A stretch of DNA of 62,777 nt, counting the filler. It is 14 parts of 14 records of this genome, joined end to end, with 100 filler letters (N's around TTAATTAATTAA, not from the genome) between each part and the next. Parts side by side here need not be neighbours in the genome. Positions count along the whole stretch, not along the records: positions 16,528 to 20,049 come from SRR15195285_8727; 13 more parts are not named here. One strand, 5' to 3'. A program made the position numbers and the translations under genes. The notes under the pieces were generated by a model. It was not told the DNA's origin, ran no database searches, and saw only the letters and a list, made by a program, of their open reading frames with translations. Of this stretch, positions 1 through 62,777 are shown one piece after another (position 1 is the stretch's first letter; every line of letters starts with the position of its first letter).

Positions 1-29
1 GCAGCAGCAGCAGCAGCAGCGGCAGCAGC
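1..29. repeat. (CAG)n microsatellite at contig end
   Basis: gcagcagcag... run read directly from the sequence. Confidence 0.9.
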
Positions 30-1184
30 GCCTCCCAGAGGGGCGGCGTTCGTCCGTAGAGTACGGTATTACATTATATATACTAGTATGAATTATCATT
101 CGTCTGGTTGCTCGCCGCGGCGCATCTGAGACGTGAGTCGTGATCAAGAGTTCTTCTTCCGGGATGTCCGGGATGACCGTGCGCGCGTGCGGTCTGGTCT
201 CGCCCGCCGGCTTGATCGTGTTGATCCTTGACTGCGATCCGGACAAGGGGAGTCTGCCCAGTCGTCGGGTTGTGCCCATACTAGTACAAAAAAAAAGGCC
301 TGTCTCAGAACGAACAAAAACCTACGTACTAGGAATTCCTAGTATACCGGGTAGTGGCTAGTGCGAGACCGGCTGTAATAATCCGCGAAGTTGTTGTTCG
401 GAAAAAGTTCCTTCCCATGGGATTTCTGCTGAGCGAATTTCATCGAGCATTCCCGGGGGATTTCTACTTAACGAATTTTGGCTGCGATAGTCGTGCTGAA
501 CGTGTAGGAGACAGGCAATCCATCCGCAACCTTGCCGACGGCTGGGCTGCTGGGCTGCTGGGCTGCTGGTGAAGGTTGTCAGCATGTGAAGCATGTGAAT
601 ATGCCGAACAGGCACATCCCGAAGGAGCAGAAATGGCACGCGTTCCACGCGGGGGTGCACTGGTGCTGTGTTTGGCATGTACACAGTGTGCGGTGTTGCA
701 TCTAGACCTGACCGGATGGCACTGCAATCGAACAGACTCGGCGTTCACCATCCGCAGCGCGAAGTGGGCGGCAGGCACAAACGCAGACCCGCACGTGATT
801 GAGATCCAGGCGGCGCCAGACAACAAGGCGGCACGAGAGGACCTAGATTTGGCCCCGTGGTCGCAATGAATTTTTGAGGTGACCGCCCAAGCGCCGGAAA
901 GTTCCAGAGGAGGAGGGGCTCTCTGGATGAGACGACCAACAGACAGACAGCCCCCGTGGCCTTCTTTAGGAAAAAGGAAGGAACCTTAAAAAACCGTACA
1001 TTGTAAAAATCTTGTATTTTTTTCAATGAACCCTAACAAGTCAAGCCAAGTCAAGTCATGGAGATGGGCAGCGATGAAGCCACGTTGGCCGAAAACAAAA
1101 CGGAATGCCTTGCCACGGGCCATAGCGACTGGTGTATTTCAGAGTATTGCCAGCGGCGAGGACATGCTCTCTAGTGGCAGCAAT

Positions 1185-2522
1185 TTATTGCCCCTGCTCA
1201 CGGGCGAAAATGAGGCGCACGTTCTCGGGCTTGAGGTTCGCGTATTTGTTCCGACCTTCGATCGCGACACCGTACCTCCCGCCTTCGGTCAGCCCATCCC
1301 CCCGAATTGTCCCTAGCTGCCCATTAAGCTCTGGCGCTCCTTTCACCCCAGTTACCATCACCTGTGTTCCACCCAGCAACTGCACATTCGCTGGCTTCAC
1401 CGTCACGTTCTTGGTGGGGTCAATCGTATCGTCGGTATCGTCTGCGGTGGTGGGAATGAACACTCGACAACAGTAGCGCTCTTTCTCAGCATGCCAGCTC
1501 ACTGCTTCGGCACGGCAGCCGTTCAGTTCTGTGGCGCTGACCAACCCCACGATCTTCACCTCAACCACTGTTGTCTCTGGCTCTGGTTGTGGCGCTAGCT
1601 CTGCCCTTGTTCCCTGCAGTGCTCGCATTCGCTCTTGCCGCTTGGCATGACCGTGCACTGTTTCGCACGCAGCGACAGCCGCCTCTGTGCTTGGGTGGCC
1701 GGCACCCAGCACTTTTCGAAGGTTGCGCACGGCCTCCTGCAGTAGTGGCAGCGCTTCGGCATATTCTCCGTTGTCCGACAAGTGCGTGCCGAGGTCAACA
1801 ACTGCCATCAGTGATTTGGGATCCTCTGCGCCGAGTGTCTGTTGGTACAGTCGCACGCATTGGCGCGCCATCGGGATCGCCTTTTCGAAGTGTTGCAGGC
1901 GCTTGTGAGCATCCGCCAGCTCTTTCATGGCGTTGAGCGTATGCGAGTGGCCATCGCCGAGCCGCCGTCGAAATCCTTCCACAGCTTCTTCTAGCATTGG
2001 AACTGCTTCGGCTGGGCTGCCATCTGCAATGAGCAATGCGCCGCAAGATTTCAATGAGTGTAGGGCCTCGTCACTGTCCCTGCCGAACACCCTGCGATCG
2101 ATTTCAAGTCCCTGCGTCATCAGCTTTAGCGATCCCGAGATGTCATCTTCGCATTCGTGCAGCGCAATCGCAAGTCTGCTCATGGCTGAAATGCGCTCTG
2201 GGATGAATTCAGGAAGTGAGCGCACGGTCTCCCAGCATGCCCGGGCCAGGCCGATCTGCATCGCTCCAGTCCAATACTGGCGGCACGTCGAGCACGAGTC
2301 CCATCCAGAGAATCCGTCGGCAGCTCGACCGCAAACACCACTGGTATCTGCCTGGTTTTGGGCTGCCTTCGCCTGACATGCGACGTGTGCCCAGCCTGCA
2401 GAGCCACGGCAGGCGCAGCCGCCGTGCACGACGGGACCTTCGCCAGCGCCGCAGAGACAGATGCAGCACTCGTGGGTGCCCTGCTTCTTCTTCTTCCCGC
2501 GCTGCTTCTTCTTGCTACTCAT
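1185..2522 (-). CDS. RING-CH (C4HC3) zinc finger plus kinesin-light-chain-type TPR repeats plus two C-terminal SH3-like protist repeats
   Basis: 445-aa intronless ORF. RING-CH: CCIC...CACRGSAGWAHVAC...CSTC. TPR_12-like 42-aa repeats: RRVFGRDSDEAL, RRLGDGHSHTL, QTLGAEDPKSL, KVLGAGHPST. Duplicated motif GLVSATELNG...RY...VKPANV and GVKGAPELNG...RY...LKPENV. Confidence 0.85.
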   Translation of the reverse strand: MSSKKKQRGKKKKQGTHECCICLCGAGEGPVVHGGCACRGSAGWAHVACQAKAAQNQADTSGVCGRAADGFSGWDSCSTCRQYWTGAMQIGLARACWETVRSLPEFIPERISAMSRLAIALHECEDDISGSLKLMTQGLEIDRRVFGRDSDEALHSLKSCGALLIADGSPAEAVPMLEEAVEGFRRRLGDGHSHTLNAMKELADAHKRLQHFEKAIPMARQCVRLYQQTLGAEDPKSLMAVVDLGTHLSDNGEYAEALPLLQEAVRNLRKVLGAGHPSTEAAVAACETVHGHAKRQERMRALQGTRAELAPQPEPETTVVEVKIVGLVSATELNGCRAEAVSWHAEKERYCCRVFIPTTADDTDDTIDPTKNVTVKPANVQLLGGTQVMVTGVKGAPELNGQLGTIRGDGLTEGGRYGVAIEGRNKYANLKPENVRLIFAREQGQ

Positions 2523-2935
2523 CGCGACGCCAGCGGTGTGGTCTCGGGTTTGGTGTCAGTCGCCAGGACACACGACTCGCAGCTAGCGAGGTGCGTGTCG
2601 TCTCGCGCCGGCGCCGCCGGCGCGCGCCAGGGCTACACCGGATCGCGCGCGCGCCGCGGAGCGGCGCACACGGTGAAATTGAAAGAACGGGATGACTCGA
2701 TACATGGCCCGGATTTTTGAATTAGAATTCAAAGCGCATGAAGTTCTTAAAAATTCTGACATGAATAGATCGACAAGGGTTGAAGGGGCGAAGGGGGCCT
2801 CCCGGTCTATGCTATAATACTTAGTAGAGGCCCGCGCCGGTGGCAACCAAATTTCGAGAAGAGTGTTCGCAAGTTCTGATCTGAGAGTGACCAACCTCAT
2901 TTGAGACAAGACAGCCAACCAACAACCAACAACCA

Positions 2936-3015
2936 CAGTAGCGCTACAGCAGTTCTACAGCAACTCCACAGCAGCTCTACAGCAGCTCTACAGCAGCAGC
3001 AGCAGCAGCAGCAGC
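2936..3015. repeat. Degenerate 12-bp repeat (cagcagctctac) grading into (CAG)n at contig end
   Basis: Read directly from the sequence. Confidence 0.85.
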
Positions 3016-3115
3016 NNNNNNNNNNNNNNNNNNNNNNNNNNNNNNNNNNNNNNNNNNNNTTAATTAATTAANNNNNNNNNNNNNNNNNNNNNNNNNNNNN
3101 NNNNNNNNNNNNNNN
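3016..3115. other. Artificial contig-joining spacer (N44-TTAATTAATTAA-N44), first of 13
   Basis: The identical 100-nt spacer with stops in all six frames also occurs at 7545-7644, 11925-12024, 16428-16527, 20050-20149, 24983-25082, 29379-29478, 33557-33656, 38091-38190, 41913-42012, 48008-48107, 51252-51351 and 56898-56997. Confidence 0.99.
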
Positions 3116-3435
3116 TTCCACTCTCTGTGACGTCAAATCGCTGCAGTCAATCTCCGAGTCACTCCCAAATCGTACTAAAGCTGCACACTCACAACAGAGT
3201 ATAGATGCCACACCACACTAGGACTCTAAAGTCGTGCTTTGTCGCCGCATGAACTTCTCCTATTTCAAAATAATCAGATGGAACTTTCCACGAAACAAAA
3301 AGTAAGAGACATCCCTGGTGGTCAGTAGTGAACGGTCGAGGAGGCCGTTTCGCCTATTATTCATAGTGATGCAGCCAGAACACTGAAAAACAAGTACATT
3401 CGCTCAGCTACAGCCCTATATAGGTGTTGGAATTT

Positions 3436-6400
3436 TCACAATACAGTTTTGCCGACCAGCCCAGTGCCAACGTCACGTACCACTACAGTCAGCCCAACCA
3501 AGTCCTCATCGCGACCGAAAGGAAGCACGCCCATCCAGCTCCCTTGCTTTGCCACAAGTTTCTGCGTGAGCAAGGCGTCTTTGGTCGTTCCATCTGCCCC
3601 AAGCACCTCAAGTACGAGCACATGCGTCCCTGGTGTCTCACCACCCTCCACTGCAACACCAACTCGTACAGATACACGGTTCAACTGGTTTTTGTCTTCA
3701 ACTGCTACGGTCACCCCAGTCGCACGATGTGGAAGCGCGGTGAACACAGCGCCTTCGTAGACTGGTAGCACCACGTCAAAAGAGGTTTGCGGTCCGCCAA
3801 GGTATTTTCCATTCCTCGTGTCATACAGGTGGGCCGGCTGGTTGAGGTGGAGGGTAGCTGGAGCAGTGGTTGCTCCCGTACGCCCGAAGCAGACTTCACC
3901 CGTGTCGTTGCGTGCACCCCAGTCGTTGTCCACGCCGTCCATGTAGCTGTTGATCACGCAACCGATGACCATGCCACCACCTTCCAATTCATGCACGCTT
4001 TTTTCGTAGTTGTAGACTTCTTCATCGCTGCTCTTCCCACCATAGCCACCATGCGTGCTGCTGTGGCCTTGCGTTACCTGCACATGTGGTGTCACACCAC
4101 CCAATGACAGCAGGTTCAAGGTCAGCTTCCGGAGATTTTTTGCACTGACACTGCCTGGGTTCTGTCGCTCGTCTATGTATAGCGCTGATGCAGTGGCCTT
4201 TGCCTGCAGTCCTGTGCGCAACTGTGCTGAGCTCCAGTCTTTGCGGGGTCGCTGGTATGTTCTGTCTTCATTGTCACCAGGGGGACTGAACCCATACTTC
4301 GTAACACCGAGGTTGAGATACACAACTTTGCCTGAACCATGTGTTTTCACCACCAGCGCTGGTTTATCTGTGTCATCGCCGAAATGTAGAAGTGCGGTGC
4401 CGTCGCCAGCTCGCAGCCCAGCTTCAACACCGCGCAGACCTGCAGACGTCAATCCATCTACGAGACCCTCAAACCCACTTGGCACATCCCCTGTCTCCAT
4501 GAATGATACCAATCAGCACGAGCACACCAATCCACCAAACACGAGTGGCGGGTTTGGGACAGCAGGACATGTCGATTGTGCGTACCTGTGATCTTGGCTG
4601 TGGCATTACCGTACGCGCTACCCGCTGCACCGTTCATCTCGACAAACGAGTAGTCCTCACGCTTCACGCCTAGAAACGTGTCCCACCACCCTCCGCCCTC
4701 TTCAATACTGCGGCGGTGCAGGTTCCCATCCCAGATTCCAGTGAGAGAGTCCGCGATTAGAGTGCCACCAGCCTCCACCCACAGCTCAATCGCATCTCGC
4801 TCAGCCTTGCTCAGCGCGAGCGACCGAGGTAGCACTAGCACTTTGACACCACGAGTAACAAGGGTACCATTGACAAGCTCGAGGTAGCTCATCCAGCGCC
4901 CCTTCACTCCAACATCCTCGAGCAGCTTGTTCCAGCCGACGTGAGAGAAAAACATCGACATGTGATCAGGTTCGTAAGAGTCCGATCGCTGATTCCAAGA
5001 CTTGCCATCCGCCTCCGAATCCATCATCCACGAGATCTGATTGGACCCCATGCTGTAAAGCAGTGCTACCTCAGAATCAGCCCACTCTGCCGTTTGGAGC
5101 AGCTTGACGAGGCCGCTAGAAAACTCTTTGAACACCGGTGAGACTCCTTCTGCACTGTGAGCCACAGCGACACGCATCGGAAAGATTGGGTGAAATCAGG
5201 CATGCACTGGAACGGCACACCAAGAACAGATGTAGCAGGTGGCAGCAGTACATGCGCTAGTGTACACACTAGGAACTTACTATCGCGTGAGTTGATACTC
5301 GCCAATTGAGTCATTCCGAAAGAAGTTATGGTCCCACCAGATCGGTGCACCGCTCACGCCGTAATGCAACAGCCGGTACCACAACGTGTAGCGGTTCTGT
5401 CGATCACCGGTGGCCGGTTGTGCAATGCCCGCATCGAACAATGTAATGAACGAGAAGATTCGGTCGCCATACTTGTTGTAGCGCATCGATCGAATATACT
5501 CTGGACCGTTGGCGAGATCATAAGACTCAATAGATCCGATCTCGTGTAGTTGTCTCGCCCAGTCATAGCCACTCAGTGGCGTAGAGGCCTCGCCCCCCTC
5601 GAAGCCGACTCTCACATGAGGATCAATTGACCGACCGATGTCAACGCAGCGCTTTTGTGCTGCCGCAAAGGCTTGGTCAGAGAAAGTCCTGAAATCCGAC
5701 CAGGGTGCAAAATTCCTGGCGGCCTTGAGCCCACCTCCTGAGTTCAGCGGAAATTGCTGGTCGCGAATCTCTTGCGTCAGAATCCAGGCCGCCTGGCCAC
5801 CCTTTGGAACGCGAATCGGATCTAGAACTTCTTTGAATGATTCAAAGCCTGCACCCCCTGTCAGTCGCGCACAGTTCGCGTTAGCACACAACAACTGCTC
5901 GGCTTATCTTATCCCTAGTGCTTAATACGCTGTGGTCTTACAGGCCGTGTTGAGCTGAGCAACCGTCTGATACTTGGATTTCAACCACACGTTGAAGGCT
6001 GCCATAGAGTCCGCGGCAATGTCAAAATCAAAAGGGTTCGCACGATGAAACCTGTTTCAAACGGCCACGCAACGTAGACCACATCAACTGATGATGAATG
6101 TGTTCATCTGCGCAAGCCTATGGATGTACAGATTATGCGCACCAGCCGTACTCATCGGCGATGTTCCATTGACTTGGTCTGAACCTTTGGGATCGCTCCA
6201 TGCGAGGGCGGATATTGTCCTCAAGTTGATCCAAACTGCTTGCCGAGCTGAGACTGACAGGCCGAATGAAGTTGCTGCGTCCAGCTGGAGTCCAGTACGT
6301 GTCGTTCTTTAGGAACTCTCCTGTGGCACCGATGCAGAAGAAACCAAGTCGACAAGATCGTTGTCACATCCCAAACCTGTTTGTGGCGCTGAAAGCGCTG

Positions 6401-7252
6401 TATCGCACATCGTCTATGCACAGAGGCACGCGGTGCGCTGCTGCAATGAGGTTCGTAAGGACTGCACTCACCATAAATTTTCTTGAGCGTTTCGGGCAGC
6501 GGGTGGGTCTCGGCCATCTCGAACCAAAGCTTGTCCTCCAAGAAATCATGATTTGGTCGTAAGTTGTGGAGCGCGCCGTGATAGCTTCCGTAGCTTGTGC
6601 CGTCGTCCAAGGGCTTCCCGTCATCTAAACACACGCAGGGACATGGATTGTGTCAAGGCCGACGAGCGCTACCCTTGACGCTGTTGGGCGCCAACACAGA
6701 ACACGTACAGTCATAGTCGCGATACAAGTGCCCGAGGCCAACAGAAGCTTTTTTCAACGCGCCAAAGTACTCAGGGCTGTCGGCTGATCCTCCACCCCAG
6801 ACGTTGGCCCAGTAATCGTCGTAGTCGAGCGGGTAGGGGATGATTGACACGTTGACAGGTTTGGCGTGAACTGAGGCCGACGGAGAACCGGAAACATTGG
6901 AGCTGAAACGACCAGATCCGCGGACCGTGCCAACCATCGTCAGGAACCCAGTCGTATCCAAAGAAAACGGGACCTCGAACGCCGAAGCCTCGTTCCTGGC
7001 CGTGGATTTGAGCTCAACGCGGTCCACGACACGTCCAAATTGATCCTCAAGATCCACGCGCAGTTCGAATGTTCCGCCCGAGGCCGGACCACCAGAGACT
7101 TGAGCGATACCCGTGACATTGTCATTGCGCTCCACAAGCTCCTCGGTGATCGCGACTGAAATCATCGCAGCAGACGATACGGGCGCCAGTGTCGATTGGC
7201 TCTGCGCAAAAGTAGTGCACGTCCCGAGCACTGCCAGCAACAACGTCTCCAT
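3436..7252 (-). CDS. Secreted multi-exon glycoside hydrolase, GH42/beta-galactosidase-trimerisation-domain-like
   Basis: Signal peptide METLLLAVLGTCTTFAQS. Successive minus-strand exons (ORFs 6653-7252, 6221-6634, 5280-5894, 4458-5177, 3436-4512). First intron 6625-6708 is GTACGT...TTTAG and keeps the frame (DYD-Y-DGKP). Motifs PWSDFRTF, VGFEGG, GYDW, and a class-I-GATase-like KVLVLPRSLALS...WVEAGGTLIAD. Confidence 0.7.
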
Positions 7253-7644
7253 AGTGTCGCAAGTGGCAGGTCTTGTCTCGAGAGGCAGGTGGCTTATTCA
7301 GTTAGATACGTATGGCCTCCGCCCTGCCGTCGGGGTGTACGTGGCCGTGTGTGTGCCGTGCCGTGCCCGCCGTGCGCCGGCGCGTGCGTATCGATATGCG
7401 CGCGCGTCCGCGCGATGCTTCTCTAGGTTCCATTCCAATTCCGGCCGCGGGTATGGTACGTATCCGCGCGGTATGTATCGCCTCCGCGCGCGCGCGTATG
7501 TCTTATTCAGTGCTCTTGTGCTACGATCATGGTTACGGTACGATNNNNNNNNNNNNNNNNNNNNNNNNNNNNNNNNNNNNNNNNNNNNTTAATTAATTAA
7601 NNNNNNNNNNNNNNNNNNNNNNNNNNNNNNNNNNNNNNNNNNNN

Positions 7645-8501
7645 CTCCGGCTCCGGCTCCGGCTCCGGCTCCTCCGGCTCCTCCAGCTCCTTCAGCCCCT
7701 TTGGCCGTGGCTCCGTCTCTGACTCGAGTTCAAGCTCAGGCTCTTTGGGTTCTGGGAGCACTGGCGCGAGCACCAGTGGGACTGCCAAGTCCACGCAGCG
7801 ATTGGCCGCCTTGCGCCACTGCCCGACGGGGACGTTGGGCCTCGCGCAGATCACTGCGCAGCACACGCGAGGCAGGTGGCGCTCGGCCCACGACAGTGCC
7901 GCATGGTCTCCGTCGAACTCTGCCAGCTCGATCCCGACCCGAGCCAGCCGCGTGTGCAACGCCTCTACCTCCGCGTCCGGCTGAGGATCGTCCTCAATCC
8001 AGAGCACAACCGGCCCCATCTGCTGCTGCTGCTGCTGCTGCCTCGCGATCGACCCCGTGCTTCCCTGCTGCGAGCCGTCCTCCGCCTCTGAGCCGCCGTT
8101 ATCTGCGTGCAAAAAGAAACAGAAAGCAGCCATACGTTAATGGCTGGCGCTTTTGTACTTCCCATAGCCGCCACGAAGCTGAAAGCGTGGCGTCCCCACT
8201 CCTATGACGCCCTCCTATCTACCACCCATACAGTGTGGCGACTTCTATCTGCCACTCCTACGACGCCCTCCTGTCTACCACGCCTATCATACCGTACAGT
8301 GTACGGCTCCCATACAGTGTGACAGGGGAGTGTGGCCACTCAGGACGGCATTCCGCCAGACACTGTCTGTGCAAAGTACTCTCTTGCGGTGGCTGTGTGG
8401 TGGTCTCTTGTTCTGCTCGTACCTGTAAGAGACGCCGCCGCCGAGGACGTTCGATGGGAATCGGCGCCCGCCACCGCAGGGAGGCGCAGCGGCTCCTCCA
8501 T
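7645..8501 (-). CDS. Partial (3'-truncated) protein with polyQ, atypical receiver-like domain and (EP)n linker
   Basis: Exon 1 8501-8423 (MEEPLRLP...), intron 8103-8422 GTACGA...GCAG, exon 2 DNGGSE...VVLWIEDD...AALSWAERH...CAVIC...PEPEPEPE running into the spacer. Confidence 0.6.
8196..8322. repeat. Intronic degenerate tandem repeat (about 56-bp unit)
   Basis: ccactcctatgacgccctcctatctaccac and ccactcctacgacgccctcctgtctaccac; cccatacagtgtg is also repeated. Confidence 0.75.
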
Positions 8502-9027
8502 GCCGTATGTACACCCTAAAGTGCACCCCGGGCCGCCAAGTGCACCCGCCACCCCCGAAAAAGCGCGCCGTTGGCCGTTTTCCCGGCGGCCGTGCACGTC
8601 TGCATGTTCACCTACGTGATATCGATGGTCATAACCTGGGCACTGCACTCTGAGCATGCGGGATATGACCGGCGACGAGCTAGGGAGCTACCCTCGTACT
8701 GTAGTATTCGAATATATATACCGGTAGCTTGTGTACACGTAATCACCAATTGGATGGACGCGCTATTAGGCATTAGGACCTTATAGATGCAGTGTTGATG
8801 CACTGCCGTATCGCTTGTGGATGTGGATCGATGCGTCGGTCCCGCGCCCGCGCGGATCGGTCTCAGCGCGGTTCCGGGAGCTACAAGTAGCTAGCTGTCA
8901 TACCGCTACAGGTGCTCGTCGTTGAGAGTGTGTGTGAAGGGGCTGCCACAAGGCACGGGCGCATAACGCCGCGCCCAGCACCGCGCAGCGCCCAGCTCCC
9001 GACCGCTCGACACCAGCCGGTTCCGTG

Positions 9028-11234
9028 ATGCTCCTTCACGCCACCCTTGCCGCGGCACTCTGGGCGCTGGCCAGCGCCAACCAAATCGACGTCATGTTCC
9101 CGCACTACTCCCCTCCAGCCGAGTGCGGCTCTGCAGGCTGTCGCGCATGGAACAGCGCGGATGACAAGCTGTTCTTCGACAAGGCGCCATCGGGCAGCGT
9201 CTGTGCCATCCCCGGGGCGGTGGTTGGGCCGGCGACTGGTCCCCCGGAGACCGCCTCTGCCGGTCCGTTCTGCTACTGCAAGGAAACCGGGCAGGCGGCC
9301 TACTGCATGCCACAACTAGGCATTCCCGAACAAATCAATCTGCAGTACGCAGCTCAAGACACCGTGGTGGCCGCGTTTGTCACCTACGAGGCTGCGCCAC
9401 CGACAGAGATGGCGGTCGCCACGCTCTCCGAACAGGGTAGTGGCTCGAGCGAGCAGCAGCTCACCGGCGTCTCACACTGGGTGGCATTCGATGCAGTCAT
9501 TCCTCCCCCGAAGGGGAGTGGCAAGCCGATGGGTGAGCGGAACTGGACGATGCATTTCGTAAAACTGCCTGGCCTCAAGCCGGCGACCAATTACACCTAC
9601 CGGGTGAAGAGCGGCTCAGAGGCTGGGGTCTGGTCTGCTGCCTTCACGTTTCGCTCCGTACGGGCGGCCCCGGACACTCGACTGGCAATGTACGGCGACA
9701 TGGCAGTTACGCGGTACAACGCAGTGTCCAACCTGCTTGCTGATTGCCTCTCTGGCCGGGTGGACGTCTTCGCACACATGGGGGATCACTGCTATGATCT
9801 TGGTCAAGCTGACGATCGGCGTGGCGACGCGTACATGAACGCACTACAGCCCCTTCTATCGGTCTGCCCGTGGATTCCGATTATCGGCAACCACGAGTCA
9901 GAGGCCGATGGCGACGGGGACGCTATCGCTGGGCGTTACCTCAACCAGACCTTCGGCCTGCCTTACGGGAACCCCCTCGCGACGTCCAAGAGCAGCGCCA
10001 CCTCCGGGCTCGGCCACTTGCTGACCAAAGGCACCTACCTCGCGCCGGGCCTCCATGGTACGACTCCTTCGGGCTCGAGCGCGTACTTCTCGGTGGACGT
10101 GGGGCTCATTCATATCACCGCGCTATCGACACAGAAGCCTACAGGTGATGAGCTGGCATGGCTGACTAAGGACCTAGAGGCAGCCAACAAGAACCGCCAG
10201 CAGGTCCCCTGGATCATAGTGACCTCTCATTATCCAATCTTCCTCTCGACGATGCAGGCCACCTCCGTCAACTCAAGCGCCTCTGCGCTCGGCTGGCACT
10301 CCGAGGCGGGCGAGATATGCTCCGATGGAATCTGCGCAGGGACTGAGTACATGAGCTGCGAGGCGGCCGGGGAGGCAGCGGGCTGCGCGACAGTCGGTGA
10401 GATGGTGGAAGAGAGCAGCAATTCAATGGGCATCCTATTCAATCGCTATGGCGTGGTTTGTCCTCACGCTGCTTCTTTACTAGACATACCCTACTAGTTC
10501 TCGTCCCTTGCGACACTCAAATACCTAACTTTGGGCCTAAACCTATGAATGCGCAGGACGTGTACAACGCAGGCCACTCGCATCTGTACGCTGTGACGTG
10601 GCCAATGCTCGGGGGCAAGGCCACGCAAAAGGACTACAACACTCCTCAGGGAACCGTCTATATCACTGAAGGCAACGGGGCTGTGCCGGGCACTGGCCCG
10701 AATTCAACGCTCGGAAAGCCACCGGCCGATTGGGGGCGGATCCACGGGACTGGCGGAGCGTACGGCATCTTCACCACGACAACCGCATCCACGCTCACGT
10801 ACCAGCACGTGTGGAACAATGGCAACGGGGGCAAGGGGAAGGTGATGGAGACATGGGAGATCACGAACGCCACGCACATCCAGCCACCATTGCCACCACC
10901 ACCGCCGCCGCCGCCACCCGCACCACCCGCACCGCCACCAGCGCCTCCGCCCGCGGGCATGAGCTGGTTCTGCCTCAACAACACGTCGTTCAACTCTGGT
11001 CATGGTATGGGTCTCAAGGACGTCGAAGTTAGCACGAACAGCCCCGACATTGTGGCTTGTCAAGACTCGTGCAACAGCGAGCCAAATTGCGTGGCGCTGC
11101 GGCTACATGGGACCGACAGGCACTGCCACGGGCTCGTCGGCAAAGAAGTGCCGACGCGCGTTGAATTTACCAAGTGGGCGAAGCCGATTAAACCGTCCGA
11201 GCTGTACACGTCGTGTTTGTTAGTCAAGGACTAG
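9028..11234 (+). CDS. Secreted purple acid phosphatase with Pro-rich linker and C-terminal PAN/apple-like domain
   Basis: Signal peptide, FN3-like N-domain, metallophosphoesterase motifs YGDM, GDHCY, GNHE, SHYP and GHSH. Intron 10456-10556 (GTTTGT...GCAG) joins YGV to DVYNAGHSH. C-terminal CQDSCNSEPNC...HC. Confidence 0.9.
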
Positions 11235-12336
11235 CTTAGACTTGACACTTGAGAGGCAAGTCTGTGATGCGAGCGCTTGCACGCGCGTGCTGTGTGGTGG
11301 TATGGAAATGAAGTCCCATCCATGCTACCAACGCCCATATTTGACCAACAGTACAACGACTACAATTGTATATCAGGTCCATGGCGTGTATGCAACTATA
11401 TCGGTACTTTCTGCTGCGAAGACTGAGCTCAGCATATCTGGGTCTGTGTCAGATGGGCTACGGGCGCGTGGCAGCTGGAGCTGCAGATGGCGCGGTTCAA
11501 ACATCCACAAAACCAATGGTATGCATTCACTAGTCGCAGTCACATCGACACTCGAACGCATACTAGTACAGAGTCGTCCCACTAGCCAAGTAAAAACGTA
11601 GCGACGTGCTATCATGACAATGTAATTCAAGCTCCATTTGTCAAGCGTCTTGCACGGATCTAATAGTTCCTAGACCCATCGAGCGACTCATCTATCGTTG
11701 GAGGGTCAATTTGCGTGAATAGTATTGGTAGCCCGAACGCCATTAAGCTCGAGAGCTGCACCAGTGACTTCCATGCTAGTTGGTATGAGAGACGTATTGA
11801 AAACACATGCACGCCTAGCCCACTCACCCCAAGCCGTGAAACATAACGTTCCAACGCTTCGACCCGACCCAGTGTGCTGTGTGGCGCGAGGCCACGTCCA
11901 GTTGTGCGCAATTTGTTGAGCTCANNNNNNNNNNNNNNNNNNNNNNNNNNNNNNNNNNNNNNNNNNNNTTAATTAATTAANNNNNNNNNNNNNNNNNNNN
12001 NNNNNNNNNNNNNNNNNNNNNNNNGAATTCTGCGTAGAGTTCATAGGCTGAATTAGCGTACTGTACTACCTGCTGGTACGTACTGATCATGCATGCCCCG
12101 GGATGGATAACTCCGCGCGCGTGCTTTCCAGTGCTCGCTCGCGCAGAGCTCGTGCGCGCACCCGTGCACCCCTACGCCGTCGCGCGTCCGGGTGCACGTG
12201 TAGCTGTACCATCAGCTACTAACTTAAGTTGCATACCGCGGTACTGTACGCGTAGTACTTGCGCTTGCACCGACGTCTCGTTTGCATTTATCCCTAGTAG
12301 AGCTAGCCAAAAGCGAGTGCGCTGGATGATCACGTG

Positions 12337-14062
12337 ATGCACGGGGCCCCGCACTGGGCTGGGCTGCTCCACTGCAGCTGCAGTGCTAGCGCGCGCAGAA
12401 GCGGGCGAAGGCTCCAGCAGGTGCGAGCCGCGCTGTGCCCTCCAGTCGAGTCGGCTACGCTCTCGCAGGACGACACGGTGGCGACTGCCGGCGCGATGTC
12501 ACCTCGGCATGATCAAGGCGGAGGCGTCGGGCTACCTCTCGCGAGGCTGGACGCGTCCGGCGCGTTGTTGGAGGAGAGCATCGTCGAGCTACAGGCGGCC
12601 ATGGCGTCGGCTGCAGTTCGTCAGGACTTTCGTGTTGCAGCGCAGCTCAAGACCATGCTGGACGTGCTTGGTCCACCTGACAGCTCGTTGGACCTCGAGT
12701 GCTTTACGTCGGGGGACCCTGACGAGGCGGCAGATCTGCTGCTGGAGCACGGCTTCGTGGTGCTTCCAAATCAAATCTCGCCTCAGGACTTGAACCGTAT
12801 GCGTTCTGCGTATGAGGTAGTGGAGGCCAGCACACGACATGCCTTCGACTTGCTATGGGCCGAAGGTGCTGAGCCACGCCGTGACCTCGGCAAGAGCTAC
12901 AAATTCCCCCTCCAGCTAGACACCTCAACGGCGTATCATCCACTGATCAGTCCGCCCTTATTGATAGAAGTCCTACACCGCGTGCTTGGGCAGCCGCCCG
13001 TAGTTTCTGAACTAAACGAAGGGTTAGGAGGCTTTGTGATACCTACTTCAGATGGGACTCCATTCGATGAAGCCGGCTACATTTCGTGGCACCGAGACCG
13101 GTTGACTCACTACGCAGGCTGGCCGTTTCCTGAGGCGCGCTCTATCAAGGCTTCCTGCTATCTGTACGACGTTGGACCCGATTCGGCACCGTTGACGCTG
13201 GTTCCTGGTTCACATCGGCTCCCGAATCCACCACAGCGAACGCTCGATGGGTTGCCATTCCAAGGTGGACGAGGGCATTACTATAAGCCGTTTGATCCAA
13301 GTCCGCCCCGACCTGAGCATCTGCCACGAGGTGTCGATGAGAATGGCCTGCCGCGATGGATCGCAGACCCGGCCAACGACCTGCCCCAACTGGCAATGGT
13401 GAGACTGCATACTGTAGTGATCATCTATGCGTTCCGTTCTCGCATGAGTTTTAAAAATGTCGTTCCCTCACTTCTCATTGCGGCGCAGCCAAACTGTGTG
13501 CAGTGCACGGTACAAGCCGGCTCAATGGTTCTGTGGGATAATGCCACGTGGCATACAGGTCTGACAATCATTCACCCTGACTATTCGGTCTTCGAATGTG
13601 CGTTTGCGAATGAAAATAGCTCAACGTGTCGTCGCTCCCTGTTTCACGCATGCAGCAACGGCCAATACCAGTGGACATGATCGCGTTGGACACATCGCTG
13701 GCTATGGCGCGATAACGGCTCGTTTAGGCAAGAGACCGCCCACTTGTAATTCGGACGACTAGAGTATTCTAAACTCACTTGTGTGCTATCTGGATCTTGT
13801 TGTCCTGTACACAGGCCCGTTGTGGATCCCGAGGGGCGTTCTAGTCCAGCACGAAACCGAGTCGCACGACGACGATAACAGCTTGTTGCATGTGGCGCGC
13901 AGAAAATCTGTGTTCGGCATCCCGCTCAGTGCTGAGGAGCAGACTGAATTGAGCAGTTCGCCTGAGTACAAGGCGGCAGAACGGTGGATTGCTGCTCGCA
14001 CAGGCGGCTACGGACAAATTCTACCGCCACCACCGCAGGACAACGCCGCCAACACAAGGTAG
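12337..14062 (+). CDS. Phytanoyl-CoA dioxygenase (PhyH) family 2OG/Fe(II) oxygenase with N-terminal UVR-like motif; multi-exon
   Basis: HGFVVLPN, SWHRD, YLYDV...LTLVPGSHR, AGSMVLWDNATWH, then ANTSGHDR after splicing. Introns near 13399-13488, 13559-13655 and about 13720-13815. Arg-rich N-terminus resembles a mitochondrial presequence. Confidence 0.8.
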
Positions 14063-14195
14063 TGCACACAGCAGCTCGCCAGACACGCGTTGGGGCTCCC
14101 ATCCGAGCATTCTATTCGGCCACAAGACGCTTTTCTACGAGATCACGTGTTTCCTGCCTCCCTACTATCGTCTCACCACCGGTCCACCACCACGC

Positions 14196-16225
14196 CTAAA
14201 AGTTCAGAGTGAAATTGAATGGTTCTGCTGGCAGGCCCAGTGTGTTGAAAATCGCAGCGACTGGAAAGTCAAAGGGTAGGTGTGCCAAGGCAACGACGTG
14301 TGGCACTGTGCAGTTCACCTTTGGCACGCAGTGCGGCTCAGCGGATGGCCAAGCGTAGCCGATATTGCAGTACACGTCGCAAGATGCTGCCGTGAGGTTG
14401 GTCGGCATAATTGAACAAGGCACTGCGAGAGAGTTGTTCAGCGTCGCCACAAACACAACCGCGCCAAAGCCTCCTGGCGCGACCATGAGCGCCTCCAGGA
14501 GCGCGCTGCCACTTGATCGCGAGGCCTTGTCTTCAGTGTGGCCGCCTTCACCACCCTCAAGTTCTGTGGACTTCCAATGCACTCGCAAAATTTGGACCGC
14601 TTTCGAGTGGTACGAGCCCCCTGGAGCATCGGTAGGCAGTGGCTCAACCCTATCAAGTTGTGGCCCACGAGACAGCAGCTGCCCTTCTCCGTACGCAATC
14701 CGTCTCGCCTCTAAAGCAAGCCGTGCGCCTACGGGCTGCTTGTGTCGGGGGTGAATGCTGCCCGGCCAATATGGGCCACCAGGATCACCGAGATCGACTG
14801 TGCATGCCATACCGACATTCGGTAGTGATAGTGCTTCGAGTTGTGCAAGCCGCTGCTGTGGAACAGCACCTCCGAATGTCGGCGCGCCACTAGCTCCCGC
14901 AGAAGCGCCACCGCCCTCGATCATACACGGTGATCCACCAAATGAGGGCTTGTCACCGTGCCAGCCCGCAAGTTGCGCAAAGAGAAACGGTGAGGTCTGG
15001 TTGGTGTGGCCATCGGTTGAAAAGCGGCGACGCCAGTCGCTGATCATCGCCTTAAACCTGCAGCCGTAGTTTAGGTTGCCCACATTGGCTTCGCCCTGCC
15101 AGGGAGCAGGAGAATTGGACAGCACTTTGATGAGCAGAAGGGCAGGATCGGAATGGAGTTCCACAAACAGGTAACACTTACTTGGTACCAGATAAATCCA
15201 GCAACAGTCATGCGAGTGAGGGGCGCTACCATGGCCTCCCAAAGAGCCGACCAATTTGGCTGTGGCAAGCTGCCCTCATGCTGTGAGCACTGCGCAAGGG
15301 CCGCCGAAGAGCTCCAGAGTTCGATGTTGGTACCAGGCACAGAGGTAGCCACGCACCCCACTGGCACGTCAAGGTGGGCCTGCAGATCGCGGCAGAAGAA
15401 GAACGCAACGGCGGAGAAAAAGTCGAAGTCACCACCACCACAGGCGCTGTCGGAACTAGAGACTGACCACTGCTGGCGGATGCCAGACTGATTGAAGTCC
15501 ACAGGTTCGCCTGTGTGTGTCTTCTGCCAGTCGAAATTGACAGCCACAGTGAACAGCCGCAGCGATGGGTAGTTTCTCGCTGCGTCGCACTCGGCAGTGT
15601 GGTTGAACGCCTGGGCGACGGAAAAGGCCATGTTGGACTGTCCAGATGCAACCCACACCTCGCCAAACAGACAGTCGGTGAGTTCCTCGTGGTCGGTGCC
15701 TACCGTTGCACCGATCTCAGCAGGAGCGTGCGATGCTGGCTGCGTGGGCAAGCAGGCCTGCCACGTGCCGTTTGTGGCGACAGTCGTACTGGTTGCGGCT
15801 GTCCCATTAATTTTCAGCACCACACTGGCGCCAGGTAGACCGAAGCCCCAGAGACAGGGCCTGGTGTGCTGCAGGACCATGTGCGACCCAAACGACTGTG
15901 CGAAGAGCTTGGGGCGCTGTTTGATGTAGGTCCACCAGGCCGTGTCCGTGTTGCCCGCAGTGCCCGACTTGAAATACGTCTTGAGTGGCGTGTCACTGGT
16001 GGCGCCACAGGTGGAGACTCCACCAGCACACTCAAAGGTGAACCCAGCGCAGGTGGGCAGCGCACTGCAGTGCACCATGGCGGCACTGGTCGTGAGGTTC
16101 TGCGGTTGGCCGAGGTCGCCTCCACTCATCAAAGCGCCAGCATGGTGCGAGTATGCTACACCGGTGGCGGATGACGTGGTGGCGGCTCGTGCCACAACGG
16201 TCACACACAGGAATGCAGATAGCAT
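14196..16225 (-). CDS. Secreted sialate O-acetylesterase (SASA/SGNH) with N-terminal PAN-like module
   Basis: Signal peptide, FGSHMVLQ, GEVWVASGQSNM, FSAVAFFF, IWYQ|GEAN (intron 15096-15181 GTAAGT...CAG), DLGD...IHPRHKQPVGARLA. Confidence 0.92.
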
Positions 16226-16736
16226 GCGCGGTTACCAACCCGCCGGTGCGCACGAACGGCGACCCGAAGCGCAGGCACGCACCCGGCGGCGCACGCACGC
16301 AGCGCGCGCGAGCTGCGCATCGCGCTACAGCTCCGGCGCGCGCGTGGGAGATCCGGGAACTTCTGCCAGTCGGTATCCCGGATATGATACTGACCAGTAC
16401 TTGGTCTTGAATCCAGGAATCGAATCCNNNNNNNNNNNNNNNNNNNNNNNNNNNNNNNNNNNNNNNNNNNNTTAATTAATTAANNNNNNNNNNNNNNNNN
16501 NNNNNNNNNNNNNNNNNNNNNNNNNNNATACCGATGGCCCGTCCAGAAGCAAACCACACCGCCGCATGGCATTTGCTATCTTGCTAGTTGCTTGGGTCTT
16601 GGCGTTAATTCCTCGAGTTCCCAATATTTTATATTAACCGGAACAGGCCGAGGCGGGTCGTTCGTTGCACAGGCTGAGCTGCAGCTGGAAGTGGCAAAAC
16701 GACGCTGTGCGAGGGTGGATCGCTCAACAACGAACG

Positions 16737-18122
16737 ATGCTTGACATCGTCATCATATGGACAGCAGTAGCAGCAGCAGCAGCACTGGCGACTGAGAACA
16801 TCAACAGCCGGTTGAACCTGCTCCCCGCGGCCCCCCTGGCACGGCAGCTCTACAAAAACGATACCCTGACGACCTGGGGCGGATCGGTCCTGCGAGGTGA
16901 TGACGGGGACTATCACCTGTACGCTGCAGCGTTTGGCTTGGGGTGTGGACTAGGGACCTGGCATTCGAACTCTTTCGTGATGCACGGGGTCTCGTCGACG
17001 CCTGCAGGTCCGTACCAGTGGAGCGATGTTGCTCTGCCGATGGAACACCACAACCCACACGCCCTCAGAGCGCCAGATGGAACCTATCTCATCTACACCC
17101 ACGGCCAGAGCAACTGCGACGGCGACATGCCCAATTCCACCTGGGCCATCCCAGACTGCGGTGGTGAGCTTCCTGGCGGCGGTCGTACACGGGTCCGTAA
17201 CCAAACAACCGGCTACTGTGGTAAGAACTGCGTGATTCCAGGCTGTCGTGGGGGGCTCGCAGGCGACGGGCCAGTCGGTAGTTTTCGGGGTGGACCGTCG
17301 TCTTACAACCGAATCGAGCTGCACCAGTCCAAGACACCGTATGGACCGTGGTCGAGGGTGACGCCGTCGCCAGATCTGTGGGACGGAGCTATCACACGGA
17401 CGAGAGACGGCCAGACTACTGGAGGGGCCAGCCCTGCGGCCCTCTTCCATCCGAATGGGAATGGGTCAGTAATTTTGATGCTGACACCAGCGATTGACCG
17501 GCCGATCGGCCATCCACTCTGGGACAAAGCCCCGATAGAGGTGTGGTTCGCAGATCATTGGCAAGGGCCGTACTACCAAGCTGGAAACATGAGTTTCGCC
17601 CCTTGCAATCAGTGCTCAAAGAAGAATTGCCGGACGTGCGCAGAGTGTGACAGCGGCGAGTGTGGATCTGGCCTCGAGGATCCGACATTTTTCTTCGACA
17701 AGACCGTCCAGAGATATAGGGCACTATTCCACCAAGGTGGCGGTGGACTAGATGGTGGCTATGCGCAGAGCCGAAGCTCGGATTTCTTTGGGGATTGGGA
17801 CTACAGCCGACAGCGTGGTGCGTACGGGACCCAGATTGTACTCGCTAGCAACGCGAACCTTCCTCGTACTCTGGACGTCTCCAGGCGTGAGCGGCCGAAA
17901 GTGTACATTGAGAATGGCACGCTGCAACTCCTGATTAATGGTGTCTGCTTGAATGGCTCATGGGGTTCGTGCTTCACGTTTGCCCAGCCAATCAACCAGA
18001 GTGTTCCATGGCTACCAGCTGCGCCCGCATCGACCGCGCACTCACACGCACTTGTGATGACCGAGAAACGCGACAGCTCATCAGAAGTAGCGGCTCAAAG
18101 ATTGGAGGACCATATGCAATGA
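16737..18122 (+). CDS. Secreted five-bladed beta-propeller glycoside hydrolase (GH43-like)
   Basis: Signal-like N-terminus. TWGGSV...YHLYAA...W.SNS.V.H.VS..PAGPY...HNP...PDGTYLIY, EDPTFF, RRERPKV motifs. AATAAA at 18131-18136. Confidence 0.75.
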   Translation: MLDIVIIWTAVAAAAALATENINSRLNLLPAAPLARQLYKNDTLTTWGGSVLRGDDGDYHLYAAAFGLGCGLGTWHSNSFVMHGVSSTPAGPYQWSDVALPMEHHNPHALRAPDGTYLIYTHGQSNCDGDMPNSTWAIPDCGGELPGGGRTRVRNQTTGYCGKNCVIPGCRGGLAGDGPVGSFRGGPSSYNRIELHQSKTPYGPWSRVTPSPDLWDGAITRTRDGQTTGGASPAALFHPNGNGSVILMLTPAIDRPIGHPLWDKAPIEVWFADHWQGPYYQAGNMSFAPCNQCSKKNCRTCAECDSGECGSGLEDPTFFFDKTVQRYRALFHQGGGGLDGGYAQSRSSDFFGDWDYSRQRGAYGTQIVLASNANLPRTLDVSRRERPKVYIENGTLQLLINGVCLNGSWGSCFTFAQPINQSVPWLPAAPASTAHSHALVMTEKRDSSSEVAAQRLEDHMQ

Positions 18123-18180
18123 GCATGTACAATAAAGCATGCACGCATACCGAGACAGTCGCGTTTATTCCGCAGTTGCA

Positions 18181-18306
18181 CACACTTGGTACCCATCAAG
18201 ACCCACCGCCGAGATACCTGAACGAAGCGCCTCGCACACCTTGCGGCGCGAGTGCACCAACGCCAGGCACCTGACTGCGTCAGGTCCGTCATATGCCATC
18301 AGTGTG
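18181..18306 (-). promoter_or_regulatory. SECIS element in the 3' UTR of the DsbA-like gene
   Basis: Minus strand: helix I cacact/agtgtg; core ATGAC (18292-18288) and TGAT (18198-18195); helix II ggacctgacgc/gcggtgggtct (10 of 11 pair); long apical stem with a GCAA tetraloop. AATAAA follows at 18169-18164. Confidence 0.78.
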
Positions 18307-18343
18307 AGAGTCGCCAATGCGTGTGGGTGTGGGAGCTGTAGCA

Positions 18344-19291
18344 TTATGCCGAACATTCCCCGCTTGCCCCGTTTTCGACCCGCTTGCGTTCCGCGTCATT
18401 GAATGGATTGTCAAACTTGGCCGCACGCTGGTCGATCACTCGCGCCCCGGCCTCCACATCCCGGCGAATCACCTCGAACAACTCCAGGAAGTAGTCTGAA
18501 TCCATGGAACCACGCACGACAAACGGCTGTTGCTGAGCAGCAGCCGATGAAGAGTTGCGGAACGGCCCACCAACCGCACCGAGTGCCGGCACGTTGAAGC
18601 AGAACAGTGGAATGCTGTGGATGCCCTTCTGTTTGATCGTCGCGCCGTACCAGTGCCACACGTGGTCCTCCAATTCGTCGCTGTCCAGGAAAGCCGTTGC
18701 CACGTTAGTGTCAAGACCAACTTCTGCAGCTGCGGCCATCAGCGTCGCCCGGTCGCTTGCAGACTGCGCCTGCTCAAAGTGTCGCTTGTTCATCGCCGAA
18801 ATGAACTCCTCTTGCAACCCAAACCTCCCCGCCCACAGCAGCAGTCGTTGGCTCTCGACAGGCTGCCACTGCGCCAGCACGTTGTAATCAAACGCAATCC
18901 CTGCTGCCCTGCCCTGCGCTGCCATAGACCGCTCGGCACCGTCACGCTTGGCTGGGTCGTTACCCATGTAGCCGAGGAGCGCGTCGTGCCACGTCTCCTT
19001 CAGCTCAGCCCCACCGGTACTGCCGGCGAGAGAGCTACGGCCCGACCGATCGTCTCCGATGAAGCTGTACGGCCACCGGGTCACATTTATCTGCAGCACT
19101 GCGTCGGGATGCGCCGTGTGGAAGCGCTCCATCGCGTGCAGGATGTGCGTCTTCCCTATGTACCCGTGGGGTCATTGTGTGCATGTCACAAAGTCTGCCT
19201 CGATGCGGATCGGCTGGACGCCCGGCATCCGCATCCGCTCGCGCACGCCGTCCGCTGCGAGAAGGTTGTCGACGGCATCTGTGGCACTCAT
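18344..19291 (-). CDS. DsbA/FrnE-family thioredoxin-fold oxidoreductase, selenoprotein (UGA=Sec at 19172-19174)
   Basis: ORFs 19172-19495 and 18344-19132 are in the same frame, separated only by TGA in DFVTC-T-Q-[TGA]-PHGYIGK, the position of the first Cys of the CPWCYIG motif. FrnE motifs GRAAGIAFDY, SQRLLLWA, GIHSIPLF. SECIS in the 3' UTR. Confidence 0.88.
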
Positions 19292-19499
19292 CACGCCGAC
19301 GACTCCGAGTTCGTGTCCGTAGACAGCTGCCTCTGCACTCGTTGCTCCTGTGGCTCGTGCCGTGAGGTGTGGACTAGAAATTGCGGCCAAGAGACAACAT
19401 CCTCGCAGCATGCACCCAACGCGAGGAGGGACGAATGCAGCCCCGAGCCCCGGCGTACCGCCCCCGGAGCCGCATATTGCGGGATATACATACACAATA

Positions 19500-20049
19500 T
19501 TCGATATAAAATAAAACTGCAGAATCTTTAATTCCTTGCTTCATTCCCTCCAACGTAATGTCTTTTTGCTGCACGTCAAGCCACGTCTGAACTCCCAAGC
19601 GTTTAAACGCTAGATGAAGAGTACTGGCCGTACCACTTGCATCCGCCTGGGAGTGGCTTAAGAAGGCGTGATACTCCATGGGACGGCAGCAAAACGCATC
19701 CAATTGTCGTGGACACTCTGGAGCTCCAACTGACAGTGCCACAGGATTGAGGAAGGGGTGCTCAAGAATCTCTGTCAGTGTAGGTCGGTCTTTCGGCTGA
19801 CCTTTCAGACACCACCGAATCAGGTCTTTTGCAGCTTCCTTCCATTCTGATTCTTCGACATTCGGAAATACTGGATCGAGCATGGTATCGCTAATTGTGT
19901 GCCAGACGCAAAGCGTTGACTTGTCCTCTAACGATACCAGAGTATCGTTTGCCGAGTTTTTCGTGAATAGGGGGACTTCGCGCAACAAGATGTGTCAAGC
20001 GACACATGAAGTCAACCAAGAAGACGGGGTGCTGCCCTGGGACAGCACA
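19500..20049 (-). CDS. Partial protein kinase C-lobe followed by a TIR domain (5' end cut by contig end, TIR apparently truncated)
   Basis: AAKDLIRWCLKGQPKDRPTLTEILEHPFL (kinase subdomain XI), then YHAFLSHSQADA...LGVQTWLDV...GMKQGIKDSAV (TIR_2 N-half). Confidence 0.7.
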
Positions 20050-20688
20050 NNNNNNNNNNNNNNNNNNNNNNNNNNNNNNNNNNNNNNNNNNNNTTAATTA
20101 ATTAANNNNNNNNNNNNNNNNNNNNNNNNNNNNNNNNNNNNNNNNNNNNATCCTTATCCACTGAGGCGGAAATCAGGAACTGAAAACCAAGATGGCTACT
20201 TTCTAAAAATCCGGCCTCCACTGTACTCTACGATCGTCGCCACCACCGGAGATGCATTGCCGGAACACTAGGGCCTAGTCTTGCAGAACTTTACTCGGCA
20301 ATCCCGAGTGTTGTGCATCGGCGCCTCAGTTGAAGCTCGCCCGAGCGAAAGCTGATGCGCGCCGCGCGATAGCAAACGCGGGCTAGTGATGAAGCAAGCA
20401 GACGAAGTATCGGAGGTTCTGCTCTCGGAAGTTGGGGTCCCACTAGAGCACAAGACGGTGCTGCATCAGAGTCTGACCTAGTGCGCCAGTGGCTGTAGCG
20501 TGTTGGCTTCAGTAGACACGATACGTTCGCAGTGGAACGCACAGAATCTTTTCTTGCACACATTGTACATCCAATACACTAGCAAGGACAATAATCTATC
20601 GCTATAGTACTTGTGGTGCTCGCACGTCGTAAACGCCGTGGAGCAGAGCGTAAAGTTGTGGCCTACCAGAACTTAGCTTGTAACTTCC

Positions 20689-22542
20689 TCACGGGATTGA
20701 GGGGCGAGCTCGACAGTCGGCTGTGGGTGGGGAGCATGCGATCTTGTCCTGCCAGTCGCACGCCGCCTTCCGGAGCCCGGTCTGCGCACGTACCCCACCC
20801 TCAGACACCGTCTCCAACCGCATGATCGTGTCACCCTCTGGTGTCCACTGCGGCCACACGGGCGGAACACCAATGCCGACTTCGCGGTGCACCGCTGCCG
20901 TCGTCGTCTCGTTGATCGTCTCGGCTGGCTTAGGATTGGGATCGCCCGTGGCCGCAAAGGTGTACCAATAGCGCGACACCGTATCTGCCAGCGCCGCCTC
21001 CTCGGAAGTGAAGGGTGATGCCGAAGGCGAACCGCGTGGCTTATTGAAGACAAAGCCTAGCTCGGCGGTGTGGCTGGCGAACACAGGAGTACCGAATTTC
21101 CCAAACTCTGGTTGCCCATGTGGAGGGTGGGCAAAGAGGTAGGAGTACACCGCCGGAGTTCCTCCCGCGACAAGCATTCTGTCCATCCAGCGCACTGCAC
21201 AGGCTCCGAGCCCTGGAATGGTATCGGTGGCGCTGCGGATGGTCTTCCAGTAGTCGAGCGAGAAGTTGGCATTGGGCTCCGTGGCCAGTAGTGGATAGCT
21301 ATAGTTTGCCGGGTCGTAGACTTGCAAGAACTCTTGGTAGAGCGTTTGGTTTTTGCCGTAGAGCCATGGAGGATTGGACTGGACGGTGAACTGCATCATC
21401 ATATCGTTGAGCTGTGCCGGCATCATTGGCATCGTCATGAACGCAAACTCGTCGCGATTCGAGCCGATCAGCACACGCGCTGCGCTGTGGTACTGCTTGG
21501 CGGCGATGAGAGCAGCAGGCGATGCGGTCAGCGACACGCCATCGACAGTGGGGCCGGAGCAGCACCCCCCTGGCTCACCTGGGTGACCGGCTATGCTGGG
21601 GGGCACCTGGGTGTTGGCTGCCAGAAGCTCTGACGCGTTCTTAGCACGCAGGCAGTCGAGGCCCGAGCAGCCCACCGCCTTGAGCAAGGCCTGGTAGCCA
21701 GCCTCCGCATTCTCGCTCGTGCGGGCTCCCTCGTCGTTGAGGCCGCTTTCGATGATGGCCTTTTGATACAGGGGGAAGGATGCAGGCTGCGCCAGATGGT
21801 TGAAGACTGAGTTACCCCCTGCAGATTCGCCAAAAATTGTGATGTCATCACCATTGCCACCGAATGCTGCAATGTTGTCCTTACACCACTTAATGGCAGC
21901 ACGCTGATCTTGTATGCCAAAGTTGCCGCTGCCACCGCCACCTGTGCTTGCGGCCACCTCGTGCCCACCAAGGAAACCAAAAACTGACAGCCTGTAACTC
22001 ACGGACACAACGATAACGCTGCCCCTGCTGGCGGTTGCCAGCGACTCGATCGGGTATTCGCTGGGGTCGCCCTCCTGGTATCCACCCCCGTGGATCCACA
22101 CCATGACGGAAATTTTGCTGTCCATATTGCCCAGCGTGGCAGTGGGGGCGGCAACGTTGAGGAAAAGACAATCCTCGCTCTGGACCTCGCCCCAACCAAC
22201 GTTCAGCGAAGAGCCCAGCTGCCAACCACCATGTGCTGCCTCCCCCAGACGTCCTTGCAAACAGCACGCGCCATATACGGTCGCGTTTAGGGTCTTCGAG
22301 CCCCAGCCTTTGTGCGGCTGCGGTGGCTTCCAGCGTAGCTCTCCAGTCGGGGGCTGTGCGAACGGAACGCCGTAGAAACTGCTGAGCCCTGAACCTTCGT
22401 CGACGCCCTGCATCCGGCCGAGGCCGGGCACGTCTACGACCGGATATTCCGTCGCAGTCGTGAGGGTCTCGGGCGCTCTCAGCACTACGTGCAACTGCAA
22501 GGCAACAACAGACATGCGCCACGTTCCGAGGTACGCCATCAT
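20689..22542 (-). CDS. Type-B carboxylesterase/cholinesterase-like alpha/beta hydrolase
   Basis: FYGVPFAQPPTGELRWKPP, SEDCLFLNV, WIHGGGY, FGESAG (catalytic Ser), GSNRDEF (Glu), ASHTAEL (His). Likely start MMAYLG at 22542; the upstream in-frame extension is GC-rich promoter. Confidence 0.93.
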   Translation of the reverse strand: MMAYLGTWRMSVVALQLHVVLRAPETLTTATEYPVVDVPGLGRMQGVDEGSGLSSFYGVPFAQPPTGELRWKPPQPHKGWGSKTLNATVYGACCLQGRLGEAAHGGWQLGSSLNVGWGEVQSEDCLFLNVAAPTATLGNMDSKISVMVWIHGGGYQEGDPSEYPIESLATASRGSVIVVSVSYRLSVFGFLGGHEVAASTGGGGSGNFGIQDQRAAIKWCKDNIAAFGGNGDDITIFGESAGGNSVFNHLAQPASFPLYQKAIIESGLNDEGARTSENAEAGYQALLKAVGCSGLDCLRAKNASELLAANTQVPPSIAGHPGEPGGCCSGPTVDGVSLTASPAALIAAKQYHSAARVLIGSNRDEFAFMTMPMMPAQLNDMMMQFTVQSNPPWLYGKNQTLYQEFLQVYDPANYSYPLLATEPNANFSLDYWKTIRSATDTIPGLGACAVRWMDRMLVAGGTPAVYSYLFAHPPHGQPEFGKFGTPVFASHTAELGFVFNKPRGSPSASPFTSEEAALADTVSRYWYTFAATGDPNPKPAETINETTTAAVHREVGIGVPPVWPQWTPEGDTIMRLETVSEGGVRAQTGLRKAACDWQDKIACSPPTADCRARPSIP

Positions 22543-23030
22543 CGTCACTCGTTCACAAGTTCTCCCTCCTGCTCCTCCCCCACCTTCCCTCTTCACGCCA
22601 GATCTCGCCGGTACATCCAAACATGACCGGTCATGAATGCATCCGCACGCACGCGCACGCGCGGCGCCGCCGCCGCCGGCCGCCCCCGGCCGGAGAGATA
22701 CCGAGAATTCATACATGTGCAGGCAGGCCCGGCGCCGGCCGTGCCGCGTGCGCGTGCTGTGGTGGAATTTCCGATCGCGCGACCGACGACGCCCCCGGGC
22801 CCGCCGCAAGCCGGAAGGGGCACGGCACCCTCCTGGCGATGCAGCTTCCCGTTGATCTTCCGCGCCACCGACGCCACCGTCGAGCCGCTGCGCGGTGCGT
22901 GCACCGGGGCGCGTGAGCGCACCGACGCAGCTGCAGCGAGGGCGTGAGGTTCCCGGGCCACGCACCGCTTCGCTGCCATCGGGTACTGGCTGGGGGGCTG
23001 GCGCTGCGTGGTGGCGGTACGACAATCGAT

Positions 23031-24699
23031 ATGGCCAGCCGCCACGGCGATGCCAGTGGGTGGGGCGACATCTCGCCGGTGAAGCGGACAGCGCTCAATC
23101 TCGCCCTGGTGGCACCGATCTCTCCGATGCCTTCCCCGCGGCAGCTGCGGGCGCTGGAGGAGCTGGTGGACAGCCCGTCCGCCACGGGATGGACTTCCCA
23201 GCAGAGAGACGGTGTGATGATCACTACTGGCTCCGACGAGCTCGATACACTGCTGGGCGGCGGTGTCGAGACGGGCGTGGTGACTGAAGTCCGTGGTGGT
23301 TCACAGGCCATGCTGCACCTGGTCTGCGCTCTGTCGGTCACGACGCAGCTGCCTGAGGCGCCAGCTGAGGTACCAGCTGAGGCACCAGCTGCGGCACATC
23401 ACCGGGTTCCTGGCCGGCTGTACGGGATGAAGTTGTTCGGCGGGGCTAATGGGAAGGTCATGGTTATTGACACGCAGGGCGACTATCTAGATGGCCGCAG
23501 TTGTATCTACGCCATCTGTCAACGGTTCAGCCTAGACCCAGCGGCAGTCCTCGAGAACATCACTTACACCTGCACTGCCGATCACGGCCGGCAAAACGCA
23601 GCTCCAGGGACGCTGGCAAGCGGTAGCGATCGCGAAGCACAGGAGCGGATCGCTGCAGACGAAGCGGAAGAGGACCAAGAGGACGATGAGGAAGATGACG
23701 AGGACCAAGATCCGGGCTTTTCTCCGGCGGGCTTCTTGATCCACTATCCTGGCCAGCATCCTGCGTGGATATCCCCTGCTCCTGAGCCGGAGCCAGAGCC
23801 TGCGCCAGGCTCTGTCTCGCCGTGGCCAGATCTGGTCAGCCAGAGTGAGAGCAGACAGAGCCAGAGCCAGAGCCAGTTCCTGGACGTGAGCGAGCAATCC
23901 GCAGCCGCCGGAACGACTGGGAGAGACCCAGCTCCCTGGCCTGCGAACCTTGGCATTGCAGCGCAAAAGCGAAGGCAGATGGAAGAGGATGAGGCAGCTG
24001 AAGCTGCAGCACGCAGAGGTCTAGAGACACTGGTGAGCAGTTCGGACGAAGAGACTGAGGCTGCGCGTGAGCGCCAGCACGAGCCCGAGAACAATGGATC
24101 TAGCGCAGAGGGAAAAGACCAGGACGAGGAGAGCACTGAGAGGAATGAGGAGAACACTGAGCAGCAGGAATTTCCCGACGGTGAAACTACTCTAGACTCA
24201 TCTACAGGAGCATGGCAGATGGAATTGCTACAGGAGGCCGCGGAGCTAATTGCGTCTGAGGCAGGAACACACCCTAGCTATCGTTGCCTTATCGTGATGC
24301 AGCCCCACAAACTCTTCGACGAATGGACAGAGAAGAGCCGCGACGAGGTGCTGGATAAACTCAGCGACCATGTAACGGTGCGTGACTAGCCATGCACCTG
24401 CTAAGTGCGACAGTGCAACGCAGACGCTAACGCTACGTACGTGTGTCTCGATCGGCCAGGCGGCGGGGTGTGCCGTGTGTTTCATCTCCCACGCCGAGTC
24501 GGAGGGTGGTGAGGCGGCTGCGACGGTCGACACGCCCGACAGAGGTAGTGAGGTGACGGCGTGCGTGAGGCGGAAGGACACCCGGCGCGGTAAGGACAAG
24601 AGTGCTGTGATATACGACTTGTCCGTGCCGACATTGGCAGTGGGGCCAGAGCAGCTGCACGCTGCGCACCGGCCGGAAGGATCAACGGCTGACGGGTGA
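23031..24699 (+). CDS. Degenerate Rad51/Dmc1-like recombinase paralog with large acidic insertion
   Basis: ITTGSDELDTLLGGGVETGVVTE, VTTQLP, GGANGKVMVIDTQG, RFSLDPAAVLENITY, QMELL..AA, AVCFISH, RRK...AVIYD. Intron 24378-24459 (GTGCGT...gctaac...CAG). Confidence 0.8.
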
Positions 24700-24917
24700 G
24701 GCGCACTGGTGCGCCGCGCCCGCCGTGGGGGCATTGCGTGTACGGCTTGATGGTGTACGGGTAGCTGCCAGTATCGGGGGGGGCGCGCGACAATATATCA
24801 ACAAGTATATTGTGCGCCGTTGAAGGCTACCTCTGGCCAAGCTTCAGCTGTCAGCTCGATGGATTCGTCTCGGAAAAGGTATCGCCCTACCGACGAGCTT
24901 AGAAGCCGACGTACATC

Positions 24918-24978
24918 GGGACCGGGTCGGTCTTGTACGGGACCGGGTCGGTCTTGTACGGGACGGCCTTGTACGGGG
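24918..24978. repeat. 21-bp tandem repeat (gggaccgggtcggtcttgtac x2 plus a partial copy) at contig end
   Basis: Read directly from the sequence. Confidence 0.85.
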
Positions 24979-25587
24979 TGACNNNNNNNNNNNNNNNNNN
25001 NNNNNNNNNNNNNNNNNNNNNNNNNNTTAATTAATTAANNNNNNNNNNNNNNNNNNNNNNNNNNNNNNNNNNNNNNNNNNNNACAAACGGCTGCAGTGCC
25101 GCCGCACCGTCTGCCCAGCCTACTATACACACCGTCTGCACTGGCTCTACGCCCCCACACCGCCCCCAATAACGGCTCTTGCCGCCCACCCCGCTTGACC
25201 CCTGTTTTTCCCACACTGTGCGGCACTTTTTGCGCGCGATCGAATTTTTTTTCGTGCACGGGATTGCAGATGCAACATGCATGGCTATTTGGCTATCCAG
25301 CCGCGCCGCCCGTCTGCAACATGTATCGAATGAAACAAATGCTGTAGGATCCTATACATGTAGTATACTCCTTGGACAAGCACTTTCCAGGACACACACA
25401 GCTGTGTTGATACCAGTATAGCGTACATGTAATCGGTACCCGGGGTACCGGTACAGTACTATTGTCATCAGTAGTGCTACCAGTACCATGAGCTCAGCGC
25501 ACGCACGCACGCCGCGGCGCGCGCGGAGCATGCAGCGCTGATCCACCAGGACCAGGCCGGGCGACGGGGCAGATACCGGCTGGGGAT

Positions 25588-26724
25588 ATGCTGCGGGGCG
25601 CTCACGCGATGCGACGCAGCCGCGTGCTCAACGACGTGTGTTGTGCCTTGACTGCGCCTATGGTGGCGGCGGGCATCAAGACGCTGTCGGCGGAGGAGGT
25701 GGTGGCAGCCGCGGCTGCCCGACGCGCCGACGCGACCAACTCGCACCTGGTCGCCATGTACTCTTCGTACCATGGCGGTATCATCACGGACCCGGGCCTC
25801 ATGTCGCTGCCGGTTGACGACCACATGGCAAACCGCGGGCATGGAATGTTCGACACCGGAGGATTTGCCGACGGCCGCTTCTACCGCCTGGAAGCCCATG
25901 TGGAGCGCATCCTGCGCAACGCGGGCAGGGCCAACATCCCCCACAGCTTCACCAAAGAGGGCCTCGTGGAGATTATCGTTGAAACCGTGAAGTCGACGGG
26001 GCTGAAGGATGGCTCAGTGCGCTACTTCCTCACCGCGGGTCACGGTGGATTCAGCTGGACGCCCGACGAGTGCGTAGAAGCGGGGTTCTATTGCATCGTC
26101 ATCGATGGATCAGCTGCGACAGGCAGTGCGGTGCCGCAAGTGCAAGACCTGACTCTCGAGAAGGAGTTTACGGCACAGACCCGGTTTCTGCGCCCTCAGT
26201 TCCTTGCGCAGACCAAGTCGAATAACTACCTGCTGAACGTCATGATCGCTATGGAATCAAAGGCCAAGGGCGGGGCAGGGTATGGCATCTGGGTTGACGA
26301 AGACGACCTCGTGATCGAGGGTGCCGTCTGCTCTGTTGTGTTCATTACCGACGAGCTCGAGCTCGTCACGCCGCGCACAGATTTTGAACGTACTGCTCTG
26401 GATGGCAAGACCGTCGAGCGTGTTCTTGCTATCGGAGAACGCATGGTCACTGAGGGCAAGCTCAAGTCCGTGCAGCAGCGCGATGTGACAGCCACGGAGG
26501 TCAAGGGTTCACTGAAGGAAATGATCATGGTCGGTGGAGACACGCACTTTACTCCGATCGGCGAGTGGGACGGGGTACCAGTCGGCAGCGGTGGAATGGG
26601 CGGTGAGGTAGGCGATGTATGCAAAGAGATCTACCAGAGCGTCCTTGACGAGATGTTGCAGGAACAGAATGACAACTCGCTCCACATTGACATCTACGAA
26701 ACAGTCAGCGCGACCGCTAACTAA
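25588..26724 (+). CDS. Class IV PLP aminotransferase, plant D-amino-acid transaminase/aminodeoxychorismate lyase-like
   Basis: AMYSS..GGIITDP.LM..PVDDHM..RGHG.FDT, HVERI, catalytic Lys in KSNNYLLN, EGA, LDGKT, WDG.PVG.G. Presequence-like N-terminus. Confidence 0.9.
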   Translation: MLRGAHAMRRSRVLNDVCCALTAPMVAAGIKTLSAEEVVAAAAARRADATNSHLVAMYSSYHGGIITDPGLMSLPVDDHMANRGHGMFDTGGFADGRFYRLEAHVERILRNAGRANIPHSFTKEGLVEIIVETVKSTGLKDGSVRYFLTAGHGGFSWTPDECVEAGFYCIVIDGSAATGSAVPQVQDLTLEKEFTAQTRFLRPQFLAQTKSNNYLLNVMIAMESKAKGGAGYGIWVDEDDLVIEGAVCSVVFITDELELVTPRTDFERTALDGKTVERVLAIGERMVTEGKLKSVQQRDVTATEVKGSLKEMIMVGGDTHFTPIGEWDGVPVGSGGMGGEVGDVCKEIYQSVLDEMLQEQNDNSLHIDIYETVSATAN

Positions 26725-26780
26725 TTGACGGCTGCCTGTGTGCCAGTTGGATGGACGTTCGCGCAAAAAGTATAAGTGGC

Positions 26781-28815
26781 TCACATCTCATCTTTCTCCA
26801 CATGTGCTTGCTGCTTCGCCTCCTGCTCAGACATCCTTAGCAACTCTTCTTTCCTCCTTCGTTTGCCTTCGGCTGACGACGCATGGTAACCGCCCTCGGC
26901 AACCTCGCCCCATTCGTCGGCACGGTCCTCTGGCCTGATTGAAACCGGGTAGAGCTTTCGATCATACAGCTCTTGCTGACTAAAGTGCACGGCATAGATG
27001 CTGCAACCATTCAGCAGCACAGACTTTCTGCGAATAGTCTCGTCAACCTGAGCACAAAATACAGACGCAGCCACAATGTAGCCAGTCAGCGGAACCACCG
27101 CTAGTAACGGGTACTGTGATCGGCATATTCAGCTAGTCGTACCGTGTGCGTGAGGTTGGCTGCAGCTGCAGTGACCAGCTGCCCACCAGGAAAGTGGCTA
27201 GCAGAAGAGTCCACCGCAGGACGCCAACCAACGAAAACTCCACGCCCCTCGACGTTTGGGCGACCGTGCGAGCTAGCATTGGCTTCGTGATAGTGCCTAC
27301 GCAGAGAGCATGTGGAGTTTGAGCTATTCGAAACACTAAGAGCGGTGTCGCGTGCTGGGGGATGGCTACTGTGTACGCACATCTTGATCGCTCCTTCCGC
27401 AGTCAATATGACCTGGAAAGACGTCGTGTGCTTCGGATTCGGTCTATTCCCTGCTTCCAGTGGGCTGTTAGCCGCAGCTACTCTGTTGAAGTAGATTCCA
27501 AAGCTGTAGTCGTGCTCGAGCTTCCCTGCCCACACCCTGTCGACGCAAACCAGGCTTATGTTGAGTCGCAAGGCCAGACACATGATGTACAGACAGGCGC
27601 GGCCAACGTACCCGCTGGTGCCCTCCTCGTTCTCAATCGTAGGATCGAGATCAGTATAGTAAGGAGCAATGACTGCCTCTCCATGGTCCGTGTGTATACT
27701 ATCAAGCGGTGCACAACACTCATGGGTTGAATTGGCACTACCTATGCTGTCGTCATCCGGAAGGACGGCCACAGTATCGCCAGCTTGGTCCACGGTGGGT
27801 GATGGTGACGGGAGCAGAACAAGGTATCCGTTACCGGAGATCTGAACGCGGTTGTAGCTCTTGCCGTACCAAGGCATATCGAAACCAAGGTCGAGGGCAG
27901 AGTGTAGCTGCGAAACACACACAATTGTGATCCAGTGGCAACATCAAGTGAGCCTGTCGGCTCGCATTGCCCACATAGGATGCATGCGGAGTCACTTGGA
28001 ATGGGCAAAGTTGTTGACTGACCATATCCTTCTCTATCCCCAGGCGCCGCCAGCCGCGCACTTTTTTCGCATGATTGATCTCGGGTTGGGTCAGCGCTCC
28101 GGTTGTGCCATGTTTCCACAGATATGTGTAGTGCCCGTCTGAGCCGGCCCCAATACCTTCCCTTGCGCGGTAATCAATCGCCGCTAGTCCAGTGCGCACC
28201 GCAGTGTGGTCAATCTCGCAGCTTTCACATAAGACACACTGTATCGCTCATGGCACTGTCAACAGCGGTGGGGCAGTTCGTACCTTGACACTGCGGACGC
28301 AACGAACGACAAATCGCTCTGTAGTCGTACTCGAATGGCAGGCGGTGCTCCCAACATAGATACGGCGGATATGCGGCTGCAGCAAGCGCTCCGAGTACTA
28401 CCGCCCAGCTGAGAACTCGAACAACCACGTGCCCCCACACGTATAGCACCATCAGCACTGGGATCATCACGCTGCCGTCAAAACACTCAGGGCACGCAGC
28501 TGTATCCAGGGCCTGCTTGACAGGATAAAGCCAGTGGCCCCGCTTCTTGTCGAGATACTCGAACTGTGGTGACAGCGTTAGGCGCCAGTGCATCAAAAAC
28601 AGAGTCGCACATAGAAACAACACCATCACCGTGCGGATTGAAGTTCTCGGCTGCTCGTCTTCCTCCTCCTCCTGCTCTTCCGCGTGTTCCCCAGTTCTGT
28701 GTCCCCGCCACTTGGGCCGAGGCCCGTGAACGCGTCGCTGCCTCGCACCAAGCTCACCCATCGCAGCGAGCCGAACGTCGTTGAAGCCCTCTGCTACCTG
28801 TAGTATTCCCTCCAT
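26781..28815 (-). CDS. Multi-exon membrane protein with a NIDO/nidogen-G1-like extracellular domain
   Basis: N-terminal TM helices (VMVLFLCATLFL; VLMVLYVWGHVVV...VVLGALAAA). Later exons carry LDLGFDMPWYGKSY..V.IS.NGYL, IAPYYTDLDP and TSFQVIL...GAI. Exact exon boundaries not all resolved. Confidence 0.6.
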
Positions 28816-29479
28816 GACAACGGGGCTGCTGCCTTCCCGTAGGTCGCGCCGGCAGCCCTACGACTACAGCTGCGAGGGCAGAGAACAGGTAGGCGCCACG
28901 GCAGCGTCACGGGCTAGTAGGGCACGGGCAAACGCAGTGTCAATGCCACTACCAGGCACACTCAAGGAGGGGGCGGTCCCTGTCTCAGAGAGCACAGCAC
29001 TTCTGTAGCCACCACCTGCAGCAGCTGGCTGAGCAGCAGCGACAGTCCAGCTGTACGTACCGCGCTTATTATTGTCCGCGTGGCGCCGGCGCCGGCGCGG
29101 CGCGCGCGGCGCCGGCGGCGGCGCAGATCGTGATGCAGCACGCACGCGTACGCACGCACGCGCGTGTAGCCGTGTACACTCTCCGTAGAGCTAGATCTCT
29201 CTGAGCTACTCTCGAGTACTCTAAGATCTCTAGCTAGCCTAGAGGAATCCTATTCTGTATTCAATTCTACAATACCCTTCGTACAAAACTGTACCGCGTA
29301 CAGCTGTACCGGACGGCTCTCCGGCCCCGGCGGGTGGCTGTGCGTGTAGTGTTATCACACTTAACTAGAAAAGTGTGANNNNNNNNNNNNNNNNNNNNNN
29401 NNNNNNNNNNNNNNNNNNNNNNTTAATTAATTAANNNNNNNNNNNNNNNNNNNNNNNNNNNNNNNNNNNNNNNNNNNNC

Positions 29480-29926
29480 GGCCACTGCGACGTGCTCTTC
29501 AAGCCGACCAAGGCCGCGGAGTTCCAGTTCCGCCCCACCGCAGGGGAGGCGATGTCATACTTCGTCGGCGGTGCCAACTATGAAGGCGGCTACGACGAGG
29601 ACGGCGGCTTCGCCATCAACGGTGGTAAGGGCTGGGCCAAGTGCGTGTACGACAACCACAACGTCGTCATCAAGAACGGGATCGGCATTGCCATGGGTAA
29701 CTACACCTTCACGTGCGCGACTTCTGGGGACGAGGTCAAGGTCGAGTACACGTTCGGCTACGAGCGCTGTGCAGACGGCAAGGTCCGCATCTTCCTGCAC
29801 CACAGCTCCGTGCCGTACGTCAGCGCGAAAGCTATCAAAGAGCTGGCTGAAGGCGAGCCGGGAGCGTTGGACAAGGCCCTGGCGAAGGGCGGATCGATGC
29901 TGTCGCTCCCGACCGAAGGCAAGTGA
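29480..29926 (+). CDS. Partial iota-class carbonic anhydrase (COG4337-type), C-terminal domain
   Basis: VLFKPTKA..QFRPT..AMSYFVGG, EDGGFAI, AMGNYTF, KVEYTFGY and the signature IFLHHSSVPY. Strong C/G bias at third codon positions. Confidence 0.85.
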   Translation, partial: GHCDVLFKPTKAAEFQFRPTAGEAMSYFVGGANYEGGYDEDGGFAINGGKGWAKCVYDNHNVVIKNGIGIAMGNYTFTCATSGDEVKVEYTFGYERCADGKVRIFLHHSSVPYVSAKAIKELAEGEPGALDKALAKGGSMLSLPTEGK

Positions 29927-30132
29927 GAACTGCGATAGTGGCAGCGGTGCGGCGGCAGGTGGAGGAAGGAAGAGCGAAGGAACGAACTGACACTGTAGAA
30001 TGAAGCACCTTTGTGGGTTTGACTGGCGTCTCATCGCCATGCAGGCTTAGCGATGCGATGTCTTGACGGCGTGCGCAGGCTACGAGTAAATCGACAATTA
30101 GGATCGGCATGGTCTGTGAGCATTCAAGGGAG

Positions 30133-33100
30133 TCACACTTCTCGGGTTGAGCCGCCGCCGCGTTTCCCTCCGGACTTGCGGCGCCGTCTTTCCCATCGCT
30201 CGTTCGTCCCAGCCAGCTCTCCCCATTGGTTGACTGCGGCCATGAGCGTCCGGCACAGCAGCGTCAGCAGCAGGAGGTCGGCGCGAGCAGCGATCCAAAC
30301 CCACTGCATGGCACCGTTTGTGAAGCGTACCTCTAGCTGCCCCTTGGTAGCCCGCAAGCACCTTCGGGTCAGTAGTCGGGCCGCTCTTGTCCGGGTCTCC
30401 AATGGGTGAGAAGACGCTGCGTGCAAAACAGTTGGTCAAGAAAGGCACAGCAATCCCACCATGTGGCAAACGTAGCCACACAGCCATAGCCACAATATAT
30501 TCGAATAGCAGAAGTAGCGGGTAGGTACACAAGACAAGACAGCACATGCAAAGCAGATCTAATCCCACTGCACCTGTTCTGTTGGAATTGAACATCATCA
30601 GCCATCCGAAACATCCCACTGGATGATGGCGCCCGTCGGGGTCCTGCCGCGTGCTCAAACAGTTCCTCAGATGTTACTGAGGTGCGGTCTACGGTCGACG
30701 CCCCGCCTGCGCGACACGGTGGCGCAACCACCGCAATTAGTACCAATTCATATACGATTTAGGGACAGAAGAGGACAAGACACCGGCGAGACATAGGAAG
30801 GAGGAAGGTGGAGGGTGGAGGGTGGAGGGTGGAATCATCCAAGTGCGACATATGAGAAGAGCAATTTTTCAAGAGGTTATGTCTCTGCGTTGGCATGTGG
30901 TGGGCCAACTAAGCATGTGATACACCAAAAGGGGCGCACCAGGCGACATAAGTTGGCTGCTGAGGCGTAGAGTCTCGCTTTGCTGGATGACCCGTTCTTT
31001 TGACAGTTTCACGCCTTTCTCCAGATCTGAAAGGCGCTGCGAAATGTTGGTCTTCTCCATGAGAGTCTGCATCTTGAGCCCGACAACGAAGGTCATGTTG
31101 TACAGGAGTCGCATGTGGGCGTCACTGCATGCGCCCAAATAAGACATGATGTAGAAAGGTGCTATCAGCACATATCCAAGAACGAAGTCCCACATCCAGT
31201 AGGATGAGTAGATGAATTCACTCCTGTAGCCCATGTAGTAGAGCGTGTTCACCACGAACGCGTAGACATAGCCAGCCGCTGCGAAGTACTCGAAAAGAAG
31301 GTCAACTGGGTGTGAATACTTCTGGAAGAGGACGTAGACAGCGGTAACTATCACTCCGCAGGAGAACAAAACCGCGATGCGGCGCACCCGCCGCGACTTG
31401 AGCCCTTGCTGAAAGCAACCGAGGCCCATGAACGAAACGGAGTTGCGCGTCACGCACAAATTCACCATCACACCGAAGAGCACGATCGCCGGTACTATCC
31501 ACAAATGCTCCGTAGAGGAACCTAGATTCTCGACGATGATCGCCAGCGCAAGGATCAGCCAGAACAAGTTGCGGCAGATGAGGTTGGCCTTCTGTGTCGT
31601 ACTCAAATTATTGTAAATCGAGTTGGCATCTTCCCAGTGCGCGCGCCATGACATGTTCGGGTCTACCAAGTCGTTCCGCCCGATAAATTTGCGCCAGGCA
31701 TTCAGGTCTTTTTCTACCTCGGTGCGGTCAAACGCCAGACAGTTAAAGATGAATGGGGCATACAGCAGGTCGAGCGCGAAGAGCCATGTCGCCCAGGACA
31801 CAGCTAAGTACTGTGACTGATCGACGATGAACTGCCAGTACACTAGCAGATTGAGCGTGAGAGTGAACCCGTAGTTGAAATGCGAGTTGCAGAACATCCG
31901 GAAGAGCTTTACAAAGTTTGTGTGGCCGAGAACAAACCCGCGGCCAGTTGGCATGTACTTCGCGCCACCGAGCGTGATCGTAATATCGTAGAAGTAGCTC
32001 TTAGTACGGATGTGGAACATGAAGAATAACGGGCCACCAGTACCGAGGACGCGGAGCATTTGATATGTTGCAGCTCCAAAACCCTTTTCAAGTATGAGCT
32101 CAGCCACCAGAGGCACGGTGAGGATGATGCCGAGCTGGACTGAAAAGGTAACGGCTTTCGTAAGGTCGGAGAGCAGTGCACTCTCTTCGTCTGGAATGCA
32201 GATCGAGATGAGCAGTTGAGTGTAAACGAACCAGGAGGTTGACCAGATTACGAACATGTTAGACCAGTAAAAGCCGTTGGACGAGTGGAAGAAGGACAAC
32301 AGCCGAGGCAAGTCGAACTGGTCTGTAAGCCTCGAGAAGTCGCGGCTCAGAGCCTGCTCACCATTTCCGGAGGATATCTTCGACTCGAAAAGGTACACCT
32401 GCTCGAAGCCAAGATCCTTGCCCTTGCCAGCCTTGATGTACTCGCGGTATATCACCCTCCCTCCCTTCAGCACAGAGTTGAAGGCGCCGAAAATATCTTC
32501 AGAGACGCACAGTACTTTATTAGCCTTGGAAATTCCACCGCGTGTCACGTGGAATAGTCGACAAAACACGTCGGGGTGGCCGTAGTGCATGCGGACGTCG
32601 AAAGGGCTGCCCAGAGTACGCTGGATCAGGGTCGCAAATGTGAATTCTGTCAACGCAGCGAATTCGGCAGTGGCACTGAGCGCCTCCGTGAACTGGTGCT
32701 CTGGGAAGCCAATGATGGCAACACGGTCTTTGTCGAACTCTCGAAGAAGGTTGCGCATCTTGAGCGCCTCCTCGAAGTAGCCGTCCTGATTCATGTCCAA
32801 AGTCTGGATGGTCTCACCACGCGTGAAAATGATTGCGTGGTTCTGATTCTCAGGTTTGCCCTCACCGACAAGCATGTGCCCAGGTAGTTCCACCCGGTAA
32901 ATCTCGACCGTGTCATTGGAGGGCGCATCCCAACGCATGAGGCACGAGTAGTGCTTCCTCTTGTCTTCGCTCTCGTCAGTGTACGCAATCCGCAAATGCG
33001 GAAAGAGCCTCAGTAAATCCTTGATCTGCTGTACCTTAGCGTGGCGCGGTGTCCCTGGCTTCTCGCGCGTGTAAGCACCATAAATCTGGCATGAAATCAC

Positions 33101-33556
33101 GTAGCCGTACTTCTGGTGCGCGTGCTTCTGCGGGAGCGTTTCCGAGCGCCACACGGCACCGCGTGCCATTCGATCGCGCGGGCTGCTAGAATCGGTCGTC
33201 GAATCGCCACGCCGTCGGGTTCCTCCATCCTGCTGCGGCAAAGGTTCGTTTTCATGCTCGTGCTTAGCAAACAGCTGCAGGGCCTCATCGTACTGCATAA
33301 TGCCGTGTATCACGCGCGCGAGGGTCTGACCACGAAGTGATGCCCACAGCCGCACTTCCATATTCATGAGCGGATCGTCCCATACCTTTTCCGGGATTGT
33401 CGGAGGATCGCGGTTCGCGCCTTCTAGGCCCAGGCGTTCAAACATGTTAGCCCACTCGTTCGGATGCATGGCCTTGAGGTAGAAGCACCACGAGGGTGTG
33501 CCGCCGGAGCTACCGCAAATTTGATCCTGGTCATAGAGTACATCTTCGTCGTAGAA
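30133..33556 (-). CDS. Partial 1,3-beta-glucan (callose) synthase, GT48 (FKS/GSL family)
   Basis: RLWASLRGQTLAR, LRIAY, GEGKPENQNHAIIFTRGE.IQTLDMNQD.YFEEALKMRNLL, RMHYGHPD, SEDIF, KISSGNGEQ.LSR, multiple TM helices. Short C-terminal exons splice through to the stop at 30133. Confidence 0.95.
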
Positions 33557-33811
33557 NNNNNNNNNNNNNNNNNNNNNNNNNNNNNNNNNNNNNNNNNNNN
33601 TTAATTAATTAANNNNNNNNNNNNNNNNNNNNNNNNNNNNNNNNNNNNNNNNNNNNGCAGGATGGTGAACATGAAATTTGATAGAACTAATTGGCGATGA
33701 TGTGTGCTTGACTCTTTCGTGCACAAGCAGTGCAATCAGCATGCTGTGTTGCATCTCCATGAGCGCAACCCTGACACATGGCATGATTGCGTGTCTCCAT
33801 CTCACAGCCAA

Positions 33812-37568
<3,757 letters not shown>

Positions 37569-38192
37569 GAATAAGTACCCTGATCAAAACCAGCGAAACC
37601 AGGGCAAATCCCAATAGGAAGCGAAAATGAAAATCACTGGTTGGAGGTTTAGCGCGTTACCAGCGGCTGCGAACGCGCGCAGCGATGCAGCTGAGCTCGG
37701 GGCTGGCTGGCCTGCAGTCGCTGATGCCGCTGCAACTCGCTGCTTGGCCGCGCGCCGGGCAGCTGCTCCCCCACCGCTCGCACCGCGCCCTCCCCATTGG
37801 CTTGGCACTGGGGTGTTCAGCCACTGGCTCATCCTCTGTCGTGCGCCGATCGGCGTGCTCGCGCTGCGTGCCGCCACGCAAGCGCACAGCCACGAGTGTG
37901 CACTCGATCGCCGGCGCCGTTGGCGTTGCGGCGGGCGGCGGGCGCGCGCTGGCTTAATTTACACTTCAAGTCAACCGCGGCCGCGGTGTACTGTACACCC
38001 CTTTTAGTGTACGAAAAAGTCGTATTCCTGCATTGCGTTCTTTCGACTTCCCAATATTAAACCGAATATTCTGAGCCTAGTAGCCCTGTANNNNNNNNNN
38101 NNNNNNNNNNNNNNNNNNNNNNNNNNNNNNNNNNTTAATTAATTAANNNNNNNNNNNNNNNNNNNNNNNNNNNNNNNNNNNNNNNNNNNNGT

Positions 38193-41100
38193 CTGTCGGC
38201 GTACTCTGGAGAGTCGGTGACTCTGTCTACTGATGTTGTTAGCTTTGGTGTTGGACGCACGCTGTCTGCTTTTGCAGGGGAACACGTTTCCGTTGCTTCG
38301 ACTCGAGCGTCCGTGCAAGCTGCGGAGTCGCTGACTATTGCGTCCGGTGACTTAGATGTTTACACTTCTGGTGGCGTCGCACTTGCCGCTGCAGGAAGTG
38401 CTGAGGTCAGCGTTTCTGAGTCCGTGTCGCTAACCATGCAGTCGTTAGGTTCTTCAATTGAGCACGATGCATCGGTCGTTGTTGGTGGTGACGCGTCGCT
38501 GGACGTATCCGAACAGGTTCGCCTAATGTCTGGGTCAGATGCGTCCATGTTTGTCGATGGTGATGCGTCACTCGTCGCCAGCTCAATCACAAGCAGTGCC
38601 ATGGGTGCTGGGTCATTCACGATGGGCTCCGCAAGTGTCGATATCCTTCATGACGCCAACTTGCTCTCAGGAGATGCCACCATCAGTGCCAAAGATGTCC
38701 GCGCAGTGGCAGATTCGATCGGCATGATGGTAGCTGGGGATAGCGACGTCGTCTTCGGCAGTGATCTCAAAGTCCAGAGTGCTGGCGACCTCAGCATTTT
38801 TGCTGCTGACAAGCTCGATGTCGGAACAGGGAGTCTAGCCATCCAAGCAGAAGGGACTGCTGCCCTTGCAGCTGAGTCGATCGATATTTCGAGCCGGCGC
38901 GGGCTTTTGCTGGCTGCACAGGGAACCTCGATCGACTTGTCTCCAAGTGGTGATAACGGAATCAACACCCTCACTCTGCCTGTTCCACGGCAGTTTGACG
39001 AGTTTCAGGCAACTGTTCCACGCGTTGCGAACGTCGATGGCATCGATCTCCTGTCGGCTATATCCATCAACGGCCCGACAATAGTGTCGTTCGAAGTGTT
39101 AGACGAGGAGGCGGGCGAGTGGCGGCAGCTGTGGGGTTCCCAGATTTCGGAGGAGAATTTCGAGCTGGTCAAGGTATCCTTCCCTGTTGACCCACCGCTC
39201 AGTGTTACGCGAATCCGGCTGAAGTCGTCGATCGATCGCAACCCGACGTTCAGCTGCCCTGGGTCTTTCATCACTGTTGCGTTGCGCACTTCGTCAAAGG
39301 GAACTGTCAAGATTGCGTCTGAGTCTGAAATTTATGCCACTGCCGCGGAGGTTTTCAGTGTCACGTCACCCGAAATTCTCCTGACTGCTCGAGACAGCAT
39401 GGAGTTCTCGGCCCCGGATATCAACGTTTTGAATGACCATACGTCTGTGCATGCTACAGGCGAGCTGAGCGCACTGACGGGAACAGCATCTCTCAGTGCA
39501 ACAGACGATCTCATTGTTTCTACGACAGGCCTGATGGAAATCTCGTCAGCAGACTTCATTTTGGATGTTGTCGACGATGCGTACCTGTCTTCGGCTGGAG
39601 TTGTGTCAGTGGAGTCGCAGAATGCCTCGTTTGTCGCGAATGAGGATGCCTTCATTGGGGCCCAGAGAGTGTCGGTTGTTGCCGATGACACCGCAGATGT
39701 CTTCGCACAAAACCAGATGAGTGTGGCGTCGAATACACTCGATGTAAGCGTGGATGACTCAGTCAACATCAACTCTGGAGGCAAACTCGATGTGCTCGCA
39801 GAGGAAATCGAGATTTCAACAACAGATACGTACTTGTCGACGGGAGATATGACAATACGAAGCAGTGGCCAGCTTGACATGCATGTGACTGATTTGATCG
39901 AGGTTGTCACTGTTGGAGTAGAGGTGGACGCCTCTTCTCTCGATTTGACAGTGCAGCAGGAGATCGACATTACGTCAGGGACAGGTATTCATCTCGCAAC
40001 CAAGGATTCAATCACCGCGATTAGTCAGAACGTGGAGATTATGGCCACGAAACTTGAGGTGATCACATTGGAGCAAATTAAGCTGGCGTGTGCAGACTTC
40101 GTGATTGACTCCGCCGACGAGAGCATCAATGTTGTTATGAAGGAGGAGATGCAGATTGGTGTCGATCACATGTGGGTGAACTCCGACGGCACTATGTACA
40201 CACGCGCTGGGAGGGATTTCGACCTGGTGGTTAATCACGACGCACTTGTCAGTGTCGGTGGCGACCTTCAGGTGTTCGCGACGGATAGCATTGACCTACT
40301 CTCATCAAATTTGACTACAGCTGTTGGCAACATGGAACTGCAGAGTAATACGGCGATGGTCGGTGGGTCAGAGCGAGTCAAGCTTGCTACCACTGGTGCA
40401 GCTATCACAATGCAGAATCTTGGAAACGCAGATTTTGTGACGTTGAATTTCCAGATGATGGACAAGTTCAATGAGTTCGAGAACCTACTGCCGACGGTGC
40501 AAGATGTATCTGAGTTGATGATCTTGGACCCACTGTCATCCGTACCTACTGCGAAGGCGCTGGCGCGCATCACCCTTGAGTTGCTGGGTGACCAAGGATG
40601 GGAAACAATTTGGCAGCGGGTTCCATCAGCTGGGGACACCTCGATGGCTGGGTTCACCCATGAAATCGCTCCGATTTCGGTCTCTGGCATTCGGATGAAT
40701 TCCGACCCATGGCTGCAGATGAGCTTCGTGGGTTGGACTGGCGTGATATTCCAGCTGAAGTCTGAGCGCTACGGCGCCATTCAAATTGACGCAGGCTCCT
40801 CGTTTGATGCGATATCTGGAGAAGACATGCAGTTCACCGCTCCGGACGTGCGCGTGACAGCTGCAGACAGCCTGAACGTCTGGGCCGGGGAGAAGGCGAG
40901 CATCCATGTCAACGATCTGGCGATTGGTGCGATGGGAGAGATATCACAAGTGGCCGGGCGTGTTGCAGTGGAGACGACAGATGGGCTCACTGTCCAGACT
41001 GGAAACGAGCTAGATTTGTCCGCAGGGTCGTTGCGCCTACAGTCTGTAGGCACCGCCGACATCACTGCGGCTGAGGCTGTTTCGGTTGCTGGCAGCGACA

Positions 41101-41912
41101 TGCAAGTCTCGCTGGCAGATAATCTTGCCGTCCATGCTGAATCTCTTGTTGCGAAATCTGGCAGGAATCTCGAAGTCTTTAGTGAGGACCATGCATCGTT
41201 AACATCAGCTGAGGTAATCTTGAGCGTCGGCGACAAAGTGGACACTGTTGCCCGAGCAGTCGATGTCACGGCAGGCGAAATTAAGGTGGTCGGTGACACG
41301 TTTGACGTGCACGCAATGAGTGACCTAACAGTCTCGAGTCAGGATATGACTGTGGCAGCTCAGGGCGATATCACGTTAAGCGGAGCTGAAAGTGTTGACG
41401 CGAGCATAGAGACATTGAATCTCGAGGCTCGTGGATCCCTCTGGACATCCGCGGAAGATGCAGCGGCCCTGATCACAGAAACAGCCATTGTCGAAGCTGG
41501 CGAGCATGTGGTTGGAACTGCCGGTGGCACGGTCCAAGCTACTGCCTCGGAATTCGTGATCGAGGCCGCCTCTAGCATGGATGTAACGTCTGGCGATGTC
41601 AGCATGGCCGTGGTGGAAGACATTGCTGCGGAAGTCGGCGGGGCGATGAAAGTCTCCGCTGCAGAAGGGTCAATTGAACTTCGGCAATCATCGGACACTA
41701 TGATAGGGGGGGACTTGATGGTCACGACAGGCGGGCGAACATCTGTTTCCGGCCGAGCCGCCAACGCAGCATTCATTGACGGTGTTGCAGTAACAGGTCG
41801 TTCGATTGAGCTACACAGTGCAGAACGCATCGGCGCGACTGCACGCGAACTCAACGTGAACGCTCTAGAGGCTATGACTGTCGGCAGCACAGGTGCGGTG
41901 GTTGAGCTGAGC
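38193..41912 (+). CDS. Fragment (>1240 aa, open at both ends) of a giant acidic beta-helix repeat protein with periodic globular inserts
   Basis: No stop and no intron across the whole 3.7-kb contig. Rich in S/A/D/V/T/G with 7-8-residue alternating hydrophobic repeats. Super-repeat anchors at 38898, 40371 and 41868. Confidence 0.88.
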
Positions 41913-42012
41913 NNNNNNNNNNNNNNNNNNNNNNNNNNNNNNNNNNNNNNNNNNNNTTAATTAATTAANNNNNNNNNNNNNNNNNNNNNNNNNNNNNNNN
42001 NNNNNNNNNNNN

Positions 42013-45000
42013 ACTGTCGCCAGATCGACGTGTTTGACACGATCGCACGGCCGTGCGTCGACGATATTTTCTTCGGTTTCAACGGCACTATCTTCGCGTA
42101 CGGCCAGACTGGCAGTGGTAAGTCGTGGTCCATGATGGGTGGCGACAAGCACGACGCCGAGCTGAAAGGCATCATCCCGCGCTCTGCCGAGCTGATTTTT
42201 GAGAAGGCGTTTGCCGACCAGACCGGCACCACGTACCAGGTCGCCTGCTCATATCTCGAAGTGTACAAAGAGATCATTGGCGACCTGCTGGACCCGAGCA
42301 AGAAAAATCTGCAAGTGCGCGAGAAGCCGGGCATGGGCATGTACGTCGAAGGTCTTTCGCAGCGTGGGGTCTCGAACATGGACGAGGTGATGGAGGTGCT
42401 CGCACGTGGCGACGCGACGCGCGCTGTGGCCTCGACTAACATGAACCAGAACAGCTCGCGCTCCCACTCAGTCTTTGTCATGCATCTTCTAGCGAAAACA
42501 CCAGAGGGAGGAACCAAAGCTGGCAAGCTGAACCTGGTGGACTTGGCAGGCTCAGAAAAGATCAGCAAGACTGGAGCGAGCGGTGAAACGCTGGAGGAGG
42601 CCAAGAAGATCAATCAATCGCTCTCAGCTCTCGGCATGGTCATCAAAGCAATAGCGGACGGGAAGACGCATGTTCCGTACCGCGATTCCAAACTCACGAG
42701 GATATTGCAAGAGGCGCTAGGCGGCAACAGCAAGACCAGCCTGTTGGTGGCAGCAAGCCCACATTTGGATAACATCGAAGAAACTATTTCAACGCTGCGC
42801 TTTGCTGAACGAGCCAAAAAAATTAAGAACGTCGTGACGGCCAACGAGGAGAAGAGTGTCGCGGAGCTCAACGCAATCATCAATGCGCTGAAGAAGGAGA
42901 ACGAAGGCCTGAAGGAGTATGCCATGGGGCTCGAGAACGCCTTGCGTGAAGCTGGAATTGATCCCAGTACTGTTGCACCGGTCGACATGGAGGATTTTAG
43001 GGGCACTGGTGGTGGTGATGGTGATGGTGGTGGTGGCGGTGGTGGTGGTGGTGCTGAGTCGCCACTCGTGCGAGTTCCATCCAGCTCTGGTGGTGGAATG
43101 TCTCCCGAGGCTGTCGCACAGATTGACAGACTCAACGAAATGTTACGTATTGCGAATGAGGAAAAAGAGCAGGCTTGGAAAGACAAAACCGCTGCTGAGG
43201 CGACCATCGATGCAACGTACGCGGAGGGGCGCGAGCTTATCCAGAAAGCTCAGCAGGAGAAGCTGGTTCTTGAGAAGCAAAGGCACCAAGAACGCGAGAT
43301 TGTCAAACAGGCAATGGACCAACTCAAACACCTGCAGGGTCAGGTCGGTGAGAAAGACGCTGTGATTCAAAAGGCTCTGGATAAGATGAAGGAGCTCAAT
43401 GGCCAGTGTGCCACGGCGACTCAGGCGCACCAAGCAGCTGAGGCAGCCTCGCGGCAGCTAAGAGAGGAAAAGGACACTATGGCGTCAAAGGTACGGGAGC
43501 TACAAAATCAGCTCGCCAAGGCCGGAGCATCACTGGCTGTGATCGCTGAGTCAGCTGGTGCCGACGGCGGAAGCGGCGCGCAGGCTGCAGCAACGGCAGC
43601 GCTGCAACAGTTGCAGGCGGCAGCAGCAGCTGAGGTGCCGGCCCCAGCACCGCCTCCGCAGCAGGTAATAGCAACAATCCCGGACGATGTAGAGCCAGGT
43701 AGTACATTCGAGGTTACACTGCCATCCGGTGAGGCAGCCGTCGCAGTTGTTCCAGAGGGTGCAATGGCCGGCGAGGCCAGAGAAGTTACAGCAACGATCC
43801 CGGCTGCTGCACCAGTAGTTGGGGTGCCACCGGTCGCGGCTGCCGGCGGCGGCGGTGGAGGGCAAGAGGGCGCGCTTGCTGCAATGATATCGAGAGTCGA
43901 CGCGCAGGAAGCTGAGCTCAAGAGTGCGACGCAAGCCTTAGACGTACAGCGAGCTAAGGCACAAGAGCTGCAAGCACACCTTGATGCTACTCGAGCACAG
44001 CAGAGCAAGCTAGAGAGAGCAAGTGAGGAGAAGATGCAGAAGATGGTCGAGCAAATGACTCGTATGCACGCGGATACTGAGGAAGTGAGCAAACGAATGG
44101 AAGAGAAGGACGCTGCGATCAAGGAGGCAGAGGCGAAGATCGTGGACGAGAGGGCGTTGCATGAAGAGGTCACCAGTCAGCAGCAGAAGGTGATCGAGGA
44201 CCTTCAGCTGGCGATGCAGGCGAAGGATGAGAAGCAAGGCGCACAGAGCAACATCATCAAAACACTGGAGAGCAACGCAGCAGTAGCATCCATGCGGAAT
44301 TCACTTGGGGCCGTACCAGCACAGGAACCGCCACCCATCGGTGGTGGTCAAGACCATGGCGGTGATCGAGGTCCAGAGACACCAAGCACTGAGACATCAC
44401 GTGACACTGAGACGGCTTCTGAGATGCGTACAAAGGGAGAATTCAGAGACTTCGATACGGTGACCAAGAAAGAGAAAAAGTCCTCCGGCTGGTTAGGTGG
44501 GTGGATGTCCGCGTCCAAGGCGGAGGGCGGGGCAGAGCAAAGCCGTACCTTAAAAGACATAGTAAGAGACACCGCCGCGACGGCCAAAGGGTATTTTGGT
44601 ATGGCCGAGGAGGAAGAGGAGGAGCAGCGGCCACAGCCAATGATGCCACTGCCGCACTCGGTGACGTGCGTGATAACTGAGAATGGGGTAACACAGCCTG
44701 CCAAGAGGTTCGATGGCGCTAAGACCAAAATGCATTTGCCCCCCTACAATACGGAGATAGAGACCGAGTGCACGACGATGCTAGACTACTTGGACCGGAT
44801 GCACTCGAATCTGCAATGCCTGTCTTCCAGCTACGAGGCGTACCTGGAGGCTGTACGCCAGCTAGATCAAGCTGCAGAGGGTCTGGCCGAGCCGCTCTGG
44901 GCATTCGCGGGCGTGCATCCACCTGCCAAAGTATTGTTCACCATTATAGCACAGACGACGTCCGCGCAGAAGGAACAGCTCGAAATGGCGCAGGGTGTGC

Positions 45001-46643
45001 TTGAGTCAACTGTACAGAGCTTCTGGACTTCGACCGATGCACAGGAGGTAAAGGAAGGGACGCTGAAGAATATGGTTACGGGGGCGTCAAATGATTACAA
45101 CGTGGCAATGGCGAAAGCGTTGGCGAACACACGCCCCGAAAAGTACGAAACCGCGCTACAAGGTGCAAACGGAGCAAAATGTGCCGCTGCGAAGCACAAC
45201 GTCAGTCGCTGGAACTACATCTCAACTCTGGAACGGCTGGCACACGAGCGTGAGTTGGAAACAAATCGGTTGTTTTCACGCTTCCTGGACGCGCAGTGTG
45301 AAATTGCTGACCTGAACAGAATACAGCACGAGAAGATGGTTCCAGAGATTAAGAAGGCACAGGAGCAGATCAAACACGACACCGCGATGATGAAACGTAT
45401 GTCCAAAGCGCAGCAACAATACCAGTTAAGGCTGTCGCTTAAGATCGACCGGACGCAGCTGGATAGTGAAGCAGAGCAGCTTCCTGGTGTGGAGTTCACA
45501 GCTCACACTGCTGAAGGCTTGGTCTTCATGAAGCCGAACGTGTTGAGTGGCGGCGCGAAGAAGATGAAGATTCCGTGCGTTATCACAGTCCACAAGGCCA
45601 AGCTGCATCCGTGTCTTTCGCTCATCCTTGATCTGCTTGCAAACAACTTGTGTCGTTTTCAGTGTTGCTAACAGTGCCCACTCCCCCTCTGATACCCCAC
45701 CGCGGATGTCTTCCAAAATTGCAGGTGGCTACCAGCCTGGGTATCAATCAATTTTTCTAGTGGGGATCTGCACTACAACGCACGGTGGCAAGGACCGGTT
45801 GCTGGCATGGATCAAGCCCTTCATAAAGACTTGGACCTCGAGGGCCGTATTCATGTCAGGAGCTCAACAGTCAATGGACTGGTGCGTGCAAATCTGGCGC
45901 CATTGTTCGAACAAGGCATTTCTGTGAAAGCGTGGGCCAAACGGCGACCACAGGGGATCGTTTGCTTCAATTGTCATGCGGCTTTTGCTGATTAAGCGTT
46001 GTGGGCACAGGATGCGGACAACCCGAACAGAACCAGCCTGAGGCGGTTGTTCCTCTTTGAGGTAGAGCAGATGGCGGATCCAGACGGTGGGATTAGTGTT
46101 GCTCCAGTGGTTCGTCTTTTCCAGGCGCTTTCACCAGCAGATATGGATCAGTGGAAGGTACGCGCCAGTGTGAAATATGTGGTCATCAACTGCAGCATGT
46201 TTTGACTGCGGAGAGTCTCACGTGAACTCGTGCTGGTCAAATTTGTGTACACATCGCAGCAAGCGTTTGAACAAGCAATGCAGGGTGAAGTGGCTTCTCC
46301 CTCGACCGGTGGAGATCCGTCCATCTCAGGGCCTATCCACCTGCAACCGGTACGTGCTAGACTTGATTGTTCTGACGCACACTCTACGCTGCACATCAAC
46401 AGCCACGCGTCTCTCTCGCCTATTCTTGTTCAGCGTGACCGAGGCTGCAGGTCACTTGCGGGTCGAGGCGCAGTTGCCACTTGCTCACCGATGGGTGTGC
46501 TTGTGCAGCGCGCGCTTGACATGAACACCGGCGATGCGCGGGAGCGAGTTGCACTCCCAGTGGGTCTTTCTGGAACACTGCCAACAGCGCCAGAGCCAGA
46601 GCCAGATGGATACTATGGCGGTGCGAGTCCTGGCGGTTTGTAG
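42013..46643 (+). CDS. Partial kinesin (kinesin-1-like motor) with coiled coil, BAR domain and PH domain
   Basis: AYGQTGSGKS, NQNSSRSH, LVDLAGSEK, HVPYRDSKLTRILQ. Long coiled coil, helical BAR-like region about 44750-45445. Spliced PH: EGLVFMK..|WLPAWVSI..GDLHY..EGRIHV..|LFLFEV..LFQA.S..DMDQWK|QAFEQAM (introns 45575-45724, 45882-46010, 46158-46259). Confidence 0.9.
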
Positions 46644-46711
46644 CCGTTGGTATCGGTGGAGGAATGTTTTGGAATTTATGATTCATTTCATTTTTTCGAT
46701 GTCTGTATCCA

Positions 46712-47760
46712 CTATAGCTCTGATTTCTGAGTCTCCTTCGGCGGAGGAGCAAATCCATTCCCATGCGGTGAATGATTCGGCGTATCGTACGCAGCGTTTG
46801 CACCATTGGAGAACCCGCGCCGACGTGAAGGGTCGGACACATATTCCCAAATGCCGTGTTTGTGACCGATCGCACCGACAACTATACGCGCCCACAAAAT
46901 CCAAGACACACCACGTGTCAGTTCGGTCGCGCTCTACATTGATGTGAGAGGATCCACAGAGTATAGTGCCGTGCTTACACTGCTGCAGCGTCGGGAACAC
47001 CGCAAGGCAGGCTGGGTCCACGCGAAGATTGTGGTCTAGGATATCGAAGACCATCACATCCGCGAAAGAGAACGCTGAGCCACCGAAGTACTGCCCTCCC
47101 GCTCTCTGGAGTAGCTTTTCAAAGTACCCCAGCCACTTGGGCAAATACTCGTCGACGTACTTGGTGCGCACAGACTCGTCTGTGATGCTAGCTGCGTCAT
47201 AGGCAAAATCACCGTATGCAGAGCGCATATCCCCGACACCGCCGACGGCTACATCAATGCTGCACAGTAGCTCGCGTGAATTAGGCGCTGGCTAGGCATA
47301 CAGCAGACGCGTGGCGTTAGAGGGCTCACAGGACTTCTTCCTCTTCCGATGTGCCATAAAAGCTGTGCTTCTTTGCCAGAAAGCGAAGGATCGCATGGCT
47401 CTGCGCCATTTCGAACGTCTTGCCAGACTCCTGGTCCTTATACGTCAAGCTCGGCACCTGGCCGAAGGGGAGCAGCCCGCTGTCAATGCCTTCCTGCTTG
47501 GCCACATCCCAGTCTATTACCCCTTGAGGGCATTCCTTCGCCCCGAGCGAGTTGGTTGGGCAACGCTGATACTTGACTTCTTCATAATCCAGCCCGAGAG
47601 CGGCCAGCGTCAGTCGGATCGGCTCGGCCAGACCACGAATGTCAAAATACCGCAGTGTGATCGATGGCTGGGGCCCGTGGCCGCCCCCAGAAAAGAGCTG
47701 GGCGGACGCACTGCTGACCACAGCAACTACGAGCAGCAATGCGATGCGCATGCGCAGCAT
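46712..47760 (-). CDS. Glutathione S-transferase (sigma/pi-like) with signal peptide and C-terminal KSEL
   Basis: LRYFDIRGLAEPIRL, LPFGQVP.L, AQSHAILRFLA, SFADV..FD.LD. Two GT-AG introns; the last exon ends ETQKSEL-TAG. Confidence 0.9.
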
Positions 47761-48107
47761 GACTGCGTAAGATGCTGTACGTAGCTAGGGAGAGGAACGT
47801 ACGCGCGTGGTTCAGTCACAGCTATCTACTGCTGTACAGCCGTAGCGAGGGATCGGCTACCCGGGGGCGGATCGGAGCGCGCGCGCCGGGCCTGCGAGCC
47901 TGCCTGCGCCCGTGCGGGCCGGGGAGGGATCCAGACACGCCGGGCGATCACAATGTGATTCCTGGGTTGGTCAGGAACCTGGGCAGGGGCGAAAAAATGC
48001 AATCTGGNNNNNNNNNNNNNNNNNNNNNNNNNNNNNNNNNNNNNNNNNNNNTTAATTAATTAANNNNNNNNNNNNNNNNNNNNNNNNNNNNNNNNNNNNN
48101 NNNNNNN

Positions 48108-49031
48108 AGTCGAAAGGGACAGCGCAGCGCCCGCGGCTTATCAAAGGTGGAAATACCAAGTCATTCAAACCATCCCACTCGCCACCAGACATGCGTGTAG
48201 TCATCGGTTCACGTGGCGAGAAATTCGGGCGCACGTACGGGACGCACGACGTGGTCATGGTGCCAGAACTTTTCTGTGACGTGGGCGACTCGTCTGTCTA
48301 CGAAAACCTACTGAAAGAGATTAAAGCGGCTGGAAAGGATTCCCTGTGGGCCAGTTGGCATGGAGATAGCCACTTGATCGCCGACGACAAGAGGATGGGG
48401 GGAAAGTGGAAGGATATGAGCCCGACGTTCTTGACCGGTGCGCGCCTCTGGAACAGTTCGTTTTGTTAACGTGTACTTTGCGCTACGCGTGACTGACATT
48501 GTGGATACCGCGTGCGTTTCGATGGTACATCGTTCATACAGTGGTGGACAAGATACGTACCTATTTCGATATGGATATTCAGGCCACGCGCTTCAATTGG
48601 TACAGAGACAGCAGTGACTGGAAGCCGTACCATCATGACGCAGCGGCAATGAAAGCACACATGGCGACCAAGCAGAACATCACGATTGCAGCATCATTCG
48701 GCGCCGAGCGCGATGTATCCTTCATGGTCAGTTTGGCCCCTTTCTCTTGCTTGCTCTACGCCTGATACTCGCCAGCCTGTTCCACACGACAACTCACTTG
48801 CTATGCCATGGTTCGCAGCACGCGAAAACCAAGGTGACAACCGATATGCCACAACCCAACGGCTGTGCATATGCTTTCGGCCGCGACTTGAATCTGGACT
48901 GGCAGCACGGAATCTTGCAGCTGCCGCCTGAAAAGCAGACGAAGGACGGGGCCCGAATCTCCATCATTGCTTGGGGTTGGGTTGATCAAATGAACGACGA
49001 CGGAGTCTTGCTCAAGAAAGGGATGTATTGA
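48108..49031 (+). CDS. Partial AlkB-like 2OG-Fe(II) oxygenase
   Basis: TKSFKPSHSPPDMRV, TRFNWYRDSSDWKPYHHD, ASFGAERDV.F, WQHGI, RISII.WG across three exons. Confidence 0.82.
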
Positions 49032-49111
49032 CGGCTCCTTGCGCCGCGGAAGGCACGTGTATAGACGACATGAGCCATATGTGACTATCCGTCCGAGCTG
49101 AGATGCCTTGG

Positions 49112-51251
49112 CTAATAGATGCCAACCTTCTTTTTCATCGAGGTTTGTTTCCACTTCTTGCACTCGGCGAACTGAGCGCGTGACATGCCCATTGCAGAGC
49201 GGAACTCCGCATCCGACAAGTAATCCTGACCCATGCATCGCAACGCACACGGCAGTTTAGCTCAACTGACCAGCCAACGCGCTGGCTACATCCTCGCTAC
49301 ATGAAACATCGGGGCGCGGACCTCTTTTCGTGTCGGATCGACTCCCTCCACCATTCCGGCCCGGAGCTCTTCCAGTGTGTGCGAGCCCGCCTCTCCGGAA
49401 GACCCGCCTTCCTCAGGTGGTAGCCGCGTCAACCCGAGGTCCGCCTGCGTTTGTTCTCGTGGAGTCGGTGTCAGGCCGGACGCGGCAGCCAGGATTAGGT
49501 CCTCTTCTTCCGAACCGCTGCTACTACTATCATCGTCACCGTCGTCCTCTTCGCACGCCAGCTGGATCGGCGTTCGTCTGGCAGTGGTTGCCAATCCAGC
49601 TGGCAAGGGCGCCGATGAAGCTGGCATGGGCGAGGGACGGTCAGGGACTATGCCCAGGCTGGAAGACCCAGGACGGGAAGGTGGTGTCGGTCGCGTCATT
49701 TCTTCTGGCACGTCAAAGTCGAATAGCAGCGCAGCGCCACCCGGCGACATGGTAATCGCCTCGACCACCGCATGCTTATCATCTGTCTGGATGCCGTTAA
49801 TCGCCACTATTTTCCAACCTGGTTTCACACCCGCCGCCTCGCCTGGACCGTTCTCAATAGTGAAACGTGCCACCACAGCGGACTCGTTTACCTCTAGTCC
49901 GAGACCAGAGCTGCCACGAGTGAGCGATAGCTGCTGTCTGGTGTGCCCAGGTCTAGGTGCTGGTCTAGGCACACCTTCATCCACAGCAGCTTCGACAACT
50001 TTCAGGTCCAAGGGCGCAACTGGTTCATCTGGTGTAGGAGTAGCAGGCTGTTCCGGTTTATCCTCAGGTTCCTCCTTTTTATCCTCATCGTCAAGTTTCT
50101 GCAGCACTACAACGCCAGCGCCCGTCTCCACACTGACCCAACCTTTGTCAAAGCGTACTCGGCTCACACCCGTGTCCTCGTTGGTTCGCACCTCGTACAC
50201 ATCAATCACCATGCCAGCGTCCAACGCCCCGACTTTGCTTGCGTCCATCTCAAAGTCTGCTCTGACCTGGCTCTTCTTCACGCATTTATATCTCGCTACC
50301 ACTATTTCCGCTTCAGCTGGCCTCGGCTCTGGCTCTGCCTCTGATCCCTCCTTTCGAGGGGTCTCTACGCCGGCACACACTGAGCAGATTCGCTCAGTCA
50401 GCACCTTAGTCTCCGTGACCTTTCCCATTAGATCAGAACTGCTGCCTGTAACTGTGCGCTCGCGCTTGTAAGCAGAGCATGCCTTGCACACATTGCAGCC
50501 ACACGCTCGGCAGTGATGCCTTCGCAACTTGTAGGAAAATCGTCGTTCGCATACATGGCACGTCTCTGCATTTGGTGTCCACACTGCTGCCGCGACTTCG
50601 GCAGCCCATTCCTCGTCGCCCTCGGCGTCGCCACGACGTTCTGCAATCGCCTCGTTAATCAGGTCAAGCCACTCTGTCTTTTCTTGCACCGCTTCCACCG
50701 GATCGCCTTCACACACGATTTCGAACGATTTTGCCGAGCTGTTCAGGAAAAATGCGTTGGTCGGGTTCAGACCGTGCGAAGTTAGCATCTTAGCCTGCGT
50801 TGCAATCTGTGCTGGAGTGATGTCAGTGACACTCGTCGCAGCGTTCTTGAGCTCAATCCACTGGTGCAGCTTGTAGGTATTCGATCCAGTTGCAGTCTCT
50901 GTCGTAGTGAGAATGATGTCTGAGAACAGCATCAGATGGTACTTCCTGACATCCTTGCGCGTCACCTTGAATATGTCTCCTGTTCAAATGCGAGGTACAC
51001 TCAGACTACTCCGATCCTACTGATCAAACGCACCACAGGCCTAGTATTCGATGGGAACACGCTGAGACGGAAAGCCAGGGTCGGGTCAGACTAGCAGGTT
51101 ATATGGTGAGATCTGGGGCTTCGCACCACGCTTCAGAAGCCAGCGGTCTAGATCCATCAAGGTGCGACCATCGAGATTCTTCATGGATTCCTGAATTTCG
51201 AACAGCTCCTCCAACTGCTCGTTCTCACGAATAGCTTCGTTGACTGTGTTT
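49112..51251 (-). CDS. Partial FGD/frabin-like RhoGEF: DH end-PH-FYVE-SH3-like-PDZ-villin headpiece
   Basis: VNEAIRENEQLEELFEIQ (DH-PH linker, 51129-51251); YHLMLFSDIIL...EWLDLINEAI (PH); W.P...C..C...RRHHCRACG (FYVE); KGWVS (SH3b-like); GLGL...KIVAING (PDZ); GVDPTRKE|DYLSDAEF..MGMSR..F...KKWKQ...KKKVGIY (HP; intron 49226-49321). Confidence 0.88.
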
Positions 51252-51720
51252 NNNNNNNNNNNNNNNNNNNNNNNNNNNNNNNNNNNNNNNNNNNNTTAAT
51301 TAATTAANNNNNNNNNNNNNNNNNNNNNNNNNNNNNNNNNNNNNNNNNNNNCACGTCAGGCACATTCGAGAACAAATCTGAAATCACAGCACGCCGAACT
51401 TGGATGAGCTCATTCATTCAGATTCACTCACGATTCAGTATACAATTGTACCCAGAGTAGAATACCGCGACCACTCCGGCAGGTACTACTATCCATGAAT
51501 CGAGTGTACACAGTAGTACGATACACGTACGCACGCCGGCGCCACTTGAGAACTGTACAATTGATATACTCCGTGCAGCCGCTATTAGGATCCTAAGTAT
51601 AATATAGTATAATGCAGGGCGTACTCGAGATCTGGAGCTAGCCTCGGCGCCGGCGTACTGAGTGCCCTCCGTCGTCCTCAGGGCCTGCTGCTCGTCGCCG
51701 GGCGGCTGGTCGTGGCGAAC

Positions 51721-54700
51721 ATGGGCTTCTCGAATAACCTTGCTTGTGGCACAAGGCTCACGGCGCTGCTGCTTGGGCTCATGGGAGCGGCCAGCGCTAT
51801 GGATGATGACGGGGGGAGCAGCGTGCTGGCGGCACCTGCAGCAGCGTCCGGCGGCGATGAATGGCTAAGCGAGTCAGCACGACGAATGCAACTTGGGGAT
51901 AATCCTGATGTGGATATCTGCGATGCTACTGCGTCTCCCATCACGCTGCCGTCTGGGACCATTCATGACGACGAGCCGGACAGCGGTGTCGACTGTGTCG
52001 ACGACGATCTAACGCCGTCAGAAATCGCGTCGTGTGGCGATGGCTCGGACCAGACCTTCGGGTTAGTGCTGCCCCTGCATTTTGCGTTTTTGCCACCACC
52101 CGCTCCCCTCCGTGACCGGCGCAGCTCACTGCGCCCGTGCCTTCTATGGCAGGTATGGAAACAACCTCGATTGCGGCGTTGCATTACACGCTGGGAAGAA
52201 TCAGGTCATTACGCTGGTGTTCGCCCAAATCAATCTCGAGGGAGGGCCGCGAATTATGGACGGGATTCCTGTGCCTGGGGCATGTGATGACCCAGGGTGC
52301 GATTACATTTCGATCTACGACGGCGACTCGGACAGCGCACCTTTGATCGGTCAGTACACAGGCCACAGCATCCCCATACCGATCACCTCTCGCGGACAGG
52401 ACATCTTCGTTCGATTTCAGACGGACCATGGGAATGCTGGCATCAGCAGCAGCATCGATCCCGGTTTCTTTCTAGACTGGCACTTTGTTGATGTCGAGGC
52501 GAACAACATATGTGAGCTTGGCGAGAGCATCCTGACGTCAGTGCATGGGCGGCTATCAGATGATCTTGCGGACGCAGGGGTCGCGTGTACGGGCGATACG
52601 TGTTCTGGTGCAAACATGGGCTACTCGGATAACCTTTCTTGTGGCACAAGGATACATGCGCCGAGTGGATCGACGATCTTGTGGCAGTTCAGCGAAATCA
52701 ATCTGGAGGGCGGATCCTCGCAGCGCGCTGGCTGTACTCCGTGCCCCGCTGACGGCTGCGACAATGTCAAATTGTACGACGGTCCAGACTCGTCCGCGCC
52801 ACTGTTGGGCAGCTTCACTGGCAACCACGTTCCCCCTGAAGTCCGGACAACCCAACAAGATCTATGGTTGGAATTTCACACAGATGGAGGAAACTGTGGC
52901 ATCGCGGACTCGACCTCGGACCCGGGCTGGTATGTCAGCCAATCTTATCCTTTTTATATGTTTCCCCCGTCATGACGACTCCCGCTCAGTTCATGACGAC
53001 TCCCGCAGGTTTGGTGAATGGACGATCATTGATGCTGGCGTAAATATTTGTCACCCCTCGGCCGCGGTACTCACGGCAAGCCACGGTGTCATCCACGACG
53101 ACGAGCCTAGCAGCGAGATTGATTGCACTGGTGCTGGTAGAGCGGCGTGCAACGGTGCAGACGGCGACAGAGGATACGGGGATGGACTGGCGTGTGGAGT
53201 GCGCATCCATGCCCCGGCTGGTCACACTGTCTCGTTCGACTTCGACACGTTCAACTTAGAAAGAGGGTTTGACTTCTTGGACATTTATGATGGTGCCGAC
53301 GAGACAGCGCCCCAACTCGGGCATTTCACTGGTACAGCGTTGCCGCTTTCTACCAGTAGCACTGGGCAAGATCTGTTCGTCAAATTTGTGAGCAATGCTG
53401 TCTCATTGAATTTCCTGATTTGTAATCCCGAAGGCACCAGCATCGATGTTCGCTTGATGACTGCGACGGACACTTGCAAGACATCGGTTCTCATCTGCAT
53501 TGCCCTATCGTACTGCTTTGCTGCAACATAGAATACGGATGTCGGCAACGCCGGCATCAACTATCCTACGGACCCAGGCTTCTTTGGACACTGGCGGTTC
53601 CACTCTCCAAAAGAGCACCATTCTACCGTTGGAGAGGCATGTGAAGACACTGAGATGAGACCATCATGCTCCCATATCGTTGCCATGGGTATAAATGCTT
53701 TATACGCGGGCAAAACGAGCCCACTGCTTACATTCGATCTCCTGCTCACCAGGTTTCTGGTGCTCTGGGAACAGGACTTTCATGTGATTCAGACATGCAG
53801 AGCCTAGCTGGTGGCGATGCAGCCTACGCAGGACAGCATTTATCTAGATACTGCCCACGAAGCTGTGGCGAGTGCATCGGGCAGGTCGCACCGCCGCCAC
53901 CAGCTGTGCAACGCCCTCCAAATCCAAACTGCGTGGACACCCCAAGAGACTGGGCCAGTTCGACTGGAAACAGCTGTGGCCAGTACGAGTCTGCTAACTG
54001 GTGCACTGTAGACGGCGGCTACGGGCCAGGGTGGCTGACAGGTAAGCTTTTTCCTCACGCTGACACGTTCTCACGTTCTCACAGAAGTGGCTTTTCTGGT
54101 GGCTTTGTGTTCGTTCTGCAGATCAATACGGCCCTTTCTCTAGGTGGCAGGTTGATGGCGTCGATGCGTCACAAGCCTGTTGTGCATGTGGCGGAGGTTC
54201 TACTGGCAACCATGACAGCCCATCTCCACCGCCGAGTCGTCGCCCACCTCCGCCACCTCCACCACAGCTTGAGTGTAGGGTAAGTGGCGCCACGCCCAGT
54301 CATTTGCATTTGTATGTTGGTGACTGAGATGGCTGCGCGGTGGGAGCAGGATGCATCTGAAGTATGTCCCGTCATCACGCTAGTGGCTGGAGTCTGTGAC
54401 GAGGATATGGAGCAAGTCACAGGAGATGCGCGGTTCGCGGCTGCAACAGTTGGAAGTGTCTGCCGTGTCTCGTGCAACACCTGCGACCAGCGCCCTCAAC
54501 ATCCCTCTCCACCACAACCACCACCACCACCACCACACGTCCTGCGGCCTTCGCAAGCGCTCAAGGGCTACCAGGCATGTATGGACCACTTGAATACTGC
54601 AGAAGATTCGCTCGGCCACACGTGCTGCGCCGATGGATGCCCGAACGGCACTCCAGATGTTTGCAGTCAACAATGTGCAGCGGTGTGGATGCCATTCTCT

Positions 54701-55185
54701 CTCCACTGCTCCTCTTTCTTGGAGGATGATTCGATGCTGGCGATGGTCCTTCCGCTGTCGACAAGCTGTGAAGAGACTCAGTACGGTCGATATACTAGTG
54801 CTGTCCTGGGCGGGCGCTGCTCCCCTGTGTCTGAACGGCGGTACCAGGATCAGCTGATAGCTGCTGGCTGCATGGAAGGCACGACTACACAGCTGGCCAC
54901 ACAGTGCACAGATGACTGTGCCGAGGAATTCTTGGAGTTCTGTGCGTGTGCCACGACCATGTCCTCTGCACAGCAGCGTCGTTCGCTAGCCGACAGTGTT
55001 CGCGAACAGCCACACACCACTAGCAACACATAGGTGCAGCTAAAGTTGTTTTGACACGAACATGGTCTGATTTGTCTGTCGCAGATGCGGACTGTCACCC
55101 ACGGTTCGAAGCACAGGGTGACGACTCAGCGCGGTACGCAGCGTTTCTGCGACTGTGCCAGGGAAACAATGGTGGCGGACACTAA
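51721..55185 (+). CDS. Secreted multi-exon protein with three CUB domains and Cys-rich modules
   Basis: Hydrophobic signal LTALLLGLMGAASA. Three YxxNLxC...F..I/FNLE...DYI/FL.IYDG....P.LG.FTG...F.TD motifs. ShK-like CPRSCGEC and CRVSCNTC. Last exon ends NNGGGH-TAA. Confidence 0.82.
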
Positions 55186-56047
55186 CTGAGTTAGTGAAGT
55201 CTTCACGTAGAATGCATCAATCATTCTGACTCTTTTGGGACGCGATAGTGACCGAGGAGGGATAGACAGATGAGTCACGTTGCGGGTGCGTGGTACGGTG
55301 CCGAGCGCATCGAGGTCGTCTCGGATGCGAGGGATGTTTGTAAACTCTCCTTTTCAGTTAGCCACCCTCGCTGCTCCCTTAGTGAGGAGTGAGGATGTGA
55401 GGAACTGACTGTACGGCATTCTCAATACTTGGTACATGCACCACTACCCTCAGGGTTTTACCCACTGGCTACCTGGACGGCGATTGGTTCAGCTTGGTCT
55501 CCCTTTCTGCTGACCCAGGTACCGGTACCGCCTCTCGAGGTGTTGCCTTGGTCGGCTCTAGTCGGCTTTTGGGGAAGTTTTCACCAGGGTGTCGCGCCAG
55601 CCCTTTTATGTGTGTGTCATTCCCCTTTAAATACACTCCGGTGCTTGTATATTCATAGTGTACACAGGCCTACTGTACGCCGCCCTACAAGGGCTCGCGG
55701 TAATGTGGAGTGTACTCACCCAGAAACAAGCTTGACGCTCTCATGCACTCATATTCATGAATACATGCGTGCTGAAGCAGCGTTGAAAAATCGACGGAGT
55801 CGCTTCAAACGGTCCGCCGTTCATGCAAAATAAAGCGCCGGGGTAGAATCATTTTCAATTATGAGCAGTCTGTGTTGGAAAACAGTACCATTCTGTTGTA
55901 CGCCCTCCCGTGGCAAAAAAGCGAACATTGTTATCCACGCCGCCAAGCGACAAGCTAAAAACACGGAAGACAGCCCTCAGTCTGCTGTATACACCGTGTG
56001 GTGAGTCCACGCCAGTCAGGTCAGGTCAGTGCAGTCAGAGTGGTCAG

Positions 56048-56644
56048 ATGGTGAGGGGGATGTGGTGCGTGCTGGCTGCGGTCGCGGCGTTCGCGAGCGG
56101 TCTGGACAGTGGGATGGGCTGCCGGGTCAACACTGGCCACCAGGCCTTGAAGACGTGTAGCGTGGAGCAGCTCGTGGAGCAGATGAAGGAGAACCCCACC
56201 GATTCCAAGGTCATCGGCCACTCATCCGACGCAATGGCGCTGATGGTGCAAAAGTCCGCAGAGAAATGCGCGAATGCGGGTGAGCTGGGCGCGATTGCAG
56301 CCATCCTCAAAGCGATGGATACGTTCGAGACTGACATGTGGGTCCAGCGATACGCGTGCGCTCTGGTCGGATCGCTCATCAGCGGCCACGAAGGCTGCCC
56401 GCAGAGCAACCGCGACATCCTGAGAGAGTCCGGCGCGCAAGAACGCGTGGAGCGAGCCCTTGCAAACGGCGCTAGTGACCACTACATTCAGGGCTACTGC
56501 ACGGAGTCGCTGTCCGCCGTCACTCTGGGTGCGGCCTACAGAACTCCCGAACCTTCCGAAGAGTATCGCCAGGCTCGGCTCAAGAACCGGAGAGATGAAC
56601 AGCTGGACCGAATGGCCAAGCGAGCTTCCCGTGAGGAGGTATAG
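56048..56644 (+). CDS. Small armadillo-repeat protein with N-terminal signal peptide
   Basis: MWCVLAAVAAFASG; VEQLVEQMK, GAIAAILKAMDTF...VQRYAC, GAQERVERAL (ARM-like helices). Confidence 0.7.
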   Translation: MVRGMWCVLAAVAAFASGLDSGMGCRVNTGHQALKTCSVEQLVEQMKENPTDSKVIGHSSDAMALMVQKSAEKCANAGELGAIAAILKAMDTFETDMWVQRYACALVGSLISGHEGCPQSNRDILRESGAQERVERALANGASDHYIQGYCTESLSAVTLGAAYRTPEPSEEYRQARLKNRRDEQLDRMAKRASREEV

Positions 56645-56868
56645 ACTGTCTTCGGACACGCACGGGATAAAGGGCACGAAGGTGAGATAGCTGAACGGAG
56701 TAATATGCTTTCAGCACACAGCACCGTGCGCTGCACTCGCAAGTCGTGGACCGTCCTCACGGTGTGGTAAAGTACATCCCGGTGAAAAATATTGCACTCA
56801 CAATATTCGCTTCTTTCCCTATCTCTCTGCAACCTCTCCTCCTCATCGCAAGTCGTCATCGCTGCTGG

Positions 56869-57030
56869 TACTGCTGCTGCTGCTGCTGCTGCTGCTGNNN
56901 NNNNNNNNNNNNNNNNNNNNNNNNNNNNNNNNNNNNNNNNNTTAATTAATTAANNNNNNNNNNNNNNNNNNNNNNNNNNNNNNNNNNNNNNNNNNNNTGT
57001 GTGTGTGTGTGTGTGCGTGCGTGTGTGTGT
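56869..57030. repeat. (CTG)n and (TG)n microsatellites on either side of a contig break
   Basis: (ctg)n at 56869-56897 and (tg)n at 56998-57030. Confidence 0.85.
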
Positions 57031-57034
57031 GCAG

Positions 57035-59632
57035 ACGACATCGTGGAGACGGCGAATGAGGGCGATGGCGCGGCCGTGGCGAAGGAGCCGGAGGCGCAGG
57101 GTCAGATGGGGCTTGGGCACTCGAACCTCCTCTGGTCCTGCCCGGCGGGGCAGGTTGGCAGCGCGAACGGCTGCGTGGACCGCCCGAAGCCGCCGCGGAA
57201 GAAGAGAAACGCTGCTGAGAAGGAGCGTGCACGGCGTGAACTGCTGACCACCAACCGCGTGATGAACGAGTACCTTGCGGAGCACGGGTCTGGGAAGCTC
57301 ACGGCCGAGGACACAACTGCAGCAATCAAGGCGGCCGAGGAGTACCTATACGTCTACGGGCCGGACTCAGACGTTAATATGGGCTGGACCCCAAAGGAGG
57401 AGCACGCGCAGCGCACCGCTTTCGACGCAATGCGCAACGAGCTGCAAGTGCGCCTCGACGCCAGCGCCAAGGCAGTTGAGGAAGCAGAAGCGCAGGTGGA
57501 GGACGTTGAGGCGCACACAAGGGACTTGGAAGCCATTTTGGACCCAATAGCCAAGCACTCGCAGGAGATGGGCGTGAAAGATGTCAACTCACAGCAGGTC
57601 TCACTGATGCAGGAGCTCGTGCAGCTGGTGCGCGTGTCACAATTGTCCCCGTCGGCACTACCCTGGCGCCACAGTAGTCCTGAACACCCAGCAGTTTGGG
57701 ACTGATGGGTGTGTTTCTTGTTCCCAGGGCGACGAGTTGCAGGACAAAATGGCAGCTCGGCTGCATATGAAGACCGAGCACTTCACGCTGCACAAGGAGA
57801 TGTTAGACATGCTGCAGCATGAATCTGACCGACGTGCCGCCTTGGCTGATTGGTACGCTAAAAACGGGATCGAGGATGGCCAGCTGCTCGGTGATACAGG
57901 GCTTCCGCTGAGCATGAACCTGAGTGATGCTGCTCTAAAGCGAAGAGGCAAACCAAAGCTGGGCCGCAAAGGAAGTGAGTTTTCGTCGTCGGAAGCCGCC
58001 AGCCTAGCGATCCGCGGGGCGCAAGGAGATTTCTCGAATTTTCTCAGTCAAGCAGGCCGTCCACCGAGCAGCGCGATGGTTACGCTGGAGGTGGTCATGC
58101 CGCTACCAGCTGGCGTGAAAGCGCCTAGCTGTCAAGAGGGTGCTTCGTGCGAAAATGGTGTTGAGCTGCCGGTCTTGGAGAAACTCGCGATCATGTGTGA
58201 AAATCTACCGTCCGATGTGTACGAGTGCAACGCAGAAATTGGAGTGGCCATACCCGAGTTTTTGATCAAGACGCCGGACATGATGTCCGTCTTGTTCCCA
58301 GACAATGGTTACCTCAAGCTCTATGAAGCGTTTGGTGGCCTTGATCAGACGCTTATCAAACTACGAGACGAACTGATTGAAAACCCTCGGGAGCTGGCGA
58401 CACTCGCTGAGTACTGCACAGCCCTGCGGGCAAAAGGCGACACTTGGGAGGCGATCGATTGCTTCCGCTGGTCTATTGACCTAGTGAACACAGGACAGTA
58501 TGATAAAGACTCGGCGCGCTGGAAAGAGCGCAATACAGAGGGTCAGCTCACCACAGTCGGCACAATTGCGACCGACCTAAAGATCAACTACGGGGAGACG
58601 GCGCTTCGAGCGGGCCTAGTAGAAGAGGCAGTGGCTGCGTTTGAGTCCACATCAGCCGACGAGTGGCTTAAAGGTCGGAAAGGCAAGCGCGAAGACTTCA
58701 CTATGGGGGTGCTGGCCGCAGGCCACGCGCGGGATGTTTCCGCTACGCATACGTACGAATCTGCGCAGGAGTACGTTGACTTGATCGACCGACAGCAAAA
58801 GGGCGGACGCAGCACATGGCGGGTGCACCACTCACCAGCGTGGTACAAATATGGCTCACTCTTTGCGGCGTGTCGATGGGTGCTCGGATTGATCCTCTTT
58901 TCCATGGTCCTTATGCGCCTTGGCGGGTTTCGGGTGTGGGTGCAGTGGCCGTCGCTACCATGTATAGGTGGACCATCGCATTTGGCGATCTGCTGCGAGC
59001 TTGGAGGCGCAGTGCATGTGTTGCACACACGGTCTCCACAGCCGAACTTGGACAACGCGGCGAGTCTTGCCGCCGCTGCGGCTGCTCGCAACGGTAGTGG
59101 TGACCGCGATGAGGGTCCACTTTCACCAGTCTTTCTGGCCCATGATACGGGCGACGGAAAACGTGGCAAAGATGCTGGATGGAAAGATATTGAGATGAAG
59201 ATCGAGCTTCCGAGCCATCAGTTAATTGGTCATCTGGAGTTGATGGCGCCTGTCTCGTGCTGCGGATGTATGGATGGTGGTCCACGCCGCAGTTGGTGCA
59301 GCAGAGTGATGTGCTACAGCGTGGCTTACACTTTCGCAGACCTTGATATGAAGTTGCTGAAGGTCAACACTGGTCACGATGCTAACGTCAGAGGTGCTCG
59401 GCGCAGAGCCGACGGAGGACACAGCACGGAGCACCACCAAAATGGCCACTCAATGTCAGCGATTCGGCTAGGCTTTCTGTCGCACTCGATCTTTGGCACC
59501 AGTTCGCACACCCACACGCTGCATATGGAGGAGGCACCCGGAGTATTTCGACTGCTAAGCGCTATCCAGAATGAGAGTAGGCTTCAACATGGAAAGGGAG
59601 GGTCGACCGGACGAGCACGGCGACGGCGGTGA
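57035..59632 (+). CDS. Partial coiled-coil/TPR membrane protein (TTC17-like TPR motif)
   Basis: Exon 57035-57627, intron 57628-57727 (GTGCGC...CAG), long exon with LAEYCTALRAKGDTWEAIDCFRWSI, NYGETALRAG and TM WVLGLILFSMVLM. Confidence 0.65.
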
Positions 59633-59740
59633 GTGCGTGTGACTCAGAAATGGACAGCCAAACTAATCGATGCGGCGATCATTCTATGCTGAATTTGTCA
59701 GCCGCAATCGTGTTTGGCTTGCGATGCCCCATCCTGGTAA

Positions 59741-62662
59741 TCACATGACAAAGCTGCCAGTCACAACGTTGCTTGCATGCTTAGCGTTGGCTGGCAATTT
59801 CGCCCGTGGATCGCTAGGAAGATGGCCACCGACGCTCACTGAGACGGATCCAGTCGCTGGGCGGCGCGAACCGTCTGCCCCCACGAGAGTAAGCGATTTC
59901 GGCCCGTCTATGTCGAACGTAACCTTTGTCGATGTACCCGGAGCGAGCAACACTTTCTCGAACCCCGCCAGTGCAAACGGAACTGGAGGAAGTGCACTGC
60001 CAGCACCGTCTAGAGTCAAATACAACTGTGCAACTTCAGCGCCTGGTTTCTTGCCGGTATTGGTGACAGTGACCGAAACAGATGTCTTAGTTGCGGCCAG
60101 CTGTGAGTAAGAAAACTGCGAGTAAGAGAGCCCTGCAACATGCACGGCACGTTAGCGCAGTGTGCTAGTGCAGTCTAAGATGGGCGGGGGGACTGCGTAC
60201 TCACCCCAGCCAAAGCTGAATAGAGCGTCTGTTTCCTGCGAAGCGATCCTACGGTAGGTCCGGCCCTGCTTTCCGAAAGTCATGTTAAGGTTTGAAACAG
60301 GACCAACTCCAGATAGGTAGGCCGTGGGATGGATTGTCAGGGGAAGACGCCTACCAGCGTAAGACAGGGAGTCCGTCAGCGTTTGCGTGCAAATGTAGAC
60401 GTACAGGAGTAGGTGAGTTGCTCACCCTGATGGATTCACATGGCCCCAGATCACGTCCGTAAGGCCGTGGCCTGTCTCCTGGCCACCATACCACAGCTGA
60501 ATAACTGCATCAATTCCAGTGAAATCTGCGTCCACGCCCCCAGCAGACATGATTGCGAGAACGAGCTTGGTATTGGCGCCAGTCTCGGTGTTTCGCTCCT
60601 TGATGGCTTGTTTGACTGCCGCGAGCAATGCTATTTGCGGTTTAGGGAAATGAAGATCGCTACGATCTCGTCCCTCGCCTTCGATGTCGTTTCCAAGCCC
60701 AAGCGAAAGTATCACCACATCAGCGGTTTTCACAGCAGCTGTTGCTTCAGCAATCATGGACGCGTTTGCTTGTGTTCCAACCTGCTCGCTCCCTTGTGCG
60801 TAGATGACGTGGAAGCCACAAGCCTGGCCTTCTTCAGTCACAGCGTCCAACACAGTGTTGATGTAACTAGGCTGGCCTTTGTAATTGTTCAAATAGCCCA
60901 TCGAGCCACCATACCCACCGCCACGTTCCTTGCAGTCACTCCAGGGACCGATCACCGCAACCGTTTTCAAGCCAGCTGTTGCTAGTGGCAGCGCGTCATC
61001 AATATTCTGCAAAAGCACTGCACTGGCCGCTACTGCCTTGCGCGCAACCTGCTTATGCTGACTCGAGTCGAGCAGGTCGATCGGATACTTCCCGAAGAAG
61101 GGATTCCTCGCGTCATCGAACTCACCGAGACGGAAGCGAGTCAAGAACGCTCGTGTGACGGCATCATCCAGCGCTTTCTGCGTCATTTTACCTGCCGCGA
61201 TCGCGTTCTGGATATCGTTGAAGACATTGTCGCCGTAATCGAGCTGAATGCCAGCATTGATCGCCGCAGCGACAGCGTCCTCGGTGCTGTTGAAGTTTTT
61301 GTGCGTACTCACAGCGTTTCGGAACGTGCCACAGCAGTCGGTTTGACGGATGCACTTCGTGCCCCAGTCTTTCACTAACTTATCGTAAAGGTAATCATTT
61401 GCAGTATCTGCCATCCCGTTCAGTGCGGAGATAGAGAACATGATACCTTCGGCATCTCCGTCCACTTGGAAGGCTTTGAAGGGCGGTAGAAACTCGTCCT
61501 CCAAACTGGCAAGGCTTCCGTGATAGTCTCCCGCGCCGTTGTCCGGACTGGACCCGTGGTCGGTGATAAAATGGCGCGTCACCTGGCTGGTCTGCAAGAA
61601 GTAGTCGCCATTTCCCGCCACCCTAGTCTTGTTTTGCAGTGCGAGCGTCGCTATCTTGCCTACCTGCCCTGTATGATAAGGGCATTCGCCGTACATCTCA
61701 GATGTGCGTCCTACTCGCGGATCGTACGCCACATTCGCCAACGGCCCACCGTCAAAGTTCGTGGCGCCGATATAGGCGCCATTGTGCAGCGTCCAGTATT
61801 TCTGCTCGAGGACACGAGCCTCGATTGCCGTGACCTGGCTGATCTCTCGAATCATGTCTCGATCAAAGGTGGCTCCAATGCCAATCGCGTGGGGAAAGCA
61901 GGTGTTGTTGAACTTGAAGACCTGATCATCGACTCCCTCGATATCAGTGGCATCCCAGCGGAATGACTTGACGTTCAGGCGCGGCACGCCATGTAGCTGT
62001 CCCACCAGCATGAAGGTGTTCAGCTTCTCTGCTATGGTGAGGTTAGCCACGAGCGCCGCCGCGCGTGCTTCCATGCTGAGGCTTTGGTCGCAGAACTTCA
62101 GGCCGGCAGCTGGAGAACCGGGCGCACATGTTCGCATACTGGGCATCGGCGCTGGGGGCGGCGGCGGTGGCGGAGCACCTTTCGAGTCCAGGCACAGGCG
62201 ACTGCCTTTGTTCTGCAGGTGCGAAAAACCATCGCTGTTGTTCACGGCGTGCCAGTCGCAGTTGCCTTTGCACACAGCTGTGCTGCAGCTGGGAAAGCCC
62301 CACACCGTTGTGCCCGGTGTCTTGCCGTAGCCCTCGAGATTGACGCACATGTTCTTCTTTGCGGAGAGCACGAGGAATGAGTCTGCGGTGATCTCCCACT
62401 TCTGCTCCGCCGTTAGCGGAGACTCACACGGCTTGAGCGACAGGGCAATGCCAGCAGCCTCCTTTCCGCCCGCCGTCAGACACTCCAGCGCCTCTCCCGC
62501 CGCCGCGGTGCCTTGCAGCGCCCCGTCGCTGCCGAGCTTCCACCTCTGCTCCGGCGCATCCTTGCAGGCCTGCCCAGTGAGGTCTGCAAGGCCACCTGCC
62601 GCCTGCTGCAGCACAGCGCACACGCCAAGCAGCGCAGTCCGTCGCGTCGTCGCCATCGCCAT
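59741..62662 (-). CDS. Secreted GH3 beta-xylosidase/glucosidase with N-terminal ricin-B lectin domain
   Basis: Signal peptide, QRW/QKW ricin repeats, FPHAIGIGATFD, DPRVGR.SE.YGE.P, nucleophile TDC, EGEGRDR, NPSG|RLP, FGW|GLSY, AEVAQLY. Introns 60351-60425 and 60133-60204. Confidence 0.93.
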
Positions 62663-62777
62663 CGCTCCGACGGTTGACAGCTAGCCTGCATGGCTCAGAA
62701 TTCACTCCAGGGGACGGCGGAGTTTGTAAATACCGAAATGTCACAATTGTATCTGTGAATTTTTAACTCAGACGCGG

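What the first reader, a model, noticed from the sequence alone, without database searches (positions are those of the whole stretch)
18344..19291. Hidden DsbA/FrnE-family selenoprotein with a CxxU motif (UGA recoded)
Seen: two ORFs in the same frame are joined through one TGA (19172-19174), reading DFVTC-T-Q-U-P-H-G-Y-I-G-K. Known: FrnE/DsbA proteins carry D-x-x-C-P-W-C-Y-I-G here, so the TGA falls exactly on the attacking Cys. The resolving Cys is Gly, and an extra Cys sits three residues upstream. Inference: a 315-aa selenoprotein with a rearranged redox centre (CxxU-P-x-G instead of UxxC). Standard gene callers would split or truncate it.
Basis: partly seen in the sequence, partly recalled or inferred. 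Interest (0 to 1): 0.85.

Follow-up and report, generated by a model that had tools for sequence, protein, structure and literature searches.

The report
Selenocysteine FrnE-like redox enzyme gene
This is almost certainly a real selenoprotein gene of a marine protist, a DsbA/FrnE-type redox enzyme whose UGA "stop" encodes selenocysteine and whose public annotation is therefore cut short; selenium-containing DsbA/FrnE enzymes are already known, but this group has an unusual active site.

Summary
On the minus strand, one frame is open from 19495 to 18344 except for a single TGA at 19172-19174. It reads DFVTCTQ-U-PHGYIGK and carries a Pfam DSBA domain.

Evidence that the TGA is a selenocysteine (Sec) codon:
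- 53 of 54 related metagenome and metatranscriptome loci have TGA at this column (49 of 49 distinct sequences).
- Both flanks are conserved at codon positions 1-2 and vary freely at position 3.
- 21 of 43 complete coding sequences of the family also end in TGA, so the codon is not reassigned.
- A pelagophyte homologue has Cys at the column (SCAICPYAYIGK).
- Relatives carry SECIS elements in their 3'UTRs.

The deposited protein for this gene is the truncated 262-aa ORF.

A profile alignment and an AlphaFold model put Sec at the nucleophilic Cys position of FrnE's CPWC. Gly replaces the resolving Cys, and an invariant Cys sits three residues upstream.

Weak points: no SECIS could be demonstrated in the window itself, only a long non-canonical candidate at 18306-18181. 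The Sec machinery could not be checked because no genome is held.

Sec-containing DsbA/FrnE proteins (UxxC type) are already published for algae and marine animals. I rate this a new variant of a known kind. The coding sequence probably starts further upstream, at 19411.

The parts
18344..19411 (-). Probable full coding sequence (355 codons plus TAA) of the FrnE/DsbA-like selenoprotein.
   Evidence: The frame is open except for one TGA. ATG at 19411-19409 was read. The N-terminus MLRGCCLL resembles MLRGLGLL of L004. The choice of start is inferred, not shown.
19172..19174 (-). In-frame TGA read as selenocysteine (residue 40 counted from 19291, residue 80 from 19411).
   Evidence: TGA in 53 of 54 related loci and in 49 of 49 distinct segments. 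Cys at this column in P0142. Aligns to Cys22 of FrnE.
19181..19183 (-). TGC codon for the invariant Cys three residues upstream of Sec; proposed resolving residue of a C-x-x-U centre.
   Evidence: Invariant in 32 of 32 aligned full-length sequences and in 48 of 49 distinct segments. Also present in the Cys homologue, C-A-I-C.
19160..19171 (-). Codons for P-H-G-Y after Sec. Gly occupies the place of the second (resolving) Cys of CxxC.
   Evidence: P, H and G are invariant in 49 of 49 segments. Gapless alignment to CPWC-Y of FrnE.
18344..19132 (-). The 262-aa ORF (MERFH...) that is the deposited, truncated protein for this gene.
   Evidence: P0124 is identical over 262 of 262 residues. Its sources are NCBI, JGI/IMG and EukProt.
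18353..18355 (-). Codon for the Cys in the flexible C-terminal tail (..GECSA). It may regenerate the active site, as the tail cysteines of FrnE do.
   Evidence: Cys within the last 6 residues in 12 of 43 complete family members, those of the window's subclade. Tail pLDDT is below 50. Function inferred.
18181..18306 (-). Only candidate SECIS in the 3' region. Helix I is CACACT (18306-18301) with AGTGTG (18186-18181). ATGA lies at 18292-18289 and the partner TGAT has its GA at 18197-18196. The 95-nt span encloses a long irregular stem. Not confirmed.
   Evidence: Pattern scan, fold. Not supported by Rfam or by my three covariance models.

Best explanation
The gene encodes a cytosolic-type DsbA/FrnE-fold thiol/selenol oxidoreductase. 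Its UGA at 19172-19174 is translated as selenocysteine through the eukaryotic SECIS-dependent pathway. SHOWN: the UGA and both flanks are under coding selection across a large family of marine-protist genes. The same mRNAs also use UGA as a terminator. Relatives have SECIS elements in their 3'UTRs. One relative has Cys at the column. The fold is FrnE-like, with Sec at the N-cap of helix alpha-1, the place of the nucleophilic Cys. INFERRED MECHANISM: the Sec selenolate attacks a substrate disulfide or an oxidant. The invariant Cys at -3, which lies in the beta1-alpha1 loop, then resolves the intermediate as an intramolecular selenylsulfide. This makes a C-x-x-U centre shifted three residues towards the N-terminus relative to the C-P-W-C of FrnE, whose buried second Cys is replaced here by an invariant Gly. 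The centre is then re-reduced by glutathione, by thioredoxin, or, in this subclade, by the Cys in the flexible C-terminal tail, by analogy with the C-terminal CxxxxC of FrnE. The public annotation of the gene, 262 aa starting at MERFH, lacks the whole active site. The confidence given (0.85) is for the gene being a genuine selenoprotein; I put the Cys(-3)/Sec redox pair at about 0.5.
For: - TGA stands at the column in 53 of 54 loci. L046 does not reach the column.
- 49 of 49 distinct segments have TGA and none has TGC, TGT or TGG. The seven codons on either side are conserved at positions 1-2 and vary at position 3, for example Pro+1 with G22/C13/T8/A6.
- Of 43 complete intron-less coding sequences, 21 end in TGA, 14 in TAG and 8 in TAA.
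- The Cys homologue P0142 reads LDIISCAICPYAYIGK. A cluster mate is named Aureoumbra lagunensis.
- One contig from a metatranscriptome library (X1, record 5) spans 19114-19261. It keeps the TGA, shows no joint, and differs only by a synonymous change at 19166.
- SECIS in relatives: Rfam SECIS_1 scores 34.9 bits in L037 (cut-off 35) and 22.9 bits in L008. My model R2 finds 11 loci outside its training set at E<=0.01, all on the coding strand and 3' of the stop. Helix II shows compensatory changes at 7 of 11 pairs.
- Pfam DSBA scores 34.9 bits against a cut-off of 25.6.
- The family profile matches FrnE chain 5cnw at E 1e-9, with U aligned to Cys22 and Gly to Cys25.
- The AlphaFold model has pLDDT 89.3, strand 26-36 and helix 41-60.
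- Foldseek's top hits are FrnE structures: 5co3, E 7e-12, TM-score 0.78 normalised to the target.
- The roles of the CxxC and the C-terminal CxxxxC of FrnE come from passages of PMC8945050.
Against: - No SECIS was demonstrated in the window. Rfam gave no hit at E<=10.
- My three family models gave nothing better than 7.5 bits (E 0.17) within 2.9 kb downstream of the stop, and those alignments used trivial pairings.
- The one candidate, 18306-18181, has a 95-nt span and no AA motif at the canonical distance from ATGA. I defined the pattern criteria after seeing it.
- No whole genome is held, so tRNA-Sec, SPS2, PSTK, SepSecS, eEFSec and SBP2 could not be sought. No tRNA lies in the window.
- The RNA evidence consists of contigs from RNA libraries, which can contain DNA.
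- There is no protein-level evidence.
- The Cys(-3)-Sec bond is inferred from invariance only. I could not read model coordinates to measure the distance.
- The C-terminal Cys is present in only 12 of 43 family members.
Confidence: 0.85

Rival explanations
1. The selenoprotein is real, but the upstream Cys is not the resolving residue. Sec would act alone, as the single catalytic residue does in GST kappa, HCCA isomerase or monothiol enzymes. It would cycle through a selenenic acid or a mixed selenylsulfide with glutathione, or be resolved by the C-terminal tail Cys.
For: The canonical resolving position is Gly in 49 of 49 distinct segments. The structural neighbours include glutathione-dependent DSBA-fold enzymes that lack a CxxC: GST kappa (3rpn, 1r4w), HCCA isomerase (2imd) and DsbM with GSH (5hfi). 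A Cys lies in the disordered tail of this subclade.
Against: The Cys at -3 is invariant in 32 of 32 full-length sequences and is kept in the Cys homologue as C-A-I-C. That is hard to explain if it has no redox role. The tail Cys is absent from 31 of 43 complete members.
Confidence: 0.3
2. In this particular genome the gene is a decaying or non-recoded copy. The family is selenoproteic, but this copy has lost its SECIS, so UGA terminates and at most the 262-aa C-terminal piece is made.
For: No SECIS was detected by Rfam or by three family models in the 2.9 kb downstream. A convergent 485-aa ORF ends only 221 nt from the stop codon, which leaves little room for a 3'UTR.
Against: Both halves of the frame are intact and the active-site residues are unchanged. 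Nine cluster members at 90% identity or more keep the downstream ORF. The near-identical contigs differ only by a synonymous change next to the TGA. Rfam SECIS_1 found only 2 of the 40 relatives scanned. My R2 model gave only 12.6 bits to the clear long-form SECIS of L046, the nearest relative (77% identity) for which 3'UTR sequence is held. A miss in the window is therefore weak evidence. A SECIS-like long hairpin does lie 52 nt after the stop.
Confidence: 0.06
3. The existing annotation is right. Translation starts at the MERFH Met (19132), and the conserved upstream part is a 5' leader or upstream ORF that stops at TGA.
For: Gene callers produced this model for the window (P0124). Nearly all database relatives are called the same way: 19 of the 21 I fetched lack the upstream part.
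Against: The upstream part is conserved as protein in the same frame in 52 of 53 loci, with third-position variation. It supplies strand beta-1 and the active-site loop of the DSBA fold at pLDDT 96-98. The truncated form would lack the catalytic centre. The Cys homologue is one continuous protein across the column.
Confidence: 0.03
4. TGA is a reassigned sense codon (Trp or Cys) in these organisms, or it is a sequencing error.
For: One database protein, P0015, shows W at the column. I did not see its DNA.
Against: 21 of 43 complete family coding sequences terminate with TGA. Long table-11 ORFs are normal across the window. The TGA recurs in 49 distinct sequences from many samples.
Confidence: 0.01

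Closest known systems
Sec-containing FrnE/DsbA selenoproteins of green algae (Mamiellophyceae, Mesostigma), marine invertebrates and early chordates. The literature calls them DsbA, FrnE or 'PDI3'.
   Same: Same DSBA/FrnE fold. Sec stands at the first, nucleophilic position of the active-site motif. These are eukaryotic genes with a 3'UTR SECIS, and they are routinely mis-annotated because the exon holding the TGA is dropped. I saw passages of PMC2874816, PMC3473315, PMC6627142, PMC3965025 and PMC7539508.
   Different: This family has Gly at the +3 position and an invariant Cys at -3, giving C-x-x-U-P-H-G. I had no sequence of the published forms to align.
Deinococcus radiodurans FrnE (DR_0659; PDB 5cnw, 5co3, 5xwh)
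   Same: Best sequence match (E 1e-9) and best fold match (E 7e-12, TM-score 0.78 normalised to the target) among solved structures. It is a DSBA-type Trx fold with an inserted helical domain, of the cytoplasmic type, and it has a Cys-bearing flexible C-terminal tail.
   Different: FrnE has C22-P-W-C25 and a C-terminal CxxxxC (passages of PMC8945050). The window protein has U-P-H-G, an extra Cys at -3 and a single tail Cys. Foldseek reports about 20% sequence identity in the alignment.
CxxU redox motifs of the Rdx-type selenoproteins (SelW, SelT, SelH, SelM/Sep15)
   Same: A Cys and a Sec are separated by two residues at the beta1-alpha1 junction of a thioredoxin-like fold. This comparison is recalled, apart from the CxxU motif of SELENOW, which is mentioned in PMC7539508.
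   Different: In those proteins, as I recall, CxxU lines up with the canonical CxxC, so Sec is at the second position. Here Sec lines up with the first position, and the Cys lies outside the canonical motif. The families are unrelated beyond the fold.
GST kappa and 2-hydroxychromene-2-carboxylate isomerase (DSBA-fold enzymes without a CxxC)
   Same: DSBA fold with a single catalytic residue at the N-terminus of helix alpha-1 (structural hits).
   Different: Those enzymes use Ser and bound glutathione (recalled). Glutathione binding was not tested here.

Membership tests
Eukaryotic selenoprotein gene (UGA decoded as Sec) | In-frame UGA at a position conserved among homologues | tested here: met
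   53 of 54 loci and 49 of 49 distinct segments carry TGA.
Eukaryotic selenoprotein gene (UGA decoded as Sec) | Protein-coding conservation on both sides of the UGA in one frame | tested here: met
   Codons -7 to +7 are conserved at positions 1-2 and variable at position 3. 52 of 53 loci keep TC[ST]Q upstream.
Eukaryotic selenoprotein gene (UGA decoded as Sec) | SECIS element in the 3'UTR of this gene | tested here: inconclusive
   The window gave no Rfam hit and no significant hit with R1-R3. One non-canonical candidate lies at 18306-18181. My pattern matches 13 sites in 125,554 nt, which is about a 2% chance of a match in the roughly 225-nt 3' region, but I fixed the criteria after seeing the candidate. 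Relatives do have SECIS elements.
Eukaryotic selenoprotein gene (UGA decoded as Sec) | Homologues with Cys in place of Sec | tested here: met
   P0142 reads SCAICPYAYIGK. It is the only such protein among the best 150 of 590 hits.
Eukaryotic selenoprotein gene (UGA decoded as Sec) | UGA also serves as a stop codon in the same organisms (no reassignment) | tested here: met
   21 of 43 complete family coding sequences end in TGA.
Eukaryotic selenoprotein gene (UGA decoded as Sec) | Sec machinery in the genome (tRNA-Sec, SPS2, PSTK, SepSecS, eEFSec, SBP2) | not testable with these tools
   No whole genome is held for the window. ARAGORN finds no tRNA in the window.
Eukaryotic selenoprotein gene (UGA decoded as Sec) | Selenium in the protein (75Se labelling or mass spectrometry) | not testable with these tools
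   Requires an experiment.
DSBA-like thioredoxin domain, FrnE subfamily (PF01323; cd03024 as named in PMC8945050) | Domain match above the curated threshold | tested here: met
   PF01323 scores 34.9 bits against a cut-off of 25.6.
DSBA-like thioredoxin domain, FrnE subfamily (PF01323; cd03024 as named in PMC8945050) | FrnE-like three-dimensional fold | tested here: met
   The model has pLDDT 89.3. The top five Foldseek hits are FrnE structures, followed by SCO1869. This rests on a predicted model, not a solved structure.
DSBA-like thioredoxin domain, FrnE subfamily (PF01323; cd03024 as named in PMC8945050) | C-x-x-C (CP[W/F]C) at the N-terminus of helix alpha-1 | tested here: not met
   The motif is U-P-H-G. 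The first position is Sec and the second Cys is replaced by an invariant Gly.
DSBA-like thioredoxin domain, FrnE subfamily (PF01323; cd03024 as named in PMC8945050) | C-terminal CxxxxC (present in many but not all FrnE proteins) | tested here: not met
   The tail ..GECSA has a single Cys. Only 12 of 43 family members have a tail Cys.
Published Sec-DsbA/FrnE selenoproteins (U-x-x-C type) | Sec at the first position of the active-site motif | tested here: met
   Gapless profile alignment places U on Cys22 of FrnE. The model places it at the helix N-cap.
Published Sec-DsbA/FrnE selenoproteins (U-x-x-C type) | Cys three residues after Sec | tested here: not met
   Gly in 49 of 49 distinct segments.
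Published Sec-DsbA/FrnE selenoproteins (U-x-x-C type) | Orthology with the published green-algal or animal genes | not tested
   No tool gave me a sequence of the published forms.

The most novel reading that the evidence does not exclude
This may be an undescribed, almost obligately Sec-dependent branch of the FrnE/DsbA superfamily. In it the redox pair has moved three residues towards the N-terminus (C-x-x-U-P-H-G instead of U/C-x-x-C). The branch is spread across marine protists: named relatives come from a haptophyte, a euglenid and picozoan single-cell assemblies, and a pelagophyte holds the Cys form. The window's lineage, which looks picozoan-like, would decode the UGA with an unusually long SECIS that standard models miss. 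That would also be the first sign of Sec use in that lineage.
Probability: 0.3. Interest if true: 0.6.

Novelty: new variant of a known kind. Interest (0 to 1): 0.45.

Why it matters
- **Annotation.** The deposited protein lacks its first 53 residues (93 if the start is at 19411), including the catalytic centre. The same truncation affects nearly all database relatives; 19 of the 21 I fetched lack the upstream part.
- **Enzymology.** A DSBA-fold enzyme with Sec at the nucleophilic position, an invariant Gly at the resolving position and an invariant Cys at -3 is a natural experiment. It shows how a CxxC centre can be re-wired around selenium, and whether such a centre works as a dithiol-like or a monothiol-like catalyst.
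- **Biology.** The family is common in marine metatranscriptomes and is nearly always in the Sec form. It therefore adds to the selenium demand of marine protists. If the window is from a picozoan-like organism, it also implies Sec decoding there.
- **Methods.** Rfam SECIS_1 found only 2 of the 40 relatives scanned. SECIS-first pipelines are therefore likely to miss this family.

Tried and rejected
- **Rfam on the window.** Regions 17000-19600 and 18150-18345 at E<=10 gave no SECIS.
- **Three covariance models of my own.**
  - R1 was built from 5 elements. Its best match at the ATGA of 18292 scored 6.1 bits, E 0.22, through a short hairpin that lacks the 3' GA.
  - R2 was built from 10 elements. 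It found nothing on the minus strand above 6.5 bits in 15500-18400.
  - R3 was built from 23 elements. It scored 7.5 bits, E 0.17, with a trivial 3-bp pairing.
- **A 53-nt GT..AG intron (18270-18218) inside the candidate.** I removed it in a script. The remainder does not fold into a SECIS-like shape (-23.1 kcal/mol, short hairpin), so I dropped the idea.
- **Other matches of my pattern.** The one at 49980-49938 lies inside a 559-aa ORF and is a false positive.
- **RNAalifold on the MAFFT alignment of 14 candidate SECIS.** It gave only 8 pairs at -4.6 kcal/mol because the alignment was too poor.
- **The genome search 'own'.** No genome is held.
- **ARAGORN.** No tRNA in the window.
- **Earlier scan notes.** None exist for this genome or this sequence.
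- **Literature search for the motif strings CSQU, CTQU, CxxUP and UPHG.** It returned only noise. Picozoa plus selenoprotein returned one unrelated paper.
- **RNA-library contigs.** None covers 18185-18272 or anything above 19261. They therefore say nothing about the SECIS candidate, the 3' end or the start codon. X2 record 10 reaches only 25 letters beyond the TGA and is not counted as bridging it.
- **P0032 and P0015.** In P0032, 22 residues replace U, which looks like a read-through 63-nt phase-1 intron splitting T|GA. P0015 has W at the column. I did not see the DNA of either, so I give them no weight.
Full report
**1. The observation**

On the minus strand, the frame that runs from 19495 to the TAA at 18346-18344 is interrupted only by TGA at 19172-19174. 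Under table 11 it falls into two ORFs in one frame: 19172..19495 and 18344..19132. Read through, it gives ...IRIEADFVTCTQ-U-PHGYIGKTHILHAMERFH.... Pfam DSBA (PF01323) matches at 34.9 bits against a cut-off of 25.6, E 1.7e-8, and the match starts at the U column.

The window is eukaryotic in content. It holds a 1,3-beta-glucan synthase, a carboxylesterase, and a protein kinase C-terminus with a TIR-like stretch next door (both below Pfam's cut-offs). No whole genome is held for it.

**2. Is the TGA a coding codon?**

A word-indexed search found 160 relatives among the 8000 candidates scored. Of the 21 I fetched, 19 lack the part upstream of the column, as expected if gene callers stop at TGA. 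The window's own deposited protein, P0124, is exactly the 262-aa downstream ORF (262 of 262 identical).

A scan of metagenome contigs returned 54 loci.
- In 53 of them, TGA stands three codons before G[YF][IV]GK. The 54th, L046, begins at residue 83.
- 52 of the 53 read ..D-x-[VI]-T-C-[ST]-Q upstream in the same frame. L019 does not, probably because of an intron.

Among the 49 distinct 123-nt segments:
- the TGA is invariant in 49 of 49;
- Cys at -3 is present in 48 of 49;
- Gln at -1, Pro at +1, His at +2, Gly at +3, Gly at +6 and Lys at +7 are present in 49 of 49;
- third codon positions vary freely on both sides, for example Thr-4 with C22/G18/A6/T3 and Pro+1 with G22/C13/T8/A6.

This is the signature of protein-coding selection running across the TGA.

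Of 43 complete intron-less coding sequences (42 loci plus the window, not de-duplicated), 21 end in TGA, 14 in TAG and 8 in TAA. TGA is therefore also a terminator in these organisms, which excludes a reassigned code.

**3. A Cys homologue**

HMMER against 1.84 billion representative proteins gave 590 hits at E<=1e-3. Among the best 150, only P0142 and P0032 reach the column. P0142 reads LDIISCAICPYAYIGK: Cys at the U column, Cys at -3 and Ala at +3. It is an MMETSP transcript, and a cluster mate is named Aureoumbra lagunensis. The family is thus almost always in the Sec form, with at least one Cys form.

**4. RNA-library contigs**

In four coded metatranscriptome runs, near-identical contigs lie on the gene.
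- X1 record 5 spans 19114-19261. It has 58 and 87 letters on the two sides of the TGA, no joint, and a single difference at 19166. That difference is CAC to CAT, a synonymous His change.
- No other letter was reported at 19172-19174.

These libraries can contain DNA. The result shows that independent samples carry the TGA with no intron across it. It does not prove transcription.

**5. SECIS**

*In relatives.*
- Rfam SECIS_1 scored 34.9 bits in L037 (cut-off 35) and 22.9 bits in L008. These were the only 2 hits among the 40 loci scanned, so that model is insensitive for this group.
- A simple pattern scan found convincing elements 30-150 nt after the stop in many loci. The pattern was ATGA, at least 8 of 10 pairs directly after it, and a 3' GA. 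The elements fold as helix I, internal loop, helix II, AA loop and helix III.
- On a 10-sequence alignment, helix II is 83.6% paired, against 28.7-50.5% when the 3' partners are slid. 7 of 11 pairs show compensatory changes. I had selected these elements for pairing, so the pairing percentage is partly true by construction.
- The model R2, built from those 10, found 11 further loci at E<=0.01: L048, L038, L023, L006, L010, L036, L005, L040, L019, L017 and L018. All hits lie on the coding strand, 3' of the coding sequence.
- Several family members have long forms. L046, the closest relative (77% identity) for which 3'UTR sequence is held, has a 71-nt span and scored only 12.6 bits with R2.

*In the window.*
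- Rfam and the models R1-R3 gave nothing significant within 2.9 kb downstream.
- The only candidate starts 52 nt after the stop. It has CACACT (18306-18301), ATGA (18292-18289), a long irregular stem, TGAT (GA at 18197-18196) and AGTGTG (18186-18181).
- It folds to -65.7 kcal/mol, z-score -2.24.
- My pattern matches 13 sites in 125,554 nt of the window, about a 2% chance for the roughly 225-nt 3' region. I set the criteria after seeing the candidate, and at least one of the 13 sites is a false positive inside an ORF.

The SECIS of this gene is therefore not shown.

**6. What the protein is**

- A profile of 32 full-length family members (U written as C) matches D. radiodurans FrnE at E 1e-9. 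In the N-terminal stretch the alignment has no gaps..DfvtCsq-C-P-H-G-YiGK against ..DIWSDIA-C-P-W-C-YIGK. Sec falls on Cys22 and Gly on Cys25. That stretch scores only 9.9 bits on its own.
- The AlphaFold model has mean pLDDT 89.3 and pTM 0.89. Strand 26-36 ends at Thr36, the loop is Cys37-Thr38-Gln39-Sec40, and the helix runs from 41 to 60. Sec is thus the N-cap of helix alpha-1.
- Foldseek's best solved matches are five FrnE entries (E 7e-12 to 6e-11, TM-score 0.74-0.79 normalised to the target). SCO1869, YjbH, GST kappa, HCCA isomerase and DsbM follow.
[quoted passage not shown] In drFrnE, a C-terminal CxxxxC was proposed to regenerate the active site (passages of PMC8945050).

**7. Proposed mechanism (inferred)**

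Sec is the nucleophile. The canonical resolving Cys is gone (invariant Gly). An invariant Cys three residues upstream, in the beta1-alpha1 loop, is the likely partner in a selenylsulfide. The centre is thus C-x-x-U, shifted relative to FrnE's C-x-x-C. The P-H dipeptide after Sec is the one in the C-P-H-C of E. coli DsbA (recalled).

Re-reduction would come from glutathione, from thioredoxin or from the tail Cys (..GECSA). The tail Cys occurs in 12 of 43 complete members, which are the window's subclade. The main alternative is a monothiol-like cycle in which the upstream Cys is not the partner. I could not read model coordinates to measure the Cys-Sec distance.

**8. Gene limits**

An in-frame ATG at 19411-19409 gives a 40-residue extension, MLRGCCLLAAISS.... 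It resembles the start MLRGLGLLCTLAS... of L004. Most relatives have Arg/Ala/Ser-rich N-terminal extensions before the conserved VDNLL. I therefore take 19411 as the more likely start (355 aa). No contig covers that part.

**9. Comparison with what is known**

- Sec-containing DsbA was reported in bacteria and Micromonas, then in Ciona and amphioxus. In those, the upstream Cys of the U/CxxC is Sec, and the TGA exon was mis-annotated as 5'UTR (passages of PMC2874816).
- It is widespread in marine invertebrates (passages of PMC3473315).
- It is listed as family 'FrnE (DsbA)' in SelenoDB 2.0 (passages of PMC3965025).
- A Sec-FrnE is reported in Mamiellophyceae and Mesostigma (passage of PMC6627142).
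- 'The algal selenoproteomes' names DSBA among the most widely distributed Sec proteins of algae (passages of PMC7539508).

The kind is therefore known. None of the passages I read describes the C-x-x-U-P-H-G arrangement.

**10. Lineage**

- The cluster at 90% identity or more around the window's ORF includes a EukProt record named Picomonas judraskeda COSAG03, which is 236 of 262 identical.
- The window's glucan synthase is 78% identical to a EukProt COSAG04 record and at most 51% identical to the next two hits in the list.
- Other named relatives of the selenoprotein come from Haptolina ericina, Eutreptiella and a Picozoa single-cell assembly.

The window is probably from a picozoan-like marine protist. 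This is a lead read from source names, not a determination.

**11. Verdict**

I put the chance that this is a genuine selenoprotein gene at about 0.85-0.9, and the proposed Cys(-3)/Sec redox pair at about 0.5. It is a new variant of a known kind, of moderate interest.

Noticed in passing
window 19292-19411 (minus strand): An in-frame ATG at 19411-19409 adds 40 residues (MLRGCCLLAAISSPHLTARATG...) that resemble the N-terminus of relative L004. Most relatives have Arg/Ala/Ser-rich N-terminal extensions before the conserved VDNLL, which may be targeting peptides.
   Followed up: partly
L036, L037, L039, L040, L042, L043, L045; L016, L022; proteins P0036, P0044, P0047, P0062, P0105: The family splits into subclades by C-terminus. 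One ends in a Cys tail (..G-x-C-S-A). One ends in ..RRDEWW-basic. One has a C-terminal extension of about 100 residues that holds a conserved ..PELNG..G....F....GRY.V.L.. block and ends in KDEL-like (KDEL, GDEL, KEEL) or acidic ..ELAMY/..IFAMV tails. Pfam names no domain for the extension in P0044 or P0105.
   Followed up: partly
proteins P0177 and P0154: More distant relatives lack the active-site N-terminus in their called form and are fused to other parts. P0177 carries C-terminal TPR repeats, and P0154 comes from a dinoflagellate transcriptome.
   Followed up: no
window 19374-19988 (minus strand): The upstream neighbour ends with a protein-kinase C-terminus (26.7 bits, below the cut-off of 31.7) followed by a TIR-like stretch (18.8 bits, below the cut-off of 28). 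Its ORF runs to within 40 nt of the likely start of the selenoprotein gene.
   Followed up: partly
window 16665-18122 (plus strand): A convergent 485-aa ORF with no Pfam family ends 221 nt from the selenoprotein's stop codon. The two 3' ends must share or nearly share this short spacer.
   Followed up: no
window 19150-19211: Contigs of other organisms in the RNA libraries match only these ~60 nt around the Sec codon at 90-95% and then diverge (records 6, 7, 8, 13, 14). Third codon positions still vary across the family, so I see no clear sign of an RNA element beyond the protein constraint.
   Followed up: partly
window, e.g. 3016-3059, 3072-3115, 7545-7588, 7601-7644 and onward: Pairs of 44-N blocks recur about every 4.4 kb (1144 N in all). 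This looks like masking or withheld stretches, not assembly gaps.
   Followed up: no
L001-L054 (3'UTRs): Rfam SECIS_1 recognised only 2 of the 40 loci scanned, while a family-specific model found elements in 21 loci at E<=0.01. Several of these algal SECIS have long apical extensions (L046, L020, L043, L035, L016).
   Followed up: yes

Follow-up and report, generated by a model that had tools for sequence, protein, structure and literature searches.

Compact β-solenoids with about 23 residues per coil are known from bacterial autotransporters (Vag8, pertactin), from TPS adhesins (HMW1, FHA, EtpA) and from phage tailspikes, all of which are extracellular and rod-like and often carry lectin or enzyme modules. 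A different architecture is found in the spikes VgrG, T4 gp5C and TvpC, whose 7-8-residue strand-turn units have Gly/Asp/Asn turns and, at alternating positions, hydrophobic residues that point inward. These spikes are not known to carry globular inserts. The protein described here shares its predicted compact coil with the first group and its strand-turn units with the second. It differs from the autotransporter and TPS proteins in lacking a sequence-family match, a β-barrel translocator and a TPS domain, and from bacterial and phage β-helices generally in its host, which looks eukaryotic. Furthermore, the adhesins and tailspikes have neither its three faces of quasi-equivalent 8+8+7 units nor its tandem super-repeat, in which a predicted jelly-roll interrupts the helix at regular intervals of ~490 aa. 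Compared to VgrG, gp5C and TvpC, its period is 23 rather than 8, and its predicted fold is closed by one chain. The family is undescribed, whereas its folds are known.

The window, which is the whole stretch of 62,777 nucleotides that was analysed, strings together 14 short contigs with N/TTAATTAATTAA spacers between them. A first-pass annotation had read one entire contig as a single open frame encoding an acidic, nearly Cys-free and intronless protein with a recurring anchor motif, and all of this agrees with the analysis. The frame (frame 1; Table 1) contains no stops, and as the contig ends cut it on both sides, only part of a larger gene is present. Its product, the window protein, has 176 D+E against 56 K+R and only two Cys among 1240 residues; Ser (12.4%), Ala (11.9%), Val (10.9%), Asp (8.1%) and Gly (8.1%) are prominent in its composition. 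The stretch or a part of it is present in 19 of the 23 public runs listed, seven of which are RNA libraries; the runs carrying it, DNA as well as RNA libraries, span 15 studies and are of general seawater and marine origin. Contigs were recovered from four RNA runs (four studies, marine metatranscriptomes), covering 21-24 of 30 bins, and these are, with two exceptions, at least 99% alike. They run across the stretch without joints or indels, which fits an intronless gene, and taken alone they are no proof of transcription. Because 19 of the 24 variant sites across these contigs fall at third codon positions (16 of the 24 are synonymous), the frame is real, coding and conserved. The window holds no paralogue of the protein (tblastn finds only the protein itself) and no Rfam family.

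Table 1. Features of the contig and of its open frame, in window positions; solenoid and jelly-roll assignments are predictions.
Feature	Position	Strand	Remarks
Whole contig / single ORF	38191..41912	+	frame from 38193, 1240 codons, stop-free, open at both ends
Solenoid segment 1	38193..38960	+	aa 1-256, N-terminally truncated; 23-residue coils; lag-23 z 4.0
Anchor 1	38898..38942	+	aa 236-250; last helix coil ahead of jelly-roll 1
Jelly-roll insert 1	38961..39299	+	aa ~257-369; AF2, VIA, Foldseek
Solenoid segment 2	39300..40433	+	aa ~370-747; some 14-16 23-residue coils; lag-23 z 5.9
Anchor 2	40371..40415	+	aa 727-741
Jelly-roll insert 2	40434..40772	+	aa ~748-860; homologous to insert 1
Solenoid segment 3	40773..41912	+	aa ~861-1240; lag-23 z 6.4, lag-24 z -0.6
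DUF3540-matching stretch	41157..41510	+	aa 989-1106; Pfam
Anchor 3	41868..41912	+	starts at aa 1226; at contig end, closes solenoid segment 3

The three anchors, which begin at aa 236, 727 and 1226, recur with periods of 491 and 499 aa. The first unit aligns to the second at an offset of 491 (aa 240-563 to aa 731-1062, 23% identity, E 2e-19), the alignment spanning 338 aa. Ahead of the first anchor, aa 183-215 align to aa 675-707 at an offset of 492. The homologous insert that had been noted after each of the first two anchors was recovered as well, with 24% identity over 211 columns (E 3e-13).

The period of the short units was determined in three helix stretches by comparing BLOSUM lag scores with those of 300 shuffles. 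The z values are 4.0, 5.9 and 6.4 at lag 23; 3.9, 3.4 and 3.2 at lag 8; 2.1, 2.0 and -0.2 at lag 16; and 1.9, 1.8 and -0.6 at lag 24. Lag 23 thus outscores lags 8, 16 and 24 in each of the three stretches. The 7/8-residue units described in the first-pass annotation are therefore real; their exact period, however, is 23 residues (8+8+7), so that the three faces of the helix are non-equivalent. In the third segment, the 23-residue frame drifts somewhat but persists through most of the 15 rows.

An AF2 model of aa 160-740, computed from a shallow alignment of 20 rows, is all-β with strands returning every 22-23 residues, also in the first segment, and has a mean pLDDT of 87.5 and a pTM of 0.75. 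Most of its helix blocks are above pLDDT 90, and the block means of the second segment are 86-97 over most of its length. When compared with 48,161 chains using VIA-align, the model superposes on the Vag8 autotransporter (Z 20.9, 369 aa, 4.4 Å), the upper-tail protein of phage Andhra (Z 20.6, 430 aa), MpAFP (Z 18.3), HMW1 (Z 17.9) and pertactin (Z 17.6). The top right-handed helices have rmsd values of 3.8-4.4 Å, and the matches to autotransporter, TPS and tailspike helices taken together have Z 16-21 with 257-430 residues aligned at 3.6-4.4 Å. Left-handed helices appear only with an rmsd above 12 Å; the handedness of the model is deduced from which matches superpose well. These results bear out the long β-helix proposed earlier. 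The predicted fold is a compact right-handed β-helix closed by a single chain, and both its Z scores of 17.6-20.9 and its 23-residue period agree with a right-handed single-chain solenoid whose coils have about 22-25 residues. The window protein has no match among PDB sequences in a single-sequence search at E up to 1, and the 581-aa model retrieves nothing from the PDB with Foldseek at E up to 1e-3. Against BFVD, Foldseek E values go down to 3e-8, with TM-scores of 0.31 or less and rmsd values mostly of 14-50 Å, and hence the likeness is only that of a generic β-helix. Pfam and NCBIfam contain no β-helix, pertactin, haemagglutinin or autotransporter family that matches at E up to 1.

The similarity of the short units to those of the phage and T6SS spikes had led to the proposal of a gp5/VgrG-type trimer, in which the 7/8-residue units form a homotrimeric, intertwined triple β-helix similar to that of T4 gp5C, VgrG or the TvpC β-prism. 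Such a molecule would be a needle or fibre ringed by knobs in three-fold arrangement, and might belong to an extrusome or puncturing device. The sequence-profile matches, all of them weak, lean towards it. Residues 989-1106 match DUF3540 (PF12059) with E 8.3e-10 and 39.3 bits against a cut-off of 27.9, the match covering only the β-prism part of the profile (positions 74-189 of 199). DUF3540 is the T6SS accessory protein TvpC, the matched part being its β-prism half. DUF2345 (PF10106) is found below threshold in five of the seven relatives scanned (the best has 30.1 bits against a cut-off of 30.7), and the window protein itself has no DUF2345 match in Pfam. When the family profile is compared with PDB sequences, the matches are VgrG chains, a gp5-type spike, a Gp5 chain, an adenovirus fibre, a tail fibre and γ-sarcoglycan; they are weak (E 2e-4 to 0.17), and all of them are trimeric β fibres with no single-chain solenoid among them. 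PMC12750041 describes the β, γ and δ sarcoglycans as a trimeric β-helix.

The period and the predicted fold, on the other hand, do not bear out the trimer. The period is 23 residues and not the strict 8 of VgrG and gp5, lags 16 and 24 are weak, and thus the repeat is not uniformly 8-residue. A C3 trimer has equivalent faces and offers no reason for a three-unit period. The aligned VgrG stretches are strict 8-mers, and one-residue gaps are needed in the family profile to align them. AF2 folds a single chain into a closed, self-contained solenoid, which superposes on single-chain helices with an rmsd of about 4 Å. In addition, no gp27, OB-fold or PAAR-related domain turns up in Pfam scans of the window protein, a fragment that lacks its N-terminus, or of P0019, a complete relative of 1118 aa, nor is a T6SS or phage neighbourhood visible. 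A three-copy complex prediction of aa 396-726, run without controls or a family alignment, has a score of 0.26 against a mark of 0.32, which counts neither for nor against a trimer. The position of the VgrG and gp5 chains outside the top 50 VIA matches is likewise uninformative, because a chain that spirals openly could not be superposed on a model as compact as this one. On balance, a trimeric spike appears unlikely. It is a little less probable still that the one-sided weak sequence signal reflects real homology, with a Picozoa-like lineage carrying descendants of a phage or T6SS spike β-prism as part of an undescribed capture or puncturing organelle, either assembled into trimeric needles that bear lectin knobs in rings or re-wired into a single-chain copy of the triangular prism.

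The first insert was also modelled separately. In the AF2 model of aa 250-405, 10-residue blocks over model residues 11-120 have mean pLDDT values of 86-96, and the predicted domain is a jelly-roll β-sandwich. Its closest chains in VIA are the furin P domain (Z 8.8), CBM86 (Z 8.6) and CBM29 (Z 8.2), with 102-109 residues aligned at about 3 Å; Z 8-9 is a level that the tool calls common, and these values are only moderately above background. Foldseek retrieves a domain of lambda gpJ and CBM29 with E values of 2e-4 to 1e-3. With CBM29, CBM86, CBM32 / F5/8 type C, furin P and the gpJ domain, the knob shares a β-sandwich of ~110 residues; it differs from the named CBM and galactose-binding families in its own conserved motifs (F-D/N-E-F ... 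W..VW ... V.G.R ... F.GW), whose W, R, F and G columns are conserved across the relatives. No PF00754, discoidin or CBM match is present in Pfam at E up to 1 in the window protein or seven relatives, and the jelly-roll finds no support from Pfam, NCBIfam or PHROG families. Of the lectin- or discoidin-like knobs suggested earlier, a regularly spaced β-sandwich of lectin/CBM type is thus retained at the level of the model, whereas for the discoidin assignment there are only language-model leads, which point to F5/8 type C with values of 0.80-0.82 and so fall short of the 0.9 line.

The family is rare: among 1.84 billion proteins searched exhaustively, there are only 17 relatives. Word-indexed searches with the window protein against proteins of 682-2170 aa and with the family profile against proteins of 1226-3500 aa returned nothing, the second result being weak evidence according to the tool; at near lengths, the profile has four matches among 8000 scored candidates. 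No full-length match to a described family was found in Pfam, PDB sequences, NCBIfam or PHROGs, the last two giving no match at all. A narrow literature search found no description of the family, and a similarly narrow one found no β-helix adhesin in a marine protist. For DUF2345 with eukaryotes, every paper among the matches listed has a title that concerns bacterial T6SS. A true N-terminus is present in three relatives (P0014, P0019, P0023); P0014 and P0023 show an N-terminal 'L.FEI'-type cap. All three open with a hydrophobic leader, as judged by eye, and neither they nor the window protein contain a 19-residue window above 1.6 on the Kyte-Doolittle scale. The complete relatives thus appear to have signal peptides and no membrane segment. 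As the N-terminus of the window protein is missing, its own probable secretion rests on relatives of 20-28% identity. In the C-terminal tails, P0019 has weak SAM matches (E 0.14-0.21) and P0023 has none, and a SAM domain is not claimed.

The first-pass annotation had left open whether the gene is eukaryotic or codes for a viral or bacterial fibre. The protein looks eukaryotic, from an uncultured marine picoeukaryote rather than from a prokaryote or phage contaminant, and its host would be Picozoa-like. Codon usage, a Picozoa-labelled relative, an ORF with a 'eukprot' source and the negative motif scans point in this direction. The RSCU correlation is 0.73, within the 0.65-0.82 of nine other window ORFs, and neighbouring window contigs encode a kinesin, an FKS-type glucan synthase and a FYVE protein. 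Among the relatives, an organism label exists only for P0005 (EukProt, Picozoa SAG), which is 31% identical to the window protein over 489 columns (E 6e-77). Of nine window ORFs checked against the collection, a single one is present, with 'eukprot' as its source, and the link is correspondingly thin. By tetranucleotide profile, this contig correlates least well among the 14 (0.806, the others 0.846-0.938). Biased amino-acid content could be the cause of the low value.

That low correlation is one argument for a contig that is not eukaryotic at all. On this view, a bacterium, phage or giant virus was sampled along with the host, and its gene for a fibre or adhesin ended up with the host's DNA through binning or co-amplification. 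Fibres combining a β-helix with lectin modules are typical of phage tailspikes and bacterial adhesins; there are atlas feature matches to ~520-aa Planctomycetota hypothetical proteins (0.95-0.96, a lead only), and the BFVD matches include β-helix proteins of prasinoviruses and Bodo saltans virus, though with the low TM-scores given above. Such an origin is very improbable, given that the codon usage is inside the range of eukaryotic ORFs and the GC content of 54% is close to the 54-61% of the other contigs. No PHROG or NCBIfam family matches, and the relatives have eukaryote-style signal peptides. Furthermore, the Picozoa-labelled relative carries 44 extra in-frame residues within a conserved motif; judging from the protein, this insert resembles a read-through intron. 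Motif scans of 185,579 prokaryote species genomes (GTDB) yielded no relative among 15 pattern matches, and scans of IMG/VR yielded none among 12 with the narrower alignment and none from the single match to peptides of the window protein; what they could detect was limited to motifs of the globular domain or a few peptides. In JGI metagenomes, the window-protein peptides gave 46 pattern matches and no relative. As the locus scans cover few motifs, absence from them is weak evidence.

Combining these observations, the chance that the protein is a secreted multivalent glycan-binding rod, an adhesin or surface fibre from an undescribed eukaryotic family built from known folds, seems slightly better than even. 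The contig would encode an internal piece, at least 1240 aa long, of a protein that is large, secreted, strongly acidic and nearly Cys-free, whose chain would fold by itself into a right-handed β-solenoid of 23-residue coils (8+8+7) with three quasi-equivalent faces. Every 14-16 coils, the chain would exit the helix, form a ~113-aa jelly-roll of the CBM or galactose-binding-domain type, and re-enter the helix. Tandem duplication of the ~490-500-aa unit would then produce a stiff rod with about 7 nm of helix and one knob per unit. This rod may serve as an extracellular multivalent glycan-binding fibre, either an adhesin by which the cell sticks to polysaccharide-rich particles or prey, or a filament of the surface coat, with a mode of action akin to that of bacterial β-helix adhesins bearing lectin modules. 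Glycan binding and adhesion are inferred here.

The same fold might have another job, for example in a structural surface coat, a mastigoneme-like flagellar-hair filament, or an ice- or mineral-binding solenoid, the jelly-rolls being spacers or assembly modules instead of lectins. The solenoid does match the Ca2+-dependent antifreeze helix MpAFP (Z 18.3), its extreme acidity and near-absence of Cys would suit cation-bridged extracellular matrices, and no lectin family is matched by sequence. These alternatives are nevertheless improbable, as Pfam finds no antifreeze or RTX-type Ca2+ motif, the best fold matches of the knob are mostly carbohydrate-binding modules, its feature leads are galactose-binding domains, and the stretch occurs in runs of general seawater and marine origin. 

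In the ocean, Picozoa and other uncultured picoeukaryotes of this kind are abundant, but a preprint still calls their trophic role unclear (bioRxiv 10.64898/2026.04.17.719054). Large secreted rods with evenly spaced, glycan-binding-like knobs would be candidate means of binding colloids, prey or surfaces. If the model is right, the glycan-binding rod would also be a clean natural example of a eukaryotic β-solenoid with modular, periodic domain insertion. Its faces resemble the trimeric VgrG prism in sequence, which is useful for relating triple and single-chain β-helices. Should it be just another β-helix adhesin, the main value would lie in annotating a family now labelled 'hypothetical'.

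The architecture of the window protein recurs in two relatives, P0004 and P0023, the latter with two knobs. In metagenomes, the narrower alignment reduced 133 pattern matches to two short loci. The metagenome locus L002 has a 55-nt end overlap, indicating a tandem unit of about 1534 nt.

The 62.8 kb window consists of 14 contigs of 3.0-6.0 kb each, with a GC content of 54-61% and N/TTAATTAATTAA spacers between them. As the contigs are separate and joined by spacers, gene neighbourhood across a spacer is meaningless. One contig is occupied over its whole length by the coding frame of the protein P0001 (Table). The frame is open at both ends, so the contig covers only part of a larger gene. The first-pass annotation had described a single frame filling the contig and encoding an acidic, nearly Cys-free protein, and this is what is observed: P0001 contains two Cys in its 1240 residues, 176 Asp and Glu vs 56 Lys and Arg, and is enriched in Ser, Ala, Val, Asp and Gly by composition count. 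No paralogue of P0001 was found on the other contigs of the window.

Table. Positions of P0001 and of other long open reading frames in the window.
Feature	Position (strand)	Remarks
P0001, whole contig	38191-41912	frame 1 from 38193; 1240 codons, no stop, both ends open
Kinesin motor	42030-45671 (+)	long uninterrupted ORF, eukaryotic domains
FKS-type 1,3-beta-glucan synthase	30869-33469 (-)	long uninterrupted ORF, eukaryotic domains
GH3 enzyme with ricin-type lectin domains	60422-62662 (-)	long uninterrupted ORF, eukaryotic domains
Carboxylesterase	20689-23025 (-)	long uninterrupted ORF, eukaryotic domains
FYVE protein	49286-50965 (-)	long uninterrupted ORF, eukaryotic domains
ORF with a protein-collection match	25588-26721 (+)	378 aa

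The anchor motif said to recur with periods of 491 and 499 residues was found again, starting at residues 236, 727 and 1226, and the inserts that follow the first two anchors are indeed homologous (24% identity, E 3e-13). The duplication extends beyond the insert: in a self-alignment, residues 240-563 match residues 731-1062 over 338 columns (23% identity, E 2e-19, offset 491), and residues 183-215 match residues 675-707 (offset 492). The hydrophobic autocorrelation has peaks at 23, 15, 8, 31 and 46. BLOSUM lag scores were compared with 300 shuffles in three helix stretches (residues 1-250, 401-725 and 894-1240, respectively), giving z values of 4.0, 5.9 and 6.4 for lag 23; 3.9, 3.4 and 3.2 for lag 8; 1.9, 1.8 and -0.6 for lag 24; and 2.1, 2.0 and -0.2 for lag 16. 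When residues 894-1240 are set in rows of 23, a single frame is kept through most of the 15 rows, with some drift in the column stack. As the period is kept in the rows, the coil is 8+8+7. The 7/8-residue strand-turn units proposed earlier thus exist, although what repeats exactly is a longer unit of 23 residues.

The AlphaFold2 model of residues 160-740, based on a 20-row alignment, is all-beta (mean pLDDT 87.5, pTM 0.75), with one strand of 12-14 residues and one of 4-5 in each repeat of 22-23 residues. In a VIA-align comparison with 48,161 PDB representatives, the top ranks are single-chain right-handed beta-helices: the Vag8 autotransporter passenger (Z 20.9, 369 aa, 4.4 Å), the phage Andhra upper-tail protein (Z 20.6, 430 aa, 4.3 Å), MpAFP (Z 18.3, 280 aa, 4.0 Å), the HMW1 secretion domain (Z 17.9, 270 aa, 3.8 Å) and pertactin (Z 17.6, 340 aa, 4.4 Å). 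The next ranks hold many tailspikes and pectate-lyase-like enzymes. Left-handed helices (YdcK, LpxD, GlmU, LpxA) match only at an rmsd >12 Å. Foldseek gave no match to the whole model at E <=1e-3.

The original interpretation was a spike-like beta-helix with globular domains, and both the helix and the knobs are predicted here; that three chains form a homotrimeric beta-prism of the gp5/VgrG type appears unlikely. Several sequence matches do point to such a trimer. The sole Pfam match of P0001 is DUF3540 (E 8.3e-10, 39.3 bits, cut-off 27.9), restricted to profile positions 74-189 of 199, and DUF3540 is TvpC, for which a trimer comprising an OB-fold and a VgrG-like beta-prism is predicted (bioRxiv 10.64898/2026.02.23.707444). 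The VgrG domain DUF2345 is found below threshold in five of the seven relatives scanned. When the family profiles are compared with PDB sequences, trimeric beta fibres are the only matches (E 2e-4 to 0.17), namely VgrG chains, a gp5/VgrG-type spike, a Gp5 chain, an adenovirus fibre, a tail fibre and gamma-sarcoglycan; the sarcoglycan beta/gamma/delta trimer is a beta-helix (PMC12750041). However, the matched VgrG stretches are strict 8-mers, whereas P0001 is made of 8+8+7 coils, and their alignment needed one-residue gaps in the P0001-family profile. The faces of a three-fold homotrimer are equivalent, leaving no reason for an exact three-unit period, and in the AlphaFold2 model one chain closes the helix with high confidence. 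In our reading, the topology would be single-chain, and a similar triangular cross-section would account for the likeness between its local units and those of the spike prism. True descent from a phage or T6SS spike, or a trimeric assembly like that of such a spike, seems decidedly improbable.

The insert, modelled alone (residues 250-405), has block mean pLDDT values of 86-96 across the core and is predicted to be a jelly-roll beta-sandwich. By fold comparison it comes closest to the furin P domain (Z 8.8), followed by CBM86 (Z 8.6) and CBM29 (Z 8.2); Foldseek finds lambda gpJ and CBM29 (E 2e-4 to 1e-3). These jelly-roll match values are only at the level that the search tool rates as common. 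Language-model features point to F5/8 type C and galactose-binding domains (0.80-0.82, under the 0.9 line). P0001 and the relatives scanned match no Pfam lectin family.

When 1.84 billion cluster representatives were searched exhaustively by phmmer with residues 232-736, no more than 17 proteins reached E <=1e-3 (8 at E <=1e-10, 3 at E <=1e-30), all of them fragments of 36-700 aa. Two complete relatives came from a profile search of a 5.8-billion collection (P0019, 1118 aa) and from a cluster look-up (P0023, 1304 aa). The plan of helix, knob, helix, knob recurs in P0004 and P0023. As judged by eye, the N-termini of P0014, P0019 and P0023 consist of a hydrophobic leader and then a cap that all three share. 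No membrane-segment hydropathy was seen in any 19-residue window of P0001, P0014, P0019 or P0023 (maximum 1.6). P0007, P0018, P0019 and P0023 have a C-terminal tail in common, in which an LAE..GV...RL-type motif comes after the last helix coil; in P0007, P0019 and P0023 a two-Cys loop opens this tail and precedes the motif. Residues ~1050-1118 of P0019 give weak full-length SAM-domain matches (E 0.14-0.21); a SAM-like end would be odd where a signal peptide is present. In the same protein the helix stretch ~130-260, which precedes the jelly-roll, recurs by eye ~510 aa further on (~640-770) with no jelly-roll after it, suggesting that the knob may be an insertion module that a unit can have or lack.

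The stretch was found whole or in part in 19 of the 23 public runs listed (7 of them RNA libraries; the window DNA may itself come from one run), and 16 listed runs contain half or more of its sampled words. The runs with the stretch belong to 15 studies, all of seawater or marine metagenomes. Four RNA runs from four studies yielded 4, 8, 7 and 9 contigs, all but two of them >=99% alike. Coverage was 24, 22, 21 and 22 of 30 bins, and neither joints nor indels were seen; transcription is not thereby proven. Among their 24 variant sites, 19 fall on the third codon position, 4 on the first and 1 on the second, and 16 are synonymous, a pattern typical of purifying selection acting on the P0001 frame. 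In codon usage, P0001 (RSCU r 0.73, GC3 0.57) falls within the spread of nine further long window ORFs (r 0.65-0.82, GC3 0.575-0.73). Its contig has the lowest tetranucleotide correlation of the 14 (0.806; others 0.846-0.938), a mild caveat on its origin that the skewed amino-acid content may explain. The other contigs encode further proteins besides those in the Table. The long uninterrupted ORFs listed there, with their eukaryotic domains, are suggestive of a heterotrophic protist whose genome is poor in introns. When nine window ORFs were looked up, only one (378 aa) was present in the protein collection, with 'eukprot' as its source; its 90% cluster includes members named 4-amino-4-deoxychorismate lyase by their sources. 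Motif scans of 185,579 prokaryote species genomes and of IMG/VR found no relatives; in metagenomes they found two short loci. The sole relative with an organism label, P0005, comes from a EukProt Picozoa single-cell genome and is co-linear with the second unit of P0001 (31% identity, E 6e-77). Going by the name of its source, P0003 (71% identity) comes from a 0.22-3 µm ocean fraction.

The fold and architecture of P0001 are predictions with good internal support. Each unit of ~490-500 aa would consist of 14-16 coils and one jelly-roll knob. The usual rise of a beta-helix is 4.8 Å per coil, and one unit would thus make a rod of ~7 nm. Complete relatives begin with a probable signal peptide (the leader) and have one or two units before a capped tail; P0001, cut at both ends, has at least 2.5 units and, judging from its relatives, would be secreted. 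Multivalent adhesins look much like such a protein, a secreted, stiff and strongly acidic rod free of Cys, with CBM-like domains at fixed spacing, and a glycan-binding extracellular fibre is therefore proposed. It may serve in attaching to or catching polysaccharide-rich particles or prey, or form a surface coat. Picozoa are reported to feed on nano-sized colloids (PMC8599508). If the host is Picozoa-like, an adhesin would fit such feeding, although a link between this protein and feeding is conjectural. The folds are already known. The family is undescribed and has no family-level annotation, the sources using only 'hypothetical protein', and a narrow literature search found no published description. 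What is new in this beta-helix fibre with lectin-like modules is its occurrence in a eukaryote and the periodic domain insertion.

In P0005, residues ~197-240 form a 44-aa in-frame insert within the conserved V.G-I-R motif of the jelly-roll, probably a translated intron or an assembly error, judging from the protein sequence alone. Its C-terminal ~100 aa are Pro/Arg/Ser-rich and apparently out of frame, probably through intron read-through or misassembly; similarly garbled ends occur in P0006, P0009 and P0017. P0002 and P0011 end in short peptides that we take to be translated sequencing adapter, which would fit gene calls on raw-read assemblies instead of finished genes. The ends of L002 (1-1589), one of the two metagenome loci from the motif scans, are identical over 55 nt, implying a putative collapsed tandem unit of ~1534 nt; such a collapse would explain the poor assembly of these genes. 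The L002 reading frame also switches around nt 870-900, and 1534 nt do not divide evenly by 3; a sequencing error or a short intron could be the cause.
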